Part shown: positions 1 to 64,000 of the stretch, piece by piece
How the letters are laid out: every line of letters begins with the position of its first letter
Numbering within the stretch: the first letter of the stretch is position 1
Origin: Escherichia coli
GTDB lineage: Bacteria; Pseudomonadota; Gammaproteobacteria; Enterobacterales; Enterobacteriaceae
Assembly: GCF_002854065.1 (NCBI RefSeq)
Contig: NZ_CP024147.1
Direction: 5' to 3' (one strand)
DNA: 64,000 bases
Made by a program: the position numbers and the translations under genes
Notes under the pieces: generated by a model
The model's database searches: none
What the model saw: the letters and a program-made list of their open reading frames with translations, nothing else
What the model was told of the DNA's origin: nothing

Positions 1-232
1 TGAGGCCAACGCCCATAATGCGGGCAGTTGCCCGGCATCCAACGCCATTCATGGCCATATCAATGATTTTCTGGTGCGTACCGGGTTGAGAAGCGGTGTA
101 AGTGAACTGCAGTTGCCATGTTTTACGGCAGTGAGAGCAGAGATAGCGCTGATGTCCGGCGGTGCTTTTGCCGTTACGCACCACCCCGTCAGTAGCTGAA
201 CAGGAGGGACAGCTGATAGAAACAGAAGCCAC
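1..232 (-). CDS. insA: IS1 InsA, 5' portion (3' end beyond window edge)
   Basis: Position-mapped from the complete copies (insA starts at IS1 position 56). Confidence 0.7.
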
Positions 233-287
233 TGGAGCACCTCAAAAACACCATCATACACTAAATCAGTAAGTTGGCAGCATCACC
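1..287 (-). mobile_element. IS1, partial copy in inverted orientation (IRL end at 287; remainder outside window)
   Basis: Reverse complement of the first 287 bp of the complete IS1 copies at 3932 and 9506; terminal ...GCATCACC at 281-287; sequence variant matches the 9506 copy. Confidence 0.85.
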
Positions 288-327
288 CGTCAGATGAAAG
301 AATTAATCGGTAACGAAGGAGATATTC

Positions 328-498
328 ATGTCACTTGCAACCACAGTGAAGGAGAGCAAGTTACAGAGACGCATGTACACGCAGAAAGCTCTCTGGTATC
401 GCCATAATGGCGACCGCGAAGGAATGCGGGTATGCCTTAATTTGTCCCGAGTCGAAGTATTAAATCAGCGTTATTTCCTTGGGCCGTGTCCATTCTGA
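328..498 (+). CDS. Hypothetical small protein (56 aa), prophage
   Basis: ATG at 328 preceded by AAGGAGA RBS; ends TGA 496-498; below the 60-aa cutoff of the ORF track; no recognisable motif. Confidence 0.3.
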   Translation: MSLATTVKESKLQRRMYTQKALWYRHNGDREGMRVCLNLSRVEVLNQRYFLGPCPF

Positions 499-506
499 GG
501 TGAATT

Positions 507-1214
507 ATGGATTTGAATAAATTCGATGAGCCATTCAGCCCTGAAGATATCGAATGGCGAATACAGCAAAGCGGTAAAACACGCGATGGCAAGGTGTGGG
601 CTATGGTGCTGGCTTATGTAACGAACCGGGCAATCATGAAACGCCTGAACGATGTTTGCGGCAAAGCAGGATGGCGCAATGAATACCGCGATATTCCCAA
701 CAACGGCGGAGTTGAATGCGGCATATCAATCAGGATTGATTCCGAATGGGTAACCAAATGGGATGCTGCTGAAAACACGCAGGTAGAAGCCGTCAAAGGT
801 GGTCGTTCCGGCGCAATGAAGCGCGCTGCCGTTCAATGGGGAATCGGTCGGTATCTGTATAACCTTGAGGAAGGTTTCGCACAAACATCTCTCGATAAAA
901 AGCAGGGGTGGCACAGGGCAAAACTGAAGGATGGAACAGGATTTTACTGGCTCCCTCCATCGCTGCCGGGATGGGCAATACCAGCATCAGATAACAAACC
1001 ATCACCAGAAAATACCAACCAGAAATCTCCATCGGTTGACTGCGAACAAATCCTGAAAGACTTCAGCGATTATGCATCAACAGAAACTGACAAGAAAAAA
1101 CTCATCGAGCGTTATCAGCGTGACTGGCAATTAATGGCTGGCAACGAGGAGGCGCAGGCTAAATGCGTTCAGGTAATGAGCATCAGAGTTAACGAACTAA
1201 AACAGGCGGCATAA
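507..1214 (+). CDS. Phage single-strand annealing protein, Rad52/Sak-like
   Basis: 235 aa with KRAAVQWGIGRYLY-type motif recalled from Rad52/Sak annealases; immediately followed by ssb. Confidence 0.55.
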   Translation: MDLNKFDEPFSPEDIEWRIQQSGKTRDGKVWAMVLAYVTNRAIMKRLNDVCGKAGWRNEYRDIPNNGGVECGISIRIDSEWVTKWDAAENTQVEAVKGGRSGAMKRAAVQWGIGRYLYNLEEGFAQTSLDKKQGWHRAKLKDGTGFYWLPPSLPGWAIPASDNKPSPENTNQKSPSVDCEQILKDFSDYASTETDKKKLIERYQRDWQLMAGNEEAQAKCVQVMSIRVNELKQAA

Positions 1215-1721
1215 ATGGCAAGCAGAGGCGTAAATAAGGTGATTATCCTTGGTCGGGTAGGACAAGACCCGGAAGTTCGATACTCACCATCAGGAACAGC
1301 GTTCGCTAACCTGACAATAGCCACGTCAGAACAATGGCGAGATAAAAATACTGGCGAGCAAAAGGAATTGACTGAATGGCATCGTGTTGCTGTATCCGGG
1401 AAACTGGCTGAGGTCGTGGGGCAGTATGTGAAAAAAGGTGATCAGATTTATTTCGAGGGAATGCTGAGAACCAGAAAGTGGAAAGACCAGTCAGGGCAAG
1501 ACCGTTACACAACCGAGGTTCATGTCGGAATTAATGGCGTGATGCAAATGCTTGGCGGCATTGGCGACAGCAAACAACAAGCAGCCAGCAGGCAATCACA
1601 GAAGCCACAGCAGCAATCATCACCAGCACAACACAACGAACCTCCGATGGATTTTGACGACGATATACCCTTTGCACCAGTAACTCTCCCCTTCCCTCGT
1701 CACGCTATTCACGCAATTTAA
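1215..1721 (+). CDS. ssb: Single-stranded DNA-binding protein, prophage-encoded, with 15-aa extension past the DDDIPF tail
   Basis: [23 protein letters not shown]... OB-fold N-terminus near-identical to enterobacterial SSB; acidic DFDDDIPF motif present but followed by [15 protein letters not shown]. Confidence 0.9.
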
Positions 1722-1734
1722 TCAGGAGAAAATC

Positions 1735-2031
1735 ATGCCAGCGCCTCTGTATGGTGCGGATGACGCGCGCCGCTGTTCCGGCAATTCCGTATCGGAGGTG
1801 CTGGATAAATTCAGGAAAAACTACAACCGGATAATGTCGCTACCGCAGGAAACGAAAGAGGAAAAGGAATTTCGCCACTGTATATGGCTTGCAGAGAAAG
1901 AAGAACGCGAGCGAATTTACCAGACATCAATCCGACCATTCCGCAAAGCCACATATACCCACTTCCCTGAATATATCGACCCGCGCCTGCGTAATTACCG
2001 CTCACGCTATGGCGCTATCAGTAATGACTGA
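1735..2031 (+). CDS. Hypothetical phage protein (98 aa)
   Basis: ORF following ssb with AGGAGA RBS; no recognisable motif. Confidence 0.45.
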
Positions 2032-2041
2032 GGAATTTACC

Positions 2042-2206
2042 ATGAGAGGACTTGCATACAATCCCGGAATTCTTCCGGCAGAAATGATTATTCGCCAACG
2101 CGTAAAGCCAATGCCATCGAGAGAGGAATTGCTTAAGAGAAAGAGTTTCGGTTCTGTTAATGACAACAAATATCTGAATGCGATGTGGCTGAGTGGGAAG
2201 AAATGA
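2042..2206 (+). CDS. Hypothetical small phage protein (54 aa)
   Basis: ATG at 2042 with GAGGA RBS; stop overlaps next start as ATGA (2203-2206). Confidence 0.3.
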
Positions 2207-2685
2207 AACAAATGACACTAATTGAGATGGATGGATTTCTGAAAGGTAAATGCATCCCATGTGATTTAAAGGTTAACGAAACAAACGCTGAATATCTTGT
2301 GCGTAAGTTCGGTGAACTTGAATCAAAACTAGAAACGGCGTTGCGGGAGTGTAGTTCTGCTGGAATCACGATTGATAACCTTGAGGCCAAGTGCGCGAAG
2401 ATGGCTGCTGAAAATACCTCGCTTAAGCAATCTGAGAAGGAATTTAATGACTTTTGTCGTGAGGAGTTTAGCGAATGGGAAGATGATGTTACTGAAACCC
2501 CAGCCACCGATGCTTTCCTGGCTGAAGTACGGGCGCAGGGGGTAGAGATGTACGCAGATAACCTCGACAACGGAGCAGACGACGCAGAACGAGGTGGTTT
2601 TGATTATGCCGCTAAGTTTCTACGCGGTGAGGCGTCTAGTGTACGCTTGTTCGCCGACCAGCTTCGCAAAGGAGGCAACCAGTGA
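2203..2685 (+). CDS. Hypothetical phage protein, possibly Ead/Ea22-like
   Basis: ATGA start/stop overlap with upstream ORF; acidic protein in a run of coupled small phage genes. Confidence 0.45.
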
Positions 2686-3161
2686 GCAAGATTAACTATC
2701 AGGCACTGCGTGAGGCGGCGGAACGTGCAATTCCAGCAATGGAACGCCTGTTAATGTTGCCAGTTGATGATGATTTGTTAAGTGAACAGGAACTTAAAGA
2801 TTACGGTGTGGATATTGATGCGCTCAACGCCTTCAAATTTCTGACCGGACCAGAAACCGTGCTGGCGCTGCTGGATGAGCTGGAAAGAAAACAGCAATAC
2901 ATCAAATCCCGAGACCAGGAGAACGAGGATATTGCGCTAACGGTAGGGAAGCTGCGCGTTGAGCTGGAAGCCGCAGAGAAGCGCATTGCTGAGCTGGAGT
3001 TGCGGGAGGTTGTGCTTCCGCAATGCTATAGCATGTTGCATCGCGTCGATTTTGACGAGCCTTACCACACTGAAATGGTTTACAGGCAGCATCAGGTTCT
3101 TGAGGCACTGCACAACGCTGGAATAAACGTCACCGAAGCAGGTAAAGGAGAGGCATCATGA
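2682..3161 (+). CDS. Ead/Ea22-like phage protein
   Basis: GTG start with AAAGGAGG RBS overlapping previous stop; N-terminal ...YQALREAAERA... resembles Ea22-like proteins as recalled. Confidence 0.45.
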   Translation: MSKINYQALREAAERAIPAMERLLMLPVDDDLLSEQELKDYGVDIDALNAFKFLTGPETVLALLDELERKQQYIKSRDQENEDIALTVGKLRVELEAAEKRIAELELREVVLPQCYSMLHRVDFDEPYHTEMVYRQHQVLEALHNAGINVTEAGKGEAS

Positions 3162-3670
3162 GCACTATCACAAGAGAATGGCTGCAGCAGGCTATCAACG
3201 ATTATGAAAGCGTTCGTGATGAGCTTCCTTTCGGGCTTGATGATTACCAGGGGAATATCCTGGCTGCCCTGCGTATCGCACTGGCATCGCTGGAAGCAGA
3301 GCCGGTGGCGTGGAAGGTAACATTCACGCAAATTGACCGTGAATATAACACGTTCACTGGTATGTATTCTGACAAAGCAGAAGTCGAACGGTGGGTGCGG
3401 CTGCATAAAGCATGTAATTTTCGGGCAGATATAACACCGCTTTATACCGCCAAGCCAGTGCCGGTAACTCCGGATGGTTGGATAAGCTGTAGTGAGCGAA
3501 TGCCAGAGGACGGTCAGCACGTAATTATTTTATGTGATGGCGCATTCGTTCTTTATGCGCAATATCGAGACGGAGAGTTTTTCGATATTGTCCGCAATGG
3601 TGATGAATTTTTCGAAACACAGAGTCGCAATGTAACCGACTGGATGCAACTACCAGAACCTCCCCTTTGA
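3158..3670 (+). CDS. DUF551-domain phage protein
   Basis: C-terminal W-x-SCSERMPEDG ... TDWMQLPEPP motif typical of DUF551. Confidence 0.55.
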   Translation: MSTITREWLQQAINDYESVRDELPFGLDDYQGNILAALRIALASLEAEPVAWKVTFTQIDREYNTFTGMYSDKAEVERWVRLHKACNFRADITPLYTAKPVPVTPDGWISCSERMPEDGQHVIILCDGAFVLYAQYRDGEFFDIVRNGDEFFETQSRNVTDWMQLPEPPL

Positions 3671-3766
3671 TAGCTAAGCTTATACATATCTTTTACATCA
3701 GCAATCTATTGTTAATCTCCAATCAATGTTACGTTGTCATCTCTCTCATGCTTTGGAGGTAGTGAT

Positions 3767-3958
3767 ATGTCTTGTCCAAAATGCGGTTCTGGAAATATTG
3801 CAAAAGAAAAAACAATGCGTGGATGGTCTGATGATTATGTGTGCTGCGATTGCGGATACAACGACTCTAAAGACGCATTTGGAGAGCGTGGTAAAAACGA
3901 GTTTGTCAAAATTAATAAAGAACGCGAAGGCGGTGATGCTGCCAACTTACTGATTTAG
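3767..3958 (+). CDS. Small zinc-ribbon protein (CxxC...CxxC); native last 4 codons displaced by IS1
   Basis: GGAGG RBS, MSCPKCGSGN...CCDCG; reading frame runs into IS1 at 3932; native C-terminus ...EREG-NEKS* reconstructable across the insertion. Confidence 0.5.
   Translation: MSCPKCGSGNIAKEKTMRGWSDDYVCCDCGYNDSKDAFGERGKNEFVKINKEREGGDAANLLI
3923..3931. repeat. 9-bp target site duplication (CGCGAAGGC), left copy
   Basis: Identical 9-mer directly abuts both ends of the IS1 at 3932-4699. Confidence 0.9.
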
Positions 3959-3986
3959 TGTATGATGGTGTTTTTGAGGTGCTCCA

Positions 3987-4262
3987 GTGGCTTCTGTTTC
4001 TATCAGCTGTCCCTCCTGTTCAGCTACTGACGGGGTGGTGCGTAACGGCAAAAGCACTGCCGGACATCAGCGCTATCTCTGCTCTCACTGCCGTAAAACA
4101 TGGCAACTGCAGTTCACTTACACCGCTTCTCAACCCGGTACGCACCAGAAAATCATTGATATGGCCATGAATGGCGTTGGATGCCGGGCAACCGCCCGCA
4201 TTATGGGCGTTGGCCTCAACACGATTTTCCGCCATTTAAAAAACTCAGGCCGCAGTCGGTAA
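3987..4262 (+). CDS. insA: IS1 InsA
   Basis: 91 aa [18 protein letters not shown]... Confidence 0.9.
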
Positions 4263-4684
4263 CCTCGCGCATACAGCCGGGCAGTGACGTCATCGTCTGC
4301 GCGGAAATGGACGAACAGTGGGGATACGTCGGGGCTAAATCGCGCCAGCGCTGGCTGTTTTACGCGTATGACAGGCTCCGGAAGACGGTTGTTGCGCACG
4401 TATTCGGTGAACGCACTATGGCGACGCTGGGGCGTCTTATGAGCCTGCTGTCACCCTTTGACGTGGTGATATGGATGACGGATGGCTGGCCGCTGTATGA
4501 ATCCCGCCTGAAGGGAAAGCTGCACGTAATCAGCAAGCGATATACGCAGCGAATTGAGCGGCATAACCTGAATCTGAGGCAGCACTTGGCACGGCTGGGA
4601 CGGAAGTCGCTGTCGTTCTCAAAATCGGTGGAGCTGCATGACAAAGTCATCGGGCATTATCTGAACATAAAACACTATCAATAA
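4181..4684 (+). CDS. insB: IS1 InsB frame (made as InsAB' by -1 frameshift)
   Basis: 167-aa ORF overlapping insA in -1 frame; A6C slippery motif intact. Confidence 0.85.
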
Positions 4685-4699
4685 GTTGGAGTCATTACC

Positions 4700-4708
4700 C
4701 GCGAAGGC
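4700..4708. repeat. 9-bp target site duplication (CGCGAAGGC), right copy
   Basis: Matches 3923-3931. Confidence 0.9.
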
Positions 4709-4786
4709 AACGAAAAAAGCTAATTTATTTATTCATATATGAAAACAATGTAATAAATATTCGAATTGAAGAATTGAAAGAACACC

Positions 4787-4810
4787 AAGCCGCCTGATGG
4801 CGGTTTTTTA
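4787..4810 (+). terminator. Rho-independent terminator-like hairpin
   Basis: GCCGCC-TGAT-GGCGGT stem-loop followed by TTTTTT. Confidence 0.5.
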
Positions 4811-4823
4811 TTGGAGACAAGAA

Positions 4824-5168
4824 ATGTCAGATTTGGCTATGAAGGTTTTGAAATGGCAATCGACTGGCGATGTCGGCATCAGTAGCGCAACTCTTGCCTC
4901 AATCGCATGTGGCCTGAAAAAGAATATCTATGGTCATCACTTCGGCGCTCCCCATGACGCAGCAGACTTTCGGCGATGCGTTGCACTTGTTGAGCAGATT
5001 CCAGAAATCAGAGATTCATTCGACAAGGTTGCAAAGCGCGTTCCGGCATTCAAAGGAATCCTCAACGAATGGGATTCACTCGTTGCTCTGTTGAAGTCTG
5101 AAATGAAGACGTACGGGAACAAAGCACCAGAGACTTACAGAAGAATCAGCGAGCTACGCAAGGACTAA
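4824..5168 (+). CDS. Hypothetical protein (114 aa), prophage cargo
   Basis: ATG at 4824 with GGAGA RBS directly after the terminator; no recognisable motif. Confidence 0.45.
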   Translation: MSDLAMKVLKWQSTGDVGISSATLASIACGLKKNIYGHHFGAPHDAADFRRCVALVEQIPEIRDSFDKVAKRVPAFKGILNEWDSLVALLKSEMKTYGNKAPETYRRISELRKD

Positions 5169-5245
5169 CGCCTCACACTCGATGAGGCCTGTACATATCT
5201 GATAGATCCGCTATATGGCGGTTTATTTTTGCCTGGAGAATTAAG

Positions 5246-5437
5246 ATGACCGATACCAGCCTGATTCCTGAGAAAGAAGTGATGAACAAGCTCGGTGTTT
5301 CATCACGTCAGACAATCTGGAACTATACCAAACGGCACGGATTTCCGAAGCCAGTCAGAACCCACCCCAAATCATACCTTCGTGAAGCTGTTGAAGGGTG
5401 GATTCTTAACGGTGGCGTTAATCAGAAATGCTCCTGA
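5246..5437 (+). CDS. alpA: AlpA-family phage transcriptional regulator / excisionase-like
   Basis: 63-aa HTH protein resembling AlpA (MTDTSLIPEKEVMNKLGVSSRQTIWNYTKRHGFPKP...); adjacent to integrase. Confidence 0.7.
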   Translation: MTDTSLIPEKEVMNKLGVSSRQTIWNYTKRHGFPKPVRTHPKSYLREAVEGWILNGGVNQKCS

Positions 5438-6596
5438 TGTGCCAGAACAATTTATCAGCGTGAAGCTCATACGCTTTGCGCTGAGCCTCTATCCAGTCGT
5501 GTTTATTGTATACGGACATTATCCCGCCAAGTTCATGACCGAGCATTCGCTCAGTAACATGAGGCTCGACATTCATCTCGGACAGACGTGTAACAAGCGT
5601 TCTTCTGAAATCGTGTGTTCGCCAGTAACCTAGATCCATCCCTCCCCTTATTCTATTTACGAATCGGTTGGCTGCAGCGATGCTGATCGGTTTGTTTATG
5701 TCTTCTCCAGGGAAAAGAACATCATTGTACGTTGTCATGGCCTTTTCGAGGAAAGGCTTAATTTGTTCGAAGATTGGACGGCGGATAACATTACCCATCT
5801 TGCTATGCTCTTTCGGTACGGTCCATACGTTTTCCAGCAGGTCAAATTCTGTCTTTTTTGCCAGCCTAAGCTCTGAGAGCCTCGCCCCCCACAGCATAAG
5901 CATCTGATGAAGTAGCTTATTTGACGTAGACGCACGGCTTCTTTCAATAGCAAGCCAAATCTTAGCCAGTTCGTGATACGACAGTACCCGATCCCCTACC
6001 TCAGCGCGGGAGCCGAAGTCCCTTGGTTGGATGCTCATAATTGCGCAACTATCTATCAACTGACGCCGCATGCACCAACTTATTGCTGATCTTAGTTGAC
6101 TTAGCACCTGCCTTGCTCGGCGTGGATTATCTCTTTCTTCTTCGGTAAGCAGGTCAACCCATTGCTTAACCGTGATAGAAGATGCCGGACGATTAGGAAA
6201 GGCGTCATGCATGCGCTTCATAACCGTTGATCGGTAAAGTGCCTGGGTCTTTTCTCTGAGAGTTGTAGAGACGTAGTTGTCGAACCAGTAGTCGAGACAC
6301 TGGGCGACCGTCATGGAGTTCTCCACCTTCTCTTCAAAATAAGTGCGTGGATCCGTTCCTGAGAAATAGAGCTTTCGCAAGTCAGCAGTGATCTGTCTGG
6401 CATCCTTCAAAGACAGGGATGGGTATCGACCAAGCCCAAGTCGATTAGGCTTGCCATGCCAGCGATAGCGGTACTGGAACTGGATGACCCCCTTCGGTGA
6501 AATTCGTACGCTGAGGCCATCGGCATCAGCCACTTCTTGTGGGCCCGAATATGGTTTACCATAAATACTACGCAGTTTTGTGTCGCTTATAGCCAT
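5418..6596 (-). CDS. int: Tyrosine-type site-specific integrase (P4/CP4-57-like)
   Basis: 392 aa; C-terminal catalytic region with R...HDFRRT...LGH...Y motifs. Confidence 0.9.
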   Translation of the reverse strand: MAISDTKLRSIYGKPYSGPQEVADADGLSVRISPKGVIQFQYRYRWHGKPNRLGLGRYPSLSLKDARQITADLRKLYFSGTDPRTYFEEKVENSMTVAQCLDYWFDNYVSTTLREKTQALYRSTVMKRMHDAFPNRPASSITVKQWVDLLTEEERDNPRRARQVLSQLRSAISWCMRRQLIDSCAIMSIQPRDFGSRAEVGDRVLSYHELAKIWLAIERSRASTSNKLLHQMLMLWGARLSELRLAKKTEFDLLENVWTVPKEHSKMGNVIRRPIFEQIKPFLEKAMTTYNDVLFPGEDINKPISIAAANRFVNRIRGGMDLGYWRTHDFRRTLVTRLSEMNVEPHVTERMLGHELGGIMSVYNKHDWIEAQRKAYELHADKLFWHIRSISD

Positions 6597-6777
6597 AAAT
6601 AATATTTGGTACGCTCAGAAATAATGGTTTGGTACACATCTGGTACACAATATCACATGGACAACAGCGCACAGTAAACAACTATATTTGACGTTCGTAG
6701 ACATACTCAGGTGAAAAAATGGTTGTTTTTCGAGTTATAACAGACAGTTAATTAACTACAGTGGACAATGCTAGACA

Positions 6778-8202
6778 ATGACAGACGCAGATAAACAACC
6801 TACCTTCCTCTTTCACGATTACGAAACCTTTGGCACGCACCCCGCGTTAGATCGCCCTGCACAGTTCGCAGCCATTCGCACCGATAGCGAATTCAATGTC
6901 ATCGGAGAACCCGAAGTCTTTTACTGCAAGCCCGCTGATGACTATTTACCCCAGCCAGGAGCAGTATTAATTACCGGTATTACCCCGCAGGAAGCACGGG
7001 CGAAAGGAGAAAACGAAGCCGCGTTTGCCGCCCGTATTCACTTGCTTTTTACCGTACCGAAGACCTGTATTCTGGGCTACAACAATGTGCGTTTCGACGA
7101 CGAAGTCACACGCAACATTTTTTATCGTAATTTCTACGATCCTTACGCCTGGAGCTGGCAAAACCGCAATTCGCGCTGGGATCTGCTTGACGTGATGCGC
7201 GCCTGCTATGCCCTGCGCCCGGACGGCATCAACTGGCCGGAAAACGACGACGGTCTGCCGAGCTTCCGCCTGGAACATCTCACCAAGGCCAACGGTATTG
7301 AACACAGTAACGCCCATGATGCGATGGCCGACGTTTACGCGACCATCGCCATGGCGAAGCTGGTGAAGGCCCAACAGCCAAAGCTGTTTGATTATCTGTA
7401 TGCCTACCGGGGCAAAAACAAGCTGATGACGCTGATTGACGTCCCGCAGATGAAGCCACTGGTGCATGTCTCGGGAATGTTTGGCGCCTGGCGCGGAAAC
7501 ACCAGCTGGATTGCGCCGCTGGCCTGGCATCCGGATAACCGTAATGCGGTGATCATGGTCGACCTGGCGGGCGACATCGCCCCGCTGCTCGAGCTGGATG
7601 CCGATACGCTGCGCGAGCGCCTGTATACGCCGAAGGCCGAGCTCGGCGACAGTTCGCCGGTGCCGATTAAGCTGGTGCATCTGAATAAGTGCCCGGTGCT
7701 GGCGCAGGCCAATACCCTGCGCCCAGAAGACGCTGACCGTTTAGGCATTAACCGACAGCACTGCCTGGATAACCTGAAACTGCTGCGCGATAACCCGCAG
7801 GTGCGCGAGAAGGTGGTGGCGATTTTTGCTGAAGCCGAGCCGTTTGTCGCATCGGACAACGTCGACGCCCAGCTTTATAACGGTTTCTTTAGCGACGCCG
7901 ACCGCGCGGCGATGAAAATCGTGCTGGAGACCGAGCCGCGCAATCTGCCGGCGCTGGACATTACCTTCGCCGACCCGCGTATTGAGAAGCTGCTGTTTAA
8001 CTTCCGCGCGCGCAACTTCCCCGGCACGCTGGATGAAAACGAGCAACAGCGCTGGCTGGAACACCGTCGGCAGATCTTCACCCCGGAATTTTTACAGGCC
8101 TACGCCCAGCAACTGGAGATGTTGTACGGTCAGTATGAGGGGAATAACGAGAAGCTATCGCTGCTGAAGGCGCTGTATCAGTACGTGCAGGAGATTGTTT
8201 AA
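6778..8202 (+). CDS. sbcB: Exodeoxyribonuclease I
   Basis: 474 aa, near-colinear with E. coli SbcB (FLFHDYETFGTHPALDRPAQFAAIRTD...). Confidence 0.95.
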   Translation: MTDADKQPTFLFHDYETFGTHPALDRPAQFAAIRTDSEFNVIGEPEVFYCKPADDYLPQPGAVLITGITPQEARAKGENEAAFAARIHLLFTVPKTCILGYNNVRFDDEVTRNIFYRNFYDPYAWSWQNRNSRWDLLDVMRACYALRPDGINWPENDDGLPSFRLEHLTKANGIEHSNAHDAMADVYATIAMAKLVKAQQPKLFDYLYAYRGKNKLMTLIDVPQMKPLVHVSGMFGAWRGNTSWIAPLAWHPDNRNAVIMVDLAGDIAPLLELDADTLRERLYTPKAELGDSSPVPIKLVHLNKCPVLAQANTLRPEDADRLGINRQHCLDNLKLLRDNPQVREKVVAIFAEAEPFVASDNVDAQLYNGFFSDADRAAMKIVLETEPRNLPALDITFADPRIEKLLFNFRARNFPGTLDENEQQRWLEHRRQIFTPEFLQAYAQQLEMLYGQYEGNNEKLSLLKALYQYVQEIV

Positions 8203-8211
8203 TTCAACGCA

Positions 8212-8240
8212 GCGACGCCGGAAAATCTTCCCGGCGTCGC
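8212..8240. terminator. GC-rich hairpin between convergent sbcB and yeeD (putative bidirectional terminator)
   Basis: GCGACGCCGG-AAAATCTTC-CCGGCGTCGC perfect 10-bp stem; weak flanking U-tracts. Confidence 0.4.
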
Positions 8241-8255
8241 TTGATGCCTGGGGCA

Positions 8256-8480
8256 TTATTTCTGTACGGTGATGGTCCACGCCGCATCGCCAGACTGCTG
8301 ATAGTCCGTGACCGTAAAGCCCTCTTCCGCCGCCCACTGCGGGATGGCTTCCGTCGCCTGAGTACAGTCGAACTCAATCACCAGCTGGTCGCCGCTGGCC
8401 AGTTCCGCCATCGCCGCCTTCGCTTCAATTAACGGGAACGGGCAAACCTGCGTGACTACGTCCAGTTTCTTCACAACCAT
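8256..8480 (-). CDS. yeeD: TusA-like sulfur carrier protein YeeD
   Basis: 74 aa with CPFP motif; conserved position downstream of yeeE. Confidence 0.85.
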   Translation of the reverse strand: MVVKKLDVVTQVCPFPLIEAKAAMAELASGDQLVIEFDCTQATEAIPQWAAEEGFTVTDYQQSGDAAWTITVQK

Positions 8481-8525
8481 TTTTTCTACTCCTTAAGCCG
8501 TTGCGGTTTTCAGTTTTGCTTTCCG

Positions 8526-9505
8526 CTACGGGCGAACATACAACATCCACGACGCGCACCACACGCCGAGAATCATAAATACCAGGCCAATCCAGCCCTG
8601 CCAGGTCATCATCGCCGTCATCACCAAACCGTTGCCGATCGAGCAGCCGCCGGCAATGCTGGCACCGAAGCCCATCAGTACGCCGCCACCCGCGCTACGC
8701 AGCGTGGTGCTGGCATCGGCAGCGCGGACGCGGAATTCACGGCTGGCTTTCGCGGCAATAAACGAACCGATAAAGATTCCCAGCACCAGGAAGACGCCCC
8801 AGTTGAGGTACTTGCTGTCACCCCCCACCAGGAACTGCAGGATATTGGCGGTCGGCGAGGTAATGCCAAGGCCAAACATACGTCCGGTGGCCTCACTCAG
8901 CGGCCAGGCCAGCAGGGCGATAAGGCCAATCAGCACGGCGGTCACAAACGGATGCCAACGCTTTTCAAACAGCAGATGCGCCAGGCCAGTGCGGCGCGGC
9001 GGCAGAGAAGCTACTTTGAGCTTTGGTTTGCTCAGCTCTTTGCGAACAAACCACAGGGTCACCGCCACCAGCAGAACGATAAGTGGCCAGACGGAGATAT
9101 TCAGGGTTTCGGCAATGCCGTTGTGAGTGGTCGTGTGTTGACCGAGGAATTTGTTAAGCCCAGCCGCGTGCGGTGAACGCATGATCGCGCTCATCACCAT
9201 ATAGGTGACCAGTGCAATCCAGCTGCCAATCAGCCCTTCCCCGGCACGATACCAGGTGCCGGTGGCGCAGCCTCCCGCATAAACGATACCGATACCAAAA
9301 ACAAATCCACCCACCACGGTGCCAAGCCACGGGAACGCGCCTGCATCGTACTGCACCAGGCCAAGCTGGATCAGGGCGAACACGCCGATACTCTGGATAC
9401 AGATAGCAATCAACAGTGCGTAAAACATGCGGTTATTTTTGGTGATATACATATCGCGAAAGCCACCCGTCAGGCAGAAACGACCGCGCTGCATAACGAA
9501 TCCCA
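8526..9505 (-). pseudogene. yeeE: yeeE (tsuA) thiosulfate transporter, 3' portion from codon ~18 onward, separated from its 5' end by IS1
   Basis: Homology to YeeE begins at ...GFVMQRGRFCLTGGFRDMY; codons upstream of 9505 run directly into the IS1 end at 9506. Confidence 0.85.
9497..9505. repeat. 9-bp target site duplication (CGAATCCCA), left copy
   Basis: Identical 9-mer at 10274-10282 abutting the other IS1 end. Confidence 0.9.
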
Positions 9506-9560
9506 GGTGATGCTGCCAACTTACTGATTTAGTGTATGATGGTGTTTTTGAGGTGCTCCA

Positions 9561-9836
9561 GTGGCTTCTGTTTCTATCAGCTGTCCCTCCTGTTCAGCTA
9601 CTGACGGGGTGGTGCGTAACGGCAAAAGCACCGCCGGACATCAGCGCTATCTCTGCTCTCACTGCCGTAAAACATGGCAACTGCAGTTCACTTACACCGC
9701 TTCTCAACCCGGTACGCACCAGAAAATCATTGATATGGCCATGAATGGCGTTGGATGCCGGGCAACTGCCCGCATTATGGGCGTTGGCCTCAACACGATT
9801 TTACGTCACTTAAAAAACTCAGGCCGCAGTCGGTAA
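9561..9836 (+). CDS. insA: IS1 InsA
   Basis: 91 aa. Confidence 0.9.
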
Positions 9837-10258
9837 CCTCGCGCATACAGCCGGGCAGTGACGTCATCGTCTGCGCGGAAATGGACGAACAGTGGGGCTA
9901 TGTCGGGGCTAAATCGCGCCAGCGCTGGCTGTTTTACGCGTATGACAGTCTCCGGAAGACGGTTGTTGCGCACGTATTCGGTGAACGCACTATGGCGACG
10001 CTGGGGCGTCTTATGAGCCTGCTGTCACCCTTTGACGTGGTGATATGGATGACGGATGGCTGGCCGCTGTATGAATCCCGCCTGAAGGGAAAGCTGCACG
10101 TAATCAGCAAGCGATATACGCAGCGAATTGAGCGGCATAACCTGAATCTGAGGCAGCACCTGGCACGGCTGGGACGGAAGTCGCTGTCGTTCTCAAAATC
10201 GGTGGAGCTGCATGACAAAGTCATCGGGCATTATCTGAACATAAAACACTATCAATAA
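9755..10258 (+). CDS. insB: IS1 InsB frame
   Basis: 167 aa; A6C motif intact. Confidence 0.85.
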
Positions 10259-10273
10259 GTTGGAGTCATTACC

Positions 10274-10325
10274 CGAATCCCAGTAAAGCCCCGCAAATCA
10301 TGCCACTTATTATCATGTGCAACAT
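10274..10325 (-). pseudogene. yeeE: yeeE 5' fragment (first 17 codons, MLHMIISGMICGALLGF) including the right-hand TSD copy
   Basis: Reverse-strand translation matches the YeeE N-terminus; rejoining across the IS1 (minus one TSD copy) restores ...ALLGFVMQRGRF. Confidence 0.8.
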
Positions 10326-10460
10326 AAGAATCAATTAACTCAATATTATCAGTCTTAAAATTATTCCTGACCCCGCCGGACGGCTCCAATAACCAAAAGC
10401 TCTATATTATTCCCGACGGTTATTAATATTGATTTTTTAATCACCCCACAAACTTAAGAC

Positions 10461-10492
10461 AAAAAAAACCGGAGGCCCAGACCTCCGGTTTT
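10461..10492. terminator. Bidirectional rho-independent terminator downstream of plaP
   Basis: AAAAAAAA-CCGGAGGCCCAGACCTCCGG-TTTT. Confidence 0.6.
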
Positions 10493-10515
10493 GCAACCAT
10501 CGTTTTTAAATTCAG

Positions 10516-11874
10516 TTATGCAACATCTTCGTACTGCGGAACCGGGTTGCGGAAGCTTTTGGTCACACAGGCCAGGTAGATCAGACCGATACCGGCCCAG
10601 ATCAGGCCCAGAACCATAGAGCTCTCTTCCAGGTTCACCCACAGTGCGCCAACGGTCAGCGCGCCGCAGATTGGCAGGAACAGGTACTGGAAGTGATCTT
10701 TCAGCGTCTTATTACGCTTCTCACGGATCCAGAACTGAGAGATAACGGACAGGTTCACGAAGGTGAACGCCACCAGCGCACCGAAGTTAATCAGCGCCGT
10801 TGCCATCACCAGGTCGAAGTTAATCGCCAGCAGCGCAATCGCGCCAACCAGGATGATGTTCATCGCCGGGGTGCGCCAGGTTGGATGCACGTAGCCGAAG
10901 AAGCTTTTCGGGAACACGCCATCACGGCCCATCACGTACATCAGACGCGCCACACCCGCATGCGCCGCCATACCGGAAGCCAGCACGGTAATGGTGGAGA
11001 AGATCAGCGCGCCAACCTGGAAGGCTTTACCCGCCACGTACAGCATGATTTCAGGCTGTGAGGCGTCCGGATCTTTGAAGCGAGAGATATCCGGGAAGTA
11101 GAGCTGCAGGAAATAGGTGGAGAAGATAAAGATCAGGCCACCAATCAGCGCCGTCAGGAAGATAGCACGCGGAATCACACGCTCAGCGTCTTTGGTTTCT
11201 TCAGACAGGTTGCTGATACCGTCAAAACCGGTAAAGGAGAAGCACAGAATCGTGGCCCCGGTAATCATAGGGATCACGTGCGCATCACCCGACCAGAACG
11301 GACGGTTGCTTGCCAGCGTACCGGCACCTTCGCCGTGCGCCACGCCATAAATCACCATACCTAGGATCACGGCAATCAGTACCACCTGGAACACCACGAT
11401 CACGGTGTTAAAGTTGGCGACAGATTTGATGCTGCGCAGGTTAAAGGCGGTCATAAAGGCAACCAGTGCAATCACGAATACCCATGACGGTATCGACGGC
11501 ACCAGCGCTTCGAAATAGATTTTTGCCAGCAGAATGTTGATCATCGGCGCGAACAGATAATCGAGCAGCGAAGACCAACCCACCATAAAGCCAACGGTCG
11601 GGCTGATGGATTTCTGGGCATAAGTGTAGGCAGAGCCCGCCGAAGGATAACGGCGCACCAGCTTACCGTAGCTCAGCGCGGTGAACAGAATTGCCACCAG
11701 AGCGAAGGCATAAGCTGTTGGCACGTGACCATCGGTCATGCCAGATACGATACCGAACGTATCAAACAGCGTCATCGGCTGCATATAGGCCAGGCCCATC
11801 ATAACAACCGGAATAAGCGTAAGCGTTTTACGTAATTCCACGCGAGAGGTGTTTGGAGTAACGTTATGCGACAC
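10516..11874 (-). CDS. plaP: Putrescine importer PlaP (YeeF), APC-family permease
   Basis: 452 aa, near-colinear with E. coli PlaP ([20 protein letters not shown]...). Confidence 0.9.
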
Positions 11875-12221
11875 GGTCAGTCTCCATTACGGCGATGGCC
11901 GGCGCAAAATTGAAAAATTGCCCCATTTTTTTTCTGTTTCCTCAGCGACAACGACTGTCGTTTTTTAAGTAAGTATCTATCCGGTACGAAGCCCGGCCTC
12001 TTTAATTTGATGGTTGTTTTGATGTAAAAAAAATAACCGACGCGGCAAGCACGTCGGTTAATCTCAATTTTTTACATTCGACATATTTTGCCCCAAACGG
12101 TAGCAAAAAGACAAGCCGCTGAGAGCATAATCAGCACGCCTTCTCGTCTAAACGACTGATAATTCAGCAACTCCCGAATCATAAATCTCATCAATAGCAC
12201 TATTTGCTAAAACAGCGGCGA

Positions 12222-13043
12222 TTATTCCATCGGCATACGTAACGGGTCAGGATACTGATACTCAAAGCCGAGCTCGCGGCAAATGAGATTACCGTCGATG
12301 ATTTTGCCTTTTCCATTACCGCTGTCGCTAAAGCTCGGAACCGCTAACCCCAGCTCACGCGCCATTTGCGGATAGAAAATACCGCGAGCGGGATGCAACG
12401 GCGCACAAATGTTATAAATGTGTCCACCCTTCGGCGCCTGTAATAAAAGCGTAATAGCAGAGACAACATCTTCCAGATGGACGAGATTCACGCCGTGCTG
12501 ACCATCCGGCGCGGATTTACCTGCGAAGAAACGTCCCGGATGCCGATCCGGCCCCACCAGCCCCGCCAGACGCAGAATATCCACCGACGTCCCCGGCAAT
12601 TGATGAAGCCAGTCTTCCAGCTCTTTTAATACTCTGCCGCTAGCGGTAACCGGTTCACGCGGCGTGCTCTCTTTTACCAGCCCTTCTTCTTTACCGTAGA
12701 CCGAAGTGGAGCTGGTAAAGATAATGCGCGGAATCTGGTACGCCAGCGCGGTGTCCACAATCTCCTGCACCGCCTGATGATAGAAATCTTCGCCCGGACC
12801 GCTGCGGCGCGCGGGGAGCGTAATGACCAGCGCGTCAACATTCATTAAAGCATCAAGGTCATCAGCCTCACAGACCAGCTGCGGATCGAGCCGCAACGGA
12901 TAGCTATCAATCCCGCACATCCGTGCGGCTTCCACGCCATCCTCTGTCGTTTTACTGCCCGTTACCTGCCAGCCGCGCGCCATCAACGACAGCGCCAGCG
13001 GCATACCCAGCCACCCTAAACCGACAATTGCCACCTTCTTCAT
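12222..13043 (-). CDS. yeeZ: NAD-dependent epimerase/dehydratase family protein YeeZ
   Basis: Start chosen at MKKVAIVGLGWLG (AGGAGA RBS), matching the 274-aa E. coli YeeZ; the longer ORF 12222-13109 is rejected. Confidence 0.85.
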   Translation of the reverse strand: MKKVAIVGLGWLGMPLALSLMARGWQVTGSKTTEDGVEAARMCGIDSYPLRLDPQLVCEADDLDALMNVDALVITLPARRSGPGEDFYHQAVQEIVDTALAYQIPRIIFTSSTSVYGKEEGLVKESTPREPVTASGRVLKELEDWLHQLPGTSVDILRLAGLVGPDRHPGRFFAGKSAPDGQHGVNLVHLEDVVSAITLLLQAPKGGHIYNICAPLHPARGIFYPQMARELGLAVPSFSDSGNGKGKIIDGNLICRELGFEYQYPDPLRMPME

Positions 13044-13149
13044 TGCGCTATCTCCTGGTTCATCCTGCACTCCTCTCATAAGGCTACGCCACAGCGAGAA
13101 AACTGACAATTTATAGTGGTAACATGAATTGATTTAATGAATGAAAAAA

Positions 13150-13195
13150 GCGCTTGCGCTCAACGACAAAAGTGGTTTAGGTTAAAAGACATCAA
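13150..13195 (+). promoter_or_regulatory. his operon promoter region (approximate)
   Basis: Position relative to hisL and recalled similarity to the E. coli his promoter; -35/-10 hexamers not confidently placed. Confidence 0.35.
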
Positions 13196-13221
13196 GTGAA
13201 TAGTCATTCAACGAGAAATTT

Positions 13222-13272
13222 ATGAGCCGCGTTCAATTTAAACACCACCATCATCACCATCATCCTGACTAG
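13222..13272 (+). CDS. hisL: his operon leader peptide ([16 protein letters not shown])
   Basis: 16-codon ORF with seven consecutive His codons. Confidence 0.9.
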
Positions 13273-13333
13273 TCTTTCAGGCGATGTGTGCTGGGAGACA
13301 TTCAGATCTTCCAGTGGTGCATGAACGCAAGAG

Positions 13334-13370
13334 AGCCCCCGGAAGATCATCTTCCGGGGGCTTTTTTTTG
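13334..13370 (+). terminator. his attenuator terminator
   Basis: AGCCCCCGGAAGATCATCTTCCGGGGGCT hairpin followed by TTTTTTTT, between hisL and hisG. Confidence 0.9.
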
Positions 13371-13404
13371 AACCAAATTCAGCAGGGTAATGAGGAATAC
13401 AGAA

Positions 13405-14303
13405 TGTTAGATAACAGCCGTTTACGCATAGCTATTCAGAAATCAGGCCGCCTGAGCGATGATTCACGCGAATTACTGGCCCGTTGTGGTATCAAAATCA
13501 ATCTCCACACCCAGCGCCTGATCGCGATGGCGGAGAACATGCCGATCGATATCCTGCGCGTTCGCGATGACGATATTCCGGGGTTGATTATGGATGGCGT
13601 GGTCGATCTCGGCATTATCGGTGAAAACGTTCTGGAAGAAGAGCTGCTGAGCCGCCGCGCGCAAGGCGAAGACCCGCGCTACTTTACCCTGCGTCGTCTG
13701 GACTTCGGCGGCTGCCGTCTGTCGCTGGCGACCCCGGCGGATGAAGCCTGGAACGGCCCGGCTGCGCTCGACGGCAAACGTATTGCCACCTCTTACCCAC
13801 ACCTGCTCAAACGTTATCTCGACCAGAAAGGCATCAGCTTTAAATCCTGCCTGCTGAACGGCTCTGTTGAAGTGGCCCCGCGTGCCGGTCTGGCCGACGC
13901 CATCTGCGACCTGGTATCAACCGGCGCGACGCTGGAAGCCAACGGCCTGCGTGAAGTAGAAGTGATGTTCCGCTCTAAAGCCTGCCTGATTCAACGCGAC
14001 GGCGAGATGAGCGACACCAAGCAGCAGTTGATTGACCGTCTGTTAACCCGTATTCAGGGCGTGATTCAGGCGCGCGAATCGAAATACATCATGATGCACG
14101 CGCCAACCGAACGCCTGGAAGAAGTGATTGCCCTGCTGCCGGGTGCCGAGCGCCCAACCATTCTGCCGCTGGCGGGCGACCAGCAGCGCGTGGCGATGCA
14201 CATGGTCAGCAGCGAAACCCTGTTCTGGGAAACCATGGAAAAACTGAAGTCCCTGGGTGCCAGCTCGATTCTGGTACTGCCGATTGAGAAGATGATGGAG
14301 TAA
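13405..14303 (+). CDS. hisG: ATP phosphoribosyltransferase
   Basis: 299 aa starting [17 protein letters not shown]; the ORF-track 5' extension to 13284 spans the attenuator and is rejected. Confidence 0.95.
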
Positions 14304-14308
14304 GCGCC

Positions 14309-19813
<5,505 letters not shown>

Positions 19814-19820
<7 letters not shown>

Positions 19821-20413
19821 CTGAACAACTGGACTGGCAAAAAACCGACGGACTGATGCCCGCCATTATCCAACACGCGGTATCCGGTGAAGTGCTGATG
19901 CTGGGCTATATGAACGAGGAAGCGCTGGCCAAAACGCAGGAAACGGGCAAAGTGACCTTTTTCTCGCGCACCAAACAGCGCCTGTGGACCAAGGGTGAAA
20001 CCTCCGGCCACTTCCTCAATGTGGTAAGCATCGCGCCCGACTGCGACAATGACACTCTGCTGGTGCTGGTTAACCCGATTGGCCCGACCTGCCATAAAGG
20101 CACCTCAAGCTGCTTCGGCGACACCAGCCACCAGTGGCTGTTCCTGTATCAGCTTGAGCAGCTGCTGGCCGAGCGTAAAAACGCTGACCCGGCAAGTTCA
20201 TACACCGCTAAGCTGTACGCCAGCGGCACCAAGCGTATCGCGCAGAAAGTGGGTGAAGAAGGCGTGGAAACCGCGCTGGCCGCCACGGTGCACGATAAGT
20301 TTGAGCTGAAGAATGAGGCGTCGGATTTGATGTATCACCTGCTGGTGCTATTGCAGGATCAGGAGCTGGATTTGACGGCGGTGATTGAGAATTTGCGGGA
20401 ACGGCATAAGTAA
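19814..20413 (+). CDS. hisI: Bifunctional phosphoribosyl-AMP cyclohydrolase / phosphoribosyl-ATP pyrophosphatase
   Basis: 199 aa; last gene of the operon. Confidence 0.95.
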
Positions 20414-20425
20414 CGGATAAATTTG

Positions 20426-20455
20426 AGCCCGGCGATAACACCGGGCTTTATTATT
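20426..20455 (+). terminator. his operon terminator (hairpin shared with convergent ugd)
   Basis: AGCCCGG-CGATAACA-CCGGGCT followed by TTTATTATT. Confidence 0.6.
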
Positions 20456-20469
20456 GCTGCACGAACCTG

Positions 20470-21636
20470 TCAATCATTACCAAACAGATCGCGGGTATAC
20501 ACCTTCTCTTTCACATCAGCCAATTCTTCCGCCATTCGGTTAGAAATGATGACATCCGCTTCTTGCTTAAATGCATCCAAATCGCGTACAACGCGGGAAT
20601 TAAAGAATTCATCTTCTTTCATCGCAGGTTCATACACAATCACTGGAATGCCTTTCGCTTTGATTCGTATCATAATCCCTTGAATCGAAGATGCGCGGAA
20701 ATTGTCGGATCCTGACTTCATGACGAGGCGATATACCCCAACCACTTTCGGCTTGCGGGCCAGGATGGAATCGGCAATAAAATCCTTGCGGGTACGGTTA
20801 GCGTCAACAATCGCACCGACGATGTTATTTGGCACAGACGCATAATTTGCCAGCAGTTGTTTAGTATCTTTCGGGAGGCAATATCCACCATAACCAAAAG
20901 ATGGATTGTTATAGTGATTACCGATGCGCGGGTCCAGGCACACGCCTTCAATAATCTGGCGGGAGTTCAGGCCCAGGCTTTCCGCATAGCTATCCAGCTC
21001 GTTGAAATAAGCCACGCGCATCGCGAGGTAGGTGTTCGCGAATAGCTTGATAGCTTCGGCTTCGGTCGAGTCGGTGAACAGCGTCGGGATATCCTTCTTC
21101 ACTGCCCCTTCCTGCAGCAGCGCGGCAAAACGCTCGGCACGCTCAGAACGTTCGCCGATAACGATACGCGACGGATGCAGGTTGTCGTACAGCGCACGGC
21201 CTTCGCGCAGGAATTCCGGCGAGAAGAAAATATTGTCGATACCCAGTTTTTCTTTAATCGAATTGGTAAAGCCTACCGGAATGGTAGATTTGATAACCAT
21301 CACCGCGTTGGGGTTGATTTCAACGACGTCACGGATAACAGACTCAACGCTGGACGTATTGAAATAGTTCGTTTTGGGGTCGTAATCGGTCGGAGTGGCG
21401 ATGATCACATAGTCTGCATCGCGATAAGCATCGCGCTTATCAGTGGTCGCACGGAAATTCAGCGGTTTGGTCGCCAGATACTCTTCGATCTCTTTGTCGA
21501 CGATCGGCGACTGTTTCTGATTCAGCATGTCGACCTTGGCCTGAACGATATCCAGGGCCACCACTTCGTGGTGCTGGGCGATCAGAATGCCGTTCGACAG
21601 GCCGACGTAACCTGTTCCTGAAATAGTTATCTTCAT
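20470..21636 (-). CDS. ugd: UDP-glucose 6-dehydrogenase
   Basis: 388 aa [16 protein letters not shown]...[10 protein letters not shown]. Confidence 0.95.
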
Positions 21637-21784
21637 TCGCTCTGTAACTTCTTCCGGTTAAACATTTGAGGGTGAATGCATCACCACCGTGGGACCCAAC
21701 GTTGTCGGATCGGCTTGCCGCCAGTATATCGCGAATTACCGCGTCGCCGCCTATCAGACCTGACTGAATGCTGTTTTCAGACAA

Positions 21785-21812
21785 TAAAAAAGCCCGGAGA
21801 TGCGCTCCGGGC
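21785..21812 (-). terminator. gnd terminator
   Basis: On minus strand: GCCCGGAG-CGCAT-CTCCGGGC followed by U-tract. Confidence 0.5.
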
Positions 21813-21839
21813 CTGGCTTTACGGATGAACTAATTCAGA

Positions 21840-23246
21840 TTAATCCAGCCATTCGGTGTGGAACACACCTTCTTTATCAGTGCGTTTATAGGTATGCGCG
21901 CCGAAGTAGTCACGCTGAGCCTGAATCAGGTTCGCCGGCAGTACCGCAGCGCGGTAGCTATCGTAGTACGCCACTGCTGCAGAGAAGGTCGGTACCGGAA
22001 TACCGTTCTGCACAGCATAGGCCACCACGTCACGCAGCGCCTGCTGGTATTCATCAGCGATATTTTTGAAGTACGGTGCCAGCAGCAGGTTGGCGATACT
22101 CGCGTTTTCAGCGTAGGCGTCGGTGATTTTCTGCAGGAACTGTGCACGAATGATGCAGCCCGCGCGGAAGATCTTCGCGATTTCGCCGTAGTTCAGATCC
22201 CAGTTGTACTCGTCAGACGCGGCACGCAGCTGAGAGAAGCCCTGCGCGTAGGAGACGATTTTACCCAGGTACAGTGCGCGACGCACTTTCTCAACGAACT
22301 CTGCTTTATCGCCAGCCAGTTTAGCCTGCGGGCCAGTCAGCACTTTAGATGCCGCCACGCGCTGGTCTTTCAGGGAGGAGATGTAGCGCGCGAAAACAGA
22401 TTCAGTGATCAGCGACAGCGGTTCGCCCAGGTCCAGAGAGCTCTGGCTAGTCCATTTACCGGTGCCTTTGTTCGCCGCTTCGTCGAGGATCACATCAACC
22501 AGGTATTTACCGTCTTCATCTTTTTTGGTGAAGATGTCTTTGGTGATGTCGATCAGGTAGCTGCTCAGCTCGCCTTCATTCCACTCGGTGAAGGTGGTTG
22601 CCAGCTCTTCGTTAGACAGGTTCAGGCCGCCTTTCAGCAGAGAATAGGCTTCAGCAATCAGCTGCATGTCGCCGTATTCGATACCGTTGTGGACCATTTT
22701 CACGTAATGACCCGCACCGTCAGCACCGATGTAGGTTACGCAAGGCTCGCCGTCTTCAGCTACAGCAGCAATCTTGGTCAGGATAGGCGCAACCAACTCA
22801 TACGCTTCTTTCTGGCCGCCAGGCATGATAGATGGGCCCTTCAGCGCGCCCTCTTCGCCGCCGGATACGCCGGTACCGATGAAGTTAAAGCCTTCAGCAG
22901 ACAGCTCACGGTTACGACGAATGGTATCCTGGAAGAAGGTGTTACCACCATCAATGATGATGTCACCTTTATCAAGGTAAGGTTTCAGGGAATCGATGGC
23001 AGCATCGGTGCCCGCGCCTGCTTTCACCATTAACAGGATACGACGTGGGGTCTCAAGAGACTCGACGAACTCCTTGACCGTGTAGTGAGGAACCAGCTTT
23101 TTGCCTGGATTCTCAGCGACAACTTCTTCGGTTTTTTCACGGGAGCGGTTGAAGATAGAGACGGTATAACCACGGCTTTCGATGTTGAGCGCCAGGTTGC
23201 GCCCCATCACAGCCATACCGACTACGCCGATTTGTTGCTTAGACAT
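21840..23246 (-). CDS. gnd: 6-phosphogluconate dehydrogenase (decarboxylating)
   Basis: 468 aa [27 protein letters not shown]... Confidence 0.95.
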
Positions 23247-23417
23247 TACATACTCCTGTCAGGTAGTATCTGTCTATGAACAGACAGAATTTAAGAAATT
23301 ATATATTAGGAGAACGACAAGTTGTATAAAGAAATAGATGTTTGAGTGAAATTAATAACTGTCATAAGTAACTAAAAAAACGCATAGCGACAAGCTCAGA
23401 TAAGTTGTTGCTCAATA

Positions 23418-24563
23418 TTAGAGCACTTCTTGCATTGTGAGTTTATTATAGATTTGAACGGTTTTTCGTATGACAACGGTAGATGAATACTTTTCCTCTA
23501 CTCGCTTTCTGGCATTCTGCCCCATCTTAGTGCGCTCAAGAGGATCGCTAATAAGGATACCAAGCTTCTGAGAAAATAGGTTCACATTTCCTTTAGGCAC
23601 AAGGAAACCGTTATAACCGTCAAGTATTAAACTCCCACAACCACCAGTGTCAAAACTTATAACAGGACGACCGATTGCACCGGCTTCTAAAAGAATTCGA
23701 GGAATACCTTCAGAGTAAACAGATGGCAAAGCGACTATATCCACACTTTCAATTAATTCCTTGATATCGCTACGCTTGCCCAGCCAAATGATATCACCGG
23801 AGTTATGCCACTCTTCTATCTGAGTTATACTTATAGCGTCGCGATCATTGTCAACAAGAATGCCCGCAACTAATATCTCAAATTCGATGCCTTGTAATTT
23901 TAAAATTCTACTAGCATCAATTAACGTGCGTAGCCCTTTACTCCAAAGCATGCGACTTGCAAAAAAAACTTTAACCTTGGTATTATTAGGTGGTGTACTA
24001 TAACAAAAATAGTCTATATTAATACCTGCGCCATCAATAACTTCAGTTTTATTTTTTGGAATATCTAATAGTTCAATTATTTTTTGCTGATCTTTTTTAT
24101 GTTCAAAGAGGATACAACAATCAATATTTAAGAAAAATCTTCTATACATATTAGCAATTAAGAACTTAACCATTTGGTAAATGACCTTATTGCTTTCAAA
24201 AACTCTACCTAACCCAACAAAACTATAGACCATTTTTTTGTTTCGGATTCTGGCCCATAAACAACTAATCACACCAGGTTTAATCGTGACGCTATGCACA
24301 ATATCAGGATTAATTTTATTCAATGTTCTAAATGAGCGAGTTATATCGCAAAAGAAAACAACAGGATTGATATTTTGCTCTTTTATTTTACTATCAATAC
24401 ACTTAAATCCTAAACTAGTAAAGCGATCCAGAATAGACTTGTCAGAATAATTCGCAAAAATATAGACATCATATCCTGCTTCCAGAACTGATAAGGCACG
24501 ATCTAACCAATGTAATTCGAAATACCAAGCGGAGTTCACAAAATAACATATCTTTATTTTCAT
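23418..24563 (-). CDS. Glycosyltransferase, family 1 (GT4-like)
   Basis: 381 aa with C-terminal GT1 motifs (SEGIPRILLEAGAIGRPVIS); AT-rich. Confidence 0.75.
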   Translation of the reverse strand: MKIKICYFVNSAWYFELHWLDRALSVLEAGYDVYIFANYSDKSILDRFTSLGFKCIDSKIKEQNINPVVFFCDITRSFRTLNKINPDIVHSVTIKPGVISCLWARIRNKKMVYSFVGLGRVFESNKVIYQMVKFLIANMYRRFFLNIDCCILFEHKKDQQKIIELLDIPKNKTEVIDGAGINIDYFCYSTPPNNTKVKVFFASRMLWSKGLRTLIDASRILKLQGIEFEILVAGILVDNDRDAISITQIEEWHNSGDIIWLGKRSDIKELIESVDIVALPSVYSEGIPRILLEAGAIGRPVISFDTGGCGSLILDGYNGFLVPKGNVNLFSQKLGILISDPLERTKMGQNARKRVEEKYSSTVVIRKTVQIYNKLTMQEVL

Positions 24564-24718
24564 ATTTAAAACTCACATCTCCTTCCTTAAGCTATTATCC
24601 TGTTAAAATTTAAAACCTCAGCACGTCATCTTATACTTCGAAGAAAATATCAGTTTTAAATAAAGCAAAACAAATCATCCCTGATTTGTTTGTGAATCAA
24701 AATAAAGACTATTACAAA

Positions 24719-26878
24719 TCACCAACACACAAGCATGTATTCATACACCAGATCACGCTCAGGCTGGAGGTGAACAAACTTGAATTGATAACCCATATTG
24801 AGATTTTCAACAAATTTCTTACATTCAAAAATTTGCTCTGGCTGCAACCACAAGTGATAAACAGAAATCAGCAACACGGGCTTGTGTTTTTTGATTGTCT
24901 CGATTGCACCATTAAGGGCATTAATCTCATAGCCTTCAATATCGAATTTAATCAAACCAACACGATCTTCAAACGTCAGACTATCAATAGTGACCGATTG
25001 AACTTTAATGTCAGACTGCTCGTCTTCAACAACACATGAGCCTACTCCATCATCCCCAACTTTCATCATCGAAAGTTCGCCAGATACATTGCTGACAGCA
25101 ACATTTAAGGGTTTAATAGTATCATTTAAATATTGATGATTACGCTCAAGATTCCGAACCATACAGTTATAATTATCAGCTACAGGTTCTAAGGCAAGTA
25201 CTTCTTTAAATCCAAAGCTAGCGAACATGATAGCTGTATCACCAACCCAAGCCCCACAATCTATAGCAACAGAGCCTTTGAATTCTTCAGTGAATCGGCC
25301 TGGAAGATACTTCAAGCCAGCTTTGAAATAGTTGGTTGCTAGAGTAACCGGTAATTCAGATAGATCAAGATGCTGAATTAATTCTTTTTCGTGACGTAAG
25401 ATTGAATCAATATTTGACAATATAACTCTATCTTCATCCGTAAATAATGTTAAAGATAAAGGTAATTCCAACTCAATGCCTTGATGTTCAAAGTATGGCA
25501 GTAATTCATAAAAACCAAATAATTTCCTCTCATTTTGAAGGCTAAATTCATCAAGGCCGCGTTTGAATTCTTCACGTAGTTTAGAGATCCGAGAGGAATT
25601 TACCTTCATGTAATAATAAAACTGGTTAGTAGGCGCTACTTTTATTAGTACAGAACCATTTTTATTCTGTCCTGAAATGACATCGACTTTATCAGTAAGT
25701 TCTTTCGACATCTTCAAAAATGAAGAATCTAACTCCTCCCGAAAATGTTTGGAAAGTAAAGATGAGGAGGAATCCATTTTTGATGAAACAGCATTAATAA
25801 TTGGTTCAATTATTAATTTGTTAGTAATAAAACGTAGTTTGGAAACGACTTTCTTTTTAATCCTGTTTCTTGTCTGAACTGTTTTTATAATCCTGTTACT
25901 CATCAACTCATTATAAATTGGAAGAACATGATTATAATAATAGTCATTTGTATCGGAGGAAAATGAAACATTAGAAGTTACTGGCTGGAAACCTTCTTCT
26001 TTAGCCTGTTCAAAAACAGCAATAGCAGCTTCCTGATATGACTTCAATCCATCGCCTCTCAAACGAGAAGAATGGAAAACTAAATCAAAAAGATGGTGAA
26101 AATAAAAATGATTCAGGTATTTTTGAAACGTTCCAACACTAAGAAGGTGTTTTTTTATAATATCATAATTATTAAAAGATATTAATGCCTTGTCAGCACT
26201 AGCACTGGATGAGCCCACGTTCATGACCCTGTAGTTATAAACAGGCACATTCAAAAGAGTTATCTTTTCTACAGAGGCATAGGTGATGAATTTAAAGGGC
26301 ATATCCTGATATGAAGCCCCAGGACTTTCATAGAAGCGAATATGATTTTCTTCAAGAAAATCTCTTCTATACAAGCCAGTCCAGATTGATGATTCAAGCA
26401 AGAAAAGCTCAACTGAATTTTCTGGTACAATTTCTGCCAAGTTATCATTATCAAATGTACATAAATGCGCAAGGGACTGAGTATTGATTACAACTTCATT
26501 ACTTATTCTATTGAAACTTGCTTTAATGACCGGATTCGGGATTTTATTATAAGCGTCTATTAGACGCTCAAACATATCAAGCTGAACCCAATCGTCTGTT
26601 TCGATGATAGAAATAAAATCGCCGCTTGCAACATCTAGCCCAGAGTTGATTGCAGCTCCGTAACCTGCGTTTTTTTTATGGATAGCAATAATTCTTGTAT
26701 CGCTCGAAGCGTATCGATCAATAATCTGAGGGCAAGCATCAGGGCTACCGTCATTGACTATTATTATTTCCAGATTCTTATATGTTTGAGACAGAACACT
26801 GTCGAGACATTGCTCTAAATAAACTTCGCCGCCGTATACAGGTAAAATAACGGAAATTTTAAAGATATCATCACCCAT
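24719..26878 (-). CDS. Multidomain protein: N-terminal GT2 glycosyltransferase, central linker, C-terminal FkbM-family methyltransferase
   Basis: N-terminus ISVILPVYGGEVYLEQCLDSVLSQTY...ETDDW (GT2, DxD); C-terminus AIDCGAWVGDTAIMFASFG...FDIEGYE (FkbM-like SAM methyltransferase); ~180-aa region between them of unknown fold. Confidence 0.7.
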   Translation of the reverse strand: MGDDIFKISVILPVYGGEVYLEQCLDSVLSQTYKNLEIIIVNDGSPDACPQIIDRYASSDTRIIAIHKKNAGYGAAINSGLDVASGDFISIIETDDWVQLDMFERLIDAYNKIPNPVIKASFNRISNEVVINTQSLAHLCTFDNDNLAEIVPENSVELFLLESSIWTGLYRRDFLEENHIRFYESPGASYQDMPFKFITYASVEKITLLNVPVYNYRVMNVGSSSASADKALISFNNYDIIKKHLLSVGTFQKYLNHFYFHHLFDLVFHSSRLRGDGLKSYQEAAIAVFEQAKEEGFQPVTSNVSFSSDTNDYYYNHVLPIYNELMSNRIIKTVQTRNRIKKKVVSKLRFITNKLIIEPIINAVSSKMDSSSSLLSKHFREELDSSFLKMSKELTDKVDVISGQNKNGSVLIKVAPTNQFYYYMKVNSSRISKLREEFKRGLDEFSLQNERKLFGFYELLPYFEHQGIELELPLSLTLFTDEDRVILSNIDSILRHEKELIQHLDLSELPVTLATNYFKAGLKYLPGRFTEEFKGSVAIDCGAWVGDTAIMFASFGFKEVLALEPVADNYNCMVRNLERNHQYLNDTIKPLNVAVSNVSGELSMMKVGDDGVGSCVVEDEQSDIKVQSVTIDSLTFEDRVGLIKFDIEGYEINALNGAIETIKKHKPVLLISVYHLWLQPEQIFECKKFVENLNMGYQFKFVHLQPERDLVYEYMLVCW

Positions 26879-28199
26879 TGTCTTTCAAAACCTTTCGCAA
26901 AGTGGATTGGAAATTATAGCGCTGATTAAAGTTGGCAAAGACATTTCGACTATGAGTAGCCATGTTAATGAGCTCATCTTTTTTAAGCGATGTAATGAAC
27001 TCAGCACACTTTTGCGCAGATTCGATCTGATGGTACGCTTCTGTCGACTCAATCCCTTCCATAGCAGCTTTAGTTGAAACTAATGGAACACCATAAGAAA
27101 GCGCCTCCAGACATTTAACTTTCAACCCTGAAAGTAATTCATCTGGATTGATAATTACATCGCAGGAATGGTAGAACTTATCAAGGCTCTCACAAAAACC
27201 GAGGATATTAACAAAACCAGGGTACTGTCTACCTTCAAGAGCTCCGCAAATTGTTCCTGAAATATCGAGTCTTACATTATGATCAAGTTTACTTAAGCTA
27301 TCGATAAAATTGTTGATCGCAACGACATTTGGATAGTGCCCAGAGGCCATAAAGCCAACAACGATCTTTTTATTGGATGTTGGGACATAATCAATAAAGT
27401 TTACGTCCAGAATAGGTGGCTGAACAATGACTTGGGAACTAACATTCTCCCTGAAGTAACGGCCTTCTGCTTCTTGAATAGCAAATATATAATTAGCTCT
27501 TGATAACCCAATGGTTTCTTCTTTCTTCGATGTAGAGAAATAGAATTTATCTTGTGAAATACCAATTTTTGCCATTCGAGTGTTCCTCTTAGCAAAAACA
27601 TCGTGAGTATCGATCACTGAGACTGTATTAGGTTTAAGGTATAAACACAATTTTGACAGGAAGACATAATTAACAATTGCAATCTGATAATTATTCATCG
27701 CAGAAAGTGCAGCAACAAATTGACATATTTCATCATCAAGCCAATCGTCAATTTTATTTCCATCAGGAATTATTTGCTGATTGACATCGTGTCTTAGAGT
27801 GCCGAACTTTCCGTTCCGACATTTTATATTATAAGTATAATCCCAATCAACACTATTTGAATCCCAAGGTGAATTATTGAAAACAATAGCGTGAATTGTG
27901 AATCCTAGGGATTTTAATGTCGCAATTTTTGTATCAATATTTTTCCCGACGGCATCATTTCCATAAAAAGGCATAATGACTAGCGCATTTTTATCTGAAC
28001 TTGACTTTAAAATTTTTGGAAAAACAGTAAATTCATTTGCATTTTGTTCAGCATTAACGTTCAACGCTTTAATTAATAACCGCCTTGGGTAATGAGCGTT
28101 AACCATGAGGGCAAATAATTTCCAAAGCTTACGTGCGAGCCTGGTATACCTGAATTTAACAAAAGCTTTCTTCAAAAATCTGGTGATTGTGTTTTTCAT
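26871..28199 (-). CDS. Glycosyltransferase, family 1, with N-terminal domain of unknown function
   Basis: 442 aa; C-terminal GT1 motif (KCLEALSYGVPLVSTK); N-terminal ~200 aa unassigned. Confidence 0.7.
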   Translation of the reverse strand: MKNTITRFLKKAFVKFRYTRLARKLWKLFALMVNAHYPRRLLIKALNVNAEQNANEFTVFPKILKSSSDKNALVIMPFYGNDAVGKNIDTKIATLKSLGFTIHAIVFNNSPWDSNSVDWDYTYNIKCRNGKFGTLRHDVNQQIIPDGNKIDDWLDDEICQFVAALSAMNNYQIAIVNYVFLSKLCLYLKPNTVSVIDTHDVFAKRNTRMAKIGISQDKFYFSTSKKEETIGLSRANYIFAIQEAEGRYFRENVSSQVIVQPPILDVNFIDYVPTSNKKIVVGFMASGHYPNVVAINNFIDSLSKLDHNVRLDISGTICGALEGRQYPGFVNILGFCESLDKFYHSCDVIINPDELLSGLKVKCLEALSYGVPLVSTKAAMEGIESTEAYHQIESAQKCAEFITSLKKDELINMATHSRNVFANFNQRYNFQSTLRKVLKDNG

Positions 28200-28726
28200 A
28201 ATGGAATAGATAACAGATCAGAATAAACTGGATATGTGGCATAACCTACAGCAGGAATCTGATGGCCCGTCTCAACTAAAAAAACTCGGCCCAACCCAAA
28301 CTTTAATCCGGCTTCTACATCACCCAGTTTATCACCAACAATAAAAGATTGTTTTAAGTCAATGGAATAATCACGAGCTGCAGACTCGAACATACCCGTA
28401 TTAGGTTTGCGGCACGAACAATCACATCGATATTCAGGGACAATTCCATCTGGATGATGAGGGCAATAATAGATATCTAATATATCGATACCCTGTGATT
28501 TCAAGATACCCCTATACCACTTTGTCAATTTATCATAATCAGATAAGGTGTAATATCCTTTGGCAATTCCGGCCTGATTTGTCACAATGATTATTTTATA
28601 ACCATGAGCAATAAATCTTTTCATGCCACTGATACAGTTTTTGGTAAATTCAAAATCTTCAATTTTATATAGATAATTGACTTCCTTATTAATTACACCA
28701 TCGCGATCAAGAAATGCCACTTTCAT
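28196..28726 (-). CDS. gmhB: D-glycero-D-manno-heptose 1,7-bisphosphate phosphatase (HAD family)
   Basis: 176 aa, FLDRDGVIN HAD motif I; within heptose gene block. Confidence 0.8.
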   Translation of the reverse strand: MKVAFLDRDGVINKEVNYLYKIEDFEFTKNCISGMKRFIAHGYKIIIVTNQAGIAKGYYTLSDYDKLTKWYRGILKSQGIDILDIYYCPHHPDGIVPEYRCDCSCRKPNTGMFESAARDYSIDLKQSFIVGDKLGDVEAGLKFGLGRVFLVETGHQIPAVGYATYPVYSDLLSIPL

Positions 28727-29400
28727 TTAAATCTCTCACATGCAATGAAATAATCTTCAGGAATTCCTATATCGATAAAATATGAGGAATTAACGTAGGC
28801 CTTAAACTCTCCTTTGAATTTAGGCAAAAAATCAGATTCAAAAGAAAATTTATTCCCAGCAAACTTGCTCATAATTTCCTTTGAGACAATATAAATTCCA
28901 CTGTTAATAATTCCAGGGCCAGTTCTTCCCTTTTCTACCATAGCATTAACATTAGATTTCTCATCTAAATCTAAACTACCATAACGAGCGACATCATTAA
29001 CTTCGACACCAGATATTAGAAGATCTGTTCCCTTCGAAGCTTCTATGAAGTCACTATAATTAAGCTCGCAGTACGTATCACCATTAAGAACAATGAATTT
29101 ATCCGTTCTGACTTTAGAACTGGCATATTTAATTGCGCCACCAGTTCCTAGAGGTTCTTTTTCGACAACAAAGTCAACCTCACAACCAACAGGGTTGTCA
29201 TGGACAACCCTGTCGATGATATAGTCAGCTTTGTAGGATAATGATAGTATAATTCTGGTAGCTCCTTGTTTTTCAAGATACGTCATTAGACGATAAAGAA
29301 ATGGTTGCCCTGAAATATCTACCATTGGCTTAGGAAGCTCGCCACTAACACTCTTCAGACGAGTACCTAGCCCTCCTGCCAAAATAACTACATCATACAT
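28723..29400 (-). CDS. hddC: D-glycero-alpha-D-manno-heptose 1-phosphate guanylyltransferase
   Basis: 225 aa nucleotidyltransferase (VILAGGLGTRL); context with hddA/gmhA/gmhB. Confidence 0.7.
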   Translation of the reverse strand: MYDVVILAGGLGTRLKSVSGELPKPMVDISGQPFLYRLMTYLEKQGATRIILSLSYKADYIIDRVVHDNPVGCEVDFVVEKEPLGTGGAIKYASSKVRTDKFIVLNGDTYCELNYSDFIEASKGTDLLISGVEVNDVARYGSLDLDEKSNVNAMVEKGRTGPGIINSGIYIVSKEIMSKFAGNKFSFESDFLPKFKGEFKAYVNSSYFIDIGIPEDYFIACERFK

Positions 29401-29402
29401 AA

Positions 29403-29993
29403 TTATTTATCTTCTGGTTTGAAAATGGCACGTTCAACAATTGCGCAGATCATATGACCAATGCAAATATGGCATTCTTGAATGTATGGTGTAATTTTAG
29501 AAGGTACATTAATTGAATAGTCTACCAAATCTTTAAGCTTACCTGCTTCACCACATAGCGCCACGCTTGTCACACCCAGTTCTTTTGCCAGTTCCATCGC
29601 GTTAATGATATTAACGGAGTTACCTGAAGTACTGATGCCAATGAAAACATCACCTGGCTTGCTTTGAGCTTGCAGTTGTCTTGCAAATAGTTTATCAAAT
29701 CCGTAGTCATTGCCGATAGCCGTTAGCATCGAGGTATCAGTGGTGATAGCAATGGCTGGTAATCCTGGTCTATCGAAAAAGAAGCGACTGACGAACTCAG
29801 CCGCGATATGCTGAGAATCAGCAGCACTACCACCATTCCCGGCAAGAATTACTTTATTCCCGTTTTTATATGCATTGATAATCAAATCTGCAACTAAAGA
29901 GATTTGGCTCAATACACTGTCAGATTCCTGAAGCAATTTTTTTACTGCAATGCTGTCATCAAGATATGCTTTAATATAATTTACATTGTCCAT
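29403..29993 (-). CDS. gmhA: Sedoheptulose 7-phosphate isomerase (SIS domain)
   Basis: 196 aa; GNGGSAADSQH motif. Confidence 0.8.
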   Translation of the reverse strand: MDNVNYIKAYLDDSIAVKKLLQESDSVLSQISLVADLIINAYKNGNKVILAGNGGSAADSQHIAAEFVSRFFFDRPGLPAIAITTDTSMLTAIGNDYGFDKLFARQLQAQSKPGDVFIGISTSGNSVNIINAMELAKELGVTSVALCGEAGKLKDLVDYSINVPSKITPYIQECHICIGHMICAIVERAIFKPEDK

Positions 29994-31009
29994 GAATATG
30001 CTCCATCCTCGACAAATTGGAATTTATAGACTTCGCCACCAAACTCTTGTAGTTTACGTTCGATCAACTGTTTTCGCTCCGGTTCAACGAATAGCATCAT
30101 AAAACCACCGCCACCGGCACCTGAAACTTTCATTGACTTAACACCGATACTAAACACTTCCTTCTCGATTTTCTCAATCATCGGATTACTGATTGACGAT
30201 GAGGTGTTTTTCTTACTTTCCCATGCATCCAGGAATGTCGCGGCCATAGCATCGATATCAGATTTGAGTAAGTGTTCTTTAATCTGATATGCTGATTCTT
30301 TAACTTTATGCATAGCCATCAGTTTAGACTCTTTGTCACTCTCTAAAGATCTAATCTGGTCATCAATAATTTTCGCAGAGTCTCTCGAAGCCCCTGTAAA
30401 ATAAAGAATCAGGGATGACTCTAACTCATTTATTATATATCTACGAATTCTAAGTGGGTTAACAATAACGCGATTACCTTCATAAAACTCCATGAAATTA
30501 AAACCACCAAATGTTGCAGCATACTGATCTTGTTTACCACCTGATAAACCACAGTCTACTCGCTCAATCTTGAATGCTAACTGGGCCAGATCATATTCTC
30601 CAAGAGGCAGAGAATACATTTGCCGTAGTCCTTCAAGCATTGAAACAACAACCGTCGATGATGACCCCAAACCGCTACCTGCAGGAGCGTCAGAATGAGT
30701 AATGATACGAACCGGTTTTAATTCGCCGTCAAAATAATCATTCATGACTCGAAGGTAAACTGCTCGATGCAGTTTTAGCTTCCCTTCAATCGTTACACCA
30801 TTGGTAAGATCAATCTCTTCTCTGATATTAAGGTCGGTTGCCTCAAAAATAACTTTACTACCTTCAAGCTCATCATCAATGTAAGCATACGCATACATAT
30901 TGATGGTCGCATTCAGTACACACCCACCGAATGTATCGCTATAAGGTGAAACATCTGTCCCACCTCCTGCAATGCCTAAACGTAGAGGCGCTTTGCTTCT
31001 AACTTTCAT
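29981..31009 (-). CDS. hddA: D-glycero-alpha-D-manno-heptose 7-phosphate kinase (GHMP kinase)
   Basis: 342 aa GHMP kinase (PAGSGLGSSS); context. Confidence 0.7.
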   Translation of the reverse strand: MKVRSKAPLRLGIAGGGTDVSPYSDTFGGCVLNATINMYAYAYIDDELEGSKVIFEATDLNIREEIDLTNGVTIEGKLKLHRAVYLRVMNDYFDGELKPVRIITHSDAPAGSGLGSSSTVVVSMLEGLRQMYSLPLGEYDLAQLAFKIERVDCGLSGGKQDQYAATFGGFNFMEFYEGNRVIVNPLRIRRYIINELESSLILYFTGASRDSAKIIDDQIRSLESDKESKLMAMHKVKESAYQIKEHLLKSDIDAMAATFLDAWESKKNTSSSISNPMIEKIEKEVFSIGVKSMKVSGAGGGGFMMLFVEPERKQLIERKLQEFGGEVYKFQFVEDGAYSWTM

Positions 31010-31025
31010 AACAAAAGAATCCCTA

Positions 31026-32054
31026 TTAACGATTCAGAGGAATGCGGCCAGATGCGATTTCTTTTCTCCAGTGCTGGAGTAAATCACGAAACATATCTGT
31101 CGCTTTTATTTCTGGTTTCCAGTCAATGAAATTCCTGATTTTAGTATTATCAAACATTTGGTAATCGGCATCAATTGGACGCAGGCGATCTGTATCTGTA
31201 ACAACTTCAATATCGTCACGAGTGCTAAAGCTCAGTAAAAGGTCTATAACCTCAGGAAGTTTGAATGCTTCTTCACCTGCAATATTAAATGCTTCGCCGA
31301 AAGGAACATTCCCTTTTTCGCTCTCCAGAGCTAATAAATAGTATGCACGCACAGCGTCTCTAGCATCTTGGAAAGTACGTACGCTTGCTAAATTGCCAAC
31401 TTTTAATTTTGGTTCCTGATGTCCAGCTTCGATCAAGGCAATCTGCTTGGCAACAGTACTTTCGAAAAATACATCACTACGGCGTGGGCCTGTATGTGTG
31501 CCCATGCGAGTGATAAATGTACGCAACCCATATGCCTCGCCATAAAAACGCCCTAAATAATCGGTACCAATTTTACTAATGCTGTAAGGGCTAGCGCCAT
31601 GGAACTGCGTATCTTCGTTTAAAGCTTCACCTACTTTTGCTCTACCATAAACTTCACTAGAAGAACAAACATGAACAACAGGATCATAACCATCTTGTTG
31701 TTTTAGTTTTTTAATGCATTCCAACAGATTGGCAGTACCAATAATATTGGTCTGCAAGGTCTCGATCGGAATATCGAATGAGGTGCGGGGAAATGACTGC
31801 GCAGCAAGGTGGAAAATGAATTTTGGACGCTTCGCTTCAATTAAGTTATACATGGAAGTATAGTCATTAAGGTCTGCGTATTGGATGAATACTCTATCCT
31901 TTTTATTAATCCGGTCTGTTAAATGATAGATATTATCCATTGGCTCTTGCCAACGCATCATTCCAATTACTGTGTCGGTTGTATTCTCTAAAATATAATC
32001 TGCTAATTGAGAACCAACTTGTCCAGTGAATCCTGTAATTAATACATTATTCAT
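31026..32054 (-). CDS. dmhA: GDP-sugar 4,6-dehydratase (Gmd family); predicted GDP-D-glycero-D-manno-heptose 4,6-dehydratase
   Basis: 342 aa SDR-extended dehydratase adjacent to GDP-heptose genes; not in the colanic acid gmd/fcl block. Confidence 0.6.
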   Translation of the reverse strand: MNNVLITGFTGQVGSQLADYILENTTDTVIGMMRWQEPMDNIYHLTDRINKKDRVFIQYADLNDYTSMYNLIEAKRPKFIFHLAAQSFPRTSFDIPIETLQTNIIGTANLLECIKKLKQQDGYDPVVHVCSSSEVYGRAKVGEALNEDTQFHGASPYSISKIGTDYLGRFYGEAYGLRTFITRMGTHTGPRRSDVFFESTVAKQIALIEAGHQEPKLKVGNLASVRTFQDARDAVRAYYLLALESEKGNVPFGEAFNIAGEEAFKLPEVIDLLLSFSTRDDIEVVTDTDRLRPIDADYQMFDNTKIRNFIDWKPEIKATDMFRDLLQHWRKEIASGRIPLNR

Positions 32055-32060
32055 ATATGC

Positions 32061-32894
32061 TTACCCCTTAATAACGTTTAAATATGATTCACATGATCTA
32101 TCAAGAATAGATTCGAGAAAACGACTTTTGGTATTAATTTTTTTTGGCCTACCCAGCCAAAATGATTCTGGCGCATCTGTAAATTGATACTGCAGTTCTG
32201 GAAATTTTTCCTGCGCTAGCGCCAAAACAATCTGTTGTCGACTGACAAGATCCGGGCCGGAGAAATTAACGATGCGAGTATCAATTTGGCTCCAATTCAA
32301 TATAATATTTTTGATGCCTAACAATACATCATTAATTGAAACAACACTGCGCTCAAAACCATCAAATACATCTAATAATTTACTATTCAAACTGTGCTCT
32401 TTTACCATTTCAGAGAATTTATCACCTTTCCCTAAAATGTACGAAAATCGTATTACGAAGAACCCAGGGTTATTTGAAAAATGTTCTTCAACTTCACATT
32501 TCATTTGACCATATTTGCCAAATGGTTTTCGTTCTGACATTTCAGTGCACACATCAGATGTACCACCAAATACAACATCACTTGATGAGAAAATCACTCG
32601 CGCATTTTTTTTAAGTAATTCAGATATCAAAGTAATTGTATTTTTCACATTAATCTTATGCGCAACGTCATAGTTTTTCTCACATTGATCAGGCGCAGAG
32701 ACTGCTGAAAGAAAAATGATGGTGTCATCATTGTTTACTTGATCCAGTAAATCATTAAATTCACCAGTTTCCAGATCAAAATGAATATCTGAATTTTTTC
32801 TTCCAACTGTTACCAGCGAAAAAGCATCACTAAGAAATGATTTAAGATGATTACCAACGTAACCAGTAGACCCTAGAATGAATACTTTTCTCAT
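32061..32894 (-). CDS. dmhB: NAD(P)-dependent sugar-nucleotide reductase (RmlD-like); predicted GDP-4-keto-6-deoxyheptose reductase
   Basis: 277 aa SDR with GSTGYVG Rossmann motif; adjacent to dmhA. Confidence 0.55.
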   Translation of the reverse strand: MRKVFILGSTGYVGNHLKSFLSDAFSLVTVGRKNSDIHFDLETGEFNDLLDQVNNDDTIIFLSAVSAPDQCEKNYDVAHKINVKNTITLISELLKKNARVIFSSSDVVFGGTSDVCTEMSERKPFGKYGQMKCEVEEHFSNNPGFFVIRFSYILGKGDKFSEMVKEHSLNSKLLDVFDGFERSVVSINDVLLGIKNIILNWSQIDTRIVNFSGPDLVSRQQIVLALAQEKFPELQYQFTDAPESFWLGRPKKINTKSRFLESILDRSCESYLNVIKG

Positions 32895-32967
32895 ACTCAG
32901 TTACCAAATTATACGAAGTGAAGATGTATGCACATAAAATGCTATGAAGACAATTTTATCTGCCATT

Positions 32968-33942
32968 TTAATAACCGACGGATAGCTCAAATACACCGTC
33001 ATGATCTTTGGTATCTTTAAATTTAATTTTATAAATTTTATTATGATTAAGGCGAAGCCAGAAACTGTTGTCTTTAATGGATACTCTTTCCCAATCACTT
33101 GTTGTGGTTTTAAAACTGACGGAGACCACATCAACATCAATATTAAAATTAACATCTGAATATTCAGCTGTTGGATTTATATCTCCAACCTTAAAAGCTA
33201 CTGTTTCAGTATTTTTGTATTCCAGGAGCTTAAGCCCATAACTTGTCAGTTTCATAATCAAATTATATTTATTGTATACACTGTCACTTGGACCTTCATC
33301 CAGAACAACACCGTTTTCAATGCAAACAAGTCGATCGGAAAGGAGCTTCAACTGGTGTTCGTCATGCGAAACGATGACGACTGTTGTGTCTGACTTTATT
33401 TTTTCACGAATGCTTTTTTGTGCTTTCTCTGCAAAAGTCACGTCACCGACACCCAGTACTTCATCAATTAACAGAACTTCAGGGGTAGTATACATGGCAA
33501 TTGAGAAACCCAAACGTGCTAGCATACCTGATGAATAATTTTTAATTGGTTTTTCGAAGAACTCATTAAGCTCTGAATATACTTTGATGTCTTCAATAAT
33601 TGATTTGATATAAGACAATCTATGACCGAGGACCATTCCACTAAAGATAGTATTCTGACGACCTGATAAGTTGGGATCAAATCCTGCCTGAAGGGCCATT
33701 AGAGAAATACTGTTTGAATGAATAGTTATTTGCCCAGAATCAGGCTTAATAATACCCGCCAGAACTCGTAGTAATGTAGATTTCCCTGCTCCATTACGCC
33801 CAATTATTCCAAGAGTTTCGCCACGATAAACATCGAATGTAATGTTTGTCAAAGCTTCATATTCATCGTAAGTAAAGAGTGTTTTCTTTTCTCTATAAAC
33901 TAAACCTACGTTTTTTAGCTCAATAATCTTTTCATTCTTCAT
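32968..33942 (-). CDS. wzt: O-antigen ABC transporter ATP-binding protein with C-terminal extension
   Basis: Walker A GRNGAGKST, ABC signature SSGM, Walker B LLIDE; ~85 aa beyond the NBD. Confidence 0.85.
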   Translation of the reverse strand: MKNEKIIELKNVGLVYREKKTLFTYDEYEALTNITFDVYRGETLGIIGRNGAGKSTLLRVLAGIIKPDSGQITIHSNSISLMALQAGFDPNLSGRQNTIFSGMVLGHRLSYIKSIIEDIKVYSELNEFFEKPIKNYSSGMLARLGFSIAMYTTPEVLLIDEVLGVGDVTFAEKAQKSIREKIKSDTTVVIVSHDEHQLKLLSDRLVCIENGVVLDEGPSDSVYNKYNLIMKLTSYGLKLLEYKNTETVAFKVGDINPTAEYSDVNFNIDVDVVSVSFKTTTSDWERVSIKDNSFWLRLNHNKIYKIKFKDTKDHDGVFELSVGY

Positions 33943-34712
33943 TTCTGAACAACTCGTGGGAAGATGAATTCTAATCTCTTAAATGCATACAACGAAATAG
34001 AAATCATAATTAAAGAAAGCAGAACTACATATGCGAGCAGCTTAATATTTGGTGCATTATGATACATCAATACATCACGGTACGAACTAAGAATTACTGC
34101 CATCGGGTTAATGAAGAAAATCTTCGATTCCATCGCCGGTATACTTTTGTAATTGAAAAATATACCTGAGCAAAACATCATAATTTGAAGGCCGGTTTCA
34201 ATTACAAATGAAAAATCTCTGACAAAGGGAACAATGATTGACACTATCAAAGAAAATGCAACTATTAATAATAGCTGAACAAAAATGACTGGAATAATCC
34301 AAAGCAAGCCAAGAGTATAATCATAGCCGTACAAGACTAAAAAAATAAATAGCAGAATAAATACAAGTATCTGCTTTAACGCATCCTGCAATATAAATGT
34401 CAAAGGGAAGAATATCTTAGAAATATGTACCTGATTCATTAGGTACTTTCCTTGAATGATACTCCCTTGCGCATGACTAACGCTGCGACCAAACCATATC
34501 CAGGGGATCAGTCCAGTTAACAGGAATGGGACGTAATCATGACCACCTTGCTTAAGAAGATATGCAAAAACCAAATAGTAAATTGCCATTTGAAGGACTG
34601 GTTCGATAATCCACCAAGCATAACTTAAATAGTTTATTGATGCTTCTGATTTTAGATTAAGCTTTGCTTTAACCCAAACCAATTCAAGGGTTTTTAACGA
34701 CATGATACTCAT
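33939..34712 (-). CDS. wzm: O-antigen ABC transporter permease
   Basis: 257-aa ABC-2 type membrane protein; coupled to wzt. Confidence 0.85.
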   Translation of the reverse strand: MSIMSLKTLELVWVKAKLNLKSEASINYLSYAWWIIEPVLQMAIYYLVFAYLLKQGGHDYVPFLLTGLIPWIWFGRSVSHAQGSIIQGKYLMNQVHISKIFFPLTFILQDALKQILVFILLFIFLVLYGYDYTLGLLWIIPVIFVQLLLIVAFSLIVSIIVPFVRDFSFVIETGLQIMMFCSGIFFNYKSIPAMESKIFFINPMAVILSSYRDVLMYHNAPNIKLLAYVVLLSLIMISISLYAFKRLEFIFPRVVQK

Positions 34713-34713
34713 G

Positions 34714-37650
<2,937 letters not shown>

Positions 37651-37654
<4 letters not shown>

Positions 37655-38520
37655 TCACCTTTTGCACGTGCTATAATGTATTGACCATAATCATTTTTCT
37701 TCATAGGTAGTGCATTTTTTATTGCTTCTTCTTTGCTTAACCAACCATTTCTTAATGCAATCTCTTCAAGACATGCAACCTTGAGGCCCTGAACATTCTG
37801 GATGGTTTGCACGAAGGATGACGCTTCATGCAAACTTTCGTGGGTCCCTGTATCCAACCAAGCAAAACCACGCCCCAGTAGCTCTACGTTAAGAGTACCT
37901 TCTTTGAGATACATGTCATTAAGATCAGTAATCTCCAGCTCCCCTCTCACTGAAGGTTTAACTTTTTTAGCGAAATCGATAACGCGATTATCATAGAAGT
38001 AAAGTCCAGTGACTGCATAATTTGATTTTGGTTTTGACGGTTTTTCTTCAATAGATACAGCCCGCATCTCGCTATCAAATTCAACTACACCGAAGCGTTC
38101 AGGGTCTTTCACTTGATAACCAAATACTGTTGCACCGTATTCTCTTGCAACAGCATTCTGCAGGATTTTGATAAATGATTGGCCATAAAAAATATTATCA
38201 CCCAGCACCAAACAAACTTTATCGTTTCCTATAAATTTCTCACCAATGAGGAATGCCTGCGCTAATCCATCAGGGCTGGGTTGCACGGCATAATTAAGCC
38301 GAATACCAAAATTACTGCCATCACCGAGTAACCGCTGGAAACTCGCATTATCTTCTTCAGTGGTTATTATTAATATATCTTGAATACCCGCTAGCATAAG
38401 TGTGGAAAGCGGGTAATAAATCATTGGTTTATCATAGATTGGTAATAGTTGTTTTGATACACCACGAGTTATTGGATACAATCTAGTGCCAGAGCCGCCT
38501 GCTAAAATAATACCTTTCAT
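37651..38520 (-). CDS. rmlA: Glucose-1-phosphate thymidylyltransferase
   Basis: 289 aa [18 protein letters not shown]... Confidence 0.95.
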
Positions 38521-38532
38521 CTTTTATCCTTA

Positions 38533-39621
38533 CTACTCTACGAGCCCTAAGCGTTCACCAGCGTACGAACCATCCATCACACGCTGCCACCATTCTTTAT
38601 TATTTAAATACCAGTGAATGGTTTTAGTGATACCCGTTTCAAACGTTTCTTGCGGCACCCAACCTAAATCTTGTTTAATTTTACTGGCGTCAATGGCATA
38701 TCTAAGGTCATGCCCTGGACGATCGCTAACATACCGAATCAACTGTTCAAAATTTTCAATGCCATCTGGTTTATCTGCAATCAATTCATCGAGAATGCGA
38801 CAAATAGTTTTCACTACATCGATATTTTTACGTTCGTTATGACCACCAATATTATATGTTTCTCCCGGCACACCCTTTGTGACGACTTCATAAAGTGCCC
38901 GGGCATGATCTTCAACATATAACCAATCTCGAATTTGCTCACCGTTCCCATAAACAGGTAAAAGTTTACCCGCAATTGCATTCAGAATAATTAACGGAAT
39001 GAGTTTTTCAGGGAAATGGTACGGCCCATAATTATTAGAACAATTTGTCACTATGGTGGGTAATCCATATGTACGCCGCCATGCACGAACTAAGTGATCA
39101 CTGGATGCCTTAGAGGCGGAATATGGACTGCTAGGGGAATATGAAGTTTGTTCTGTAAACAATGGCAATATTGTATCTGACGATACTTCATCCGGATGAG
39201 GAAGGTCACCATAAACCTCATCCGTAGAAATATGGTGGAAGCGAAATGCACCTTTGCGATCTTCACTAAGTGCTAGCCAATACTTACGAGCTTCTTCTAG
39301 TAAGATATATGTTCCAACAATATTGGTTTCAATAAAGTCTGCAGGGCCTGTGATTGAACGATCAACGTGGCTTTCGGCTGCCAAATGCATTATTGCATCT
39401 GGTTGGTGATGTGCAAAAATATTGGCTATTGCAACGCTGTCGCAAATATCCGCATGCTCAAATTTATACCGCTCGTTATTCTCAATCTCTGTCAGAGATT
39501 CCAAATTACCTGCATAGGTAAGTTTATCAACATTGATGACAGAGTCTTGCGTATTATTAATTATATGACGAACAACTGCAGACCCAATAAAACCTGCACC
39601 ACCTGTAACCAGTATTTTCAC
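38533..39621 (-). CDS. rmlB: dTDP-glucose 4,6-dehydratase
   Basis: 362 aa [21 protein letters not shown]... Confidence 0.95.
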
Positions 39622-39715
39622 TTTGAATTTCCGCTATGACTTATAACTTATGGCTTGATAATATGAATGTTTGTTAAGAACAATCTGAATATTAAAAAAG
39701 ACACTTATGATTAGA

Positions 39716-39754
39716 CACGCTACCGCCCCTGGCTCTCCAGCTACCAGCGCACTG
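39716..39754 (-). promoter_or_regulatory. JUMPstart element with ops site (GGCGGTAGCGT at 39717-39727), RfaH-dependent antitermination
   Basis: Minus-strand sequence CAGTGCGCTGGTAGCTGGAGAGCCAGGGGCGGTAGCGTG matches the 39-bp JUMPstart consensus; ~95 bp upstream of rmlB. Confidence 0.75.
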
Positions 39755-40044
39755 CACCTTCAATGATAAAAATCATTTATGTCAAGGTAAAAATCCGCAA
39801 CGACTCCCACCTGCAAACCCAAAAAATTTCGGCAACTATTTTCGTCTTAAATGCATTTGAACTCAAGGAAAAATCTTATAAACGATATGCAACGCCTACA
39901 TTTCTAACCTATTGTTATTTTTTACTTTGTTTTATGAAATAAAAAGGCAGTGAAGCTAGTAGTAGGTTACCCTACATACTTATGCCCATCTGCCGTTCTA
40001 AAACGCCGTTCTTAAATTTGCTTTATCGTTTACTGAGAAACGAC

Positions 40045-40935
40045 TTAAGATAACAACTTTTCAATACTTTTCCTGATCTTAGCCCCTTCCTTCAGGTTGC
40101 GCAACCCATACTGCACAAACGCCTGCATATACCCCATCTTCTTCCCGCAGTCGTAGCTCTCACCCGTCATCAGCATCGCGTCAACAGACTGCTTATTCGC
40201 CAGTTCGGCGATCGCATCCGTCAGTTGAATTCGGCCCCACGCCCCCGGCACGGTCTTCGCCAGTTCAGGCCAGATATCAGCGGAAAGTACATAGCGGCCT
40301 ACGGCCATCAGATCGGATTCCAGCGTCTGCGGCTGGTCAGGTTTTTCGATAAAATCAACGATACGGCTAACTTTACCTTCGACATCCAGCGGCTCTTTCG
40401 TTTTGATGACGGAGTATTCAGACAGGTCGCCCGGCATACGTTTCGCCAGCACCTGGCTACGCCCGGTTTCGTTGAAACGCGCCACCATGGCGGCAAGGTT
40501 GTAGCGCAGCGGGTCGGCGCTTGCGTTGTCCAGCACGATATCCGGCAACACAACCACAAACGGGTTATCGCCGACAATCGGATGTGCGCACAGGATAGAG
40601 TGTCCCAGGCCCAACGGCTGCGCCTGGCGAACGTTCATGATGGTCACGCCAGGAGGACAGATAGATTGAACTTCAGCCAGCAGCTGACGCTTCACGCGCT
40701 GCTCAAGCAGTGCTTCCAGTTCATACGAGGTATCGAAGTGGTTTTCCACCGAGTTTTTCGATGCGTGTGTGACCAGAACGATTTCTTTGATCCCTGCAGC
40801 AACCACTTCGTCGACGATGTACTGAATCATCGGCTTGTCAACGATCGGCAGCATCTCTTTAGGGATGGCCTTCGTGGCAGGTAGCATGTTCATACCCAAT
40901 CCCGCTACCGGAATGACTGCTTTCAAATTAACCAT
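40045..40935 (-). CDS. galF: UTP-glucose-1-phosphate uridylyltransferase subunit GalF
   Basis: Start chosen at [14 protein letters not shown] (AGGTGG RBS), matching E. coli GalF; the ORF-track GTG at 40947 is rejected. Confidence 0.9.
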
Positions 40936-41069
40936 TATCTTGTCCACCTATATATCGGTTGATGAATTATAGCGATTAAACATGTTTAATCCACTCTGTT
41001 TTGTCATAGTACTGATTTGAGTCAGGATGATCCCTGGATGTAATCCGATAATTCAGTGGATTGCCGTGC

Positions 41070-42467
41070 TCAGCGGCGCGGCAGCGCAAAATTGAGGCGT
41101 TCTGTGTTGACAACATGCTGATCGACCCGATCAATATCCACCGCCGCCTGCCCTTTCTCATTCACCGCCCTCACGTTCGCCAGCGACAGCAGCGTATCCT
41201 GCTTCGCCATAAACTTCCCACGCACATCCTTGCGTAAATCGAAGTTCAGCTTCAGCGCAGGCCCACGAAAGGAGAGCTGCATCACGTTGATGTTCCTCAA
41301 AAAAATGTGTTGCGGTTTGTTATGAATCTCCAGCGAAGCGTGCTTCATGGACAGGTTGGTGATAGAGACAAACGAGGGGTTGTTACCCGAGGAAATTTGA
41401 ATACCGCGGACCGTATAGGCCAAAGCACTGTTGTCCATCTGTATATTATTCAGGCGGAAGTTTTGCGGTATCGACAAATAATTACCTTTGATAACACCGT
41501 AGCCAATCAGCATTCCCGCGCTATTAACCATATCGACACCATCAATAACGAAATTATCACAGCCGTAGATCGCCACCGTGGCGTTATCTATTCCCGCCTG
41601 CTTGCTGAATTCCGGCGTGATATTGCTGGCTTTCACATTACGTATAATAAAGTGTTTGCCGTTTTCCACGTGCACCAGCTGGCGGCAGTTGCTGCCGGTG
41701 ATGTTGGCGACGACAAAGTTTTTCACCGCCTGCTCTTCCGGGTAGCCATTATCGTAGGTGCTGCCGGCCAGGCCGATCCCGATGCCCCAGTTGACCTTAC
41801 CGTTGGTGCAGTCGATATGGTCGATGACGTGGTCGGAGATAAGGATATTGCGGTCGTTAATCGCCACGTTCCACTCAATGGCGTCGCCCTGCAGATAGCT
41901 GAAGTGGCAGTGGGTGATGTTCACATCAAGCCACTGATTATGGTAGCCCTGACGCAGAATACCGTAATTGGCTTTGGTGATGGTCAGGCGGGTAATGGTC
42001 AGGTTACGCAGCGTACGCTTGTCTTTCCCGCCGATGAAAATCTGCACCACTGGGCCGTAGCCGCTCATCGTCAATCCGGCAATCGTACAATCACTACCAC
42101 GGACGTCCAGCGTAATGTTGTAGAGGCTGGCTTCACCGCTGCCGATCACCTGGCAGCCCTTTTGCAGGATAAAGCGCCCGCGCCCGTTGCCTTTCAGGGC
42201 ACCGGCAACCGCCAGCGTTTTCCCCGGCGGCAGCGTAATCGCCGTATTGATATTGTCGCAAACCACACTCGCTGGCACGTTGACGGTGTCGGCCTGCGCG
42301 AAGGCCTCATTGAACGCGCGGATCCAGTCGCCATTGTGCACGTAGTCACGTATGTCCACTGCCGAGCGCTTCTCAGCAGCACGCGCGGCGGTTGCTGAAA
42401 GTACCGGTAAGGCCGCGGCAAGCGTTGCCCCGGCGATAAGGAAGTAACGTCGGGTTAAGGTGTGCAT
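41070..42467 (-). CDS. wcaM: Colanic acid biosynthesis protein WcaM
   Basis: 465 aa; Tat-like signal [16 protein letters not shown]; conserved position next to galF. Confidence 0.85.
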
Positions 42468-42476
42468 AGCGCCTCC

Positions 42477-43700
42477 TTAGCAAAGCGTCTGCAGCAGGCT
42501 GGCAAGCTGCCGGTTAATCACCTGCTGATTAAAATCGGTTTCGACTTTCTCACGTGCGCGCGCCAGCACCGGCTGCAGGCTGTGCGCATCCATCCGGCCA
42601 AGTGATTGCAGTTTGTCTGCCAGCGCCGTGGCGTCGTACTCCTCCACCAGCCAGCCGGAATGACCGGAGTCAATCAGTTCCGGGATGCCGCTGTGGACCG
42701 TCGACAGCACCGGGATCCCCACCGCCATCGCCTCCATGAGCGCCACCGGAATACCTTCCATATCGCCATCGGCCCCCGTTACCGAGGGCAGCAGGAAGAC
42801 GTCAGCTTCATCAAGCAGCATTTTCACTTCATGGCTGGGCTTAAAACCCGGCATTTCTACGTGATCTTCCAGCTGATACTGTTCAATCAGGGTGCGCAGA
42901 CGGCGCTCCCACGGCCCGATGCCGAGGATGCGATAGCGAAAGTTGACGCCACGCTCTTTCAGCTGGCGGCAGGCTTCAATCGCCACATGCAGCCCCTTTT
43001 TCTCGGTCAGACGCGCAACGGAGAGTATCTGCAAGCAGCCATCGGGCGCTTTTAGCGGGCGCAGCGAGAAGCGGTCCATGTTTACGCCCATTCTTGATAC
43101 GGTAATTTTATCCGTCGGGCAGCCCATCGCCTGCAGCCGGTCTGCCCACAGTTGGCTGATGGGCAACATCATGTCGCCGCGGCGGAACAGCTGCTGATAT
43201 TCGCTGGTGTAGTGGTTCAACACTCCGCGGCTTGAGATATCAATACCGTGAAAGACGGTGGCTATCTTCCCGTCGATCACCCCCAGTTCGCGCAGCTTGG
43301 CGGCGGTCACTCCTGCCGGGCCAAAGTGGGCGATGTAAACATCGGCGACAATCGGCGCGGGAGTGCGGCTACAGATAGAAGAGAGGATCAGATTGCGCGC
43401 CTCCTGCCCGTAGCGCCGCGCGTTTAACGCCCGCCAGACGGCGGGACGGTGTAAACCGCGCAACGTGCTGAACGCGCGATAGCGTAGCTTCTCCAGCGCC
43501 GTTGACGGCTCATCCTGTAACCAGCGAACTTTGTCCGCCAGTTGATACTGGGTATAAGCCGCATGAGTATTGGTCAGGTCGCCCTTTTGTAGGGCGACAA
43601 TCTCCACCTCATAACCCATCTCGATGAACGCCACGATCTGGTTTAAGACAAACGTCTCAGACGATAAAGGAAATTTCAGCAGGAAGAAGCTGACTTTCAT
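42477..43700 (-). CDS. wcaL: Colanic acid glycosyltransferase WcaL
   Basis: 407 aa GT1; synteny. Confidence 0.85.
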   Translation of the reverse strand: MKVSFFLLKFPLSSETFVLNQIVAFIEMGYEVEIVALQKGDLTNTHAAYTQYQLADKVRWLQDEPSTALEKLRYRAFSTLRGLHRPAVWRALNARRYGQEARNLILSSICSRTPAPIVADVYIAHFGPAGVTAAKLRELGVIDGKIATVFHGIDISSRGVLNHYTSEYQQLFRRGDMMLPISQLWADRLQAMGCPTDKITVSRMGVNMDRFSLRPLKAPDGCLQILSVARLTEKKGLHVAIEACRQLKERGVNFRYRILGIGPWERRLRTLIEQYQLEDHVEMPGFKPSHEVKMLLDEADVFLLPSVTGADGDMEGIPVALMEAMAVGIPVLSTVHSGIPELIDSGHSGWLVEEYDATALADKLQSLGRMDAHSLQPVLARAREKVETDFNQQVINRQLASLLQTLC

Positions 43701-44977
43701 CGGCCCTCCCGGATGCGGTTCAGCACCGATTCAATCATGGTGAAGCCCTTCTGGCGTTCCCCCTCCACCGCCGCGGCGACTTTCTCGCCCAGCGCCGGAA
43801 GCTGGTTGAGAATATCGCCCACCACGCCTTGCATCGAGCCGTCGAGCAGGTGACGAATGTCGATGGCCATCTCAGGCATACCCAGCTGCTGCATAATGCC
43901 CGCTGATTTGTGCTCGTAGTTAATGGCAATCGCCGGCGTGCCGAAGTTCATCGAGATGATCGCCGAGTGCAGGCGGGTACCAATGGTCAGTTCGCAGGAG
44001 GCAAGAATTTTGCCAATCTCCACGTCATTAAGTTCGTCCATGGCGATGTGGAAATGCTCGCGGTTTTTGACGTACTGCGCCATGCGCAGCGCGACCATGC
44101 GGTCATCGCGGTTGTAGCGGTCGATACTGGTGCAAGTAGAAAGCGCCAGCACCTGATAACCGTCGTCAATCATACGGTTCACCACCTCGGCAAACGCTTT
44201 TTCATAGGCCTGCTGGGTTGTACCCAGACGCTTATCAAACGGCTCCAGCTCGCGCAGAGTAATCGCCACGGTTTTACGCTGTGCGGTCAGGTTCAGCCAG
44301 TGCTGTACCGCGTAGCTCGGTTCGAAACTGTCGTTACGATGCTCAACCAGCCAGGCGGTGTCCACGCCCTGCTCCACCTTACCGGTGTCGATATTCGCCT
44401 TCGCCATCAGCTCACGGCTGACGGTTTCACGCAGAATCAACGCGTTAGTGCGGCCAAAGACGTAGTTCGCCAGCTCGTTGAAGTCCGGGTTCTGGAACGG
44501 GCCAACGCTGTGGCCAATCATGTAGATAGGCTTGTTGGCCATAAAGGCGCACAGCGGGTACTCAAAGTGAGTCAAGCCGTAGAGATCGACGTAGTTCGAC
44601 CCACCTACCTGAATAATCGCGTCATAGTTGCCAAGGAAGCGCACAAACTCATGAAACTCTGGCGCAATTTCAAAGTTGCGCAGTTTGCCTTCGCCGGTCA
44701 CCTTGGCCAGCAGGATCTTGTGCTGGAAGCGGCGACGCAGCACTTTCTTCACGCGCCCGCTCACCCCTGCAGCCGCCTGCTGTTTCTGGCTCAGCTGATA
44801 CAGCGGATCGGCAATAATCTCACGCCCCTGCAACCAGGAGGAACTGATCGGGAAACGGCTCATTACGTCCATTTCAACGTCCGGCTGCTGGCGAAGAATC
44901 GCATCGAGCAGGCCGCGCATAATCGCGCTGTCGCCGCGGTTGCCGCAGGTGTGGTTTCCCAAAATTAGTAATTTCAT
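43697..44977 (-). CDS. wcaK: Colanic acid pyruvyl transferase WcaK
   Basis: Start at MKLLILGNHTCGNRGDSAI; synteny. Confidence 0.85.
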   Translation of the reverse strand: MKLLILGNHTCGNRGDSAIMRGLLDAILRQQPDVEMDVMSRFPISSSWLQGREIIADPLYQLSQKQQAAAGVSGRVKKVLRRRFQHKILLAKVTGEGKLRNFEIAPEFHEFVRFLGNYDAIIQVGGSNYVDLYGLTHFEYPLCAFMANKPIYMIGHSVGPFQNPDFNELANYVFGRTNALILRETVSRELMAKANIDTGKVEQGVDTAWLVEHRNDSFEPSYAVQHWLNLTAQRKTVAITLRELEPFDKRLGTTQQAYEKAFAEVVNRMIDDGYQVLALSTCTSIDRYNRDDRMVALRMAQYVKNREHFHIAMDELNDVEIGKILASCELTIGTRLHSAIISMNFGTPAIAINYEHKSAGIMQQLGMPEMAIDIRHLLDGSMQGVVGDILNQLPALGEKVAAAVEGERQKGFTMIESVLNRIREGR

Positions 44978-45008
44978 CATGGCCTCATCAAAAAGGGGTT
45001 CAAGCAAA

Positions 45009-46490
45009 TCAATCAGGAACGCGTAATAACGTTTTCAGTTTTCCGCTCCGACAGAGCGGTTTTTTTAGTTCAAGCAACAGGCTGTGGCGTGACAGCATGA
45101 TCACCAGCGCAAAGCTGACTACCCCCGCCAGCACCTGCATCGCCAGCAGCGCCGAGAGCGAAACGCTGCCTTCCAGCAGTCGCCCCACCGCGTAGCTTGA
45201 AATCAACGTCGGCAGAGAGAGACGGAACGGCAGCCACAGGCTCAGCAGGTAATCGCGGTAGCCCGGCCCCAGCACCGGTTTGATCATCACGAAATAGCTG
45301 AGGATGGTGTTGATGATTTGCACCAGCAGGAAGCCCAGCGTGACGCCAATCGCGCCGCCGAGCTGCCCGCCGATAATCACCGCAGGAATAAACAGGAAGG
45401 TCTTAAAGACGTTGAATTTAAAGCTGATATCCACTCGCGCTTTAGCCATCAGCAGCGAACCGATTGGGTTGCCCACCGAGCGCAGCAGCCCCACCACGCA
45501 CAGCAACTGGAGGATTGGCACGATGTGCAGCCATTTGTCGCCGAACACCAGCGGCACAAAGTTATTGCTCACCACCATCAGCCCCAACAGCGCCGGGAAA
45601 TTGATGATCCCCACCACCGACAGCAGCTTGTAGAAGTTCACTCGCAGCTTGTCGGTGTCGTCCTGAATCTTGGCGAACGCCGGGAACAGCACGCGGGTGA
45701 TGATTGGGTTAAGCTTCATCGGCGGCACCACCGCCACGTTGTAGGCGAGGTTATAGCCCCCGGCCACGCTGGCGCCGAGGATGCGCGCGAGCGTCAGCGT
45801 CGACAGGTTAGTGTTGATGTAGTTAACAATACTGTCCGCCGTCAGCCACGCGCCGAAGCGCAGGTTCGGCATGACCGTGGTCAGCGAAAAATGCAGACCT
45901 GGACGGTAAATCTTGCGGCCAAAATAGCCGAACAGCAGCGTACGCACGGCGCTGTTGACCAGATAACCCAAAATTGCGGTCATCGCCAGCGGCCAGAAGC
46001 AGGCGCTAATCACCGTAAAGGTAAAGCCCGACAGCACCGCTGCGGTCTCAATGGAGCCGATTTTGTTAAACTCCAGCTCTTTTTGCATCAGCGCACGAAA
46101 TTGCTGGCCGTGGGGGATCACCACGAAGGCCAGCGACAGCGTTTTGATCAACGGCGCGAGATCCGGGTTGTGCAGCAACCGCGCAATGGTATCGCTCAGC
46201 AGATACACCGCGGCAAACACCGCAATCCCCAGCCCGACGTTCAGCCAGTAGAGCGTGGTCAGCTCAATCTGGCTGATGGCTTTACGCTGAATAATCGAGT
46301 TGGCGATACCAAAATCCGACAGCGTGTCCGCCAGCGCGATAATCACCAGCGACACGGTGAGCAGACCAAACTGATGGCCGTCAAACAGCCGCGCCAGCAC
46401 GGTCATCTGCGCCAGCCCCAGGCCAATAATCACCACCGTCGCCATCGCCGACCATTTCGCGCCATTGATGGTTTTTTCTCTCAGGCCCAT
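45009..46490 (-). CDS. wzxC: Colanic acid repeat-unit flippase
   Basis: 493-aa polytopic membrane protein colinear with E. coli WzxC. Confidence 0.9.
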   Translation of the reverse strand: MGLREKTINGAKWSAMATVVIIGLGLAQMTVLARLFDGHQFGLLTVSLVIIALADTLSDFGIANSIIQRKAISQIELTTLYWLNVGLGIAVFAAVYLLSDTIARLLHNPDLAPLIKTLSLAFVVIPHGQQFRALMQKELEFNKIGSIETAAVLSGFTFTVISACFWPLAMTAILGYLVNSAVRTLLFGYFGRKIYRPGLHFSLTTVMPNLRFGAWLTADSIVNYINTNLSTLTLARILGASVAGGYNLAYNVAVVPPMKLNPIITRVLFPAFAKIQDDTDKLRVNFYKLLSVVGIINFPALLGLMVVSNNFVPLVFGDKWLHIVPILQLLCVVGLLRSVGNPIGSLLMAKARVDISFKFNVFKTFLFIPAVIIGGQLGGAIGVTLGFLLVQIINTILSYFVMIKPVLGPGYRDYLLSLWLPFRLSLPTLISSYAVGRLLEGSVSLSALLAMQVLAGVVSFALVIMLSRHSLLLELKKPLCRSGKLKTLLRVPD

Positions 46491-46499
46491 GTCACTTCC

Positions 46500-47894
46500 T
46501 CAGTAGGCTGCTTTGTTGACAAAGCCTTTGAATACCGTCAGGAAGACGATCTTGATATCGAGCCACAGGCTCCACTCGCGGATGTATTCGAGATCGAACT
46601 CCACCCGTTTTTCCATCTTCTCGAGGGTATCGGTTTCACCGCGCCAGCCGTTGATCTGCGCCCAGCCGGTAATACCAGGCTTCACTTTGTGGCGCAGCAT
46701 GTAGCCTTCAATCAGTTGACGGTACTGTTCGTTGTGCGCCACCGCGTGCGGACGCGGGCCGACGATAGACATGCCGCCGGTGAGCACGTTGATAAACTGC
46801 GGCAATTCATCCAGCGAGGTGCGGCGCAGGAAGTTGCCGACACGGGTCACACGCGGGTCGTTTTGCGTCGCCTGTTTCACCACCTTGTCGTTCTCCATGA
46901 CCTTCATCGAGCGGAATTTCCACACTTTGATCGGCTTACCATCCATACCGTAGCGGGTCTGGCGGAAGATGATGGGGCCCGGCGAACTCAGCTTCACCGC
47001 CAGCGCGATACAGCACAGCGCAGGCGAAATCAGCAGCAGAATGCCCAGCGCCAACACGATATCCTCCAGCCGTTTGATAATACGATTCACCCCGGAGAGC
47101 GGCGTGTCGTACAGCGGCACCAGCGGAATACCGTTCACCACCTCTACGCGTGAATGCAGGATGTTGAAGGTGAAAACATCCGGGATCAGCAGCACCGAGC
47201 AGGTGGTGTCGGCGAGAGAACGGACCACCTCTTTAATCTGGCTCTCTTCCTGCATCGCCATCGAGATGTAGACGTTGTGGATTTTGCCGCTGCGGGCATC
47301 GTCGAGTAGTTGTTCAAGATTGCCCATCCAGTCGGCGTTAACGCCGCCTGGTTTAGCATCGTAATAGCTGCCGACCACTTCATAGCCCAGCCACGGCTGG
47401 TTGCGGAAGCTTTCGAGCAGCGCCTGCCCTTCCGGCATGTCCCCGGCGACGGCCACATAGCGGGTGTTATAGCCGCGATGGCGCAGCATGCCAGCGCCGT
47501 AGCGAATGAACGCGCGGCTCGCCAGCATGCCGATGGTGCTAATCAGATACCACGCCAGCCACATGGTAAAGTTGGTATTAAAATCATCGTTAAACGCCAG
47601 CAGTCCGGCGGCAAACACCAGGCTCAGCGTCCAGTTCTGCAACAGCAGCAGCAATTCGGTGGTGATACGCACGCCGCGCCAGGAGCGGTAGAAATCGGTA
47701 ATCCCGCCAATCATCTGGAAAACGACCAGCGTCACCAGCGCCATCAACAGATGGAGATATAAAAACGGCAACGCAACCGCCTGACACACCAGCCACAATC
47801 CCCCCAACATGATGGTGATGTCGGAAAAACGCTGCACCATGGAGATTAACGATGCATTCGTTTTAGCTCGTTCGCGCTTTTTTAGAGTCGTCAT
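46500..47894 (-). CDS. wcaJ: Undecaprenyl-phosphate glucose phosphotransferase WcaJ
   Basis: Start at MTTLKKRERAKTN (464 aa); the 43-codon 5' extension in the ORF track is read-through of an intergenic repeat. Confidence 0.9.
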   Translation of the reverse strand: MTTLKKRERAKTNASLISMVQRFSDITIMLGGLWLVCQAVALPFLYLHLLMALVTLVVFQMIGGITDFYRSWRGVRITTELLLLLQNWTLSLVFAAGLLAFNDDFNTNFTMWLAWYLISTIGMLASRAFIRYGAGMLRHRGYNTRYVAVAGDMPEGQALLESFRNQPWLGYEVVGSYYDAKPGGVNADWMGNLEQLLDDARSGKIHNVYISMAMQEESQIKEVVRSLADTTCSVLLIPDVFTFNILHSRVEVVNGIPLVPLYDTPLSGVNRIIKRLEDIVLALGILLLISPALCCIALAVKLSSPGPIIFRQTRYGMDGKPIKVWKFRSMKVMENDKVVKQATQNDPRVTRVGNFLRRTSLDELPQFINVLTGGMSIVGPRPHAVAHNEQYRQLIEGYMLRHKVKPGITGWAQINGWRGETDTLEKMEKRVEFDLEYIREWSLWLDIKIVFLTVFKGFVNKAAY

Positions 47895-47916
47895 CGTTGG
47901 TCCTATTCGTCGTTTC

Positions 47917-48020
47917 CCTTCACCCCGCCTCTCTCCCCAAAGGGGCGAGGGAGAAAAACCAATCCGCAGCCTGCACGTTCGGTTCCCTCTCCTCTCTGGG
48001 GAGAGGGTTAGGGTGAGGGG
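47917..48020. repeat. Intergenic GGGGAGAGGG-type palindromic repeat (REP-like), copy A
   Basis: CACCCCGCCTCTCTCCCCAAAGGGGCGAGGGAG...CCCTCTCCTCTCTGGGGAGAGGGTTAGGGTGAGGGG; inverted near-copy at 59855-59946. Confidence 0.7.
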
Positions 48021-48026
48021 CAATAA

Positions 48027-49397
48027 TTACTGATTAAGCAACGCCAGAATGTCCTGCGTTCGCGCCTGCATCAGCGGCGTATTTCCGCGAGACTCCACGT
48101 TTAAGCGCACCACCGGTTCGGTATTGGAAGAACGCAGGTTGAAGCGCCAGTCGGCAAACGCCAGGCTGATGCCGTCAGTACGGTCGATCTCCAGCGCGCT
48201 GCCGGCAAAGTGTGCTTCCACGCGGGCAATCGCTTCTGACGGTGCCGCCAGATGACTGTTGATTTCACCGCTCGCCGGGAACGCCGCCATGCGGTCGCGC
48301 ACCAGTTCACCCAACGTTTTGCCCTTCAGGCACAGCAGTTCGCTGACCAGCAGCCAGGGGATCATGCCGCTGTCGCAGTAGGCAAAATCACGGAAGTAGT
48401 GGTGAGCGCTCATTTCACCGCCGTAAACCGCGTCGTCCTGACGCATGCGCTCTTTAATAAAGGCATGACCAGTTTTCGACATCACTGGCGTGCCGCCCGC
48501 CGCCGTGACGACGTCCACGGTGTTCCACGACAGACGCGGGTCGTGAATGATGCGCGCGCCGGGGTTCTTTTCGAGGAAGGCTTCCGCCAGCAGGCCGACG
48601 ATGTAGTAGCCCTCGATAAACTGCCCTTTCTCGTCGAACAGGAAGCAGCGGTCGAAGTCGCCATCAAAAGCGATACCCATATCGGCACCGTATTTGATGA
48701 CCGCATCGCGGGTATCCGCGCGGCACTCCGGCAGCAGCGGGTTAGGAATACCGTGCGGGAAGGTTCCGTCCGGGGTGTTGTGCACTTTGATCAGGTTCAC
48801 CGGCACATTCAGCGCTTTGAAGCGGGCTTCCAGCGCGTCAATCACCGGGCCTGCCGCGCCGTTACCGGAGTTCACCACCAACTTCAGCGGCGTCAGGTTT
48901 TGCACGTTGATGTAGCCCAGCAGGTGGTCGATATAGGCGTCACGCAGGTTGATTTTCTGGTAGCTACCGCGCGCGGCCTCATTGACCGGCGGGAAGTCGT
49001 TGGCTTCCGCCAGGCGCTGTACGTCGCGCAGGCCGGTATCGCCGCTGATGGGGCGTGCGCCTTCCCGCACCAGCTTCATGCCGTTGTAATCCATCGGGTT
49101 ATGGCTGGCGGTCACTTCGATACCGCCATCAACGCCGAGATGGAAGGTGGCGAAGTAAATCTCTTCGGTGCCGGAAAGCCCGATATCGAGCACGTCAACG
49201 CCCGCGTCGCGCAGGCCATTGGCTAACGCCAGTTTCAGCGCCTCGCTGGTCAAGCGCACATCGCCGCCCAGCACGATAATTTTCGGCTTCAGATATTCAC
49301 CGTAAGCGCGGCCAATGCGCCACGCGATGTCTTCATTCAGCTCTTCACCGAGCTTGCCGCGGATGTCGTAGGCTTTAAAACAGGTTAATTTCGTCAT
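48027..49397 (-). CDS. cpsG: Phosphomannomutase
   Basis: Start at [14 protein letters not shown]; TASHNP active-site motif. Confidence 0.9.
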
Positions 49398-49500
49398 GTT
49401 TTTACCTTTCTTCAGGCAACAGTTCGCCCTGACCGTTATGGCCATCAATTTTGGTGTCGTGATTTGCCGGATGCGCCGCGCTTATCCGGCCAGCCGGGCG

Positions 49501-50937
49501 CTACACGCGCCCGTAACGATCCTGGAAACGCACCACGTCGTCCTCTTCCAGATAGGCGCCAGATCGCACCTCAATCAGGTCGAGCGGGATTTTCCCCGGG
49601 TTTTCCAGGCAGTGGGTGACGCCAAGGGGGATATAGATAGATTCGTTCTCACCCAGCAGCGTAATTTGGTCATTGAGAGTGACTTTGGCGGTGCCCGCCA
49701 CCACGATCCAGTGTTCCGCCCGGTGGTGATGCATCTGCAGCGACAGCCCTTCCCCCGGCTTCACGGTGATGCGCTTAACCTGATAGCGATCGCCGGAATC
49801 AATCGAGTCATACTTGCCCCACGGGCGGTAGACTTCCCGGTGGATGTGGTGTTCGTGGCGGCCGTCGGCCTTAATCTTCTCGACCACCTTTTTCACGTCC
49901 TGCACCGCGTTGCGATCGGCGATAAGCACCGCGTCTTTGGTTTGCACCACCACCAGGTCCTTTACCCCGACGGTCGTCACCAGGCCAGACTCTGCATAGA
50001 CATAGCTGTTTTCGGTTTTATGGCTGATGACATCGCCATGGTGCACGTTGCCTTCCGGCGTATGGTTGCTTATCTCCCACAGCGATGACCAGGAGCCGAC
50101 ATCGCTCCAGCCCGCGTCCATCGGCACCACTACCGCATCCGCGGTCTGCTCCATCACCGCATAATCGATGGATTCGTCCGGGCAGCTCAGGAACGCCGCT
50201 TCATCGACGCGGATAAAGTCGAGATCCGGGTCGGTGACGTCCATCGCTTTTTCGCAGGCGCGAAGAATATCCGGGCGATATTTGCCCAGCTCTTCCAGAT
50301 AGCGCCCGGCGCGGAACAGGAACATGCCGCTGTTCCAGTAATATTCACCGCTGGCGACATAGGCCTGTGCGGTATCGAGATTGGGTTTTTCGACAAACTG
50401 CGCGACGTCGAAGGCCAGCGTGTCGTCGGTACCCGGCGTGACATCACCACGGCGAATATAGCCGTAGCCGGTTTCCGGCACGTTCGGCACGATACCGAAG
50501 GTCACCAGCTTGCCATTTTCAGCATACGGCGTGGCATGACGAACCGCCGCGCGGAAGGCCTCTTCGTCCTGAATCACATGGTCCGCCGCCAGCACCAGCA
50601 TCAGCGGGTCGCAGTCCGGTTCGCGACGCTTAGCCGCCAGCGCCGCCAGGGCGATGGCTGGCGCCGTGTTGCGCCCTGCCGGTTCCAGAATAATGTTTTC
50701 GGTCAGCTTGTTGAGTTGACGCAGCTGTTCCGCCACGATAAAGCGGTGTTGCTCATTGCAGATCACCACCGGGCTGGCGCACTTCACGCCGTCCAGCCGG
50801 TTCACCGTGGCCTGCAGCATGGTCATGTCCCCTTTCAGGCACAGGAACTGTTTGGGGTACAGCACTCTGGACAGCGGCCACAGTCGGCTACCCGAGCCAC
50901 CGGCCATCACGACCGGGAAAAGCGTAGTTTGACTCAT
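49501..50937 (-). CDS. cpsB: Mannose-1-phosphate guanylyltransferase
   Basis: 478 aa [24 protein letters not shown]... Confidence 0.9.
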
Positions 50938-50940
50938 CGT

Positions 50941-52164
50941 TTAACCCCGAATATCAGCAATAAATTGGTTGAGAACGTGTTCTTTATCGAGCGAACGTTC
51001 GGCCCAGGCGCGGGCGACCGCATTTCGCTTCGGCATCTTCAGCGCCTGCTCAATCCCTTCCACCAGCGACGGAACCGATTCAGGCGTCACGCACACCGCA
51101 ATGCCCGGATTGTCCAGACATAGCTGGCCCAGCTCGGTCTGCAGTTCAGCGGTAATCACCGCGTTGCCGCCCACCGCCAGAATATTGGTCAGCTTGGAAG
51201 GCAACACCGCATCCGCGGCGCCACGCTTCTGAATCACCAGATGGCAGTCGCCAATCGCCAGCAGCGCGGGTAAATCTTCGTACGACTGCAGCGGCAGGAA
51301 CTTGACGTTATCCAGCCCGCGTTCGGCGACCATTTTTTCCAGCCGCGCTTTACCGCCGCCCTGACCGACAATGGCAAACAGCCACGGCTGTTCACGTAGC
51401 TGTTCGGCGGCAGTAATCACGCTCTCCAGCCCCTGTTTCTCACCGATATTGCCGGAGTAGAGAATAATTTTGCGTTCATCCGGCAGGCCAAGACGCTGAC
51501 GCAGCGCCATCACCAGCGTTTCCGGCACCTCGCGAAAACGGGAAACTTCCGACCAGTTGGGGAAGAAAATCACCTTCTCCGGCGCAACGCCCTTCTCGCA
51601 GGCTTTGTTCATCATTGAGCGCGAGATGGTCGATACGTTGTCAACGTTGTGCAGCCCGCTACGCTCAAAGGCGCTGGCAAGTTTTGCCACCTTGCCGGCG
51701 CGACCGTTGCCTGCCATGCCCAACCCCAGCATGGCGTCGACTTCATAATCCTGAATATGCAGCAGCGTCCGCGCGCCGGAGAGCTTCGCCAGCAGGCGCA
51801 TACCGGGGGTGCAGAACAGCGTCGGCACTACGCCGATAATGCGATCCGGCTTCCAGCGGCGTTGGGCCATCAGCGGGAAGAAACTGCTGAGCGCAAAGCT
51901 GCCGAGATGGATCAAACGCTTCAGCGTCGACAGCTGCTTTGGCACATACAGCGGGCAGCGCCAGACGGTGGCATCGCCGTTTTCCCGGCGGTAACGCCAG
52001 CTTGAGTATTTCGCGCCAACCTGCCATTCCGGATAGTACGGCGGCGCGGTAATCACTCGCACCTCGTGACCCTGCTGCACCATCCACTCGACCATTTCGC
52101 CGGTGTATTTGCCGATGCCGGTGAGTTCAGGCGAATAGTTGATGCCATACACCAGAATCTTCAT
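50941..52164 (-). CDS. wcaI: Colanic acid glycosyltransferase WcaI
   Basis: 407 aa GT1; synteny. Confidence 0.85.
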
Positions 52165-52640
52165 AGGCCCTGCACCTCGGCCAATTTGTCGACCCGGAAA
52201 TAGGCGCGGCTGTTTTCATGAACGTTGTCCGACGCCAGTAACGCAGGCGGTGTCAGCCAACGGTACTCATTATGCTGATCGTCCGGCAGCGTTAAGGTCC
52301 CGGCGTCCACCTGCAGGCGGAAACCAAGCACAATGTAATGGGTCGAAAAATCCGTACCGCAGAAATTCTCGTCATAGAAATGCTGCCAGACTCCGTAAAA
52401 GCGGCCTGCCGTCATCGGCAGGCTCAGCCCCAGTTCGGCCTCGGTCAGGCGGGCAAACGCCTGTTCCAGCGTTTCATCTTTCTGTACCCGCCCGCCCGGC
52501 ACAAACCAGTACCCCTGCGCCGGACGATTGTTGCGCTTACCCAGCAAAAACTCGCCCTGCGCGTTCTCGACGATCAAATCGATGGAGATCAGCGGCGTAG
52601 ACTGCACCACGGTGGCAAACGCTTCCTGGCTCAGAAACAT
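52161..52640 (-). CDS. gmm: GDP-mannose mannosyl hydrolase (Nudix)
   Basis: 159 aa Nudix protein; synteny between wcaI and fcl. Confidence 0.85.
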
Positions 52641-52643
52641 GCG

Positions 52644-53609
52644 TTACCCCCGGAAGCGGTGCTGGCTTTCCAGAAACCACTGGTAAGTGCTGGCAAGACC
52701 AGCCTCCAGCGAGATTTCGTGGTACCAGCCCAGTTGATGCAGGCGAGAAACATCGAGCAGCTTGCGCGGCGTGCCGTCGGGTTTGGTGGCATCAAACACC
52801 ACCCGCCCTTTAAAGCCCACCACTTTCACCATCGTCTGCGCCAGTTCACGAATGGTGCAGTCAACGCCGGTGCCAACGTTAATATGCGACAGCATAGGCT
52901 GCGTGTTTTCGAGCCAGACGCCGCGATCCAGCTCCATCACATGGATACTGGCAGCCGCCATATCGTCCACATGCAGGAACTCGCGCATCGGCGTGCCGCT
53001 CCCCCACACCACCACGTCCGCGGCGTTTTGCTGTACCGCTTCATGGAAGCGGCGCATCAGCGCCGGAATAACGTGCGAATTGCTCGGGTGGAAGTTATCG
53101 TTCGGCCCGTACAGGTTGGTCGGCATCACCGAGCGATAGTCGCGATTATGCTGGCGGTTGTAGGACTCGCACAGCTTGATACCGGCAATTTTCGCAATCG
53201 CGTACGGTTCGTTAGTCGCTTCCAGCGTGCCCTGCAGCAGCTCGCTTTCGTGCATTGGCTGGTTAGCCATTTTCGGATAGATGCACGATGAACCGAGAAA
53301 CAGCAGCTTATTCACGTTGTGCGTATGCGCCGCGTGAATAATGTTGCTTTCAATCATCATGTTCTCGTAGATGAAATCCGCCGGGAAGGTGTTGTTGGCC
53401 ACAATGCCGCCCACCTTTGCCGCCGCCAGATACACCTGATCAATATTTTCAGCGGCGAAGAAGTCGTTCACTTCGCGGCTATCCAGCAGGTTGAGCTCAT
53501 CGCGGCCGCGAACCACCAGATCCACGTCGCCGCGTTGTGCAAGCTGTCGGACGATGGCCGAGCCCACCATTCCCCGGTGGCCCGCCACAAAAATACGTTG
53601 TCTGGTCAT
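52644..53609 (-). CDS. fcl: GDP-L-fucose synthase
   Basis: 321 aa [23 protein letters not shown]... Confidence 0.9.
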
Positions 53610-53611
53610 AC

Positions 53612-54733
53612 TTAAGACTCCAGCGCGATCGCCACTTCATAACCGTGGGATTTCAGCAGGGAATGTTTCTTCGCTGCTTCCAGGTCTTTGGCGACCATTT
53701 CAGATACCATCTCCTGCAGGGTGGTTTCCGGTTTCCAGCCGAGTTTTTCATGCGCTTTGGTCGGGTCGCCGAGCAGGGTTTCAACTTCTGCCGGACGGAA
53801 GTAGCGCGGATCCACGGCCACCATCACATCGCCCGGTTTCACGCCCGGCGCATCGTGACCGGTGACGGAAACGACAATCCCTTTTTCTTCCACGCCTTTA
53901 CCTTCAAAGCGCAGTTTAATACCCAGCTGTGCCGCCGCCATTTCGACGAACTGGCGAACCGAATACTGCACGCCGGTGGCGATAACGAAATCTTCCGGAT
54001 GGTCCTGTTGCAGCATCATCCACTGCATTTTCACGTAGTCTTTGGCGTGGCCCCAGTCGCGCAGAGAATCCATGTTGCCGAGGTACAGGCACTTCTCCAG
54101 GCCCTGAGCGATGTTAGCGATCGCACGGGTGATTTTACGCGTCACAAAGGTTTCGCCGCGGCGCGGAGACTCGTGGTTGAACAGGATGCCGTTACAGGCG
54201 TACATGTCGTAAGATTCACGGTAGTTGACGGTGATCCAGTAGGCATACAGTTTGGCGACCGCATACGGCGAGCGCGGATAGAACGGAGTGGTCTCTTTTT
54301 GTGGAATTTCCTGCACCAGGCCGTACAGTTCCGAAGTGGAAGCCTGATAGAAACGCGTTTTCTTCTCCAGCCCTAGGAAGCGGATGGCTTCCAGCAGACG
54401 CAGCGTGCCCATCGCATCCACGTCGGCGGTATATTCCGGCGACTCAAACGACACGGCAACGTGGCTCATTGCGCCGAGGTTATACACTTCATCCGGCTGC
54501 ACTTCCTGCAGAATGCGCGTCAGGTTGGAGCTGTCGGTCAAATCACCGTAGTGCAGGTGAAATTTCGGGTTGCTGCTGTGCGGATCCTGATAGATGTGAT
54601 CGACACGTTCGGTGTTAAAGGAAGAAGCACGGCGTTTAATCCCGTGAACTTCATAGCCTTTTTCCAGCAGCAGTTCTGCCAGATAAGAACCGTCCTGCCC
54701 CGTTACGCCGGTAATAAGTGCGACTTTTGACAT
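53612..54733 (-). CDS. gmd: GDP-mannose 4,6-dehydratase
   Basis: 373 aa [31 protein letters not shown]... Confidence 0.95.
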
Positions 54734-54757
54734 TCTATTTTCCTCAAATTGTCCCGT

Positions 54758-55312
54758 TTAGGGAGTCACTTTCTCTACGCGCTCACGCGTAACCACTGCG
54801 GGATTGCCACGGCAAATCATATTTGCCGGTAGCGATTTAAAAACGCTGCTGCGGGCACCGACGATTGTGCCCTCGCCAATCGTGACGCCGGGGGCAACAA
54901 AAACATCTGTCGCCAGCCAGCATTTCTCACCAACCACAATCGGCGCAGCGTTAATATCGAAATGCGCGCTCTGATAATCGTGGCTGCCGGTGCACAAATA
55001 GCATTTCTGCGAAACCACCGAATTTGCCCCAAGGGTTATTTCACCCAAGGTATATAACACTGCCTCATCGCCCACCCAGGCATAATCTCCAATGGTTAAT
55101 TTCCATGGGTAAGTGATTTTTACCGACGGGCGAATGACTACGTTTTTTCCTATTTTTGCGCCAAACAGACGTAATAAAAATGCGCGCCAGCGATACAATA
55201 TCTGTGGAGACCAGGCAAATAATGTGGCCTGAACCGCCCACCATATTTGTACTTTTATGCCCCCGGCGCCGCGAAAACCTTTTGGTACCGAAAAGCCCGA
55301 TAATTCCTGCAT
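54758..55312 (-). CDS. wcaF: Colanic acid acetyltransferase WcaF
   Basis: 184-aa hexapeptide-repeat acetyltransferase; synteny. Confidence 0.85.
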   Translation of the reverse strand: MQELSGFSVPKGFRGAGGIKVQIWWAVQATLFAWSPQILYRWRAFLLRLFGAKIGKNVVIRPSVKITYPWKLTIGDYAWVGDEAVLYTLGEITLGANSVVSQKCYLCTGSHDYQSAHFDINAAPIVVGEKCWLATDVFVAPGVTIGEGTIVGARSSVFKSLPANMICRGNPAVVTRERVEKVTP

Positions 55313-55321
55313 TTGGTATCC

Positions 55322-56068
55322 TTATGCTTTGTGATATAAGGCTTTTGCTTTCCCCGTTGTGCGCAGACGTAATAAATAAGATAATTCTGCAAGCAGGCCC
55401 GGCATACGTAATATTTCACGCTGCACTTTTTTTGCATCCTGGCACAACTGTAGATTATTTGTGGTGGACACGCCGCCCATCGAAAATTCCGACACCAAGC
55501 CTTTAATACGTTTAAAGGCATATCCCGACTTATACATCCGCGCCGCCAGCGCATAATCAGAAGAGACACGATACTGCACATCATAAGGATGATTTTTCAG
55601 CCCACGCAGCGGGAAGAAAATAGCCTGATGGCTAGCCGGTAGGCTGTGATAAATATACCAACCCTGCTTAGCGCTACGGCGAATCTGGGTGCCGTCGCCA
55701 AAGTCCAGCATCGCATCGCCAAGGTACATGGCATCATCGCTTTTACCGCGCAGCTGACGGACGAACTGCGACACATCCGGATGAAAGCTGTCGCCGGAAT
55801 TCAGAAACAGCACAAACTTGCCCTGCGCCATGCGGATGCCTTTGTTCATCGCATCGTAAAGCCCTTTATCCGGTTCGCTGACGTAGCGTAAGTGGTACTG
55901 GCCGTTACGTTTTTCGAGGAACTCTGCGGTGCCATCGTTAGAACCGCCATCCACCACAATCCACTCGAAAGTGAGGCTGGGATCGTTTGCCAGATGGGCC
56001 AGAGAACGCCAGGTTTTCACCACGCCATCAACGTTACGAAACGCGACGGTAACCACGCTTAACAACAT
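55322..56068 (-). CDS. wcaE: Colanic acid glycosyltransferase WcaE
   Basis: 248-aa GT2; synteny. Confidence 0.85.
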
Positions 56069-56076
56069 GCTTCACC

Positions 56077-57300
56077 TCATCTGCTGTCAGCAATATTCAG
56101 CGCTTTACGCAGAATAAAAGGACAAACAATTAAAAATGCATATTCCGGACTAAATATCGAACCGGTAAAAAATAATGATATCGGCGTGAAAAGATACAGC
56201 TGCACGGCGAAATTACGATTATTCCCAAAAGCGTTAATGAACATTTTAAATACGTAGTACAGATACCCAGCCGTTAATATCACAGCGAACCACGAAAAAT
56301 AAATCATTAACAGATACAGACCATTGTCTATGGTTTTACCGACATCCGCACCGTTAAATATTCCGAATGATGCAACATATTCGTAAAGAGAACCAAAACG
56401 CACGACCCCATCAATGCTGGTTAATGAATAACCGACCATCACCAATGGACCAATTATACGGTAATACGATGACGATCCTTCCGTTCCTAAATCACCAATA
56501 CGCTCGGCAATATAGGGGAATGCAAACACCAGACCGATAAAAAATGCGCCTAATGAGATAATCGCCAACGGTAACTTTTTCTTGATCGCTTCTTTGTTCA
56601 GGTACTGGAAAGCCCACTCCAGCAGATAGAACAGGATAAATGTCATAACCCCAGAAAACGATCCAGAAAGAATTATCCCTGCCAGAATCATAGCATCAGA
56701 CTTCGGGGTTTTGATACCAAACTGTTTGATGCAAAGCCAAATTGAGATTAATGCCAGAGCAAAAAATGCCGGTTCGAAATATAACGCAGTGGTGCGCTTT
56801 CCACCGAATTTGATAAAATTCAGCACATAGCTATTACTGTAAATAAGATATTTCGAAATCGTCGCTATCAAACTGCTGCCGCCGGTGAGAATAATCTGCG
56901 CCATCTCCAGCGCCGCCAGCGCCACCACCAGGGTAATCACCACATAGAAAAAACGCAGGATCTTACGGTGGTTATGCGGTGAAATGGTTTTGAAGCGAAT
57001 GCTCCAGACCATGCCGATAATGATCACGATATAGACAAACAGCATCGTCGAGGTGACATATTTGCTGGGGTCCAGCGATTGTCCAAACAGATAGTTGAAC
57101 AACGTCAATCCTACGCCCAGTCCGAGGGCAATCATCAGTTTTTTCAGATTAATGCGTTCAACAAACAACAGCAGCAACAGCGGAAGGAACGTCACAATGG
57201 TAATGGGGAAGCTCTCCCCCAGCTGCGCCAGCTTCACGTTAACCAACAGGTAGATTAACGGCAGCAGCAGATAGCTACAGACTCTGATAGAACGAGACAT
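56077..57300 (-). CDS. wcaD: Colanic acid polymerase WcaD
   Basis: Start at MSRSIRVCSYLL (~407 aa polytopic membrane protein); the 69-codon 5' extension in the ORF track overlaps wcaC and is rejected. Confidence 0.85.
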   Translation of the reverse strand: MSRSIRVCSYLLLPLIYLLVNVKLAQLGESFPITIVTFLPLLLLLFVERINLKKLMIALGLGVGLTLFNYLFGQSLDPSKYVTSTMLFVYIVIIIGMVWSIRFKTISPHNHRKILRFFYVVITLVVALAALEMAQIILTGGSSLIATISKYLIYSNSYVLNFIKFGGKRTTALYFEPAFFALALISIWLCIKQFGIKTPKSDAMILAGIILSGSFSGVMTFILFYLLEWAFQYLNKEAIKKKLPLAIISLGAFFIGLVFAFPYIAERIGDLGTEGSSSYYRIIGPLVMVGYSLTSIDGVVRFGSLYEYVASFGIFNGADVGKTIDNGLYLLMIYFSWFAVILTAGYLYYVFKMFINAFGNNRNFAVQLYLFTPISLFFTGSIFSPEYAFLIVCPFILRKALNIADSR

Positions 57301-58492
57301 ATTCCTCCAGCATCTGTTGTCCGCTGTAAGCTTTGCGGCTACGCGCGCTAAAGTTCTCCAGCGTGGTGCCAAAAATCTGCTCGGCGATCTCCGCTTTCGG
57401 TTGCTGTACCAGGGTGAGCACCTCGGCCTCATCCACCGTATGGCCGCCGGATTTTGCCAGCACCTCTTTTGCCGCCTCGCTATGGGTAGCAATGACCGGC
57501 ACGCCAATCGATAACGCTTCGCACAGAATCAGCGGGTAATTATCTACCCGCGAGCTGAACAGCAGAGCGTCCAACGGGTTCAGTTCGCTCATCAGTTGGC
57601 GTTTATCGGTCAGAAAACCGTGGTTCACCACGTTGCTGCCCTCAAACGGCGAGAACTTACCAAAGGTATGGACCTCGACCTTATCGCCCAGCGCGATAAT
57701 ATCGCGCACCAGCTGCTGGTTGGTTTTGCCGTCATAGCGCAGGTCGTGAGCCACCACGGCGATTTTAGGCCGCGAGGAGAAGCGTTTTACCGGCGTCAGC
57801 TCGGCAAGAATCGCTTCGGTGGCGACGTCGATCCCGTTATTGATAATCTGGCAGCGCCCTGCGCCGTAGAGGCTGTTAAAGGCCTCGGCAACATGCTGAC
57901 TGGGTGAAATAAAACGGCAGCCCAGCGCCAGCATCTGGCGGAAAAGTTGACGTTTTTCATCGACCAGCGCATGTGCGCGATCGACCTTCACCGGCGGGTA
58001 GTTACTCAACGTTGGGCACTTCTGACAGCCGCTTTTCCAGCCTTCGCAGCCGTCAAGAAAGGCACAGCGCCCGGTCACGCTCCAGTGATCGTGCAGCGTC
58101 CAGATAAAAGTCGCATCGCTTTTATGCGCCTTCACCCGCTCGCAGAAGTTCACCACATCCGCCAGATTCAGCCAGTAGCTGTGCATGACGTGAAAATGCA
58201 GTACCACCGGGCCGTCAGTACGGGTGACCTGGCGATACAGGTTATTGAGGTTGCCAAACACATCGCGGTTAAACAGGCGGAACAGCGCCAGGTTCGCCAT
58301 TGAGGTTAACCGTCCGGTCTGCTTCACCACCTGCGGATAACGGTCATGGCTGACGCTCTTCTTACCGCCTTTGCCATAGCCGTAGACAAATTTTGACGAC
58401 AGCCCCTGACGGAGTGCGCGCTGATGCAGATCCAGCGCCACGCCCGCCGCGCCGCCTTCGGCCAGACGGACGTTAAATTGCAGAATATTCAT
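57275..58492 (-). CDS. wcaC: Colanic acid glycosyltransferase WcaC
   Basis: 405 aa GT1; synteny. Confidence 0.85.
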   Translation of the reverse strand: MNILQFNVRLAEGGAAGVALDLHQRALRQGLSSKFVYGYGKGGKKSVSHDRYPQVVKQTGRLTSMANLALFRLFNRDVFGNLNNLYRQVTRTDGPVVLHFHVMHSYWLNLADVVNFCERVKAHKSDATFIWTLHDHWSVTGRCAFLDGCEGWKSGCQKCPTLSNYPPVKVDRAHALVDEKRQLFRQMLALGCRFISPSQHVAEAFNSLYGAGRCQIINNGIDVATEAILAELTPVKRFSSRPKIAVVAHDLRYDGKTNQQLVRDIIALGDKVEVHTFGKFSPFEGSNVVNHGFLTDKRQLMSELNPLDALLFSSRVDNYPLILCEALSIGVPVIATHSEAAKEVLAKSGGHTVDEAEVLTLVQQPKAEIAEQIFGTTLENFSARSRKAYSGQQMLEEYVSFYQSL

Positions 58493-58983
58493 TTGATTAC
58501 CTTCACTCGCGCTTTTTCGCCCACCACCAGCGCATGGTCCGGAACGTCGTCCAGCACCACGCTGCCCGCGCCAATGGTCACGTGGTTACCGATGGTAATA
58601 CCGCCGATAATCATCACGTTGGCCCCCAGCTCAACGCCATCACCAATCCTTGGGCACGCCAGACTCTCCGGGCCGCGATTGCCGATAGTGATGCCGTGAC
58701 GAATCGTGAAATCGTCTCCCGCCACCACGTTTTTATTGATCACCACGGCATAACCGTGGTGGATGGTGAAACGTCGGCCAATGGTCGCCGCCGCCTGGAT
58801 TTCATAGCCGAAGAAACATTCGGTGATAATGCGGTACAGCACCAGCACCGGCGCCGCCCACAGGTTGTTCAGCACATTTTTCTTGCGCCACACCGAGCAA
58901 AAATGAGCCACACGGTAGGCGATCACCATGCAGCAAGGGCGCAGGCTCCAGCTGTTGGCATGTAAATCTTCCAGTAGCATCAT
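58489..58983 (-). CDS. wcaB: Colanic acid acetyltransferase WcaB
   Basis: 164-aa hexapeptide-repeat acetyltransferase; ATGA overlap with wcaA stop. Confidence 0.85.
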   Translation of the reverse strand: MMLLEDLHANSWSLRPCCMVIAYRVAHFCSVWRKKNVLNNLWAAPVLVLYRIITECFFGYEIQAAATIGRRFTIHHGYAVVINKNVVAGDDFTIRHGITIGNRGPESLACPRIGDGVELGANVMIIGGITIGNHVTIGAGSVVLDDVPDHALVVGEKARVKVIK

Positions 58984-59822
58984 TTACTCCGCAGTCCGTC
59001 GACCCAGCGTTTGCCGTTGCGCACCGACAGCAGCGTCAGAAACGTCTTCCAGGTCATGCGCTTATTACGAATTTGATAGAGCGTGAACAGCTGATACTTC
59101 TTACTCGCCCGATCAAACTTCTCTTTGTGCTTGCGGTAGAAGCTGAAGTAGCCGGAAAACTTTTTGGGTGACGAGGTGATCTGCATTTCACCGTGGTTGA
59201 TGTGCAGAATCTGCGTAGCGGCTTCAATCTTCCACGGCTCGCCGTAGGCCACCACCATGCGCAGGAAAATATCGTAGTCCTGCGCCGCCTTCAGTTCGGT
59301 ATCAAACAGGCTTTCTTTAAAACGCCAAGCCCAGCTAAACACCTGATTGCCAATGATGTTGCGCTTATAGAACAACTGACGGGAGAACGGCGATTTCGGG
59401 TACAACGGCAGGCTGGCAGGCTGCGAGTACACCTCCCCTTCGCAGACGTAGTCATCGGCGTACAAAAAGGCGTGATCCATCAATTGCTGTTTATGTTCGA
59501 GAAACAGCGAAAGGCGGTTGGATGTCCACTCATCGTCATCATCAATACCGGTGATAAACTGCCCTTTGGCCTGCAGAATGGCCTGATTGCGTACCGCGCA
59601 TGCTCCGGAGTTAAAATCGTTGCGCGTGTACTGTACGCGGCGATCGTTGAGTTCGATGACAAACTGCTGAAGCTGCTCATAGCTGCTGGAGCAGTCATCG
59701 ACGATAATCATTTCCCAGTGAGGATAGTCCTGACGCAGTACCGATTTGATGGCGCGAATGGCCAGCTGCTGTCGGTTCCAGGTCGGCATATAAATGGAGA
59801 TCAACGGGTTGTCTGTTGTCAT
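58980..59822 (-). CDS. wcaA: Colanic acid glycosyltransferase WcaA
   Basis: Start at MTTDNPLISIYMPTWNRQ (GT2). Confidence 0.85.
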   Translation of the reverse strand: MTTDNPLISIYMPTWNRQQLAIRAIKSVLRQDYPHWEMIIVDDCSSSYEQLQQFVIELNDRRVQYTRNDFNSGACAVRNQAILQAKGQFITGIDDDDEWTSNRLSLFLEHKQQLMDHAFLYADDYVCEGEVYSQPASLPLYPKSPFSRQLFYKRNIIGNQVFSWAWRFKESLFDTELKAAQDYDIFLRMVVAYGEPWKIEAATQILHINHGEMQITSSPKKFSGYFSFYRKHKEKFDRASKKYQLFTLYQIRNKRMTWKTFLTLLSVRNGKRWVDGLRSK

Positions 59823-59854
59823 GGTATATCCCCGAATAAGCGTTTGAGCGGTTG

Positions 59855-59946
59855 TTCCCCTCACCCTAACCCTCTCCCCAGAGGGGAGAGGGGACCGTTC
59901 GGTTTTCTCCCTCGCCCCTTTGGGGAGAGGGCCGGGGTGAGGGGGA
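59855..59946. repeat. Intergenic GGGGAGAGGG-type palindromic repeat (REP-like), copy B, inverted relative to copy A
   Basis: CCCCTCACCCTAACCCTCTCCCCAGAGGGGAGAGGGGACCG...CTCCCTCGCCCCTTTGGGGAGAGGGCCGGGGTGAGGGGG; reverse complement aligns with 47917-48020 apart from an ~18-bp segment. Confidence 0.7.
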
Positions 59947-59951
59947 TGTTA

Positions 59952-62114
59952 TTATTTCGAATCCGACTGATACTCGTACTCGTAGTACCCGTAATCCTGG
60001 TATCCCGTCGCGCGGCGGAAGATCGAGTTGAGGATAACCCCTTTCACCGCAATGCCATTCTGCTCAAAGCGGCTCAGGCTGGTTTCTACTTCCTTCAGGG
60101 TGTTAACCGCATAGCGCGTGACCATCAAGGTGGTGCCCGCGTGGCGACCAACGATAGCGGCATCGGTAACCGCGAGAATCGGCGGCGTATCGATCAGCAC
60201 CAGGTCATAGTTCGCTGAACCCCACTTCAGCAGCTCGCTAAAGCGCTCGGCCATCAACAGCTCCGACGGATTTGGCGGGATCTGCCCGCGCGGGATCAGG
60301 TCAAAGTTGGCAACCGACGTCCGTTTCGCGCTGCTTTCAAACGCCGCTTTCCCCACCAGCACCTCGGACAGGCCGTTATCATTGGTGGTGCCGAGCAGTT
60401 CGTGGGAATAGCCTTTACGCATATCGCAGTCGATCATCAGTACGCGCTTATGGGTCTGGCTGATCACCGCCGCCAGGTTGGCGCAGACGAAGGTTTTACC
60501 GATAGACGGGCTGACCCCGGTCATCATCAGCACGTTGTTCGGCGCCTGCATCATGGCGAAGTGCAGGCTGGTGCGCAGGCTGCGAATGGCTTCGATCGCC
60601 AGGTCGGTCGGGTTACCCACCGCCAGTAGCTGGCTCTGCTTATAGCGCTTCACACCGTTGACGCTCTTCACGCTATCGCGCGATTTTTGCCACTCGGAGA
60701 GCGGAATGCTGGCATAAACATTGATGCCATGCTCTTCGAGCACCTGTGGGCTTTCGATACCGCGGTTAAACAGCGAGCGCAGCAGCACGCCGACGATCGA
60801 CAACATCAGGCCGAGAATAATGCTGCCCAGCACGATCAACGCTTTCTTCGGCTTCACCACCCCCGGCTGAGTAATTGCCGGGTCGACAATCCGCACATCG
60901 CCGACGGTACTCGCCCGGGTGATTTTCAGCTCCTGCTGTTTATTCAGCAGTTGCATATAAACCTGTTGACCAGACTCCACGTCACGGGTCAGGCGTACAA
61001 TCTCCTGCTGGGTTTTCGGCATCGCCGTCACGCGTTTGCTCAGCTTGGCCTTCTCTTCTTCCAGCGCCCGGCGTTTTTCCAGCAACGTGCGATAGGCCGG
61101 GTGGATGCGGGTATACAGCTTGGAGATTTCCGCTTCGCGGAACGTCAGCTCGTTCAGCTGCGCGTCGATGTTCACCATCGAATCGAGCACCGATTTCGCT
61201 TCCAGCGGCAGGTCTACGGAGTCTTGCTGCTGACGGTAGGTATTCAGTTTGTTTTCCGCCACGTCCAACTGGCTGCGCACCTGTGGCAGCTGCACTTCGA
61301 GGAACTCGAGGCTTTTCGCGGCTTCTTCCGATTTGCGCGCCACGTTCTGCGCCACGTAGTTGTTGGCGATACTGTTGAGGATGTCGCGGATCTGATCTTT
61401 GTCTTCACCCACCATCGTGAGCGTCAGCACACCGGACTCTTTACCATCCTCGGTGACGCTCAGGCTATTTTGCAGGTTATTGATCATCCCCAATGTTGAA
61501 TATTTGGTGACGGTAAAACTCGCGCCATCGTGGGCGGCGATCCCGGTAACCAGCAGCGAAACGCCGCCTTTATTCAGCGTCTCCCCGACCTTCCCTTCTG
61601 CGCTAAAACCGTCGTCGTTGCTCAGGCGATAGCGCGTTGGGTTGATAACCTCCAGCGTAAAGGTGCTGTCGGCCATCGAGGCCGGGCGATTAAAGGCGCT
61701 GACCTTCACCGTCTCATTCTGGCGGCCCATCAGCCGTTCCCAGCCCGCCCCCAGAATCGGAAAGGTGTTTTTGCTCACGGCAATATCCAGCCCCAGATCC
61801 TCAACGGTTTTCCCGAGCACCATACGCGAGGTGATCATCTGGATTTCCGCCTCGGAGGCCGGCGGCTTGCTGGTGAGCGCGTTGCTGATATCCTGCACCA
61901 GCGCGCTGCCCTGATTTTGCTCAATGCGCACCAGTGCGTCGGCGCTGTAAATCGGCGTGGCGAACAGCGCGTAGACAATCGCCAGCGCGGCAAACAGGGC
62001 GGTAATGCCGATGACCCACCATTTGGCTTCCACCACGGTGCCCACAAGGCGACCAATGTCGATCTCATCGTTGCCCGAGACCGATGGGCTTATCTGTTTT
62101 ACTTTATCTGTCAT
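59952..62114 (-). CDS. wzc: Tyrosine autokinase / polysaccharide co-polymerase Wzc
   Basis: Start at MTDKVKQ; Walker A SPSIGKT; C-terminal tyrosine-rich tail YGYYEYEY. Confidence 0.95.
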   Translation of the reverse strand: MTDKVKQISPSVSGNDEIDIGRLVGTVVEAKWWVIGITALFAALAIVYALFATPIYSADALVRIEQNQGSALVQDISNALTSKPPASEAEIQMITSRMVLGKTVEDLGLDIAVSKNTFPILGAGWERLMGRQNETVKVSAFNRPASMADSTFTLEVINPTRYRLSNDDGFSAEGKVGETLNKGGVSLLVTGIAAHDGASFTVTKYSTLGMINNLQNSLSVTEDGKESGVLTLTMVGEDKDQIRDILNSIANNYVAQNVARKSEEAAKSLEFLEVQLPQVRSQLDVAENKLNTYRQQQDSVDLPLEAKSVLDSMVNIDAQLNELTFREAEISKLYTRIHPAYRTLLEKRRALEEEKAKLSKRVTAMPKTQQEIVRLTRDVESGQQVYMQLLNKQQELKITRASTVGDVRIVDPAITQPGVVKPKKALIVLGSIILGLMLSIVGVLLRSLFNRGIESPQVLEEHGINVYASIPLSEWQKSRDSVKSVNGVKRYKQSQLLAVGNPTDLAIEAIRSLRTSLHFAMMQAPNNVLMMTGVSPSIGKTFVCANLAAVISQTHKRVLMIDCDMRKGYSHELLGTTNDNGLSEVLVGKAAFESSAKRTSVANFDLIPRGQIPPNPSELLMAERFSELLKWGSANYDLVLIDTPPILAVTDAAIVGRHAGTTLMVTRYAVNTLKEVETSLSRFEQNGIAVKGVILNSIFRRATGYQDYGYYEYEYQSDSK

Positions 62115-62116
62115 GG

Positions 62117-62560
62117 TTATCCCTGCTGTGCTTTCAGTGCCTGCGCCCACTGGCTGGCAGACCTGTCGAGTAACTGGTACACCGCTTCAAATGCCTCCCG
62201 GCTTTTGCGATACGGATCGGGAATCTCGCGTTCGTTATCCCAATGACCAAACAGCATGACCTTGCCGCGCATCTCCGGCGCCATTTCATGCAGGGTGGCG
62301 ACATGACGTTTTTCCATCGCCAGAATCAGATCGTACTCACGACACATACGGCCAGAGATCTGTCGCGCGCAGTGCCCTTCCAGCGAAATCGCGTGCTCGG
62401 CGGCAACGCTCGCGGCGCGTTCATCCGCCGCTTTACCCACTAATGCTCCCAGCCCCGCCGATTCGACGGTCAATGACGGCAGATGGCTGCGTAGCAGCCG
62501 TTCCGCCGTGGGGGAACGACAGATGTTCCCCACGCAAACCACAAGAATTTTGCTAAACAT
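62117..62560 (-). CDS. wzb: Low-molecular-weight protein-tyrosine phosphatase Wzb
   Basis: 147 aa with CVGNICRSP P-loop. Confidence 0.95.
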   Translation of the reverse strand: MFSKILVVCVGNICRSPTAERLLRSHLPSLTVESAGLGALVGKAADERAASVAAEHAISLEGHCARQISGRMCREYDLILAMEKRHVATLHEMAPEMRGKVMLFGHWDNEREIPDPYRKSREAFEAVYQLLDRSASQWAQALKAQQG

Positions 62561-62565
62561 GACGG

Positions 62566-63699
62566 TTACCAGGTATGAATGTCTTTCGCCGAATCGGTCA
62601 TGTAGCGAACGCCACTGATGGTCGGCAACAGTTGGTTGATCAGACGGTTCCAGCGAGCAACCGGTGCGGTGGTGACGTAAACCACGTCATACGGCTGGAG
62701 AATAAAGTTGGTTGCCATGACCAGTGAGGTCGCATCAGACATATCCAACTGATAGATGTTGGCCATCTTGCCGTTGTTGCCCGCTTTGGTTGGACGAATC
62801 ACGAAGATACCGCTGGCATTGGAGGTCGTCAGGTCGATGCCTTCCGCCTGGCCGAGCGCTTCGGTCAGCGTCATGCCGCTGAAGTCCATTTTGAGCGTGC
62901 TCTGTTTTTTCACTTCGCCCATCACGAAGACCTTGAGATCATCGTTACGCGGTACGAAGAGGATATCACCCGGATAGAGCAAGCGGTTCTGGCTCAGATC
63001 GCCGTTTTGCATCAACGCCTGCACTGAAATGCGCTGTTCTTTGCCATCGTGAGTCAGTACCACGTTGCGCCAGTCGGCCAGTTCGCTCAGACCACCCGCC
63101 GCGTTGATCGCGTCCAGTACCGTCAGCGGTACGTTGGTGATAGCCTGCTGGCCGGATTTGTTCACCTGCCCGGAGACATACACTTTTTGCGAACGGAAGG
63201 CGGCAACGTTCACGTCAACCTGCGGGTCGGTGATGTAGGCGGCGAGACGCTGGGTAATGGTCTGGCGAATTTCCGCCAGCGTGCGCCCTTTCACCTGCAC
63301 TTTGCCAATATAGGGATAGAAAATGGTGCCGTCCGGCTGGACCCAGTTACCGGTATCGCTGGAGCTACGGTACTGCCCCGCCGGGGTGGTCAACTCCGGG
63401 TGATCCCACACCGTGACGTTCAGCACGTCGCCTGAACCGACGCGATACTGGTAATTGCTTAACTCCTGATCCAGCGACATGTTCGGTTGCGCGACGTTGG
63501 GACGTGGGCGTAATTGTTCAATCAGTCGCGGGGTCAGCGGATAAACATTCACCATCCGGCCAATGTCATAATCAGCATCCTGCTGCTTAATCACATCTTT
63601 TCCATAGGTAGACATATTGCTGCCTGGAAGTATGGTGCAACCACTCATCAAGCTTACCGACACCAATAATGGCATCAATTTTAGTTTGGATTTCATCAT
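62566..63699 (-). CDS. wza: Outer-membrane polysaccharide export lipoprotein Wza
   Basis: 377 aa with lipobox LMSGC; colinear with E. coli Wza. Confidence 0.95.
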
Positions 63700-63885
63700 T
63701 GATTATTTATCACTTTGGCAGAAAATTATCCTGTGCGAATTATATTAATCCGTACGATTTGATTACCTGTAAACTCACCATGCATTTATTTGCCGATGAA
63801 TATAACTGGCATATATCCTAAAAAAGTTGGGATTCATCCGCAGGCTATTGACAGAATAATTCAGGCTTTACGTCACGCCTTCAGG

Positions 63886-63921
63886 CATGCTACTGCCCTT
63901 GGCTTTCAGCTACCAATTCAC
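63886..63921 (-). promoter_or_regulatory. Degenerate JUMPstart-like element upstream of wza (ops-like GGCAGTAGCAT)
   Basis: Minus-strand GTGAATTGGTAGCTGAAAGCCAAGGGCAGTAGCATG resembles the JUMPstart consensus with several mismatches, including two in ops. Confidence 0.4.
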
Positions 63922-63968
63922 CTAAAAATCATGTTGTTATAGGAAACCCACCCATTCATAAAAAGAAT

Positions 63969-63982
63969 AGAGAATATTCCTG
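63969..63982 (-). promoter_or_regulatory. Candidate RcsAB box in the cps promoter region
   Basis: AGAGAATATTCCTG partially matches the recalled RcsAB-box consensus TaAGaatatTCctA; ~270 bp upstream of wza. Confidence 0.3.
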
Positions 63983-64000
63983 GATATATAATTGCAGGGA

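Follow-up and report, generated by a model that had tools for sequence, protein, structure and literature searches.

Three probably separate IS1 insertions in and beside a prophage at the sbcB attachment site of an Escherichia coli genome

Three copies of the insertion sequence IS1 lie in and beside a prophage at sbcB in the Escherichia coli genome analyzed here, and with high probability they represent three separate simple insertions, the likeliest order of which is C, B, A. We favor independent simple insertions because both complete copies are flanked by 9-bp target duplications of their own and because relatives carry C only or C plus B. The window, to which all coordinates refer, is the whole 64,000-nucleotide stretch of contig NZ_CP024147.1 that was analyzed. 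The affected region is a 10-kb stretch that comprises the int-proximal arm of a lambdoid prophage, which is seated within sbcB at its 5' end, together with the neighboring tsuA gene.

Copies A (3932-4699) and B (9506-10273) are complete 768-bp elements on the plus strand. Copy C lies on the minus strand at positions 1-287; it corresponds, in reverse complement, to the first 287 nt of IS1 and includes the left inverted repeat (265-287), insA, and the beginning of the insB' frame. A blastn search of IS1 against the whole window returned only these three copies, and the IS1 left inverted repeat occurs three times in the window against zero expected occurrences. Both A and B show the length (~768 bp) and the imperfect ~23-bp inverted repeats of IS1: the left repeat is GGTGATGCTGCCAACTTACTGAT, the reverse complement of the right repeat is GGTAATGACTCCAACTTATTGAT, and the two mismatch at 5 of 23 positions. 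Each complete copy also contains a 91-aa insA (3987-4262 in A, 9561-9836 in B), an A6C motif at IS1 position 307 (4238-4244 and 9812-9818, respectively), and a fused InsAB' frame open for 232 aa, an arrangement predicted to yield the InsAB' transposase by -1 frameshifting. The NCBIfam model NF033558 ('IS1 family transposase') scored approximately 242 bits (242.7 for A) against a cutoff of 100. With inverted repeats, insA, frameshift site, and open InsAB' frame all in place, both elements look intact as far as their sequences can tell.

The first-pass annotation of this DNA had reported three IS1 copies of at least two sequence variants and had named pairwise alignment as one check. The alignment bore it out: A and B are not identical and fall into two types, with differences at 9 of 768 positions (IS1 positions 127, 262, 298, 301, 304, 393, 396, 444, and 655). 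The InsB-frame N-termini quoted in that annotation are identical to those in the program-made list of open reading frames. Over its 287 nt, C matches B (9506-9792) at 100% and differs from A at 2 positions, in agreement with the earlier assignment of C to the variant at 9506; the accompanying description of C as a partial copy is a window artifact, because the window start truncates the element.

We compared the three copies to those of K-12. Copy B is type I (IS1A-like), lying 1 nt from K-12 IS1A and 9 nt from IS1B/IS1C. Copy A is type II (IS1B/IS1C-like), lying 2 nt from the identical IS1B and IS1C and 9 nt from IS1A. Of the 9 differences that set type II apart from type I, copy A has 8, InsA L81F included; at position 704 it has the type I base, and it carries a private synonymous T at position 655. 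Copy C, also IS1A-like, has type I bases at both informative positions within its 287 nt, and B and C share a private T at position 262 (A in K-12 IS1A). Neither A nor B is a mosaic of the two types. By RefSeq annotation, A is 99.9% identical to copies labeled 'IS1-like element IS1B family transposase', and B is 100% identical to many copies, chromosomal and plasmid-borne, labeled 'IS1-like element IS1A family transposase'. Both sequence types are already known from E. coli K-12, for which two IS1 types separated by 9 mismatches have been reported (PMC12428005), a count that agrees with our comparison.

The prophage early-left segment between C and A (288-3931, plus strand) encodes, by PHROG assignment, an erf-like annealing protein (507-1214), ssb (1215-1721), the anti-RecBCD protein abc2 (1735-2031), and Ead/Ea22-like and DUF551 ORFs. 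It ends in a small Zn-ribbon ORF (3767-3931) that has lost its last 4 codons to the insertion of A; exact-protein look-up of this small ORF as fused into A returned no record. The segment is colinear with the SY3626 prophage and with two assemblies, L008 and L011, described below, and it consists of mosaic pieces 96-98% identical to Sf101, HK544, and Stx2c phages. Comparison with the SY3626 prophage places the insertion point of C between kil and the erf-like gene. The prophage is crippled by IS1, with its early-left operon split at C and the small ORF clipped at A. In the sibling strain 100416, independent IS1-associated prophage erosion is seen at this locus.

Copies A and B have the same orientation and a start-to-start spacing of 5574, and both repeat search and direct comparison placed 4806 bp (4700-9505) between them, which matches the direct repeats around ~4.8 kb described in the first pass. 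The contents that it had listed for this segment (a 114-aa ORF, alpA, the integrase, sbcB, yeeD, and most of yeeE) could all be located by coordinates. Its reading of the 114-aa ORF as a cargo gene did not hold: this frame (114/123 aa, 4797-5168) belongs to PHROG 1229 and is an ordinary lambdoid early-region ORF, with no evident cargo character. The AlpA-family HTH protein (5246-5437, +) falls in PHROG 66, 'excisionase and transcriptional regulator', has AlpA-family counterparts in the annotation of HK544 and HK140, and is likely the prophage excisionase (Xis). Next to it is a 392-aa tyrosine integrase of the sbcB-integrating type (5418-6596, -; PHROG 1, E=1.4e-74). DNA of the int region matches Sf101, HK544, HK140, and Stx2c phages, and the same int gene adjoins sbcB in 502 E. 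coli genomes.

Phages 2851 and Sf101 share a 13-bp attP core, CGTAATCGTGAAA (PMC4159516). Its reverse complement, TTTCACGATTACG, has a single exact match in the window at 6811-6823 (+), inside the 5' end of sbcB, and represents the attL core. Rightward from about 6811 the sequence is perfectly identical to that of the prophage-free strain EC24 (BLAST alignment from 6794), and leftward it is divergent. The core together with the adjacent cognate integrase identifies integration of the phage 2851/Sf101 type at sbcB, with attR lying outside the window. A 23-mer scan of contigs with the divergent block that starts inside sbcB matched only distant sbcB homologs at 65-77% identity (Pantoea and two MAGs). 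The gene itself, coding for exonuclease I, remains an intact ORF of 474 aa (6778-8202, +) whose N-terminal codons come from the prophage (MTDADKQP... versus MMNDGKQQS...). We rejected a tRNA gene as the attachment site; the window contains no tRNA genes, and the site lies inside sbcB.

Beyond sbcB are yeeD/tsuB (8256-8480, -) and yeeE/tsuA, which B splits after codon 17 of 351. The 3' part of tsuA (codons 15-351) occupies 8493-9505 (-), with codons 15-17 forming the duplicated target site, and the first 17 codons lie with the right target duplication of B at 10274-10325 (-; ATG at 10325-10323). The gene also carries a CAG to TAG change at 8526-8528, 11 codons ahead of the normal stop. Judged from the sequence, this thiosulfate transporter gene is predicted to be inactivated by B at codon 17. 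tsuA is uninterrupted in five complete genomes.

The flanks of the complete copies show the 9-bp target duplications of IS1. Copy A sits between perfect repeats of CGCGAAGGC (left 3923-3931, right 4700-4708) and B between perfect repeats of CGAATCCCA (left 9497-9505, right 10274-10282), and in relatives each 9-mer occurs once at the corresponding empty site. A single CGCGAAGGC is present in L008 (Logan SRR23696841) and L011 (a contig of GCA_035821435.1), and a single CGAATCCCA lies in the uninterrupted tsuA of L001, L002, L003, and L008. L008 is 100%/99.97% identical to the window across the A and B sites, with one copy of each 9-mer. Each IS1 insertion would have generated its own 9-bp duplication. 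This evidence for simple insertion covers A and B; C continues outside the window, where its other end and second duplication would be found, and the 9-mer CGTCAGATG is a candidate for its target duplication.

It is extremely unlikely that A, B, and the enclosed DNA arrived as one unit in the manner of a Tn9-like composite transposon, even though direct IS1 repeats around a few kb are the architecture of Tn9 and are also found in K-12, where IS1B and IS1C enclose the argF segment. The outer flanks differ, with CGCGAAGGC to the left of A and CGAATCCCA to the right of B, so that no outer duplication is shared and each IS1 has its own. The enclosed order int-sbcB-tsuB-tsuA is that of the native chromosome and is free of IS1 in L001, L002, and L008, relatives carry B without A or neither copy, and A and B belong to different IS1 types. 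Arrival as a composite unit was rejected, being refuted by the duplications and the empty sites.

Relatives that carry fewer copies suggest an order of arrival for the three simple insertions. Near-identical public assemblies have C only, or C and B without A. At the C site, the L008 contig stops 27 nt into IS1. The L011 contig begins and ends in IS1, with 75 nt of the element at the B site and 72 nt at the C site, and its A site is free of IS1. The most parsimonious order would be C, then B, then A, as read from short-read assemblies with contigs ending in IS1. In the metagenome contig L012, the B insertion occurs alongside another prophage variant, and the history may therefore include prophage recombination. 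L008, L011, and L012 came from an exact look-up of the 322-aa YeeE' ORF, which returned mostly intact tsuA genes with an internal ATG taken as the start. Among 5,426 complete E. coli genomes, megablast of 1-12000 found no carrier of IS1 at the A, B, or C site; the best of these matches cover all of 1-12000 except the IS1 copies.

Repeats such as IS1, present in many copies, are often placed wrongly by assemblers, and A is seen in this assembly alone. An assembly artifact at one or more of the copies is nevertheless barely credible: A and B have distinct SNP sets and exact 9-bp duplications, independent assemblies break or end in IS1 exactly at the C and B junctions, and A is flanked by a perfect duplication of a 9-mer that relatives have only once at this site, which is the hallmark of true transposition.

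B may have arisen from C by a short-range hop, since their comparable parts agree fully, down to the private T at position 262. Local hopping of IS1 has precedent (PMC5009759). The position of A as the newest copy sits oddly with its type, since type II IS1 is reported to be almost immobile in K-12 (PMC12428005), unless A was mobilized in trans or type II copies of natural strains do transpose. A newest copy of type II (InsA L81F) hints that such copies are mobile, or mobilized in trans, in natural strains.

With three copies inside 10 kb, IS1 offers good substrate for recombination. Earlier recombination between IS1 copies, by deletion, inversion, or gene conversion, might itself have produced the present arrangement, and the sibling strain 100416 does have IS1 at a deletion-like junction inside int. 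We consider such an origin very unlikely here. Prior recombination would put different 9-mers on the two sides of a copy, but those of A match, as do those of B; all segments are colinear with IS1-free relatives and in native orientation, and neither A nor B is mosaic for type.

Recombination among the three inserted copies can be predicted from their layout. A RecA-dependent crossover of A with B would delete 5,574 bp comprising one IS1, xis, int, sbcB, tsuB, and most of tsuA, leaving one hybrid IS1 between CGCGAAGGC and CGAATCCCA. Crossovers of C with A and of C with B would invert 3.6 kb and 9.2 kb, respectively. No recombinant of either kind, deletion or inversion, was seen. The longest uninterrupted blocks of identity between A and B are 210, 134, 126, and 113 bp. 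Experimental precedent comes from K-12, where the direct IS1 pair of the cryptic prophage CP4-6 gave an 11.5-kb deletion that recurred in 12 mutation-accumulation lines (PMC5009759). Deletion of int-sbcB-tsuB through A and B is thus a mechanistically sound prediction, and it has not occurred in this sequence, as is evident from the target duplications of A and B, which are intact and do not match each other. A chimeric junction query (500 bp left of A, IS1, and 500 bp right of B) matched no record at 80% coverage or more among the 5,426 complete E. coli genomes, a negative that is weak evidence because no genome of that set carries both A and B. The earlier interpretation of the bracketing pair was right, yet it describes routine IS biology. 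We regard it as improbable that the pair is a nascent Tn9-like composite that could move int and sbcB-tsuB onto plasmids or yield subpopulations lacking ExoI; if it were, those subpopulations would show altered recombination and mutation phenotypes.

The significance of these findings beyond annotating this strain is slight. The locus offers a small, clean case of IS1 building up step by step: near-identical genomes carry one, two, or three copies. Through these insertions the prophage seated at the sbcB attachment site is decaying and tsuA is knocked out, and the A-B pair prepares a predictable deletion of 5.6 kb, by which exonuclease I would be lost and the remaining prophage locked in. A wider bearing comes from the latest arrival being a type II IS1, the type that recent K-12 work describes as nearly inactive.

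We compared the locus to known systems. Stx2c phage 2851, Sf101, HK544, and HK140 use the same 13-bp core in the 5' end of sbcB, and int-xis and early-left genes of Sf101, HK544, HK140, and Stx2c phages are 96-98% identical to ours in mosaic pieces. Our prophage is a mosaic distinct from these: no single phage record covers more than 48% of 288-6823. Neither stx nor oac is present in its visible part, the rest lying outside the window. In Shigella flexneri, IS elements lie upstream of sbcB in 10 of 10 genomes and an Sf101-like int is found in 8 of 10 (PMC4159516); these remnants reflect the same kind of IS-driven prophage decay. Copy B resembles the type I K-12 copies IS1A and IS1E in its 768-bp length, inverted repeats, insA, A6C site, and InsAB' frame. 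Relative to K-12 IS1A, the insertion sites of B (tsuA codon 17) and C (the kil-erf interval of the prophage) are new. The IS1B/IS1C pair in CP4-6 of K-12 is also two direct copies bracketing several kb in or beside a decaying prophage. That pair flanks the argF segment, whereas A and B bracket chromosomal sbcB-tsuB and prophage int, and unlike the identical IS1B and IS1C, A and B differ in type (98.8% identical, 4.8 kb apart). Tn9 consists of cat flanked by direct IS1 repeats. The likeness of the A-B pair to it is architectural only (two direct copies around a few kb); A and B differ from Tn9 in having no shared outer target duplication and in enclosing DNA that occupies its native chromosomal place.

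Repeat and inverted-repeat searches and blastn of IS1 over the whole window identified exactly three IS1 stretches. Copies A (3932-4699) and B (9506-10273) are both 768 bp long and lie on the + strand, forming the direct repeats described in the first-pass annotation. Copy C (1-287) lies in the opposite orientation and begins at the window's first base; its earlier description as partial reflects this edge and not necessarily the element itself. A and B each have imperfect 23-bp terminal inverted repeats, a 91-aa insA, an A6C frameshift motif at IS1 position 307 and an open InsAB' frame of 232 aa. The fused products of both copies reach 242 bits with the NCBIfam model for IS1 transposases (cutoff 100).

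The copies are not all alike. Direct comparison of A with B gave nine mismatches (IS1 positions 127, 262, 298, 301, 304, 393, 396, 444 and 655), and the InsB-frame peptides quoted in the first-pass annotation are present as written in the ORF list. C matches B exactly over B's first 287 nt and is unlike A at two informative positions, bearing out its assignment to the same variant as B. When K-12 reference copies were fetched and compared, B was 1 nt from IS1A, and A was 2 nt from IS1B (identical to IS1C) and 9 nt from IS1A. A T at position 262 is private to B and C. Two types of IS1, type I (IS1A-like) and type II (IS1B/IS1C-like), are already described in K-12 and differ by nine mismatches (PMC12428005). 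By K-12 typing, the two lineages claimed earlier correspond to these types. Exact matches to B and copies 1 nt from A, annotated as IS1A-family and IS1B-family transposases respectively, are found across thousands of chromosomes and plasmids of E. coli. The two match lists often name the same genomes, and carrying both types is the normal state for one genome.

Perfect 9-bp direct repeats flank both A (CGCGAAGGC) and B (CGAATCCCA); the outer flanks of the pair are different from one another. Because each copy has its own repeat and the outer flanks are unmatched, A and B have the hallmark of two simple insertions that occurred independently. The same features exclude arrival of the pair as a composite unit, and the matched repeat around each copy excludes a past A/B crossover. 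Across both target sites, a Logan contig from SRR23696841 matches the window at 100%; each 9-mer is single there and IS1 is absent. This contig ends 27 nt into IS1 at the C junction. A contig from GCA_035821435.1 has IS1 sequence at both ends, 75 nt at the B junction and 72 nt at the C junction, and its A site is empty. tsuA (yeeE), which B interrupts, is intact at this site in five complete genomes (CUWW06, SY3626, EC24, MEI4BO-21 and 100416). The simplest order of insertion is C, then B, then A. IS1 favours nearby targets (PMC5009759) and B shares its private T with C, so B is plausibly a local hop from C. Compared with IS1-free relatives, all window segments keep the native order and orientation, and no inversion has occurred.

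Over ~8.4 kb of non-IS1 DNA, the sole SNP separating the window from the SRR23696841 and GCA_035821435.1 contigs is at position 648, in an erf-like gene; the two assemblies stand very close to the source strain. A metagenome contig (ENA ERZ27255804 k141_36526, 1-4430) contains B's IS1 junction in tsuA within an identical host backbone. Its prophage left arm differs from that of the window, and all eight SNPs that distinguish it from the window fall within xis-int (5225-6573). The arrangement points to replacement or recombination of the prophage once B was in place, or else to a chimeric assembly.

Reading from A to B, the 4,806-bp interval carries a small phage ORF, then an AlpA/Xis-like HTH gene, a gene for a tyrosine integrase, sbcB (6778-8202, +), yeeD/tsuB and yeeE/tsuA from codon 18. 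The first-pass annotation is real and accurate except for the "partial" copy, the "cargo" label and the exact yeeE break point. The integrase is part of a mosaic lambdoid prophage and not a stand-alone island gene. The prophage early-left arm fills 288-6596 (erf-like recombinase, ssb, abc2, Ead/Ea22-like and DUF551 ORFs, xis and int) and matches Sf101, HK544, HK140 and Stx2c-converting phages piecewise at 96-98% identity. No tRNA gene was found in the window. A 13-bp attachment core in the 5' region of sbcB (6811-6823) is the one found in the attP of phages 2851 and Sf101. From the core rightward, identity to prophage-free sibling strains is perfect (BLAST alignment begins at 6794), and leftward the sequence diverges. 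dacD directly adjoins sbcB in those siblings, and the new first codons of SbcB in the window come from the phage.

Each insertion disrupted a gene or operon. C broke the early-left operon between kil and erf, A cut four codons from the end of a small Zn-ribbon ORF, and B split tsuA after codon 17. tsuA also carries a CAG-to-TAG change (8526-8528, - strand) 11 codons ahead of the normal stop; CUWW06 has CAG. The 322-aa product running from an internal ATG to this stop occurs in eight public contigs, so the TAG allele is older than the B insertion and common to several strains. In sibling strain 100416, a type II IS1 (5243-6011 of its locus) truncates the same integrase at the equivalent of window position 5768, and most of the prophage is gone; this IS1 adjoins an acyltransferase gene and a prophage remnant. 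Sf101-like remnants riddled with IS also lie upstream of sbcB in S. flexneri (PMC4159516). Together, these cases make IS-driven prophage decay at the sbcB attachment site a recurring, known pattern.

Type II IS1 (InsA L81F) is reported to transpose at extremely low frequency in K-12 (PMC12428005). The newest insertion in the window, A, is a type II copy (IS1B-like, InsA L81F), and in strain 100416 another type II IS1 occupies the deletion junction. This leaves two readings: type II copies are active in natural strains, or type I transposase mobilises them in trans. Their high copy number across E. coli genomes already implies mobility in nature, so the type of the newest copy is a footnote and not a discovery.

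The window's more unusual feature is separate from the IS1 finding. Left of a breakpoint inside sbcB (~7110-7170), the sequence (5' sbcB, with dacD in relatives) is 97-100% K-12-like; from there to the window end (64000), >55 kb is only ~62-93% identical to K-12. This block (~7110-64000) holds the 3' two-thirds of sbcB, tsuBA, plaP, a yeeZ-like gene, the his operon, gnd, and the O-antigen and colanic acid clusters; the plaP-hisL interval lacks yeeY and yefM-yoeB. Four RefSeq E. coli chromosomes (CUWW06, EC24, MEI4BO-21 and 100416) match the block at 99.9-100% identity. A 23-mer scan of species-representative genomes for a donor returned distant homologues only. The block looks to be a large piece of chromosome that was imported or is very divergent.

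As direct repeats that are 98.8% identical and share identical stretches as long as 210 bp, A and B should offer ample identity for RecA-dependent exchange. A crossover between them would delete 5,574 bp, comprising one IS1 copy together with the small ORF, xis, int, sbcB, tsuB and the greater part of tsuA, and would leave a single hybrid IS1 with unmatched flanks. C faces the opposite way to A and B, so its exchange with A would invert 3.6 kb and with B 9.2 kb. None of these three products is seen in the window sequence. Mutants of xonA/sbcB establish that this gene is dispensable. With tsuA already broken and the prophage already crippled as well, the A/B deletion should be nearly neutral. 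The interpretation in the first-pass annotation, including loss of sbcB and the integrase by this route, is sound as a prediction. A chimeric query for the deletion junction had no carriers in 5,426 complete E. coli genomes, a weak negative since all of these genomes lack A and B. The closest precedent comes from K-12, where the IS1B/IS1C pair that brackets argF in CP4-6 gave rise recurrently to an 11.5-kb deletion in mutation-accumulation lines (PMC5009759). The case is a textbook one: IS1A-type and IS1B-type elements acting in known ways at a known prophage attachment site.

Follow-up and report, generated by a model that had tools for sequence, protein, structure and literature searches.

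Results

Genes and features at the locus

The window analysed here, a stretch of 64,000 nucleotides of Escherichia coli (contig NZ_CP024147.1 of assembly GCF_002854065.1), contains near its start a 3.6-kb lambdoid fragment (288–3931) that is bracketed by two inverted IS1 copies with the same end facing inward (Table 1). The fragment carries a small gene of 56 codons, followed by genes for a Rad52-type annealase, a single-strand binding protein (SSB) and an Abc2-type protein as well as Ea22-like and DUF551 genes. The sequence at the start of the small ORF reads aacgAAGGAGAtattcATG, with the ATG at 328 and the TGA at 496–498. A preliminary description of this DNA had reported an unlisted ORF with an AAGGAGA-N5-ATG start that ends 8 bp before the start of an annealase gene. 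These particulars were borne out: the Shine-Dalgarno motif and its spacer lie as described, 8 nt (499–506, ggtgaatt) separate the ORF stop from the annealase ATG at 507, and the downstream product was identified as an annealase by its matches to PF04098 (Rad52_Rad22) and PHROG 1097. The term 'unlisted' was fair as well, as NCBI PGAP also leaves the ORF unannotated in E. coli APEC O1 and ET245. The ORF stop codon is located inside the ribosome-binding site of the next gene, which argues for expression of the ORF together with the recombination module. BLAST matches split at window positions 490–499, a segment that takes in the final codons of the ORF, its stop and the ribosome-binding site that follows, with DNA matches spanning either query 1–212 or query 203–927; the small gene thus represents a separate mosaic module.

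Table 1. Coordinates of features at the small-gene locus (window positions)
Feature	Position	Strand	Remarks
IS1 element end	1–287	−	Inverted repeat 1–287 / 3932–4218, 99%; Sf6 match starts at 288
gp30-like ORF remnant (Sf6 gp30 / HK97 gp42.1, PHROG 2123)	273–407	+	Other frame; first 13 codons removed by IS1
Shine-Dalgarno AAGGAGA	316–322	+	5-nt spacer 323–327 before ATG
56-aa ORF, Sf6 gp29 / HK97 gp42 / HK620 HkaM family (PHROG 1723)	328–498	+	Profile match, identity, constraint
ORF end CCA TTC TGA and annealase ribosome-binding site tGAGGTGaatt	490–506	+	Small-gene/annealase mosaic junction
Rad52/Rad22-type single-strand annealing protein, Sf6 gp28-like	507–1214	+	PF04098, E 2e-26; PHROG 1097
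Phage SSB, same recombination module	1215–1721	+	DDDIPF tip, then 15 extra residues
Abc2-type anti-RecBCD protein, same module	1735–2031	+	PF11043, E 2e-60
Second, inverted IS1 copy, inward-facing end	3932–4218	+	Repeat-matched stretch only; element continues beyond 4218

The IS1/phage boundary at 287/288 lies 40 bp upstream of the ORF. Since the IS1 end occupies the first positions of the window and the match to Shigella phage Sf6 begins directly thereafter, the upstream part of the operon is gone: the gp30 start (13 codons), kil, cIII, N and the early-left promoter pL are replaced here by IS1, unlike in Sf6, HK97, HK022 and CUS-3. Among the best-listed matches in 5,426 complete E. coli genomes, none contained this exact IS1/phage junction in a single uninterrupted stretch. 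A promoter-like site at 274–303 (+ strand) combines TTGGCA in the IS1 terminus with AAGAAT and an upstream TG in the phage DNA; this would be a possible, weak hybrid promoter candidate ahead of the ORF ribosome-binding site, and three promoter-like matches were found in positions 1–4000 versus 5.4 expected from shuffles. The window copy is best viewed as a stranded prophage remnant whose expression is doubtful here, because the IS1 insertion cut it off from pL and shortened the upstream gene that overlaps it.

Several further observations concern the surroundings. The chromosomal setting (4716–13369 and beyond) is formed by the sbcB-plaP-integrase-tsuA(yeeE) region beside the leader of the histidine operon (13248–13369), with the integrase gene (5418–6596) on the strand opposite to the recombination genes; a prophage with a Rad52-type gene occupies the same chromosomal site in E. 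coli strain c1-17, and JUMPstart elements at 39716 and 63886 point to polysaccharide gene clusters further on. Within the annealase gene, 33 nt (654–686) recur with 100% identity in an annotated CRISPR sequence of E. coli JNE151685 (NZ_AP027258); that copy is presumably a spacer taken up from a phage with this annealase. The window SSB reads ...DFDDDIPF followed by 15 residues that constitute the C-terminus of Sf6 gp26, an HNH endonuclease. In Sf6 the gp26 gene directly follows the SSB gene, and the SSBs of Sf6 and ES18 end in ...DIPF; it seems that an endonuclease gene was either inserted precisely at the tip of the SSB or lost from there. Extended, tip-masked SSBs are conserved, with substitutions, in diverged prophages (L002 3428–3943, L010 4914–5381, L011 2178–2678).

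Family identity and extent

Window DNA 288–1214 is 98% identical to Sf6, in which the ORF corresponds to gene 29, with the annotation 'similar to HK97 gene 42'. The 56-aa protein is 100% identical in Sf6 (gp29, NP_958205), CUS-3 (ECRS218_0053), IME10, HK106, ECP1 and several Stx1a phages; protein identity is 82% in HK022, HK75, H-19B and mEp phages and 48–63% in one Enterobacter and one Erwinia phage. Residues 1–56 align to profile positions 3–58 of 58 of PHROG 1723 (E 9.4e-36), which also takes in gp42 of HK97 and HK022, ES18 gp50 and HK620 HkaM (NP_112046). The latter two match PHROG 1723 at E about 1e-33 (hhalign 99.6%, E 2e-24), and gp43 of Erwinia phage 59 belongs to the same HkaM/gp42/gp29 family.

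A profile search of 1.8 billion representative proteins returned only about 25 short relatives of 56–73 aa (clusters at 50% identity), and 35 clusters emerged from a word-indexed search that covered 5.8 billion. Judged from members with a checkable source, the family appears to be small and restricted to lambda-like phages and prophages of enterobacteria. Sequence searches against Pfam, NCBIfam, PADLOC and the PDB gave no match to the ORF, and its relatives gave only sub-threshold chance matches. Fold searches against the PDB and BFVD returned generic helical hairpins only, none at E 0.001 or better.

The ORF is under protein-level constraint

Length alone does not raise the ORF above chance, as the first 6 kb contain 77 ORFs of at least 30 aa, and it is the comparison with other sequences that carries the argument. 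Versus five diverged homologs, pN/pS in the ORF's own frame was 0.20–0.48 (Fisher p 2e-4 to 5e-12), with synonymous sites near saturation (pS 0.42–0.87) and non-synonymous pN of 0.12–0.41. In the two remaining frames, these alignments gave ratios of 0.7–2.9, that is, purifying selection is seen only in the ORF's own frame, and variable columns were distributed 35/28/51 by codon position. A Shine-Dalgarno site of the GGAG/GAGG/AGGA type precedes the ATG by 5–9 nt in 11/11 homologous loci, and in Erwinia phage 59, ES18 and HK620 the ORF stands alone, with no overlapping frame. Conservation of the reading frame in homologous regions had been named beforehand as the observation on which the proposed gene would stand or fall; the frame is kept, under purifying selection, down to 23–48% protein identity. 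We therefore regard both the gene and its ribosome-binding site as real and the gene as closely linked to that of the annealase. Judged by these alignments, the comparison shows it to be a true protein-coding gene that belongs to the early-left (pL) operon in lambda-like phages.

One could still conceive of the ORF as a chance reading frame or as a cis-acting leader that delivers ribosomes to the annealase start. The overlap of its stop codon with the annealase ribosome-binding site, its frequent omission by PGAP and the existence of rare frameshifted or fused variants, HK97 included, would be in line with this idea, which is nonetheless highly improbable: strong amino-acid constraint at saturated synonymous sites, confined to the ORF's own frame, essentially refutes it, length and motifs are conserved to 23% identity, the fold is predicted with confidence, and even in HK97, with its two-base insertion, the last 38 residues remain part of an expressed frame.

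An overlapping gp30-like ORF and frame fusions

The 5' part of the gene overlaps the remnant of a gp30-like ORF, of which the segment 294–407 matches PHROG 2123 profile positions 16–52 of 52. Sf6, HK022 and CUS-3 have the same arrangement, with the gp29-family gene overlapping the gp30/gp42.1 ORF out of frame by 80 nt and the gp30/gp42.1 start overlapping the kil stop codon; counterparts of the remnant lie at L001 2962–3120 and L004 2905–3156. Only the first 26 residues of the gp30-like ORF, which are acidic, are conserved, and a faint motif resembling the P22 Arf N-terminus (SDEEFI, E 0.04) is found in the gp30 ORF, not in the 56-aa ORF. Of the two frames, that of gp29 is more strongly conserved in the shared stretch (identities of 11/26 versus 5/26, and 20/26 versus 14/26). 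The second ORF is absent from ES18, HK620, Erwinia phage 59 and contig L010, and the gp30 frame also stays open in loci that lack gp30.

HK97 differs from the window in that two bases added within the overlap fuse the N-terminus of gp30 with the C-terminal 38 residues of the gp29 equivalent (gp42), and an ATT-to-ATG change creates a new in-frame start. Fusions of gp30 and gp29 of 82 aa occur in metagenome assemblies, where they are rare, with 1–4 sequences in each cluster, and the point of the frame switch varies; they look like random one-base indels. A programmed gp30/gp29 frameshift is not favoured, given the rarity of the fusions, the scattered switch points and the poor conservation of the frame-A tail, and no slippery site was evident by eye in the gp30/gp29 overlap. 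In Erwinia phage vB_EhrS_59, gp44 (L007 2355–2504), encoded upstream of the family member, ends KDFDFIRALYEMV, which loosely resembles the conserved gp30 N-part SDEEFIRQMKELI, and stops exactly at the start of the small gene (ATGA). The long gp30 tail in Sf6-type phages may thus be a secondary read-on into the gp29 gene.

Position in front of recombination genes

In the window and 12 other loci, the family gene always lies 8–13 nt ahead of the gene that opens the recombination module, whatever the type of the latter. This gene is of the Rad52 type in the window, Sf6, ES18 and L010, of the P22-Erf type in HK97, HK022, CUS-3, APEC O1 and L015 (with a split Erf in L017), and encodes an AAA_24/Sak4-type ATPase in HK620, Erwinia 59, Enterobacter MII_001 and L011. 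Sf6 and CUS-3 encode identical family proteins, yet the gene that follows specifies a Rad52-type annealase in the former and an Erf-type one in the latter, which argues against a partner specific to one annealase. The upstream neighbour is kil in ES18 and HK620, with the start of the family gene overlapping the kil stop (ATGA); in L010 and L015, unrelated genes lie upstream, yet the annealase gene follows directly downstream. The constant neighbour is therefore the recombinase gene, not kil. In lambda, gam lies between kil and bet, the slot held by the family gene elsewhere. The family is found both with and without Abc2; most carriers encode Abc2.

Predicted structure and the C-terminal Pro-Phe

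AlphaFold2 (12-sequence alignment; pLDDT 91) predicted antiparallel helices at residues 7–27 and 30–51 and a less confident tail. Since the tail lies outside the helices and has lower pLDDT, it is probably flexible. The protein is basic (pI about 10, charge +5.6). Across 24 sequences, down to 23% identity, only A21, E43, P55 and F56 are invariant. The 56-aa ORF shows the family features, namely a length of 56–65 aa and a ...N..(Y/F)FLG...PF C-terminus ending exactly at Pro-Phe, and every full-length member stops directly after these two residues. At the DNA level the pattern CCN TTY TGA GG is conserved, with CCA, CCC, CCG and CCT used for Pro and TTC and TTT for Phe. The use of all four Pro codons indicates that Pro-Phe is selected at the protein level. 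Many members end in ELPF, DLPF, EMPF, DMPF or EPPF, resembling the tips DIPF, DVPF and YPPF of SSBs encoded a gene or two downstream. Asp or Glu occupies position −4 in 10/24 members, whereas the window/Sf6 subtype ends in GPCPF, with no acidic residues in the tail.

Docking of the tail on the annealase gave no signal when the annealase, a linker and the small protein were modelled as a single AlphaFold2 chain (98-row alignment). The two folded as independent domains (pTM 0.48), and the tail gained no pLDDT (54 for the terminal Phe); this is a negative but weak test with the window annealase as the only partner.

Comparison with named phage genes

The closest counterparts, Sf6 gp29, gp42 of HK97 and HK022 and the CUS-3 gene, share with the window copy the ribosome-binding site, the 80-nt overlap with gp30/gp42.1 and the position before the annealase gene. 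HK620 HkaM and ES18 gp50 likewise directly precede a recombinase gene and have the same hairpin length and the terminal Pro-Phe. They differ from the window protein in identity (about 35–40%), overall length (62 aa) and a longer acidic tail (PSELPF), as well as in the lack of an overlapping gp30-like ORF and the overlap of their start with the kil stop; HkaM in addition precedes a Sak4 ATPase, whereas the window ORF precedes a Rad52-type annealase.

P22 Arf (47 aa) resembles the family in being small, non-essential and encoded in the slot between kil and the annealase gene, but is very acidic (charge −11) compared with the basic 56-aa protein. Homology to Arf was rejected, as BLASTP gave no alignment at E up to 100 and the ORF matches only PHROG 1723, Arf being PHROG 2445. 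Other identities failed as well. The label lambda cIII (PF02061), used in phage ECP1, has no Pfam match behind it, and the true cIII is a separate upstream gene (seen in Sf6, HK97 and L011); the 'recombinase' label of RefSeq and PHROG has no recombinase or annealase relative in Pfam, NCBIfam or the PDB to support it; and neither Gam nor Abc2 (PF11043) was matched, Abc2 being encoded by a gene of its own in the same module.

Discussion

The observation that a small gene with a strong ribosome-binding site precedes the annealase gene is correct yet ordinary, as this gene has already been annotated in Sf6, HK97, HK022, CUS-3, ES18 and HK620. The question of its role is harder. Its product is predicted to be a basic, antiparallel two-helix hairpin with a short, flexible tail ending in Pro-Phe. 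We infer that this small protein would be a non-essential factor of the recombination module, with an accessory role or one in host interaction. It probably works by protein-protein contact, and its partner, for instance a protein of the host or SSB-coated DNA, would be independent of the type of annealase. The annealase itself would not be this partner, because identical copies of the protein precede recombinases that are unrelated to one another. Taken as a whole, the reading of a pL-operon gene that encodes a basic hairpin serving as an annealase-independent accessory or host-interaction factor, present here as a stranded copy, is one towards which we lean with modest confidence.

Only one member of the family, HkaM, is mentioned in an experimental paper (Hutinet et al. 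2018, PMC5928155), which describes it as an orphan of unknown function and states that it lacks homology to Arf. In that work, HK620 sak4 and ssb alone yielded the same oligonucleotide recombineering as the whole module with hkaM (PMC5928155). This suggests that HkaM is dispensable for oligonucleotide recombineering and counts against an accessory role. Further reservations apply to the accessory-factor reading: the conserved gene order may reflect operon architecture and not a shared function, kil being equally close upstream; the absence of a docking signal in the annealase fusion fits 'not the annealase' but points to no partner; and the fold searches, with their generic helical hairpins, offer no lead either. 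Literature searches on gp42, HkaM and SSB-tail mimicry retrieved only Hutinet et al. 2018, and an experimental-evolution paper on Sf6 holds nothing on genes 28–30. Lambdoid recombination modules were surveyed in 2025, and there Arf and Abc1 are said to promote recombination in ways not yet understood; the survey does not mention the HkaM/gp42 family.

The conserved tail invites a more specific idea, namely that the C-terminal Pro-Phe-COOH imitates the SSB tip (DDDIPF) and docks into SSB-binding pockets, for example those of exonuclease I, RecJ, RecQ, PriA, RecO or annealase C-terminal domains, so that these would be blocked or redirected to favour phage recombination. The Pro-Phe end is among only four invariant features, is selected at the protein level at both codons and sits on a probably flexible extension. 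Like the SSB tips DDDIPF and NDYPPF, the protein terminates in Pro-Phe-COOH; in many members an acidic and then an aliphatic residue come before it, and these tails resemble the SSB tips of the same modules. Independence of annealase type would fit a target shared by all hosts, and the HK620 SSB tip NDYPPF is needed to stimulate Sak4 (PMC5928155). Still, we deem such mimicry quite unlikely. The resemblance comes down to two residues, the window/Sf6 tail is not acidic and belongs to a basic protein, as opposed to acidic SSB tips, and the protein is a helical hairpin, unlike SSB with its OB-fold and long disordered linker. Nor did the tail gain confidence in the annealase fusion, HkaM had no visible effect on recombineering (PMC5928155), and our literature search turned up no precedent. 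The broader proposition that the whole HkaM/gp42/gp29 family is a dedicated SSB-tip mimic, which would reroute or disarm the host SSB interactome for whichever annealase is carried, strikes us as distinctly improbable.

Two other functions merit consideration. The preliminary description pointed to host-takeover or anti-nuclease factors as frequent at this position. One such reading is an anti-nuclease or anti-defence factor, which would inhibit a host nuclease or an immune system that senses recombination proteins. We consider this unlikely, even though inhibitors are frequent among small early phage proteins, lambda gam sits in the very slot of the family gene, and the family occurs with as well as without Abc2. 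The protein resembles neither Gam nor Abc2 and matched none of the Pfam, NCBIfam and PADLOC models, and most carriers already encode Abc2 against RecBCD. Gam and Ocr are acidic DNA-mimic inhibitors, which a basic hairpin does not resemble. The gene might instead specify a host-takeover peptide tied to Kil and not to recombination, such as a second hairpin peptide directed at cell division or the envelope. Kil, whose lambda family consists of peptides that inhibit host cell division, is encoded by the adjacent gene, which in ES18 and HK620 runs into the family gene via the ATGA overlap, and at about 50 aa it is of similar size and likewise has a Gly-Asp turn between two predicted helices. This layout suggested paralogy to Kil (PF06301 / PHROG 2055), which was rejected on an hhalign probability of 1.4% in profile-profile comparison and the lack of any Pfam or PHROG match. 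As the gene follows unrelated genes in L010 and L015 while still directly preceding the annealase gene, a link to Kil appears rather improbable to us.

The databases carry labels for this family such as 'cIII protein' (KY979108 ECP1_054), 'recombinase' and, historically, 'arf' (HK620), none of which is supported by sequence in the records surveyed (KY979108 ECP1_054; NC_048198 gp43; RefSeq Sf6, HK97, ES18 and HK620). The 'recombinase' label may trace back to the positional annotation of HK620 hkaM as 'arf'. A neutral name, 'HkaM/gp42 family protein', together with a family model, would fix the annotation of several hundred E. coli, Shigella and Salmonella prophages. Nothing reported here will surprise a phage specialist. 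The family gene is one of the few puzzling members of recombination modules that are otherwise well understood, and its link to three unrelated recombinase types together with the invariant Pro-Phe makes it a cheap and well-defined study target. If it were true that the protein manipulates the SSB interaction hub, this could matter for recombineering tools.

Follow-up and report, generated by a model that had tools for sequence, protein, structure and literature searches.

The window analysed here is a stretch of 64,000 nucleotides from Escherichia coli that begins inside a copy of IS1, continues through a series of phage genes, and reaches the end of a prophage and the chromosomal gene beside it. 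The features relevant to this study, in order along the window, are as follows.

1–287, minus strand: incomplete IS1, truncated by the edge of the window; its IRL end spans 265–287
328–498, plus strand: 56-aa ORF of the lambdoid early-left type represented by Sf6 gp29, HK97 gp42 and HK022 gp42
507–1214, plus strand: intact ORF with an ATG start for a single-strand annealing protein of 235 aa (Rad52/Sak N-domain plus Erf-type C-domain)
1215–1721, plus strand: ssb, an intact ORF with an ATG start for a phage SSB of 168 aa (Pfam PF00436)
1675–1721, plus strand: tail block of ssb (last codons plus stop), a mosaic boundary whose DNA is identical to the end of Sf6 gene 26
1735–2031, plus strand: abc2, for anti-RecBCD protein 2, 98 aa (Pfam PF11043)
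2042–2206, plus strand: DUF2737 small protein (Pfam PF10930, E 4e-28)
2203–3670, plus strand: three ‘ea’-region genes of the early-left operon, the first encoding a PHROG 614 protein
2682–3161, plus strand: Ead/Ea22 protein of the ‘ea’ region
3158–3670, plus strand: DUF551 protein of the ‘ea’ region
3932–4699, plus strand: full-length IS1 of 768 bp, flanked by the 9-bp target duplication CGCGAAGGC
5246–5437, plus strand: AlpA/Xis-like HTH gene at the prophage end
5418–6596, minus strand: tyrosine integrase (Pfam Arm-DNA-bind_3 and Phage_integrase)
6778–8202: chromosomal sbcB, adjoining the prophage end

The annealase and ssb genes meet at the junction gcggcaTAAATGgca, where the TAA of the former (1212–1214) abuts the ATG of the latter (1215–1217). 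The same abutting stop and start codons are conserved in HK75, epsilon34, Sf6, phiKp_30, HZ41 and E. coli c1-17, and this geometry suggests that the two genes are translationally coupled. The original prediction, made from the sequence of the window, had described this ORF pair and its TAA-ATG junction at 1212–1217, as well as the 56-aa ORF upstream (328–498) and the IS1 edge beyond it, and each of these features is present as described. It stopped one gene short, and thus abc2 did not appear in it. Annealase, ssb and abc2 are contiguous across 507–2031, with intergenic gaps of 0 and 13 nt, such that abc2 starts thirteen bases after ssb. All four ORFs of the module are full length, and their lengths equal those found in plaque-forming phages.

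In the intact phages HK75, epsilon34, P22, ST64T and Sf6, the genes follow the order PL, N/Nun, cIII, kil, small ORF, annealase, SSB/Abc1, optional nuclease, Abc2, DUF2737, ea genes, xis and int. The DUF2737 gene lies directly after abc2 in P22, HK75 and epsilon34, as it does here. The window carries contiguous genes for annealase, SSB and anti-RecBCD protein with no nuclease gene, followed downstream by ea genes, an Xis-like gene and int, and the kil side is missing owing to IS1. Pfam and PHROGs scans of ORFs from 328 to 3670 turned up no nuclease family. The junction between int and sbcB is the same in E. coli c1-17 and CUWW06. We therefore read the block 507–2031, with a probability of roughly 0.85, as a Rec module of the HK75 type, located in the early-left operon of a lambdoid prophage that is integrated beside sbcB.

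The 56-aa ORF that precedes this block matches PHROG 1723 (E 9e-36), and tblastn recovers it from 69 phage records at 48–100% identity, including Sf6 gp29 and the HK97 and HK022 counterparts. P22 Arf and ST64T Orf66 were considered as possible identities and rejected, since the ORF has no similarity to either of them; for the same reason, the ‘recombinase’ label of its PHROG is not taken as a functional assignment. Of 30 differences from HK75 counted in the 56-aa frame, 16 affect third codon positions, versus 1 of 11 in an overlapping gp30-like frame, which is truncated by IS1.

Identity of the genes is a separate matter from their activity in this genome, which may depend on the insertion sequences. 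The left IS1 lies 220 bp upstream of the annealase gene, between the module and its promoter side (kil/cIII/PL), and may cut the module off from PL. Together with positions 3932–4218 it forms an inverted repeat of 287 nt with 99% identity; its IRL (265–287) matches exactly, and homology to phage DNA begins at 288. If this copy arose by simple insertion at 288, then the 9-bp duplication expected at its far end would be CGTCAGATG. The right IS1 (3932–4699), both ends of which are exact, sits within a small Zn-ribbon (Lar-like) ORF and has the structure of a simple insertion. An inversion of 288–3931 between the two IS1 copies was also considered, and was rejected because the right copy keeps its 9-bp target duplication. 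A third IS1 (9506–10273) interrupts tsuA/yeeE.

These insertions give substance to the best-surviving alternative, which concerns activity here and leaves the identity of the genes untouched: the module could be a silent relic, with intact genes cut off from PL and inactive in a defective, IS1-riddled prophage. Three IS1 copies occur in the first 10.3 kb, one of them directly upstream of the module, and the related prophage of E. coli c1-17 has suffered an IS1-associated deletion that extends from the Q gene to cIII. Moreover, there is no convincing promoter between IS1 and the module, where 3 consensus-like sites occur compared with 5.2 expected. However, all four ORFs equal in length those of plaque-forming phages, the SSB is 100% identical to that of HK75, and the right IS1 is a simple insertion whose 9-bp duplication is intact, which means that no rearrangement between IS1 copies took place. 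N-modified transcription can also pass through IS elements. We regard a silent module as a serious possibility that falls somewhat short of even odds.

The product of the second gene is an SSB by every profile applied to it, as had been proposed originally. It matches Pfam PF00436 (E 1.6e-36), TIGR00621 (166.9 bits against a cut-off of 53.95) and PHROGs (E 2e-66). Its residues 1–153 align with residues 1–178 of E. coli SSB, which is the full length of that protein (E 7e-58), and residues 1–115 match E. coli SSB crystal chains (E about 1e-53). The layout comprises an OB domain, a short linker, an internal tip motif, and finally an extension of 15 aa. The acidic DDDIPF tip is thus internal (residues 143–153) and is followed by residues 154–168, leaving no free terminal Phe, whereas the SSB of Sf6 ends at ...DIPF. 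With a tip that is not C-terminal, the protein may differ from E. coli SSB in how it binds its partners.

The origin of the extension can be traced in DNA. The last 14 SSB residues and the stop codon are encoded by a block of 46 nt that recurs unchanged at the end of Sf6 gene 26, an unrelated HNH nuclease gene, where it runs straight into the start of abc2 just as it does in the window; epsilon34 ssb ends in the identical block. This tail block is present in 26 phage records, in nearly all of them at 100% identity. In the Klebsiella phage phiKp_30, ssb is canonical and the HNH gene after it has an internal deletion but retains the tail block, and HZ41 combines an SSB body of the Sf6 type with the extended tail. 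The extension is probably the scar of an old in-frame deletion that removed the stop codon of ssb and almost all of the HNH gene. Because this scar is common to the viable phages HK75 and epsilon34, it is older than the IS1 insertion and independent of it. The DNA of the tail block has hardly diverged, 25 of the 26 copies having at least 98% identity, which leaves too little variation to gauge selection on the peptide. The result is a widespread phage SSB allele whose canonical C-terminal tip is masked by a probable relic of a nuclease gene; the SSBs of Sf6 and ES18 are described as unstudied (PMC12315714).

A masked tip invites the suggestion that the main role of this SSB lies in replication, or in the modulation of host SSB partners and defences, rather than in recombination as a partner of the annealase. 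Burial of the canonical tip by 15 extra residues is in keeping with such a role, as is the fact that Abc1 fills the slot after the annealase in P22 and ST64T, which indicates that an SSB is not obligatory. Nevertheless, ssb directly follows the annealase gene in all of the relatives examined, SSB genes are regular components of lambdoid Rec modules (PMC12315714), and the SSB of the HK620 module stimulates its own annealase (PMC5928155). We therefore consider a primarily non-recombinational role unlikely.

The first gene of the block encodes a protein with a Rad52-type annealing domain. Its residues 4–136 align with positions 7–153 of the 153 positions of Pfam PF04098 (Rad52_Rad22) at 93 bits, compared with a cut-off of 20.3 (E 2.3e-26), and all 120 of the annealase homologues listed carry this same domain. 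In a fold search with the predicted model, the closest structures are phage 80alpha Sak, human RAD52 and Mgm101; the next match scores 6.6, and lambda Red-beta scores 5.6. Foldseek with the full-length model ranks the same proteins at the top, but weakly. The model thus has the features of a Rad52-type fold, including a beta-beta-beta-alpha core. Searches of the PDB by sequence, whether started from the protein alone or from a profile of 31 sequences, recovered no significant RAD52 or Sak chain, and their sole matches were weak ones to a WW domain (PRP40, E 0.1–0.66). That null result says nothing either way about family membership, and as a consequence of it the structural evidence for the annealase rests on a predicted model. 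Residues K105 and R106, located in MKRAAVQWGIGRYLY, are invariant in 31 homologues, and they may be the equivalents of RAD52 K152 and R153.

The 235-aa protein is a four-part chimera. A Rad52/Sak-type N-domain (residues 1 to about 125) is followed by a conserved Trp-rich meander of three strands (126–160), then by a disordered and variable linker (161–175), and finally by a three-helix C-terminal domain of the Erf type (about 176–235, encoded by nucleotides about 1032–1211). BLASTP aligns residues 157–235 of the annealase, 79 residues in all, with residues 134–205 of P22 Erf at 62% identity, and leaves the rest unaligned. It is this C-domain, common to P22 Erf, that explains why PHROGs and GenBank label the protein ‘Erf-like’. 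PHROG 1097 (‘Erf-like ssDNA annealing protein’) matches it at E 3e-128, and Orf-235 of ST64T is 91% identical to it. The protein is predicted to form rings and to anneal complementary strands.

The labels nonetheless raise the question of whether the whole protein is a member of the Erf family, as the name of PHROG 1097 and many GenBank records say (for example, the notes ‘similar to P22 erf’), and as the 62% identity of the C-terminal 79 residues might imply. This reading is very improbable. The protein has no match to the Pfam ERF profile (PF04404) at E ≤ 0.1, compared with 93 bits for Rad52_Rad22; the alignment with P22 Erf is confined to the C-domain; the fold search places Sak, RAD52 and Mgm101 first; and the C-domain also occurs on RecT proteins, and hence does not define Erf. 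Erf itself has no solved structure (PMC11611040). The original call of a Rad52-like annealase is thus borne out by both the PF04098 score and the predicted fold, and the HMM check proposed along with it likewise returns a match to the Rad52 profile and none to the ERF profile at E ≤ 0.1.

The C-domain can be considered as a unit in its own right. An exhaustive profile search of 1.84 billion proteins yielded 50 cluster representatives in which the domain is always C-terminal. Its carriers have N-domains of the Rad52, ERF or RecT type. A profile comparison with lambda Bet indicates no relation (probability 0.2%). In lambda, the Red-beta C-domain has two binding partners, lambda Exo and the SSB tail (PMC11611040), and RecT proteins are known from the literature to recognize the last seven residues of SSB. 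By analogy, the three-helix C-domain may be the part of the annealase on which partners dock. That a single C-domain is common to three annealase families bears on the shuffling of partner domains, a question left open by PMC12315714.

A strict link between the C-domain and Abc2 was considered and rejected, because one prophage encodes an Erf-type protein with the C-domain and has no Abc2 signal in the gene after ssb. In that context, the next gene encodes an SSB with a canonical tip, and the one after it a 101-aa protein without an Abc2 signal. The link was judged on this one context, two others being too short. A more elaborate proposal is that the C-domain serves as the receptor of a docking code, in which the 14-residue peptide at the end of SSB or of the Sf6 HNH protein is a portable ligand. 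This peptide would tether its carrier to the annealase or to Abc2-RecBCD, and would bury the SSB tip so that partners of host SSB are not recruited. We give this scheme little credence.

The third gene accounts for the feature of the module that at first appears to be a defect. Its product matches Pfam PF11043 (Anti-RecBCD_p2) from residue 1 to 98 across positions 1–97 of the 97-position profile (E 1.9e-60), and is 90.8% identical to P22 Abc2. Its sequence includes Pro68, the residue reported as the PpiB site of Abc2 (PMC9836394). Phages that encode Abc2 are characteristically without an exonuclease of their own (PMC9836394, PMC5928155), and no gene for a 5ʹ–3ʹ exonuclease lies beside the annealase gene in the module of the window, or in HK75, P22 or ST64T. 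The module would lack a nuclease gene of its own because Abc2 redirects the RecBCD enzyme of the host.

The original prediction had recognized a phage recombination cassette and suggested that its partner exonuclease was lost to the IS1 or lies beyond the window. The annealase/SSB cassette stands, and it is of the Abc2 type; the upstream exonuclease does not, because five intact phages (HK75, Sf6, epsilon34, ST64T and P22) have kil, cIII and N or Nun upstream and no exonuclease there. Optional nuclease genes are located downstream instead, between ssb and abc2, as exemplified by the HNH gene of Sf6 and the DnaQ-like gene of epsilon34. A Red-like annealase/exonuclease cassette that lost its exonuclease to IS1, or retains it just upstream of the window, is hardly credible even though IS1 borders the module at 287/288 and cuts short a small overlapping ORF, given those five intact phages of the same gene order, an abc2 gene downstream within the window, the many viable phages of the nuclease-free HK75 class, and the position of known nucleases between ssb and abc2. 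A nuclease gene was probably lost in an ancestor common to viable phages, and not through IS1. More generally, the lack of an exonuclease does not in itself mark a phage annealase as the remnant of a damaged cassette, since in modules of the Abc2 type this lack is by design.

How such a module would operate can be assembled from published work on P22, lambda and HK620. In P22, Abc2 binds RecC near its Chi-recognition region, and RecBCD modified in this manner is unresponsive to Chi and resembles a constitutively activated enzyme with raised 5ʹ-exonuclease activity (PMC9836394). A model has been offered in which the hijacked RecBCD resects phage DNA and loads the phage annealase instead of RecA, although the loading step is hypothetical even for P22 (PMC9836394). 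The annealase gene of HK620 is followed by one for an SSB, whose C-terminal tail mediates its stimulation of annealing (PMC5928155). By analogy with these systems, the operon of the window would be read from PL after induction, and its Abc2 would bind RecC of host RecBCD and render the enzyme blind to Chi, such that phage DNA ends are resected and the phage is not destroyed. Host RecBCD would thereby supply the helicase and the 5ʹ-exonuclease, the latter of which lambda obtains from its own Exo. The resulting single strand might be coated by the phage SSB, the host SSB or both, and the ring-forming annealase could then be recruited via its C-terminal domain to anneal complementary strands. Such annealing would support circularization, recombination-dependent replication and mosaic exchange. 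The contacts among the proteins of the module are likewise predictions by analogy.

The module is already known, widely distributed and already annotated. Table 1 of PMC12315714 assigns 325 lambdoid phages to functional classes according to their Rec modules; of these, the HK75 class (class C: anti-RecBCD and SSB present, nuclease absent, annealase present) includes 27 of the 325, and the nuclease-containing ES18 class includes 25 phages. Of the 5,426 complete E. coli genomes searched, 360 contain at least 80% of the 1.7-kb block 328–2031 and 1,109 match it in part. RefSeq labels the three products ‘Rad52/Rad22 family DNA repair protein’, ‘ssb’ and ‘phage anti-RecBCD protein’. The observations on the SSB tip and the C-domain may serve the study or engineering of phage recombinases, and leave current understanding unchanged.

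Among known systems, HK75 is the closest counterpart. Its genes 33–30 present the same order of small ORF, Rad52-like annealase, SSB-1, Abc2 and DUF2737, and the DNA is 95.8% identical over 2.4 kb. However, the window has IS1 at the left edge where HK75 has kil, cIII, Nun and PL, and its integrase and sbcB attachment site are unlike those of HK75. The arf-erf-abc1-abc2 module of P22 shares the operon position, an Abc2 that is 91% identical and an annealase C-domain that is 62% identical, and it also redirects host RecBCD in place of encoding a phage exonuclease. The two differ in that the annealing domain of the window protein is of the Rad52/Sak type rather than Erf, an SSB occupies the place of P22 Abc1, and the upstream 56-aa ORF is unrelated to Arf. 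ST64T combines the same annealase as the window with Abc1 instead of SSB.

Sf6, ES18 and epsilon34 encode the same annealase, the same kind of SSB and the same Abc2; Sf6 shares the 46-nt tail block before abc2, and epsilon34 shares it at the end of ssb. Both Sf6 (HNH) and epsilon34 (DnaQ-like) carry a nuclease gene between ssb and abc2, whereas the window retains only the last 14 HNH codons, fused to ssb. The gam-bet-exo module of lambda Red is the same in function and operon position, and likewise joins an annealase core of the Rad52 superfamily to a separate C-terminal domain that binds partners. Unlike the module described here, lambda supplies an exonuclease of its own and uses Gam to block RecBCD, and the window C-domain has no sequence similarity to lambda Bet. 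E. coli CUWW06 has a lambda-type gam-bet-exo module at the int/sbcB prophage site occupied here, and the contrast between the two is a textbook case of module swapping. Finally, the hkaM-sak4-ssb-abc2 module of HK620 likewise arranges an annealase gene, an SSB gene and then abc2, although its annealase is the RecA-like Sak4 and its SSB is not of the bacterial type.

The annealase (235 aa, Rad52/Sak type) closes with a three-helix domain that is a rare portable module. A search of 1.84 billion proteins yielded just 50 cluster representatives, and the domain occupies a C-terminal position in every carrier found, whether the carrier is a Rad52-type, an ERF-type or a RecT-type annealase. A strict tie between this domain and Abc2, whose gene follows ssb in the module, was not upheld. 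The two segments of the annealase considered here are as follows.

~1032-1211 (residues ~176-235), + strand: three-helix C-terminal domain, which P22 Erf also has
~882-986 (residues 126-160), + strand: conserved Trp-rich segment, GWHRAKLKDGTGFYWLPPSLPGWAIP

The Trp-rich segment is predicted with high confidence by the structure model to form a three-strand meander, and its residue spacing (W134...W156-x-x-P159) resembles that of a WW domain. Matches to PRP40 WW domains were weak and non-significant (E 0.1-0.66), and a Pfam search of the annealase returned no WW match.

The neighbouring SSB carries an unusual tail. The sequence DDDIPF, which is normally terminal in SSBs, has 15 extra residues behind it (SSB residues 154-168; window 1675-1721), and the SSB tip is buried by the extension. 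Sequence comparison revealed that a 46-nt block encoding the last 14 SSB residues plus the stop codon is also the end of epsilon34 ssb, and that an identical copy ends gene 26 of Sf6, an HNH nuclease gene that is unrelated to ssb. Phage phiKp_30 retains the block on a degraded HNH gene. The tail looks like a scar left by in-frame deletion of an HNH gene.

Upstream of the annealase, the phage DNA is bounded by the first of three IS1 copies located within 10.3 kb. In relatives, two overlapping small ORFs (types Sf6 gp30 and gp29) reside between kil and the annealase gene, and both frames can be recognized here.

1-287: IS1 copy 1, cut by the window edge, in the orientation opposite to copies 2 and 3
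274-303, + strand: promoter-like site straddling the IS1/phage junction, directed into the module
288-419: gp30-like frame, first 13 codons removed by IS1
328-498: gp29-like frame (56 aa), intact
3932-4699: IS1 copy 2, a simple insertion that interrupts a small Zn-ribbon (Lar-like) ORF and is accompanied by a 9-bp duplication, CGCGAAGGC
9506-10273: IS1 copy 3, which breaks the chromosomal tsuA/yeeE gene

A third-codon-position substitution bias is seen in the gp29-like frame. This ORF was also considered as P22 Arf, to which it is unrelated despite its PHROG label 'recombinase'. The promoter-like site (-35 TTGGCA within the IS1 end, 18-nt spacer, TG-AAGAAT) is a consensus match only, and shuffled controls have more such sites than the region itself.

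The prophage adjoins sbcB, and no tRNA genes were found in the whole 64-kb window.

within 5418-8202, - strand: prophage integrase adjoining sbcB (Arm-DNA-bind_3 and Phage_integrase)
6778-30000: chromosomal flank, in the order sbcB, tsuB, tsuA, plaP, his operon, ugd, gnd, then an O-antigen-type cluster

The cluster includes glycosyltransferase, FkbM methyltransferase and heptose-pathway genes, and a few E. coli strains match the flank at 99.9-100% identity. Over the stretch compared with E. coli CUWW06, the window is 777 bp longer, which is as much as one IS1 and its 9-bp duplication would add and corresponds to the third IS1. E. coli c1-17 has the same int/sbcB junction and, like the window, a Rad52-SSB-Abc2 module of this kind; its prophage has undergone an IS1-associated deletion on the side of Q. 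CUWW06 shares this junction and carries a lambda-type gam-bet-exo module. The presence of different Rec modules at one int/sbcB site is module swapping.

Follow-up and report, generated by a model that had tools for sequence, protein, structure and literature searches.

The free C-terminal Phe of bacterial single-stranded DNA-binding proteins (SSBs) is treated as a universal docking point for more than 12 genome-maintenance proteins. T7 gp2.5, a phage ssDNA-binding protein, docks its partners through an acidic C-terminus ending in Phe; that Phe is needed, and no conserved peptide is known to follow it.

In the E. coli laboratory mutant SSB+Gly, a single glycine added after the terminal Phe means that the Phe carboxylate is not free, and binding to chi or DnaG is no longer detectable; the mutant can nevertheless complement, although growth is slow (PMC3045619, PMC3632105). 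Annealing proteins recognise SSB by its last 6-7 residues (PMC5928155; bioRxiv 10.1101/2020.04.14.041095). In phage HK620, whose SSB is found beside its own annealing protein, Sak4, stimulation of that protein on ssDNA depends on the last SSB residues (PMC5928155), which shows that the C-terminus of a phage SSB can act as a dedicated handle.

The 'SSB-1' proteins of lambdoid phages such as Sf6 and ES18 are encoded between the annealing protein and nuclease or anti-RecBCD genes (Genome Res 2025, PMC12315714). Here we describe an SSB of the same family and in the same slot, encoded in a 64,000-nucleotide stretch of E. coli DNA (contig NZ_CP024147.1; hereafter the window), in which the acidic tip is followed by a 15-residue tail that goes unmentioned in PMC12315714. 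The SSB of Sf6 gives alignment statistics equal to those of the IME10 SSB. The IME10 protein ends in DDSDIPF and that of ES18 in DDEIPF, both followed by endonuclease genes, whereas the window allele is tailed and endonuclease-free. The HK620 SSB, adjacent to an annealing protein as in the window, was considered as a described tailed example and rejected, because its last residues are NDYPPF, with nothing added after the free Phe; nor is it a close homologue of the window protein.

Architecture and genomic context of the ssb gene

The ssb gene is a single open reading frame on the + strand (1215..1721), closed by a TAA stop in both the ORF list and the raw sequence, and its 168-residue product, extension included, is identical to RefSeq WP_000168274.1. 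Its assignment in the earlier note to the prophage SSBs of bacterial type is borne out by NCBIfam TIGR00621 (166.9 bits; cutoff, 53.95) and PHROG 44 (E 2e-66). Residues 1-112 (1215..1550, +) compose the OB-fold ssDNA-binding domain, predicted by AF2 as a beta-barrel (strands E7-114, pLDDT 83-91). A Q/P-rich disordered linker follows (residues 113-142; 1551..1640, +), with pLDDT below 50 for residues 117-152, and leads into the 11-residue acidic tip with its DDDIPF motif (residues 143-153; 1641..1673, +), as in bacterial-type SSBs. E. coli SSB has all three elements in common with the window protein, and its tip is identical.

The difference lies in what comes after the tip. Phe153 is encoded by TTT at 1671-1673 and is followed by GCA (Ala154), not a stop codon, at 1674-1676; the earlier note had this codon at 1669-1671, 5 nt off, but was right that the tip is internal and that 15 residues are added. 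The tail occupies 1674..1718 (+) and the stop codon 1719-1721. Hence the free C-terminal Phe of a bacterial-type SSB is lacking here, whereas both the TIGR00621 and PHROG 44 profiles have IPF as their last residues. Within the tail, AF2 places a strand at residues 164-167 (pLDDT about 61). The C-terminus of the window SSB is thus a two-part structure, composed of the usual acidic tip and a 15-residue peptide under purifying selection, as detailed below.

The flanking genes place ssb in a recombination module. Upstream, the stop codon of a Rad52/Erf-like single-strand annealing protein gene (507..1214, +; PHROG 1097, E 3e-128; 'Rad52/Rad22 family' in RefSeq) directly abuts the ssb ATG. Downstream lies an Abc2 anti-RecBCD gene (1735..2031, +; PHROG 656, E 9e-56), annotated as abc2 in HK75 and CP-1639. 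We conclude that the window gene is an intact temperate-phage SSB gene of the recombination (pL) module.

Both neighbours were considered as partners of the tail. An Abc2 gene lies 3' of ssb at 37 of 43 tailed loci, versus 5 of 73 tip-ended loci. However, Abc2 is absent from loci with divergent tails (L095, L146, L194 and the Gilliamella locus L015), PHROG 38486 or an antirepressor being found instead at some divergent-tail loci, and tip-ended ssb genes of the same subfamily (L180, L218/219) also precede Abc2-like genes. Abc2 was therefore rejected as the partner, and its association with the tail probably reflects lineage. We likewise rejected the annealing protein, as Rad52-like, Erf-like and Sak4-like proteins are all encoded upstream of tailed SSBs. 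In P22 the position of ssb is taken by Abc1, which was dismissed as a source of the tail because its C-terminus (...SRLSRLRKK) is unrelated and the tail DNA is absent from P22.

Distribution and conservation of the tail

The tailed SSB is common in enterobacterial phages. The SSBs of the phage isolates HK75, mEp235 and mEpX2 are 100% identical to the window protein, and those of the Salmonella phages epsilon34 and g341c are 92% identical. Matches over at least 80% of the gene length occur in 303 of 5426 complete E. coli genomes, a few of them being a Huey-type allele that carries an endonuclease gene; 174 E. coli records match at no less than 99% identity, and identical or near-identical sequences are also present in Salmonella, Klebsiella, Enterobacter and other genera. 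Clusters of tailed SSBs range in size from hundreds to about a thousand, and the tail family is found on 43-44 of 120 IMG/VR contigs with MDFDDDIPF. A scan of genome contigs added little, as it retrieved mostly chromosomal ssb genes, 74 of 80 ending at IPF.

These data bear on the possibility that a sequencing or assembly error removed the stop after Phe. Beyond the unusual end of the protein, nothing speaks for it. The same sequence recurs in the 174 E. coli records, in independently sequenced phage isolates and in several genera, and a stop codon at 1674-1676 with the tail DNA behind it is absent from all related alleles; in tip-terminated relatives the downstream sequence is entirely different from it. 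The phage isolates together with about 300 E. coli genomes exclude an error of this kind, to which we assign a practically negligible probability.

An open stretch of 15 codons after a lost stop is not rare, since its chance is (61/64)^15 = about 0.5, and the significance of the tail comes from its conservation rather than from the ORF alone. In the sampled enterobacterial SSBs its length is fixed at 15 residues, and across 47 unique genes the tail alignment has 0 gap cells. In the same genes, dN/dS is 0.26 in the tail, 0.22 in the OB fold and 0.35 in the linker, the most variable region. Along minimum-spanning-tree edges, the tail accumulated 31 synonymous versus 13 non-synonymous changes, on 12.4 versus 32.6 sites (p = 4e-9), a strong synonymous excess that corresponds to an omega of about 0.16-0.33. 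The third position varies at 14 of 15 tail codons with the amino acids kept. The tail is under purifying selection.

Selection on the peptide is not the only contribution to its uniformity. The tail dS is 0.40, against about 1.3 for the remainder of ssb, and the tail DNA hardly differs between diverged cores; an identical tail is found on SSB cores that are only about 70% identical (ECP1, CP-1639, HZ41). Therefore, recombination, co-conversion with the endonuclease gene or a constraint at the DNA level contributes as well.

The enterobacterial tail represents a local form of a more widely distributed phage motif, DDDIPF-AP[IV]GLQY-x3-4-hydrophobic, carried by several SSB lineages and also by unrelated proteins encoded in lytic rV5-like phages. 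A profile of tip plus tail recovers 49 representative proteins, including OB-fold SSBs of other lineages and proteins of 268-406 residues. Distant variants encoded by different codons are found in Gilliamella (AKIGLQYPKHTINVI) and Mixta (AYIGLQYPSHAIHSI), and in Klebsiella phage BIS47 the PHROG 4477 protein has the tip plus APIGLPYGRNFIHCI at its end, whereas the PHROG 4477 profile itself ends at IPF. On SSBs we count more than 30 tail variants, in addition to the AP[IV]GLQY forms in Gilliamella, Mixta, rV5-like phages and metagenomes, as opposed to only 3 near-identical forms on endonucleases. The tip is nearly invariant in 116 tail-bearing SSBs. Among 6964 ORFs from 1.6 Mb of loci, the motif is confined to SSB-type proteins and the endonuclease, and the idea of a docking peptide shared with other phage proteins was dropped accordingly.

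The earlier note had allowed that the extension might be a conserved feature of a known phage SSB subfamily with normal interactions. The tail is indeed conserved in a large phage SSB subfamily, but a description of it was not found in the open-access literature, whether by topic or by sequence string. We conclude that the tail is a widespread phage feature for which no published description was found in open-access papers.

The endonuclease gene at the Phe/Ala junction

In some relatives the tail codons have a second use that the earlier note does not mention: they also close an HNH-like endonuclease gene associated with ssb, forming its 3' end. In Huey and IME10 this gene lies exactly between the ssb Phe and the tail codons. 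The corresponding Phe/Ala junction of the window (1673..1676, no strand assigned) is the site where Huey, IME10, HZDC01 and L220 carry an insert of about 440 bp, consisting of an ssb stop codon, a ribosome-binding site and the first ~144 codons of the endonuclease. The gene thus supplies a stop to ssb after Phe, and its own ORF is completed with the tail codons. By blastn, positions 1101-1673 of the window align with 1387-1959 of Huey and 1676-2100 with 2400-2821, the flanks being 98% identical on either side of the 440-bp difference. The 46 nt at 1676..1721 (+) are identical to the 3' end of the Huey and IME10 endonuclease ORF and form the right-hand homology arm of this insertion/deletion polymorphism.

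Huey, IME10 and HZDC01 share a 159-residue endonuclease ORF with the tail at residues 145-159, and its 3' end is identical to the tail codons. The PHROG 2340 'endonuclease' profile matches residues 1-143 only (E 3e-47). The core of the family ends in ...KPIY, and the tails beyond it vary with context. In the AF2 model, pLDDT falls from about 98 (residues 1-140) to a mean of 71 (141-150) and 51 (151-159). Since the profile match stops at 143, the tails vary and the model confidence drops, the tail does not appear to be native to the endonuclease.

The ORF contains the catalytic and zinc motif of HNH / beta-beta-alpha-Me endonucleases (CxxC...HH..D...CxxCH...H), in which C100, C103, H112, H113, H130 and H134 are invariant among 59 endonuclease sequences and D115 and C126 nearly so. 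Pfam gives no match for the query or for any of the 59 members, and a PDB sequence search with the endonuclease found none; the best Foldseek match is Hpy99I (E 0.05).

In every locus examined, the family begins 8-11 nt after the ssb stop, and near-identical genomes differ by its presence or absence at one site. The complete E. coli genomes include 99 of the IME10 type, 10 of the Huey type and about 300 that are tailed and endonuclease-free, the allele carried by the window. The ssb genes of the window and Huey are identical over 1215-1645 (431 nt) and then differ at 8 positions within 1646-1670, all in the 25 nt that precede the Phe codon. Altered tips (DDSDIPF, DDQDIPF, DDDQDIPF or DDEIPF) are present in 6 of 7 distinct endonuclease-carrying alleles examined; in HZDC01, DDSDIPF is preceded by DF rather than NF, and the altered tip of the L215 allele is identical to that of L214. 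DDSDIPF and the tail never occur together in 120 SSB clusters, although 2 clusters combine the tail with NFDDEIPF, a caveat to the altered-tip pattern. In ES18, an unrelated HNH gene occupies the same spot. Other ssb::endonuclease deletion fusions also occur (P0011 and P0014, in clusters of 1-2 members).

Free-standing homing endonucleases of phages, such as T4 seg/mob and T7 gp7.7-like HNH genes (e.g. ES18 gp47), share with PHROG 2340 a sporadic presence between conserved genes, a highly conserved adjoining target and altered flanks in the carrying allele. The PHROG 2340 family differs from them in that it has no Pfam match and, at the loci examined, always directly follows ssb on its 3' side, and in tailed lineages its ORF is finished with the last 14-15 codons of the host gene. 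Judging from these sequence features, the gene is most likely a homing endonuclease gene aimed at the conserved tip-coding DNA at the 3' end of ssb. As for the direction of the exchange, the endonuclease gene may have entered an ssb that already had its tail, or ssb may have acquired the tail from that gene.

Discussion

The explanation that we consider reasonably probable combines a conserved tip and tail, blocked canonical docking, a putative docking or self-association peptide of dedicated use, and a junction that is the insertion point of a probable homing endonuclease gene. The carboxylate of Phe153 is not free, and published data on SSB+Gly suggest that the tip would thereby be unable to dock in the pockets that host partners, chi and DnaG among them, normally offer. 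The tip and the two-strand-like tail might together form a dedicated docking or self-association peptide, which during phage recombination would divert the tailed SSB away from the host's general SSB interactome. Where the endonuclease gene is present, it gives ssb a stop after Phe and finishes its own ORF with the tail codons. By analogy with SSB+Gly, then, the tail probably blocks canonical partner docking and adds a docking peptide.

The impaired partner recruitment proposed in the earlier note has an experimental precedent in the loss of chi and DnaG binding by SSB+Gly. The same mutant still complements an ssb deletion, so that blocking the tip does not amount to inactivating the SSB. The window extension also differs from the laboratory mutant in being natural, 15 residues long, conserved in sequence and phage-encoded. 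Since tail-less alleles of the same subfamily occur (L218, L219 and L180), and Huey and IME10 make a canonical IPF-COOH SSB and are viable, the tail is dispensable.

It could be argued that the tail does nothing more than bury the Phe carboxylate, so that the SSB coats ssDNA without recruiting ExoI, RecJ or RecQ, or acts as a dominant competitor, a role that the earlier note raised. The SSB+Gly data are in line with such masking, and in a module with annealing and anti-RecBCD proteins the protection of 3' ssDNA would help. However, any extension, or loss of the tip, would serve this purpose, yet the tip and the 15-residue pattern are both conserved, and they move together onto unrelated proteins. 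Neither masking nor a dominant-negative role explains a near-invariant tip in tail-bearing proteins, and we regard pure masking as unlikely. The low tail dS, some three times smaller than for the other parts of ssb, and the near-identity of the tail DNA upstream of either abc2 or a DnaQ-like exonuclease gene would also fit a conservation of the 46 nt as DNA, i.e. as a recognition site or homology arm of the endonuclease or as an expression signal for the downstream gene. This seems improbable, because third positions vary while amino acids are retained, distant variants encode the peptide pattern through other codons, and lytic phages have the module too, in another genomic setting. A regulatory or RNA element was in turn rejected, as the tail DNA contains no promoter-like or terminator-like site, folds unremarkably as RNA (z = -0.07) and has no Rfam match.

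The shared codons raise a further alternative, a neutral scar: an in-frame deletion of ~440 bp would have fused ssb, ending in IPF and a stop, to the last 15 codons of the endonuclease gene, leaving a functionless tail to hitch-hike. Consistent with this, Huey, IME10 and HZDC01 have an endonuclease ORF whose 3' end is identical to the tail codons, genes of this family have long been next to ssb in several lineages, and comparable deletion fusions are known. Those fusions form clusters of one or two members, as opposed to the far larger tailed clusters, and the tail shows a synonymous excess and no indels. Moreover, tail diversity is far wider on SSBs than on endonucleases, and the endonuclease profile and confident fold both stop before the tail. 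A scar is thus highly improbable.

Beyond the explanation favoured above, we tentatively entertain a bolder reading, one that is possible but rather doubtful: the tip plus AP[IV]GLQY or APVTLPF... would be an unrecognised portable phage interaction module through which an SSB or SSB-like protein, otherwise a general hub of the host SSB interactome, would come to recruit one specific target, and the homing endonuclease would toggle between a 'host-hub' form (IPF-COOH) and a 'dedicated', tailed form. Candidate targets may include the beta clamp (through a QLxLxL-like hexapeptide), Abc2-modified RecBCD, or neighbouring SSBs in cooperative filaments. The beta-clamp-binding motif is QL[SD]LF or QLxLx[LF]. 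In PVTLPF and PIGLQY, positions 2, 4 and 6 are hydrophobic (V/I, L and F/Y) in most variants, but Gln at position 1 is absent, with P, K or Y in all variants. The likeness of these peptides to the clamp motif is a resemblance only.

The tailed proteins constitute a large natural class of phage SSBs that keeps the tip yet buries it under a peptide maintained by purifying selection. Phages thus appear to have a standard way of uncoupling or redirecting their own ssDNA from the host SSB interactome. The partner of the tail would bear on recombination-dependent replication in phages and on recombineering, where the pairing of SSB and annealing protein limits portability. An endonuclease gene that splits ssb at Phe/Ala and borrows its last codons would be a selfish element aimed at a short coding sequence that is among the most conserved in bacteria. 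For E. coli itself, prophage SSBs of this kind are carried by about 5% of the genomes and might interfere with host replication and repair.

The ssb gene and its recombination module

The ssb gene (1215..1721, plus strand; 168 aa; RefSeq WP_000168274.1) encodes an SSB of the bacterial type, scoring 166.9 bits against TIGR00621 (cutoff 53.95) and matching PHROG 44 with E 2e-66; both profiles finish at the IPF of the acidic DDDIPF tip. Codon arithmetic on the plus strand places Phe153 at 1671-1673, Ala154 (GCA) at 1674-1676, the 15-residue tail at 1674-1718 and the TAA stop at 1719-1721. The earlier note had described an SSB extended beyond DDDIPF, which is correct except that the codon following Phe lies at 1674-1676, its 1669-1671 being 5 nt off. 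The sequencing error it had considered is ruled out, because HK75, mEp235 and mEpX2, all phage isolates, and many E. coli genomes encode the identical protein.

The gene resides within a lambdoid pL recombination module, between genes for a Rad52/Erf-like annealing protein (507-1214) and the anti-RecBCD protein Abc2 (1735-2031). Two inverted IS1 copies (1-287 and 3932-4218) flank the module, with 287-nt arms that are 99% complementary; the right copy runs on to about 4700, and the left one is truncated at the edge of the window. Besides several small genes, the bracketed segment contains those for the annealing protein, SSB and Abc2; cIII, kil, N and cI, the upstream pL genes of HK75 and Ecol_545, are absent from the window. 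With the module bracketed by IS1 in this way, the prophage has probably been rearranged or is defective. Just beyond IS1, a small AlpA/excisionase-like ORF (5246-5437, plus) and a tyrosine-integrase-like ORF of 392 aa (5418-6596, minus) probably represent the end of the prophage or of an island.

Occurrence and conservation of the tail

The SSBs of Salmonella phages epsilon34 and g341c are 92% identical to that of the window, 303 of 5426 complete E. coli genomes match at least 80% of its gene, and 174 E. coli records are at least 99% identical to it. Exactly the same 15 residues end the SSBs of ECP1, CP-1639 and HZ41, whose cores are only about 70% identical. A tail follows [IV]PF in about 113 of the best 120 clusters at 90% identity (exactly 15 residues in 111), a list skewed to tailed proteins because the query itself bears the tail. 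The tailed clusters, with hundreds to about a thousand members each, come from Klebsiella, Citrobacter, Enterobacter, Salmonella, Kluyvera, Pluralibacter and Phytobacter. A less biased census is provided by IMG/VR contigs with the MDFDDDIPF DNA pattern: among the 120 matches listed, 73 are tip-ended, 43-44 have a tail of this family, and another 3 are extended by short sequences of other kinds. The quoted frequencies come from biased samples or from the matches listed.

The tail is dispensable, since tail-less alleles exist in the subfamily of the window SSB (loci L218/219 and L180) and endonuclease-carrying phages make an SSB ending in IPF-COOH. In L218 and L219, the 80-nt spacer (1960-2039) that precedes the Abc2-like gene holds a GC-rich inverted repeat (CGGAGGCGG...CGCCTCC) that might be a terminator or regulatory hairpin.

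Where present, the tail is subject to purifying selection at the peptide level. The codon alignment of 47 unique tailed genes has no gaps in the tail, and its dN/dS is 0.26 in the tail, 0.22 in the OB fold and 0.35 in the linker, one mis-started PHROG 4477 sequence affecting the OB and linker columns and not those of the tail; the tip value is not meaningful because the sample was selected by tip pattern. The minimum spanning tree of unique tail haplotypes contains 31 synonymous versus 13 non-synonymous changes (12.4 versus 32.6 sites), corresponding to a tail omega of about 0.16 (p = 4e-9); with all 21 tail haplotypes, omega is 0.33 (p = 6e-10). Tail dS is 0.40 against about 1.3 elsewhere in the gene, and recent recombinational spread, plausibly through endonuclease-driven co-conversion, also homogenises the tail DNA. 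An independent set comprising 116 tailed SSBs shows almost no variation in the tip, PPMDFDDD[IV]PF.

The tip and tail as a shared module

When 1.84 billion representative proteins were searched with a profile built from the last 36 residues, 49 matched, with the generic form DDDIPF-AP[IV]GLQY-x3-4-hydrophobic-x-[HYL]-x-hydrophobic, for example APIGLQYPALLNCS, APVGLQYNNAWIHCV, APIGLQYGRNFLHCF, SPIGLQYGKGRIYALS, AYLGLQYATHAIHALY and IGHGYGVCRKAIYAIS. The tail of the window is an enterobacterial variant of this form. Several lineages of SSB bear the module, the 'MAINTITVSGN' type (L146, L175) among them, as do unrelated proteins of 268-406 aa; among the 6964 ORFs of the compared loci, the motif was found on nothing besides SSB-type proteins and the endonuclease described below. 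In the lytic, rV5-like Klebsiella phage BIS47, a 406-aa PHROG 4477 protein ends in the tip plus APIGLPYGRNFIHCI, the family profile ending at IPF. The PHROG 4477 proteins ('unknown function') of lytic rV5-like phages (L194 6537-7757; L095 42-476; vB_KpnM_BIS47 6537-7754) end in an SSB-type acidic tip, and some add an AP-IGL-[PQ]Y tail. In the PDB they match by sequence only the C-terminal 25 residues of SSB, and they probably serve these phages as ssDNA-binding proteins.

A 16-residue variant after DDDIPF, [LI]GHGYG[VI]CRKAIYAIS or LGFGYGVCRKAIYAIS, occurs in Pectobacterium polonicum (L012 2501-3049) and in the proteins P0221, P0232 and P0242, having only its C-terminal half (..AIYAI.) in common with the window tail.

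The tail peptide has an alternating-hydrophobic, hairpin-like pattern, and AF2 models residues 164-167 of the window SSB as a strand (pLDDT about 61). Because tip and tail move jointly between proteins whose N-terminal domains differ, the tail is unlikely to work generally by docking on the OB fold.

An endonuclease gene at the Phe|Ala junction

In the phages Huey and IME10 and the E. coli genome HZDC01, the ssb stop comes directly after IPF, and a 159-aa ORF begins about 4-9 nt on and finishes with the tail codons. Compared with Huey, the window lacks about 440 bp and otherwise corresponds to it: 1101-1673 is 98.3% identical to Huey 1387-1959, and 1676-2100 is 97.9% identical to Huey 2400-2821. 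The ORF falls in PHROG 2340 'endonuclease' (E 3e-47), whose profile spans residues 1-143 only, and its family has invariant CxxC...HH.D...CxxCH...H residues; Pfam and PDB sequence searches gave no match. AF2 pLDDT is about 98 for residues 1-140, averaging 71 at 141-150 and 51 at 151-159 (the tail is 145-159), and 93.5 for the IME10-type protein. The ORF may be HNH-like, a weak fold assignment. The IME10-type gene is present in 99 complete E. coli genomes and the Huey type in 10. The IME10-type ORF (L009 1567-2046) is unannotated in the IME10 record, PGAP also gives no feature at its RefSeq E. coli matches, and one cluster of the family comprises 1262 member sequences.

In every lineage examined, the endonuclease family is located 8-11 nt past the ssb stop regardless of its own C-terminal ending, as in Cronobacter L211, L213, L214/215 and L220. 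The window and Huey ssb genes are identical over 431 nt (1215-1645) and then differ at 8 positions within 1646-1670, directly before the insertion; to the right of the insertion, a single mismatch occurs in 120 nt. At least six of the seven distinct endonuclease-carrying alleles examined bear a modified tip (DDSDIPF, DDQDIPF, DDDQDIPF or DDEIPF), L214 and L215 counting as one shared allele. Tips with the S insertion are combined with the tail in 0/120 clusters, and NFDDEIPF in 2/120. Phage ES18 has an unrelated T7-gp7.7-like HNH gene (gp47, L216 1710-2231) at the same spot, between ssb and abc2 and after NFDDEIPF, which marks the 3' end of ssb as a hotspot for endonuclease genes. In these sequence patterns the endonuclease resembles a homing element that targets the ssb tip, its cleavage and homing being putative. 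A Genome Research 2025 survey instead regards such HNH genes as possibly genuine recombination-module nucleases (PMC12315714).

On the most parsimonious reading, the tail would belong to ssb. The endonuclease gene would have entered ssb at Phe|Ala and supplied its stop codon, its own frame running through the last 14-15 ssb codons. In 77 endonuclease relatives the conserved core terminates at ...WHKHNKPIY, after which the endings vary by lineage (PEDLKAA, GEAA, PEDNQANTPSNPDLTQ and others). The tail-type ending occurs on endonuclease cores 47-97% identical in just three near-identical forms, and on SSBs in more than 30 variants plus far more distant ones. The opposite direction, with the tail as a deletion scar, is formally conceivable; ssb::endonuclease deletion fusions do occur (P0011, P0014), in clusters of 1-2 members.

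P0011, P0014, P0025 and P0062 are rare E. coli prophage chimeras that join SSB to the C-terminal half of the endonuclease, or the endonuclease to a DnaQ-like exonuclease. These ORFs seem to have arisen by decay of the module, and some of them are annotated plainly as 'single-stranded DNA-binding protein'.

Function and candidate partners

Two candidates for the tail target were rejected: Abc2 co-occurs strongly (37/43 tailed versus 5/73 tip-ended loci) yet is absent from divergent-tail lineages, and the family of the annealing protein varies between tailed loci. The sequences PVTLPF and PIGLQY, as candidate clamp-binding peptides, resemble the clamp-binding hexapeptide QLxLx[LF] but lack its Gln. 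In some modules Abc2 is replaced downstream of ssb by PHROG 38486 (roughly 100-128 aa, unknown function; MLxPEQ[IV]LAxLRRDSRNHIT...; L146 6826-7125, L168 971-1291, L175 1847-2140, L214 3011-3397), possibly a further anti-RecBCD protein or accessory factor in recombination.

Partners of E. coli SSB grip the tip through the Phe side chain and the free carboxylate. The engineered variant SSB+Gly has no measurable chi affinity and does not bind DnaG, but in complementation it still supports the growth, if slower, of an ssb deletion strain (PMC3045619, PMC3632105), and phage annealing proteins read the last 6-7 SSB residues (PMC5928155; bioRxiv 10.1101/2020.04.14.041095). By analogy, we infer that the tailed SSB would bind ssDNA without using the canonical pockets. 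Searches of open-access papers by topic and by sequence string turned up no account of the tail, nor does the Genome Research 2025 survey (PMC12315714) give one; the finding comprises an SSB with a conserved post-tip module together with an ssb-specific endonuclease using the same last codons. Since tip and tail are both conserved, the sequences argue for a bipartite peptide that would have a target of its own and not simply act as a cap.

Follow-up and report, generated by a model that had tools for sequence, protein, structure and literature searches.

The IS1 element described here almost certainly arose by simple transposition into the 3' terminal part of eaG, a small non-essential gene in the PL-transcribed early-left ('ea') region of a P22-like/lambdoid prophage that lies beside sbcB in a strain of Escherichia coli O52. 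The feature is real and is a textbook IS1 insertion, known in kind. The only mildly novel point is that an IS1 insertion recurs at the same site elsewhere, which suggests that the site is an IS1 hot spot. Positions are those of the window, the whole stretch of 64,000 nucleotides that was analysed, and the features are collected in Table 1. If the known mechanism of IS1 applies, the InsAB' transposase would be produced through -1 frameshifting at A6C, would cut the target at CGCGAAGGC with a stagger of 9 bp and would join the IS ends to it, and repair of the staggered cuts would then leave a 9-bp duplication.

Table 1. Features of the eaG insertion, its prophage and the other IS1 copies in the window
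Feature	Positions	Strand	Basis or remark
Partial IS1 copy	1-287	-	cut by the window edge
Early-left arm of lambdoid/P22-like prophage, adjoining sbcB	288-6596		ORFs, domain and PHROG matches
Small phrog_1723 ORF of the early-left arm			
Rad52-type recombinase	507-1214		
ssb	1215-1721		
abc2, anti-RecBCD	1735-2031		
Ead/Ea22-like gene	2682-3161		
DUF551 gene	3158-3670		
eaG ORF, interrupted	3767-3958	+	55 native codons (to 3931), 8 IS1 codons and TAG inside IRL
Target duplication, left copy, 9 bp, CGCGAAGGC	3923-3931		sequence reading, script, motif count
IRL, left terminal inverted repeat	3932-3954	+	18/23 match with IRR
Promoter-like site, predicted	3939-3966	+	where PIS1 is expected
insA, 91 aa, GTG start; repressor / N-terminal part of transposase	3987-4262	+	ORF and exact protein lookup
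insB' open frame	4181-4684	+	ORF list and script
A6C motif AAAAAAC, -1 frameshift site fusing insA to insB'	4238-4244	+	IS position 307
IRR, right terminal inverted repeat	4677-4699	-	18/23 match with IRL
Target duplication, right copy, 9 bp, CGCGAAGGC	4700-4708		sequence reading, script, motif count
Displaced 3' end of eaG, AAC GAA AAA AGC TAA (NEKS and stop)	4709-4723	+	sequence and intact alleles
Hairpin and T-run, intrinsic-terminator-like	4787-4812	+	prediction and P22 annotation
phrog_1229 ORF, downstream of eaG::IS1	4824-5168		
AlpA-like xis	5246-5437		
int, tyrosine integrase, convergent with xis	5418-6596	-	
yeeE IS1 copy	9506-10273	+	own duplication, CGAATCCCA

The element is 768 bp long, lies at 3932-4699 on the plus strand and is complete, both on reading the sequence and in a scripted check; the original prediction of an IS1 at this place with 9-bp direct repeats was exact. 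It begins with GGTGATGCTGCCAACTTACTGAT and ends with AAGTTGGAGTCATTACC, and has the form expected of the IS1 family, a length of about 768 bp with imperfect terminal repeats of about 23 bp that start GGTGATGC... and GGTAATGA... A target duplication of 8 or 9 bp is the rule for IS1 (PMC12903888), and here the two CGCGAAGGC repeats are perfect and directly abut both ends of the element. The 9-mer itself occurs five times in the 64-kb window against an expectation of 0.9, and the chance that two copies would exactly abut both ends is about 4^-9. The perfect duplication at 3923 and 4700 implies that this copy has undergone no later IS1-IS1 recombination.

The interior of the element is equally regular. 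The PIS1 promoter overlaps IRL in IS1 (PMC12903888), which is where the promoter-like site is predicted. The exact InsA protein of the eaG copy is found on more than 1000 contigs, where it is named IS1 InsA. A conceptual -1 shift at A6C gives an open InsAB' frame of 232 aa (3987-4684), in keeping with the programmed -1 frameshift of IS1 (PMC12903888); the anatomy of IS1, its frameshift and its 8/9-bp duplication are described in both PMC12903888 and PMC12428005. The copy is full-length and, as judged from its sequence, apparently functional.

The gene that was struck starts with the ATG at 3767, with a GGAGG ribosome-binding site upstream, and its present product ends ...KEREG-GDAANLLI at a stop codon at 3958, within the left end of IS1. 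Removal of IS1 and of one repeat restores a frame (ATG 3767 to 3931, joined to 4709-4723), MSCPKCGSGNIAKEKTMRGWSDDYVCCDCGYNDSKDAFGERGKNEFVKINKEREGNEKS, which encodes a Cys4 zinc-ribbon protein of 59 aa with the N-terminal pattern MSCPKCGSG...VCCDCGY... and the end ...KEREGNEKS. The zinc-ribbon cysteines are C3, C6, C26 and C29, and all four are encoded 5' of the insertion. The insertion therefore replaces four residues at the C-terminus of EaG by eight that are encoded by the IS, and the zinc ribbon is kept. This had been foreseen exactly, as the loss of NEKS and the gain of eight IS residues by a small CxxC...CxxC prophage gene, and the restored ORF can now be equated with a known protein, since its exact product is present on 759 contigs as 'Eag protein'.

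Homology and genomic position agree in assigning this gene to EaG, the P22 ea-region protein of PHROG 2945. The restored protein matches phrog_2945 (PHROG category 'unknown function') with E = 2.3e-31, the restored DNA is 97.3% identical to the P22 eaG region, and the genes at this place in related RefSeq prophages are named 'Eag protein'. The zinc-ribbon matches of EaG in Pfam and NCBIfam are all below threshold (Lar_restr_allev at 23 bits with a cut-off of 28.6, HVO_2753_ZBP and PRK14890). The neighbours of eaG in P22 are eaA on one side and, on the other, a hairpin that is annotated as terminating the aI antisense RNA; eaC, xis and int lie downstream. The window gene resembles P22 eaG in having 59 codons and in lying at the same place, ahead of a hairpin (the hairpin proper is at 4787-4806, 3' of the gene) and of the end of the PL operon that holds xis and int. 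An Rfam scan of the 3.6-5.3 kb region found no RNA family. Unlike P22, the window carries an E. coli prophage at the sbcB site, with an integrase of the Arm-DNA-bind_3 type on the opposite strand, and its eaG is interrupted 12 nt before the stop codon.

The surrounding genes are those of a lambdoid/P22-like early-left module beside its attachment site. Complete prophages occupy the same site in strains SY3626 and CUWW06, and the gene order in the window is collinear with that of the SY3626 prophage and of eaG-bearing prophages elsewhere. The original prediction had proposed a comparison with uninterrupted homologous prophages, and this comparison bears it out: in the E. coli relatives examined, uninterrupted eaG loci read straight across the insertion point, and the eaG flanks are contiguous in every one of them. 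No rearrangement accompanied the insertion, because both sides are collinear with intact prophages. At the start of the window, the partial IS1 meets the prophage at a point 36 bp beyond where kil lies in SY3626. A 9-bp repeat of the CCGTCAGAT type on the far side of that copy would point to a simple insertion there, whilst unrelated DNA would point to an IS1-mediated deletion or inversion.

A 23-mer from the left end of IS1 has three sites in the window, at 265-287 on the minus strand and at 3932 and 9506 on the plus strand, and none in shuffled sequence. A repeat finder run on the window recovered the same three copies, so that the yeeE copy and the partial copy, both of which had been noted at the outset, are real. 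Over its 287 nt, the partial copy shows no difference from the yeeE copy. Isoforms were typed against the six annotated IS1 copies of K-12 MG1655. Compared with these over 768 nt and with no gaps, the eaG copy differs by 2 nt from IS1B and IS1C, by 4 from IS1D and by 9 from IS1A and IS1E, and the yeeE copy is 1 nt from IS1A and IS1E. The eaG copy also differs at 9 nt from the IS1A-type yeeE and partial copies. By sequence, then, the eaG copy is an IS1B/C-type (plasmid-type) isoform, and it is 99.9% identical, 1 nt off, to copies named 'IS1-like element IS1B family' in RefSeq that are carried by many enterobacterial plasmids.

With IS1B and IS1C of K-12 the eaG copy has in common the length of 768 bp, the 18/23 repeats, insA and insB', the A6C motif and a 9-bp duplication, but it lacks the L217Q change that they carry, as it lacks the H193Y change of IS1D. 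The architecture of IS1A and IS1E, the 'consensus' and active K-12 isoform, is again the same, and the InsAB' of the eaG copy differs from theirs solely by L81F and S130R. A synonymous T at IS position 655 is private to the eaG copy. In K-12, IS1A and IS1E alone transpose readily, the rate for IS1B, IS1C and IS1D being about 1 per 10^10 cells, and L81F has been proposed as a candidate cause of this low mobility (PMC12428005). L81F lies in the helix-turn-helix of the InsAB' encoded by the eaG copy and is common to IS1B, IS1C and IS1D of K-12, and it may lower the activity of the eaG copy. The ORFs of this copy are intact, with H193 and L217 kept and L81F present. Chen et al. in 1998 reportedly put differences in IS1 transposability down to H193 and L217, with L217Q lowering transposability.

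The eaG and yeeE copies are independent events, as had been claimed, because each has its own duplication and the two isoforms are 9 nt apart. They are in direct orientation and bracket 4.8 kb (3932-4699 and 9506-10273), an arrangement that a joint arrival as a composite IS1 transposon or cointegrate carrying int-sbcB-yeeD-yeeE' would also produce. The likelihood of such an origin is practically nil, however, given separate 9-bp duplications (CGCGAAGGC against CGAATCCCA), two different isoforms, and native intervening DNA that is collinear with that of CUWW06 and SY3626; it was ruled out on the first two of these grounds.

Beyond the yeeE copy, at 10274-64000, the window contains plaP, the his operon, gnd/ugd, an O-antigen cluster with wzm/wzt of the O52 type, and the colanic acid genes. 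This segment is 99.983% identical to E. coli CUWW06, with no gaps and 9 SNPs in 53.7 kb, and by its sequence the host is an E. coli O52 strain. A Shigella origin, which had been suspected from the density of IS1, was ruled out by the 99.98% identity to CUWW06 and by the O52 cluster. CUWW06 itself is a wastewater isolate from Thailand.

The original prediction also held that the IS1 copies reflect recent transposition in this genome, and this stands for yeeE only. In CUWW06, yeeE (tsuA) is intact, and the bases common to both alignment blocks are precisely those of the duplication. The alignment thus marks the yeeE insertion as demonstrably very recent and simple, since it is absent from a strain only 9 SNPs in 53.7 kb away. 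The eaG copy could instead have been imported, because the CUWW06 prophage differs and the xis-int module is about 35-fold more diverged than the backbone; it is, besides, of the IS1B/C type that moves so rarely in K-12. The prophage of CUWW06 at dacD/sbcB has gam-bet-exo and no eaG. Between 5170 and 9506 the window differs from CUWW06 by 10 SNPs, 9 of which fall in the xis-int module (5207-6390); the module thus has 9 SNPs in about 1.4 kb, compared with 10 SNPs in about 56 kb of backbone. This difference implies that the prophage has been exchanged since the strain split from CUWW06.

The junction created by the insertion is rare. The 2-kb region as it stands is present in none of 5426 complete E. 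coli genomes, and a BLAST search of these for the left junction returned strain S1 only. No match was found to an exact 43-mer of the junction among the GTDB representative genomes, or to a junction 30-mer in the JGI metagenomes; the same 30-mer found one contig in IMG/VR, which carries the S1-type allele. Exact lookup of the window's fusion protein in an index of 153 billion genes, in its 63-aa form or in the 74-aa form from an alternative start, gave no match. The S1-type fusion protein, in contrast to that of the window, was met on 7 contigs, drawn from metagenomes and other assemblies and each with the S1-type context.

Misassembly often stems from IS copies, and an assembler could have misplaced an IS1 consensus here. 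That such an artefact explains the eaG copy is highly improbable. Its 9 differences from the other two copies in the window are unlike what a collapsed consensus would give, its flanks are unique, the 9-bp duplication is exact at both junctions, and a like junction is found in S1, in other assemblies and in metagenome contigs.

As to where the insertion took place, IS1 may have entered eaG in an earlier host or in a free phage lineage and have been imported with the prophage at sbcB, and this is a possible, though not the favoured, course of events. The near-identical backbone of CUWW06 with a different, eaG-less prophage at dacD/sbcB would fit it, as would the elevated divergence of xis-int, with the prophage exchange that this implies, and the presence of a plasmid-type IS1B isoform next to two IS1A-type neighbours. 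Moreover, eaG is non-essential in P22-like phages, and an IS-bearing phage could stay viable. Against import, no donor has been seen: the junction was met only as the S1-type allele in the viral collection and the 5426 E. coli genomes and not at all in the metagenomes or the GTDB representatives, and the exact fusion protein is missing from the 153-billion-gene index. Transposition within the present lineage is also plausible, as the lineage looks rich in IS1. There are at least 40 IS1 matches in the near-identical relative, with a median per genome of about 10-11 places, which would fit such a lineage.

In the S1 allele (NZ_CP010226), the base at which IS1 entered eaG, the orientation of the element and the CGCGAAGGC duplication all agree with the window, and the fusion protein is one residue apart from that of the window (D for E). 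S1 was isolated from a mouse. Its locus lies in a P22-like prophage remnant at torI/dsdC, unlike the sbcB-site prophage of the window. Counted over 349 bp, 5 SNPs distinguish the flanks of the two insertions, some to the left and some to the right of the IS, and the elements themselves differ by 8 substitutions and two deletions. The S1 element is decayed, with deletions of 1 nt and 13 nt, and is IS1A-like at positions 127-396 with a G at 444. When the empty site of S1 is reconstructed, at least 7 genomes have an uninterrupted locus that matches it at 100% over 349 bp. The empty site of the window reaches at most 98.9% identity with any uninterrupted E. coli eaG locus, and three substitutions in its right flank (4754, 4755 and 4774) are private to it.

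The simplest reading of these comparisons would be that S1 and the window carry two independent insertions at one site. The alternative is that both junctions descend from one ancestral insertion, which was spread by prophage recombination and altered by IS1-IS1 gene conversion. The identity of site, orientation and 9-bp duplication is what common descent would give; the homology is confined to a mosaic module of limited length (window 3632-4813), such as lambdoid phages exchange, and the apparent mosaicism of the S1 element, IS1A-like at 127-396 with the IS1B-type G at 444, is compatible with a conversion tract. Nevertheless, common descent seems unlikely. The perfect match of the S1 empty site to at least 7 genomes over 349 bp implies that the S1 insertion is young relative to the divergence of the alleles, the 5 flank differences lie on both sides of the IS, and the two elements are separated by 8 substitutions and two deletions. 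In addition, a third IS1, in strain LF4-1, suggests that the region is hit repeatedly. This copy is divergent, with 38-44 differences from the K-12 copies, and lies about 110 bp from the eaG site; on the right it ends directly at the start of the downstream ORF, and its left side is deleted.

On balance, it is somewhat probable that the 3' end of eaG, a G+C-rich 9-mer within a strongly A+T-rich stretch that P22-like and lambdoid prophages conserve, is an IS1 hot spot. In at least two unrelated prophages, different IS1 isoforms would then have struck it independently at one and the same base and with one orientation, and a further insertion lies about 110 bp off. IS1 reportedly prefers A+T-rich regions with G or C at the ends of the duplication (work of Meyer in 1980 and Zerbib in 1985). 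The composition of the eaG target fits this classical preference: CGCGAAGGC is a 9-mer of 78% G+C within a 100-bp stretch of 71% A+T, and the A+T content rises to 80-87% just downstream, in a window of 50%. An IHF site was considered as an explanation for the hot spot and was ruled out, as the 100 bp to each side contain no exact match to the IHF consensus WATCAANNNNTTR and just one site with a single mismatch. Similarity of the target to the ends of IS1 is not significant, the best local score of 10 being reached by 161 of 500 shuffles. A search of the literature for IS1 in P22 eaG found no report.

The consequences of the insertion are probably slight. The truncated and fused EaG protein may still fold, because the zinc-ribbon core is untouched. 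Because of the insertion, the hairpin, the downstream ORF and xis lie 768 bp further from eaG, and IS1 insertions are polar. N-antiterminated transcription from PL overrides IS polarity, and an otherwise intact phage could for this reason tolerate the insertion. For the host, the insertion is probably nearly neutral. Pairs of IS1 copies within a span of 10 kb are potential substrates for deletion, inversion or the formation of a composite transposon: int-sbcB-yeeD-yeeE' lies between the members of the direct pair (3932 and 9506), and the early-left arm between those of the inverted pair (1-287 and 3932).

Taken alone, one more IS1 copy in a prophage gene is of little importance. The eaG::IS1 junction can serve as a strain marker, with one other allele among the 5426 complete E. 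coli genomes. The recurrence at one site provides a natural, if minor, instance of IS1 target preference, and it illustrates how temperate phages can act as carriers of IS elements between hosts. If the hot spot is true, the early-left arms of prophages would be recurrent, near-neutral landing pads for IS1 and vehicles for its spread.

The IS1 copy in yeeE/tsuA differs by 1 nt from the K-12 isoform IS1A. It is missing from the near-identical E. coli relative CUWW06, which over 53.7 kb is otherwise 99.98% identical; this copy therefore arose very recently, by simple insertion, and inactivates the thiosulfate transporter gene. The partial IS1 at the start of the window is identical to the yeeE copy across 287 nt. 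Its left end adjoins prophage DNA, with the junction 36 bp past kil as placed on the collinear prophage of E. coli SY3626. This copy may have inserted simply, or it may mark the place where IS1 deleted or inverted the remainder of the prophage.

Features of the window and of IS1-bearing loci in two other E. coli strains
Feature	Coordinates	Details
Partial IS1	1-287	minus strand; truncated by window edge
Substitutions right of eaG IS1	4754, 4755, 4774	C to T, C to A, C to T
DNA between direct IS1 pair	within 3932-10273	eaG 3' end, ORF, xis, int, sbcB, yeeD, part of yeeE
IS1 in yeeE/tsuA	9506-10273	IS1A-type
Duplication flanking yeeE IS1	9497-9505 and 10274-10282	9 bp, CGAATCCCA
STnc240 sRNA	12025-12101	Rfam scan
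His operon leader	13248-13369	Rfam scan
O-antigen cluster	23400-39750	O52-type, ABC-transporter pathway; wzm/wzt, fcf1, glf, rfbAB
JUMPstart elements	39716-39754 and 63886-63923	
algC RNA motif	49402-49451	upstream of cpsG; Rfam scan
IS1, E. coli S1	L001 6301-7054 (NZ_CP010226)	prophage remnant at torI/dsdC
IS1, E. coli LF4-1	L014 5001-5768 (NZ_CM141450)	divergent isoform

Comparison with CUWW06 also bears on the prophage itself. The chromosomal backbone (6600-64000) differs at 10 sites in about 56 kb, whereas the xis-int module (within 5170-6600) carries 9 differences over about 1.4 kb and the early-left arm is wholly unlike that of CUWW06. These two near-clonal strains thus carry different prophages at one and the same sbcB attachment site.

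For the window's reconstructed empty eaG site, no full-length match above 98.9% identity was found among complete E. coli genomes. Three substitutions in the A+T-rich spacer, 46-66 bp rightward of the eaG IS1, are private to the window in an alignment with five other alleles. The IS1 of E. coli S1 shares its exact insertion site, orientation and duplication with the eaG IS1, and the prophage remnant that hosts it is a different one; this copy is largely IS1A-like, with G at position 444, and has decayed through 1-nt and 13-nt deletions. The LF4-1 element is 38-44 nt from the K-12 copies, and its right end is fused to the beginning of the ORF that follows eaG, at a point about 110 bp away from where IS1 sits in the window, with eaG and all DNA to its left deleted.

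Elsewhere in the window, the O52-type cluster is rarely shared: of 5426 complete E. coli genomes, only 4 have it at 100% identity. STnc240, the His operon leader and the algC RNA motif are ordinary chromosomal features.

The IS1 copies also form pairs. An inverted pair (1-287 and 3932-4699) flanks 3.6 kb of prophage recombination genes, and a direct pair (within 3932-10273) flanks 4.8 kb and is potentially a composite transposon or a substrate for deletion. Deletion between the direct copies would take out sbcB.

Follow-up and report, generated by a model that had tools for sequence, protein, structure and literature searches.

In bacteriophage lambda, the attachment site attP is made up of arm-type sites (P1, P2 and P′1-3), a core, and sites for Xis and IHF. 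Integration into a protein-coding gene is exemplified by phage 21 and e14, both of which enter icd, with the prophage carrying a substitute 3′ gene end.

Two described systems bear most directly on the locus reported here. The first is the pair of phages 2851 and Sf101, for which a 13-bp attP, CGTAATCGTGAAA, has been published with the 5′ end of sbcB as the target; in Shigella flexneri genomes, too, prophage remnants have been reported around sbcB (PMC4159516). The accounts of 2851 and Sf101 attachment that we found give the 13-bp core only, and describe neither five arm repeats nor a replacement of the sbcB start. The second is the IntS/TorI module of KplE1 (CPS-53) in E. coli K-12, which is also present in HK620, Sf6 and CUS-3. 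There, the promoter PintS overlaps the int-proximal arm and an IntS arm-type site overlaps the −10 box; five TorI sites lie between core and promoter, on one arm, and IntS and TorI both repress intS (PMC2951348).

Here we describe the attachment site of a prophage that adjoins sbcB in a 64,000-nucleotide stretch of E. coli DNA, referred to below as the window. The prophage is of the sbcB-integrating lambdoid type, belongs by its integrase to the group of 2851, Sf101, HK140 and mEp234, and sits at the known site of that group. The attachment site, the integrase group, the target and the general mechanism were already known, and what we add is an increment. The layout of five arm sites and the replacement of the 5′ end of the target gene are apparently not spelled out in the literature, as far as we could find.

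Results

Genes at the locus and state of the prophage

In the window, int lies on the minus strand and sbcB on the plus strand, with a gap of 181 bp between them (6597-6777). The genes that concern us are the following:

5418-6596, minus strand: int, 392-aa tyrosine integrase of the 2851/Sf101/HK140/mEp234 group; transcription runs away from the attachment site
5246-5437, plus strand: candidate excisionase or recombination directionality factor of 63 aa, convergent with int and overlapping its 3′ end
6778-8202, plus strand: sbcB, chimeric but intact, exodeoxyribonuclease I of 474 aa; 5′ end from the phage, bacterial from 6824

The int product carries an N-terminal arm-DNA-binding domain (Pfam Arm-DNA-bind_3, PF13356; residues 4-85, E = 7.5e-18) and a C-terminal tyrosine recombinase domain (Phage_integrase, PF00589; residues 204-366, E = 1e-16). 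It is 98-99.7% identical (tblastn) to the integrases of HK140, mEp234, HK544, Stx phages and related phages, and the DNA from int through the attachment site is 98.7-99.5% identical to that of 2851, Sf101, HK140 and others (98.7% for both 2851 and Sf101). The 63-aa open reading frame matches phrog_66, “excisionase and transcriptional regulator” (E = 1.9e-8), and its homologues in related phage records are annotated as AlpA-family regulators; Pfam gave no match and NCBIfam nothing informative, PHROGs being the one source of the excisionase assignment. On the host side, both SbcB models in Pfam (RNase_T and Exonuc_X-T_C) are matched over nearly their full length, and in the one lysogen record that we examined in detail RefSeq names sbcB with no pseudogene flag.

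The prophage differs from 2851 and Sf101 in that it is interrupted by one IS1 and ends in another. Positions 1-287 of the window are the end of an inverted IS1, with matches to phage genomes beginning at 288. The early region of the prophage is split by the second IS1 (3932-4699), which is flanked by a 9-bp target duplication. Possibly the element is a remnant, and because it is broken by IS1 and ends in IS1, the function of the attachment sites described below may have been lost in the source genome. The other prophage end had been placed outside the window on first reading, and so it is: the window already starts within IS1, and the 13-bp core occurs in it only once.

The junction lies inside sbcB

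Comparison with free phages and with unoccupied sites defines three features:

6811-6823, no strand assigned: attachment core TTTCACGATTACG, 13 bp, crossover region; inside sbcB (codons 12-16, 34 bp in)
6597-6810, no strand assigned: phage-derived int-proximal attP arm, comprising the whole int-sbcB spacer and sbcB codons 1-11
6778-6810, plus strand: phage-supplied sbcB start and codons 1-11 (MTDADKQPTFL), replacing native MMNDGKQQSTFL

Free-phage genomes (HK140, mEp234, HK544, Sf101, 2851 and several Stx1- and Stx2-converting phages) cover positions 5300-6800 of the window end to end at 98.7-99.5% identity. This bears out the part of an earlier, sequence-only reading of the window that had assigned the spacer to the attachment region of a prophage, since the spacer matches an attP arm of free phage. 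A three-way alignment of the window, the HK140 attP (record JQ086370) and an empty K-12-type site then locates the exchange. The window agrees with attP up to 6823 (apart from two substitutions in the arm, at 6745 and 6787) and with the empty site from 6811 onward, and TTTCACGATTACG is the sole stretch common to all three; the core is therefore TTTCACGATTACG at 6811-6823. To the left of 6811 the empty site diverges, bar scattered identities back to 6794, and 6597-6810 is unrelated to the native sequence upstream of sbcB. Given the colinearity with attP on one side and the divergence of the empty site on the other, we assign all of the spacer, and sbcB codons 1-11 with it, to the phage. The strands were exchanged within TTTCACGATTACG, and all DNA to the left of the core is of phage origin.

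The core encodes F-H-D-Y-(E) of the first exonuclease motif of SbcB, and it is the reverse complement of the published CGTAATCGTGAAA. The sequence-only reading had held that no core could be defined, the other prophage end being outside the window, but the 13-bp core is published for 2851 and Sf101 (PMC4159516) and annotated in Stx-phage records. One of these, LC645426 of a Stx2c phage, marks 13 bp as a “duplication due to insertion”; the second copy of this duplication was not in the range 55700-56700 of that record. The far junction can be seen in E. coli strain 100416, which carries an sbcB prophage remnant: coming from dacD, the native upstream region of sbcB and 12 codons of the native gene lead up to the core, past which lies phage sequence with TTTGGTACGCAATTTGGTACAC. 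In integrase, 13-bp core and position within sbcB the window is the same as 2851 and Sf101, with nothing essential different at the junction.

It had been proposed that the phage boundary, and with it the core, lay within 6597-6777; on this alternative the GACAATG duplication or the TTGGTAC repeats would mark the junction. Such a placement would suit a spacer that separates the integrase gene from the first gene of the host and has a short duplication at the sbcB start. However, the free-phage attP is colinear with the window over the whole spacer to 6823, the empty site diverges left of 6811, and the published core lies inside sbcB; both GACAATG copies are already in the free-phage attP, and the pair is therefore not a duplication produced by insertion. 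The core is 34-46 bp from where it had been sought, and the claim was mistaken in kind as well. Refuted by the free-phage matches, the three-way alignment and the published core alike, a boundary within the spacer retains practically no probability.

A second alternative is that the repeats are native promoter or regulatory sequence of sbcB, unrelated to the prophage. The arrangement of int, spacer and sbcB is present in 577 of 5426 complete E. coli genomes (about 1 in 10). In contrast, among the 5,411 complete genomes with a match, some 4,830 have no adjoining int; these do not share the spacer, and their match starts inside sbcB only, at 6794 (93-96% identity) or at 6811 (100%). The native upstream sequence, whether at the K-12-type site or at the far junction, is different and has no TGGTAC. 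The repeats, moreover, travel with the integrase to other targets, including argW and a PfpI-like gene (see below). We found no support for a native origin, the empty-site genomes and the native upstream sequence refute it, and its probability is negligible; the comparison with empty sites that had been suggested as a check thus came out in favor of phage origin.

Targeting of a tRNA gene is likewise to be rejected here. ARAGORN detected no tRNA anywhere in the 64-kb window, in agreement with the earlier observation that none is present at the site, and the core is in sbcB coding sequence.

Repeats in both arms of attP

The repeats that had been pointed out just upstream of int are all present, the third with 8 of 9 bases matching (TGGTACAC at 6641-6648, preceded by a C). 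Offsets below are counted from the start of int:

6606-6614, plus strand: candidate Int arm-type site 1, TTGGTACGC; GTAC 13 bp from the int ATG
6629-6637, plus strand: candidate Int arm-type site 2, TTGGTACAC; GTAC at offset 36
6640-6648, plus strand: candidate Int arm-type site 3, CTGGTACAC (cTGGTACAC); GTAC at offset 47, 11 bp past site 2

Across the 64-kb window, TGGTACRC occurs 8 times against 2.5 expected; the other copies are at least about 2.5 kb apart, and no paired TGGTAC sites were found elsewhere in the window. The free-phage attP of HK140 has five copies on one strand within 293 bp, with 0.21 expected in the 6.5-kb locus. Measured from the int ATG, three of them lie at 11-52 bp, the core follows at 215-227 bp, and the last two copies lie at 284-303 bp. 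This far-arm pair, 57-81 bp beyond the core, is outside the window and is located at the far junction after integration. None of 200 shuffles reached five copies of TGGTACRC, and in shuffles of the 320-bp HK140 attP stretch any 6-mer reached at least five copies in only 2 of 5000. The TGGTAC repeats are well beyond chance.

The layout is kept far outside the immediate group. We compared six relatives at 49-61% Int identity: SEN34 (Salmonella), a Klebsiella prophage, Brookers (Proteus), ENT39118 (Cronobacter) and two Stx-type phages. The records of five of the six retain both arms, and these have the same three-plus-two layout at the same distances; the Klebsiella relative, a prophage junction record, has the three int-proximal sites only. 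The motif itself has changed in these relatives to TGTACTYA or ATGTACAC, and the bases flanking GTAC vary with Int lineage and partly between the sites of one arm (TGGTACRC, TGTACTYA, ATGTACAC). An integrase-alignment scan of viral contigs yielded 80 loci, which reduce to 36 distinct upstream sequences with Int 59-99% identical and with several target genes. All 36 have GTAC at offsets 12-13, 35-36 and 46-47, and the seven sequences that keep both arms all have GTAC at 285-287 and 297-299 as well.

In a near-ungapped alignment of 13 int-proximal arms, 12 of 12 GTAC columns are invariant, compared with about 25% of columns overall, and in the far arm no 4-mer is invariant except the two GTACs. 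Because the 13 arms share ancestry, part of this conservation is inherited, and the argument lies in the invariance of GTAC against diverged surroundings. A GTAC-anchored three-plus-two layout is fixed over an integrase clade spanning 49-99% identity and at least three target genes.

The integrases themselves are best conserved in the arm-binding domain (59-73% identity) and least in residues 86-200 (39-54%), the expected core-binding region, where the SEN34 and Klebsiella integrases show higher identity than the argW-targeting ones do. SEN34 shares the sbcB core, and the Klebsiella core shares GATTACGAAAC.

Since the sites occupy both arms of attP, hold fixed positions across the clade and accompany an Int with an arm-DNA-binding domain, the five GTAC sites are best read as candidate arm-type sites for the Int N-terminal domain, which lends weight to the earlier suggestion that the repeats bind integrase. 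Bound at the five sites, this domain would bridge the arms to the core and assemble an intasome for integration and excision. We found no description of the repeats, or of binding to them, in the searchable literature (the only matches were to unrelated primers); the original account of 2851 could still contain one.

A possible int promoter region and other possible ligands

Directly beyond the third site is a further conserved element:

6649-6662, minus strand: conserved block AATATCACATGGAC, of which 6649-6657 in the int sense read TGTGATATT, an extended −10-like element

Just after site 3, the stretch CAATATCACATGGAC (6648-6662) is invariant or nearly so, corresponding to columns 52-66 of the alignment of 13 arms (alignment A5). 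We propose, judging from conservation and motif, that the −10-like block may be the int promoter; int is read away from the adjacent arm, as is needed for a promoter within that arm. A consensus scan of 6450-6900 for promoters and terminators returned nothing on either strand, and no sigma-70-like promoter. The trio of sites lies between the −10-like block and the int ATG, so that bound Int would repress its own gene, and by analogy with KplE1 IntS we infer that Int may autoregulate its expression at these leader-overlapping sites. Matches to the IHF consensus WATCAANNNNTTR were scattered over the 13 arms, mostly at 8 of 9 specified positions and with no conserved place.

The same geometry raises the question of whether the GTAC sites bind some other protein, such as the 63-aa excisionase-like product, a phage repressor or a host factor, and serve mainly as int operators. 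The three int-proximal sites are all within 52 bp of the int ATG and beside the conserved −10-like block, TorI of KplE1, a repressor of int, likewise has direct repeats in the int-proximal arm as its binding targets (PMC2951348), and GTAC is palindromic, as would suit a dimeric regulator. A pure int operator, however, leaves unexplained the conserved far-arm pair, which is some 240 bp off on the other side of the core. In KplE1, furthermore, all five excisionase sites are on one arm, from core to promoter, a position that is held here by G[AG]AC; the dedicated arm-binding domain of Int needs targets; and the flanking bases of all sites share one orientation, which fits poorly with a palindromic operator. 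We consider a role mainly as operators for another protein improbable, and take the five GTAC sites to be candidate Int arm-type sites in what follows.

A surrogate 5′ end for sbcB

By supplying upstream sequence, start codon and N-terminus, the phage restores an intact sbcB whose 5′ end is a surrogate; the resulting N-terminus is MTDADKQPTFLFHDYE in the lysogen and MMNDGKQQSTFLFHDYE in the native protein. Each of the nine sbcB-type arms has exactly one in-frame ATG, GTG or TTG, 36 nt before the core His codon (42 nt in SEN34), followed by a variable but SbcB-like N-terminus (QPTFLFHDYE-like), with MTDADKQPTFL and MKNESNQPTFL among the phage-borne versions. That all nine retain a single in-frame start and an SbcB-like N-terminus argues for selection for a functional sbcB in lysogens. 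SEN34 has the identical core at the identical offset.

Other members of the clade rebuild other genes from the 5′ side in the same manner. Stx phages that integrate into argW, with sister integrases at 54-56% identity, have a 24-bp core made up of nucleotides 1-24 of the tRNA gene, a case confirmed in a lysogen record, in which the remainder of argW follows the core. In Klebsiella prophages it is the N-terminal codons of a PfpI-like gene that contain the core equivalent, GATTACGAAAC. Entry is at the 5′ end in all three identifiable targets (sbcB, argW and the PfpI-like gene), and since the clade enters its targets at the 5′ end, we infer an outward-facing promoter in the int-proximal arm, which here would now be driving sbcB.

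The GACAATG pair and the RAC array

The duplication that had been noted at the sbcB start codon is present. Its copies are GGACAATG (6763-6770) and AGACAATG (6773-6780), and sbcB starts at the ATG of the latter. As set out above it is no junction duplication; it is phage DNA that carries the surrogate start codon. Both copies fall within a larger array:

6752-6796, plus strand: RAC pentamers TTAAC, TGGAC, TAGAC, CAGAC and TAAAC at an exact 10-bp period, containing GGACAATG and AGACAATG

The HK140 arm has six GACA on one strand, and over the 13 arms the plus strand holds 49 copies of G[AG]AC and the minus strand 7, with conserved positions near offsets 63 and 166.

We see about an even chance that the GACAATG pair has no binding function at all, and either is due to chance or arose because the arm copies the ribosome-binding region and start codon of sbcB. 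A repeated 7-mer turned up in 46% of shuffles of 6651-6790, which puts the pair taken alone at chance level; the second copy holds the surrogate sbcB ATG, and the first copy places a GGA 12 nt upstream of that ATG in the phage arm, compared with a GGA 10 nt upstream in native sbcB; and SEN34, with the same core, lacks the duplication. Against this stand the position of both copies within five RAC pentamers at an exact 10-bp period, the one-strand enrichment of GACA (none of 3000 shuffles reached six copies), and the G[AG]AC at offset ~166, which 8 of the 13 arms retain, at least one of them (that of Lyz12581) an arm that targets argW and needs no sbcB ribosome-binding site. The RAC array may provide accessory sites at which excisionase or Int binds, may reproduce the ribosome-binding region of sbcB, or both. 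Lying beside the core, the array, with the GACAATG pair in it, may bind the 63-aa excisionase candidate.

Discussion

The evidence is best explained jointly if the int-sbcB spacer is the int-proximal attachment arm of an sbcB lambdoid prophage, with exchange at the 13-bp core, a surrogate sbcB start and five Int arm sites; we put the probability of this reading at about 0.82. The five-site layout and the replaced 5′ end are ordinary features of a heterobivalent tyrosine integrase system.

In this respect the locus is much like lambda, which also pairs a heterobivalent tyrosine integrase with five arm sites of one family, divided between a long and a short arm. Here the split is into three sites at about −205 to −170 bp and two at about +57 to +81 bp from the core. 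Unlike in lambda, the three-site long arm adjoins the 5′ end of int, not the 3′ end, and int would have its own divergent promoter region; there is no convincing conserved IHF consensus, and Int belongs to a P4-like Arm-DNA-bind_3 group.

With KplE1 the likeness is one of arrangement. In both, int is transcribed away from the adjacent attachment arm, the small excisionase gene is not co-transcribed with int, and Int arm-type sites (candidates here, GGGTAAAA repeats in KplE1) lie directly upstream of the int ATG. They differ in target and motif, KplE1 using the 3′ end of argW and other site motifs, whereas the clade of the window prophage enters 5′ ends. KplE1 IntS and the window Int are 22% identical (E = 3e-12), a relationship at the level of the broad family only, and similarity between TorI and the 63-aa product is not significant (E = 1.1). 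Because of these two results the regulatory analogy with KplE1 rests on layout and not on homology, and we keep KplE1 as a functional analogue, having rejected it as a close relative or family.

The closest parallel for the treatment of the target is icd, where the phage likewise enters a protein-coding gene and brings a diverged version of the end that it displaces, which keeps the gene intact. The difference is that here the 5′ end is substituted, so the phage must supply promoter, ribosome-binding site and start codon. One could go further and suppose that the clade is specialised for 5′-end entry, that the arm doubles as a surrogate promoter and 5′ end, with the RAC array and the Int sites covering the ribosome-binding site and start codon of sbcB or placed shortly before them, that lysogeny rewires expression of exonuclease I, and that Int or excisionase lowers sbcB on induction. 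We regard this extended scheme as rather unlikely; if it were true, lowering sbcB on induction could help phage Erf/Abc2 recombination by removing a 3′-5′ ssDNA exonuclease.

For annotation, the corrected prophage end means that tools stopping at int or in the spacer fall some 214-227 bp short (6597 to 6810-6823). The attachment-site map offered here, which shows five sites anchored on GTAC, the conserved −10-like block and, beside the core, the phased array, concerns a medically relevant integrase, as the int-sbcB junction group includes Stx-converting phages and Shigella serotype-converting phages. In all 577 E. coli genomes with the int-sbcB arrangement, phage DNA makes up the region upstream of sbcB as well as codons 1-11 of the gene.

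The attP Arm and the sbcB Start

In the GenBank record of phage HK140, a misc_feature labeled "putative attP" (L001 3995-4141, 147 bp) spans the core together with both repeats of the far arm. The deposited attP leaves out the 200-bp int-proximal arm and with it the other three repeats. Within that arm, the window carries two further motifs:

6657-6666, TGGACAA motif, offset about 63 from int
6698-6707, TAGACAT motif, offset about 104 from int

In Salmonella phage SEN34 and the viral contig L045, the first of these positions (offset about 63) is taken by TGTAC; because of this replacement, both motifs may be additional, weak arm-type sites.

The start of sbcB at 6778 is overlapped by a short reading frame whose ATG, at 6768, lies out of frame within the first GACAATG copy:

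6768-6794, mini-ORF of 8 codons (MLDNDRRR), stop at 6792-6794

Insertion Sequences and a Prophage Remnant

The 64-kb window holds three copies of IS1:

1-287, IS1, inverted, cut by the window start
3932-4699, IS1 inside the prophage early region, 9-bp target duplication CGCGAAGGC
9506-10273, IS1, target duplication CGAATCCCA, 12 bp upstream of a truncated tsuA/yeeE ORF

The alignment of this truncated ORF with K-12 TsuA begins only at residue 19, and identity is only 85%. IS1 also truncates the integrase of a prophage remnant at sbcB in E. coli strain 100416, from Gambia:

L003 3714-7054, prophage remnant at sbcB

The remnant is made up of this truncated integrase, an acyltransferase gene (its product may be an O-antigen acetylase resembling Sf101 oacB) and a decayed S24 peptidase gene; after it comes the far junction.

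Attachment Sites of Related Integrases

Sister integrases (54-56% identical) belong to argW-integrating phages, both Stx-type phages and Proteus phage Brookers, and the stretches concerned were as follows:

L009 and L010, offsets about 200-235 from int
L014, 1-120
L011, 3715-3789

Integration into tRNA genes usually occurs at the 3' end, whereas the 24-bp core of these sisters is identical to nucleotides 1-24 of tRNA-Arg (argW), that is, its 5' end, so that the tRNA promoter must come from the phage arm. Integrases of 61-62% identity in Klebsiella prophages (L006 and L067/L074/L082/L087/L091) adjoin a PfpI-like "intracellular protease" gene, where the core-equivalent GATTACGAAAC again codes D-Y-E-T close to the N-terminus; the 11 bp that it has in common with the sbcB site hint at which sequence truly serves for crossover and core binding.

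The sbcB site itself is occupied in other hosts by many prophages of intermediate integrase identity (68-93%; viral contigs L029-L051), with the junction sequence ..TTCCACGATTACGAAACC.. and with variable phage-borne SbcB N-termini (MADTDKQPTFL, MKNESNQPTFL, MKDNDRQNTFY, and others). The SEN34 integrase (L005) shares only 61% identity with that of the window and its arm sites read TGTACTYA in place of the window motif; its attP has the identical core CCTCTTTCACGATTACG at the identical offset, about 218 bp upstream of int. This conservation of core and offset despite such integrase divergence indicates that sbcB targeting predates the E. coli phage group.
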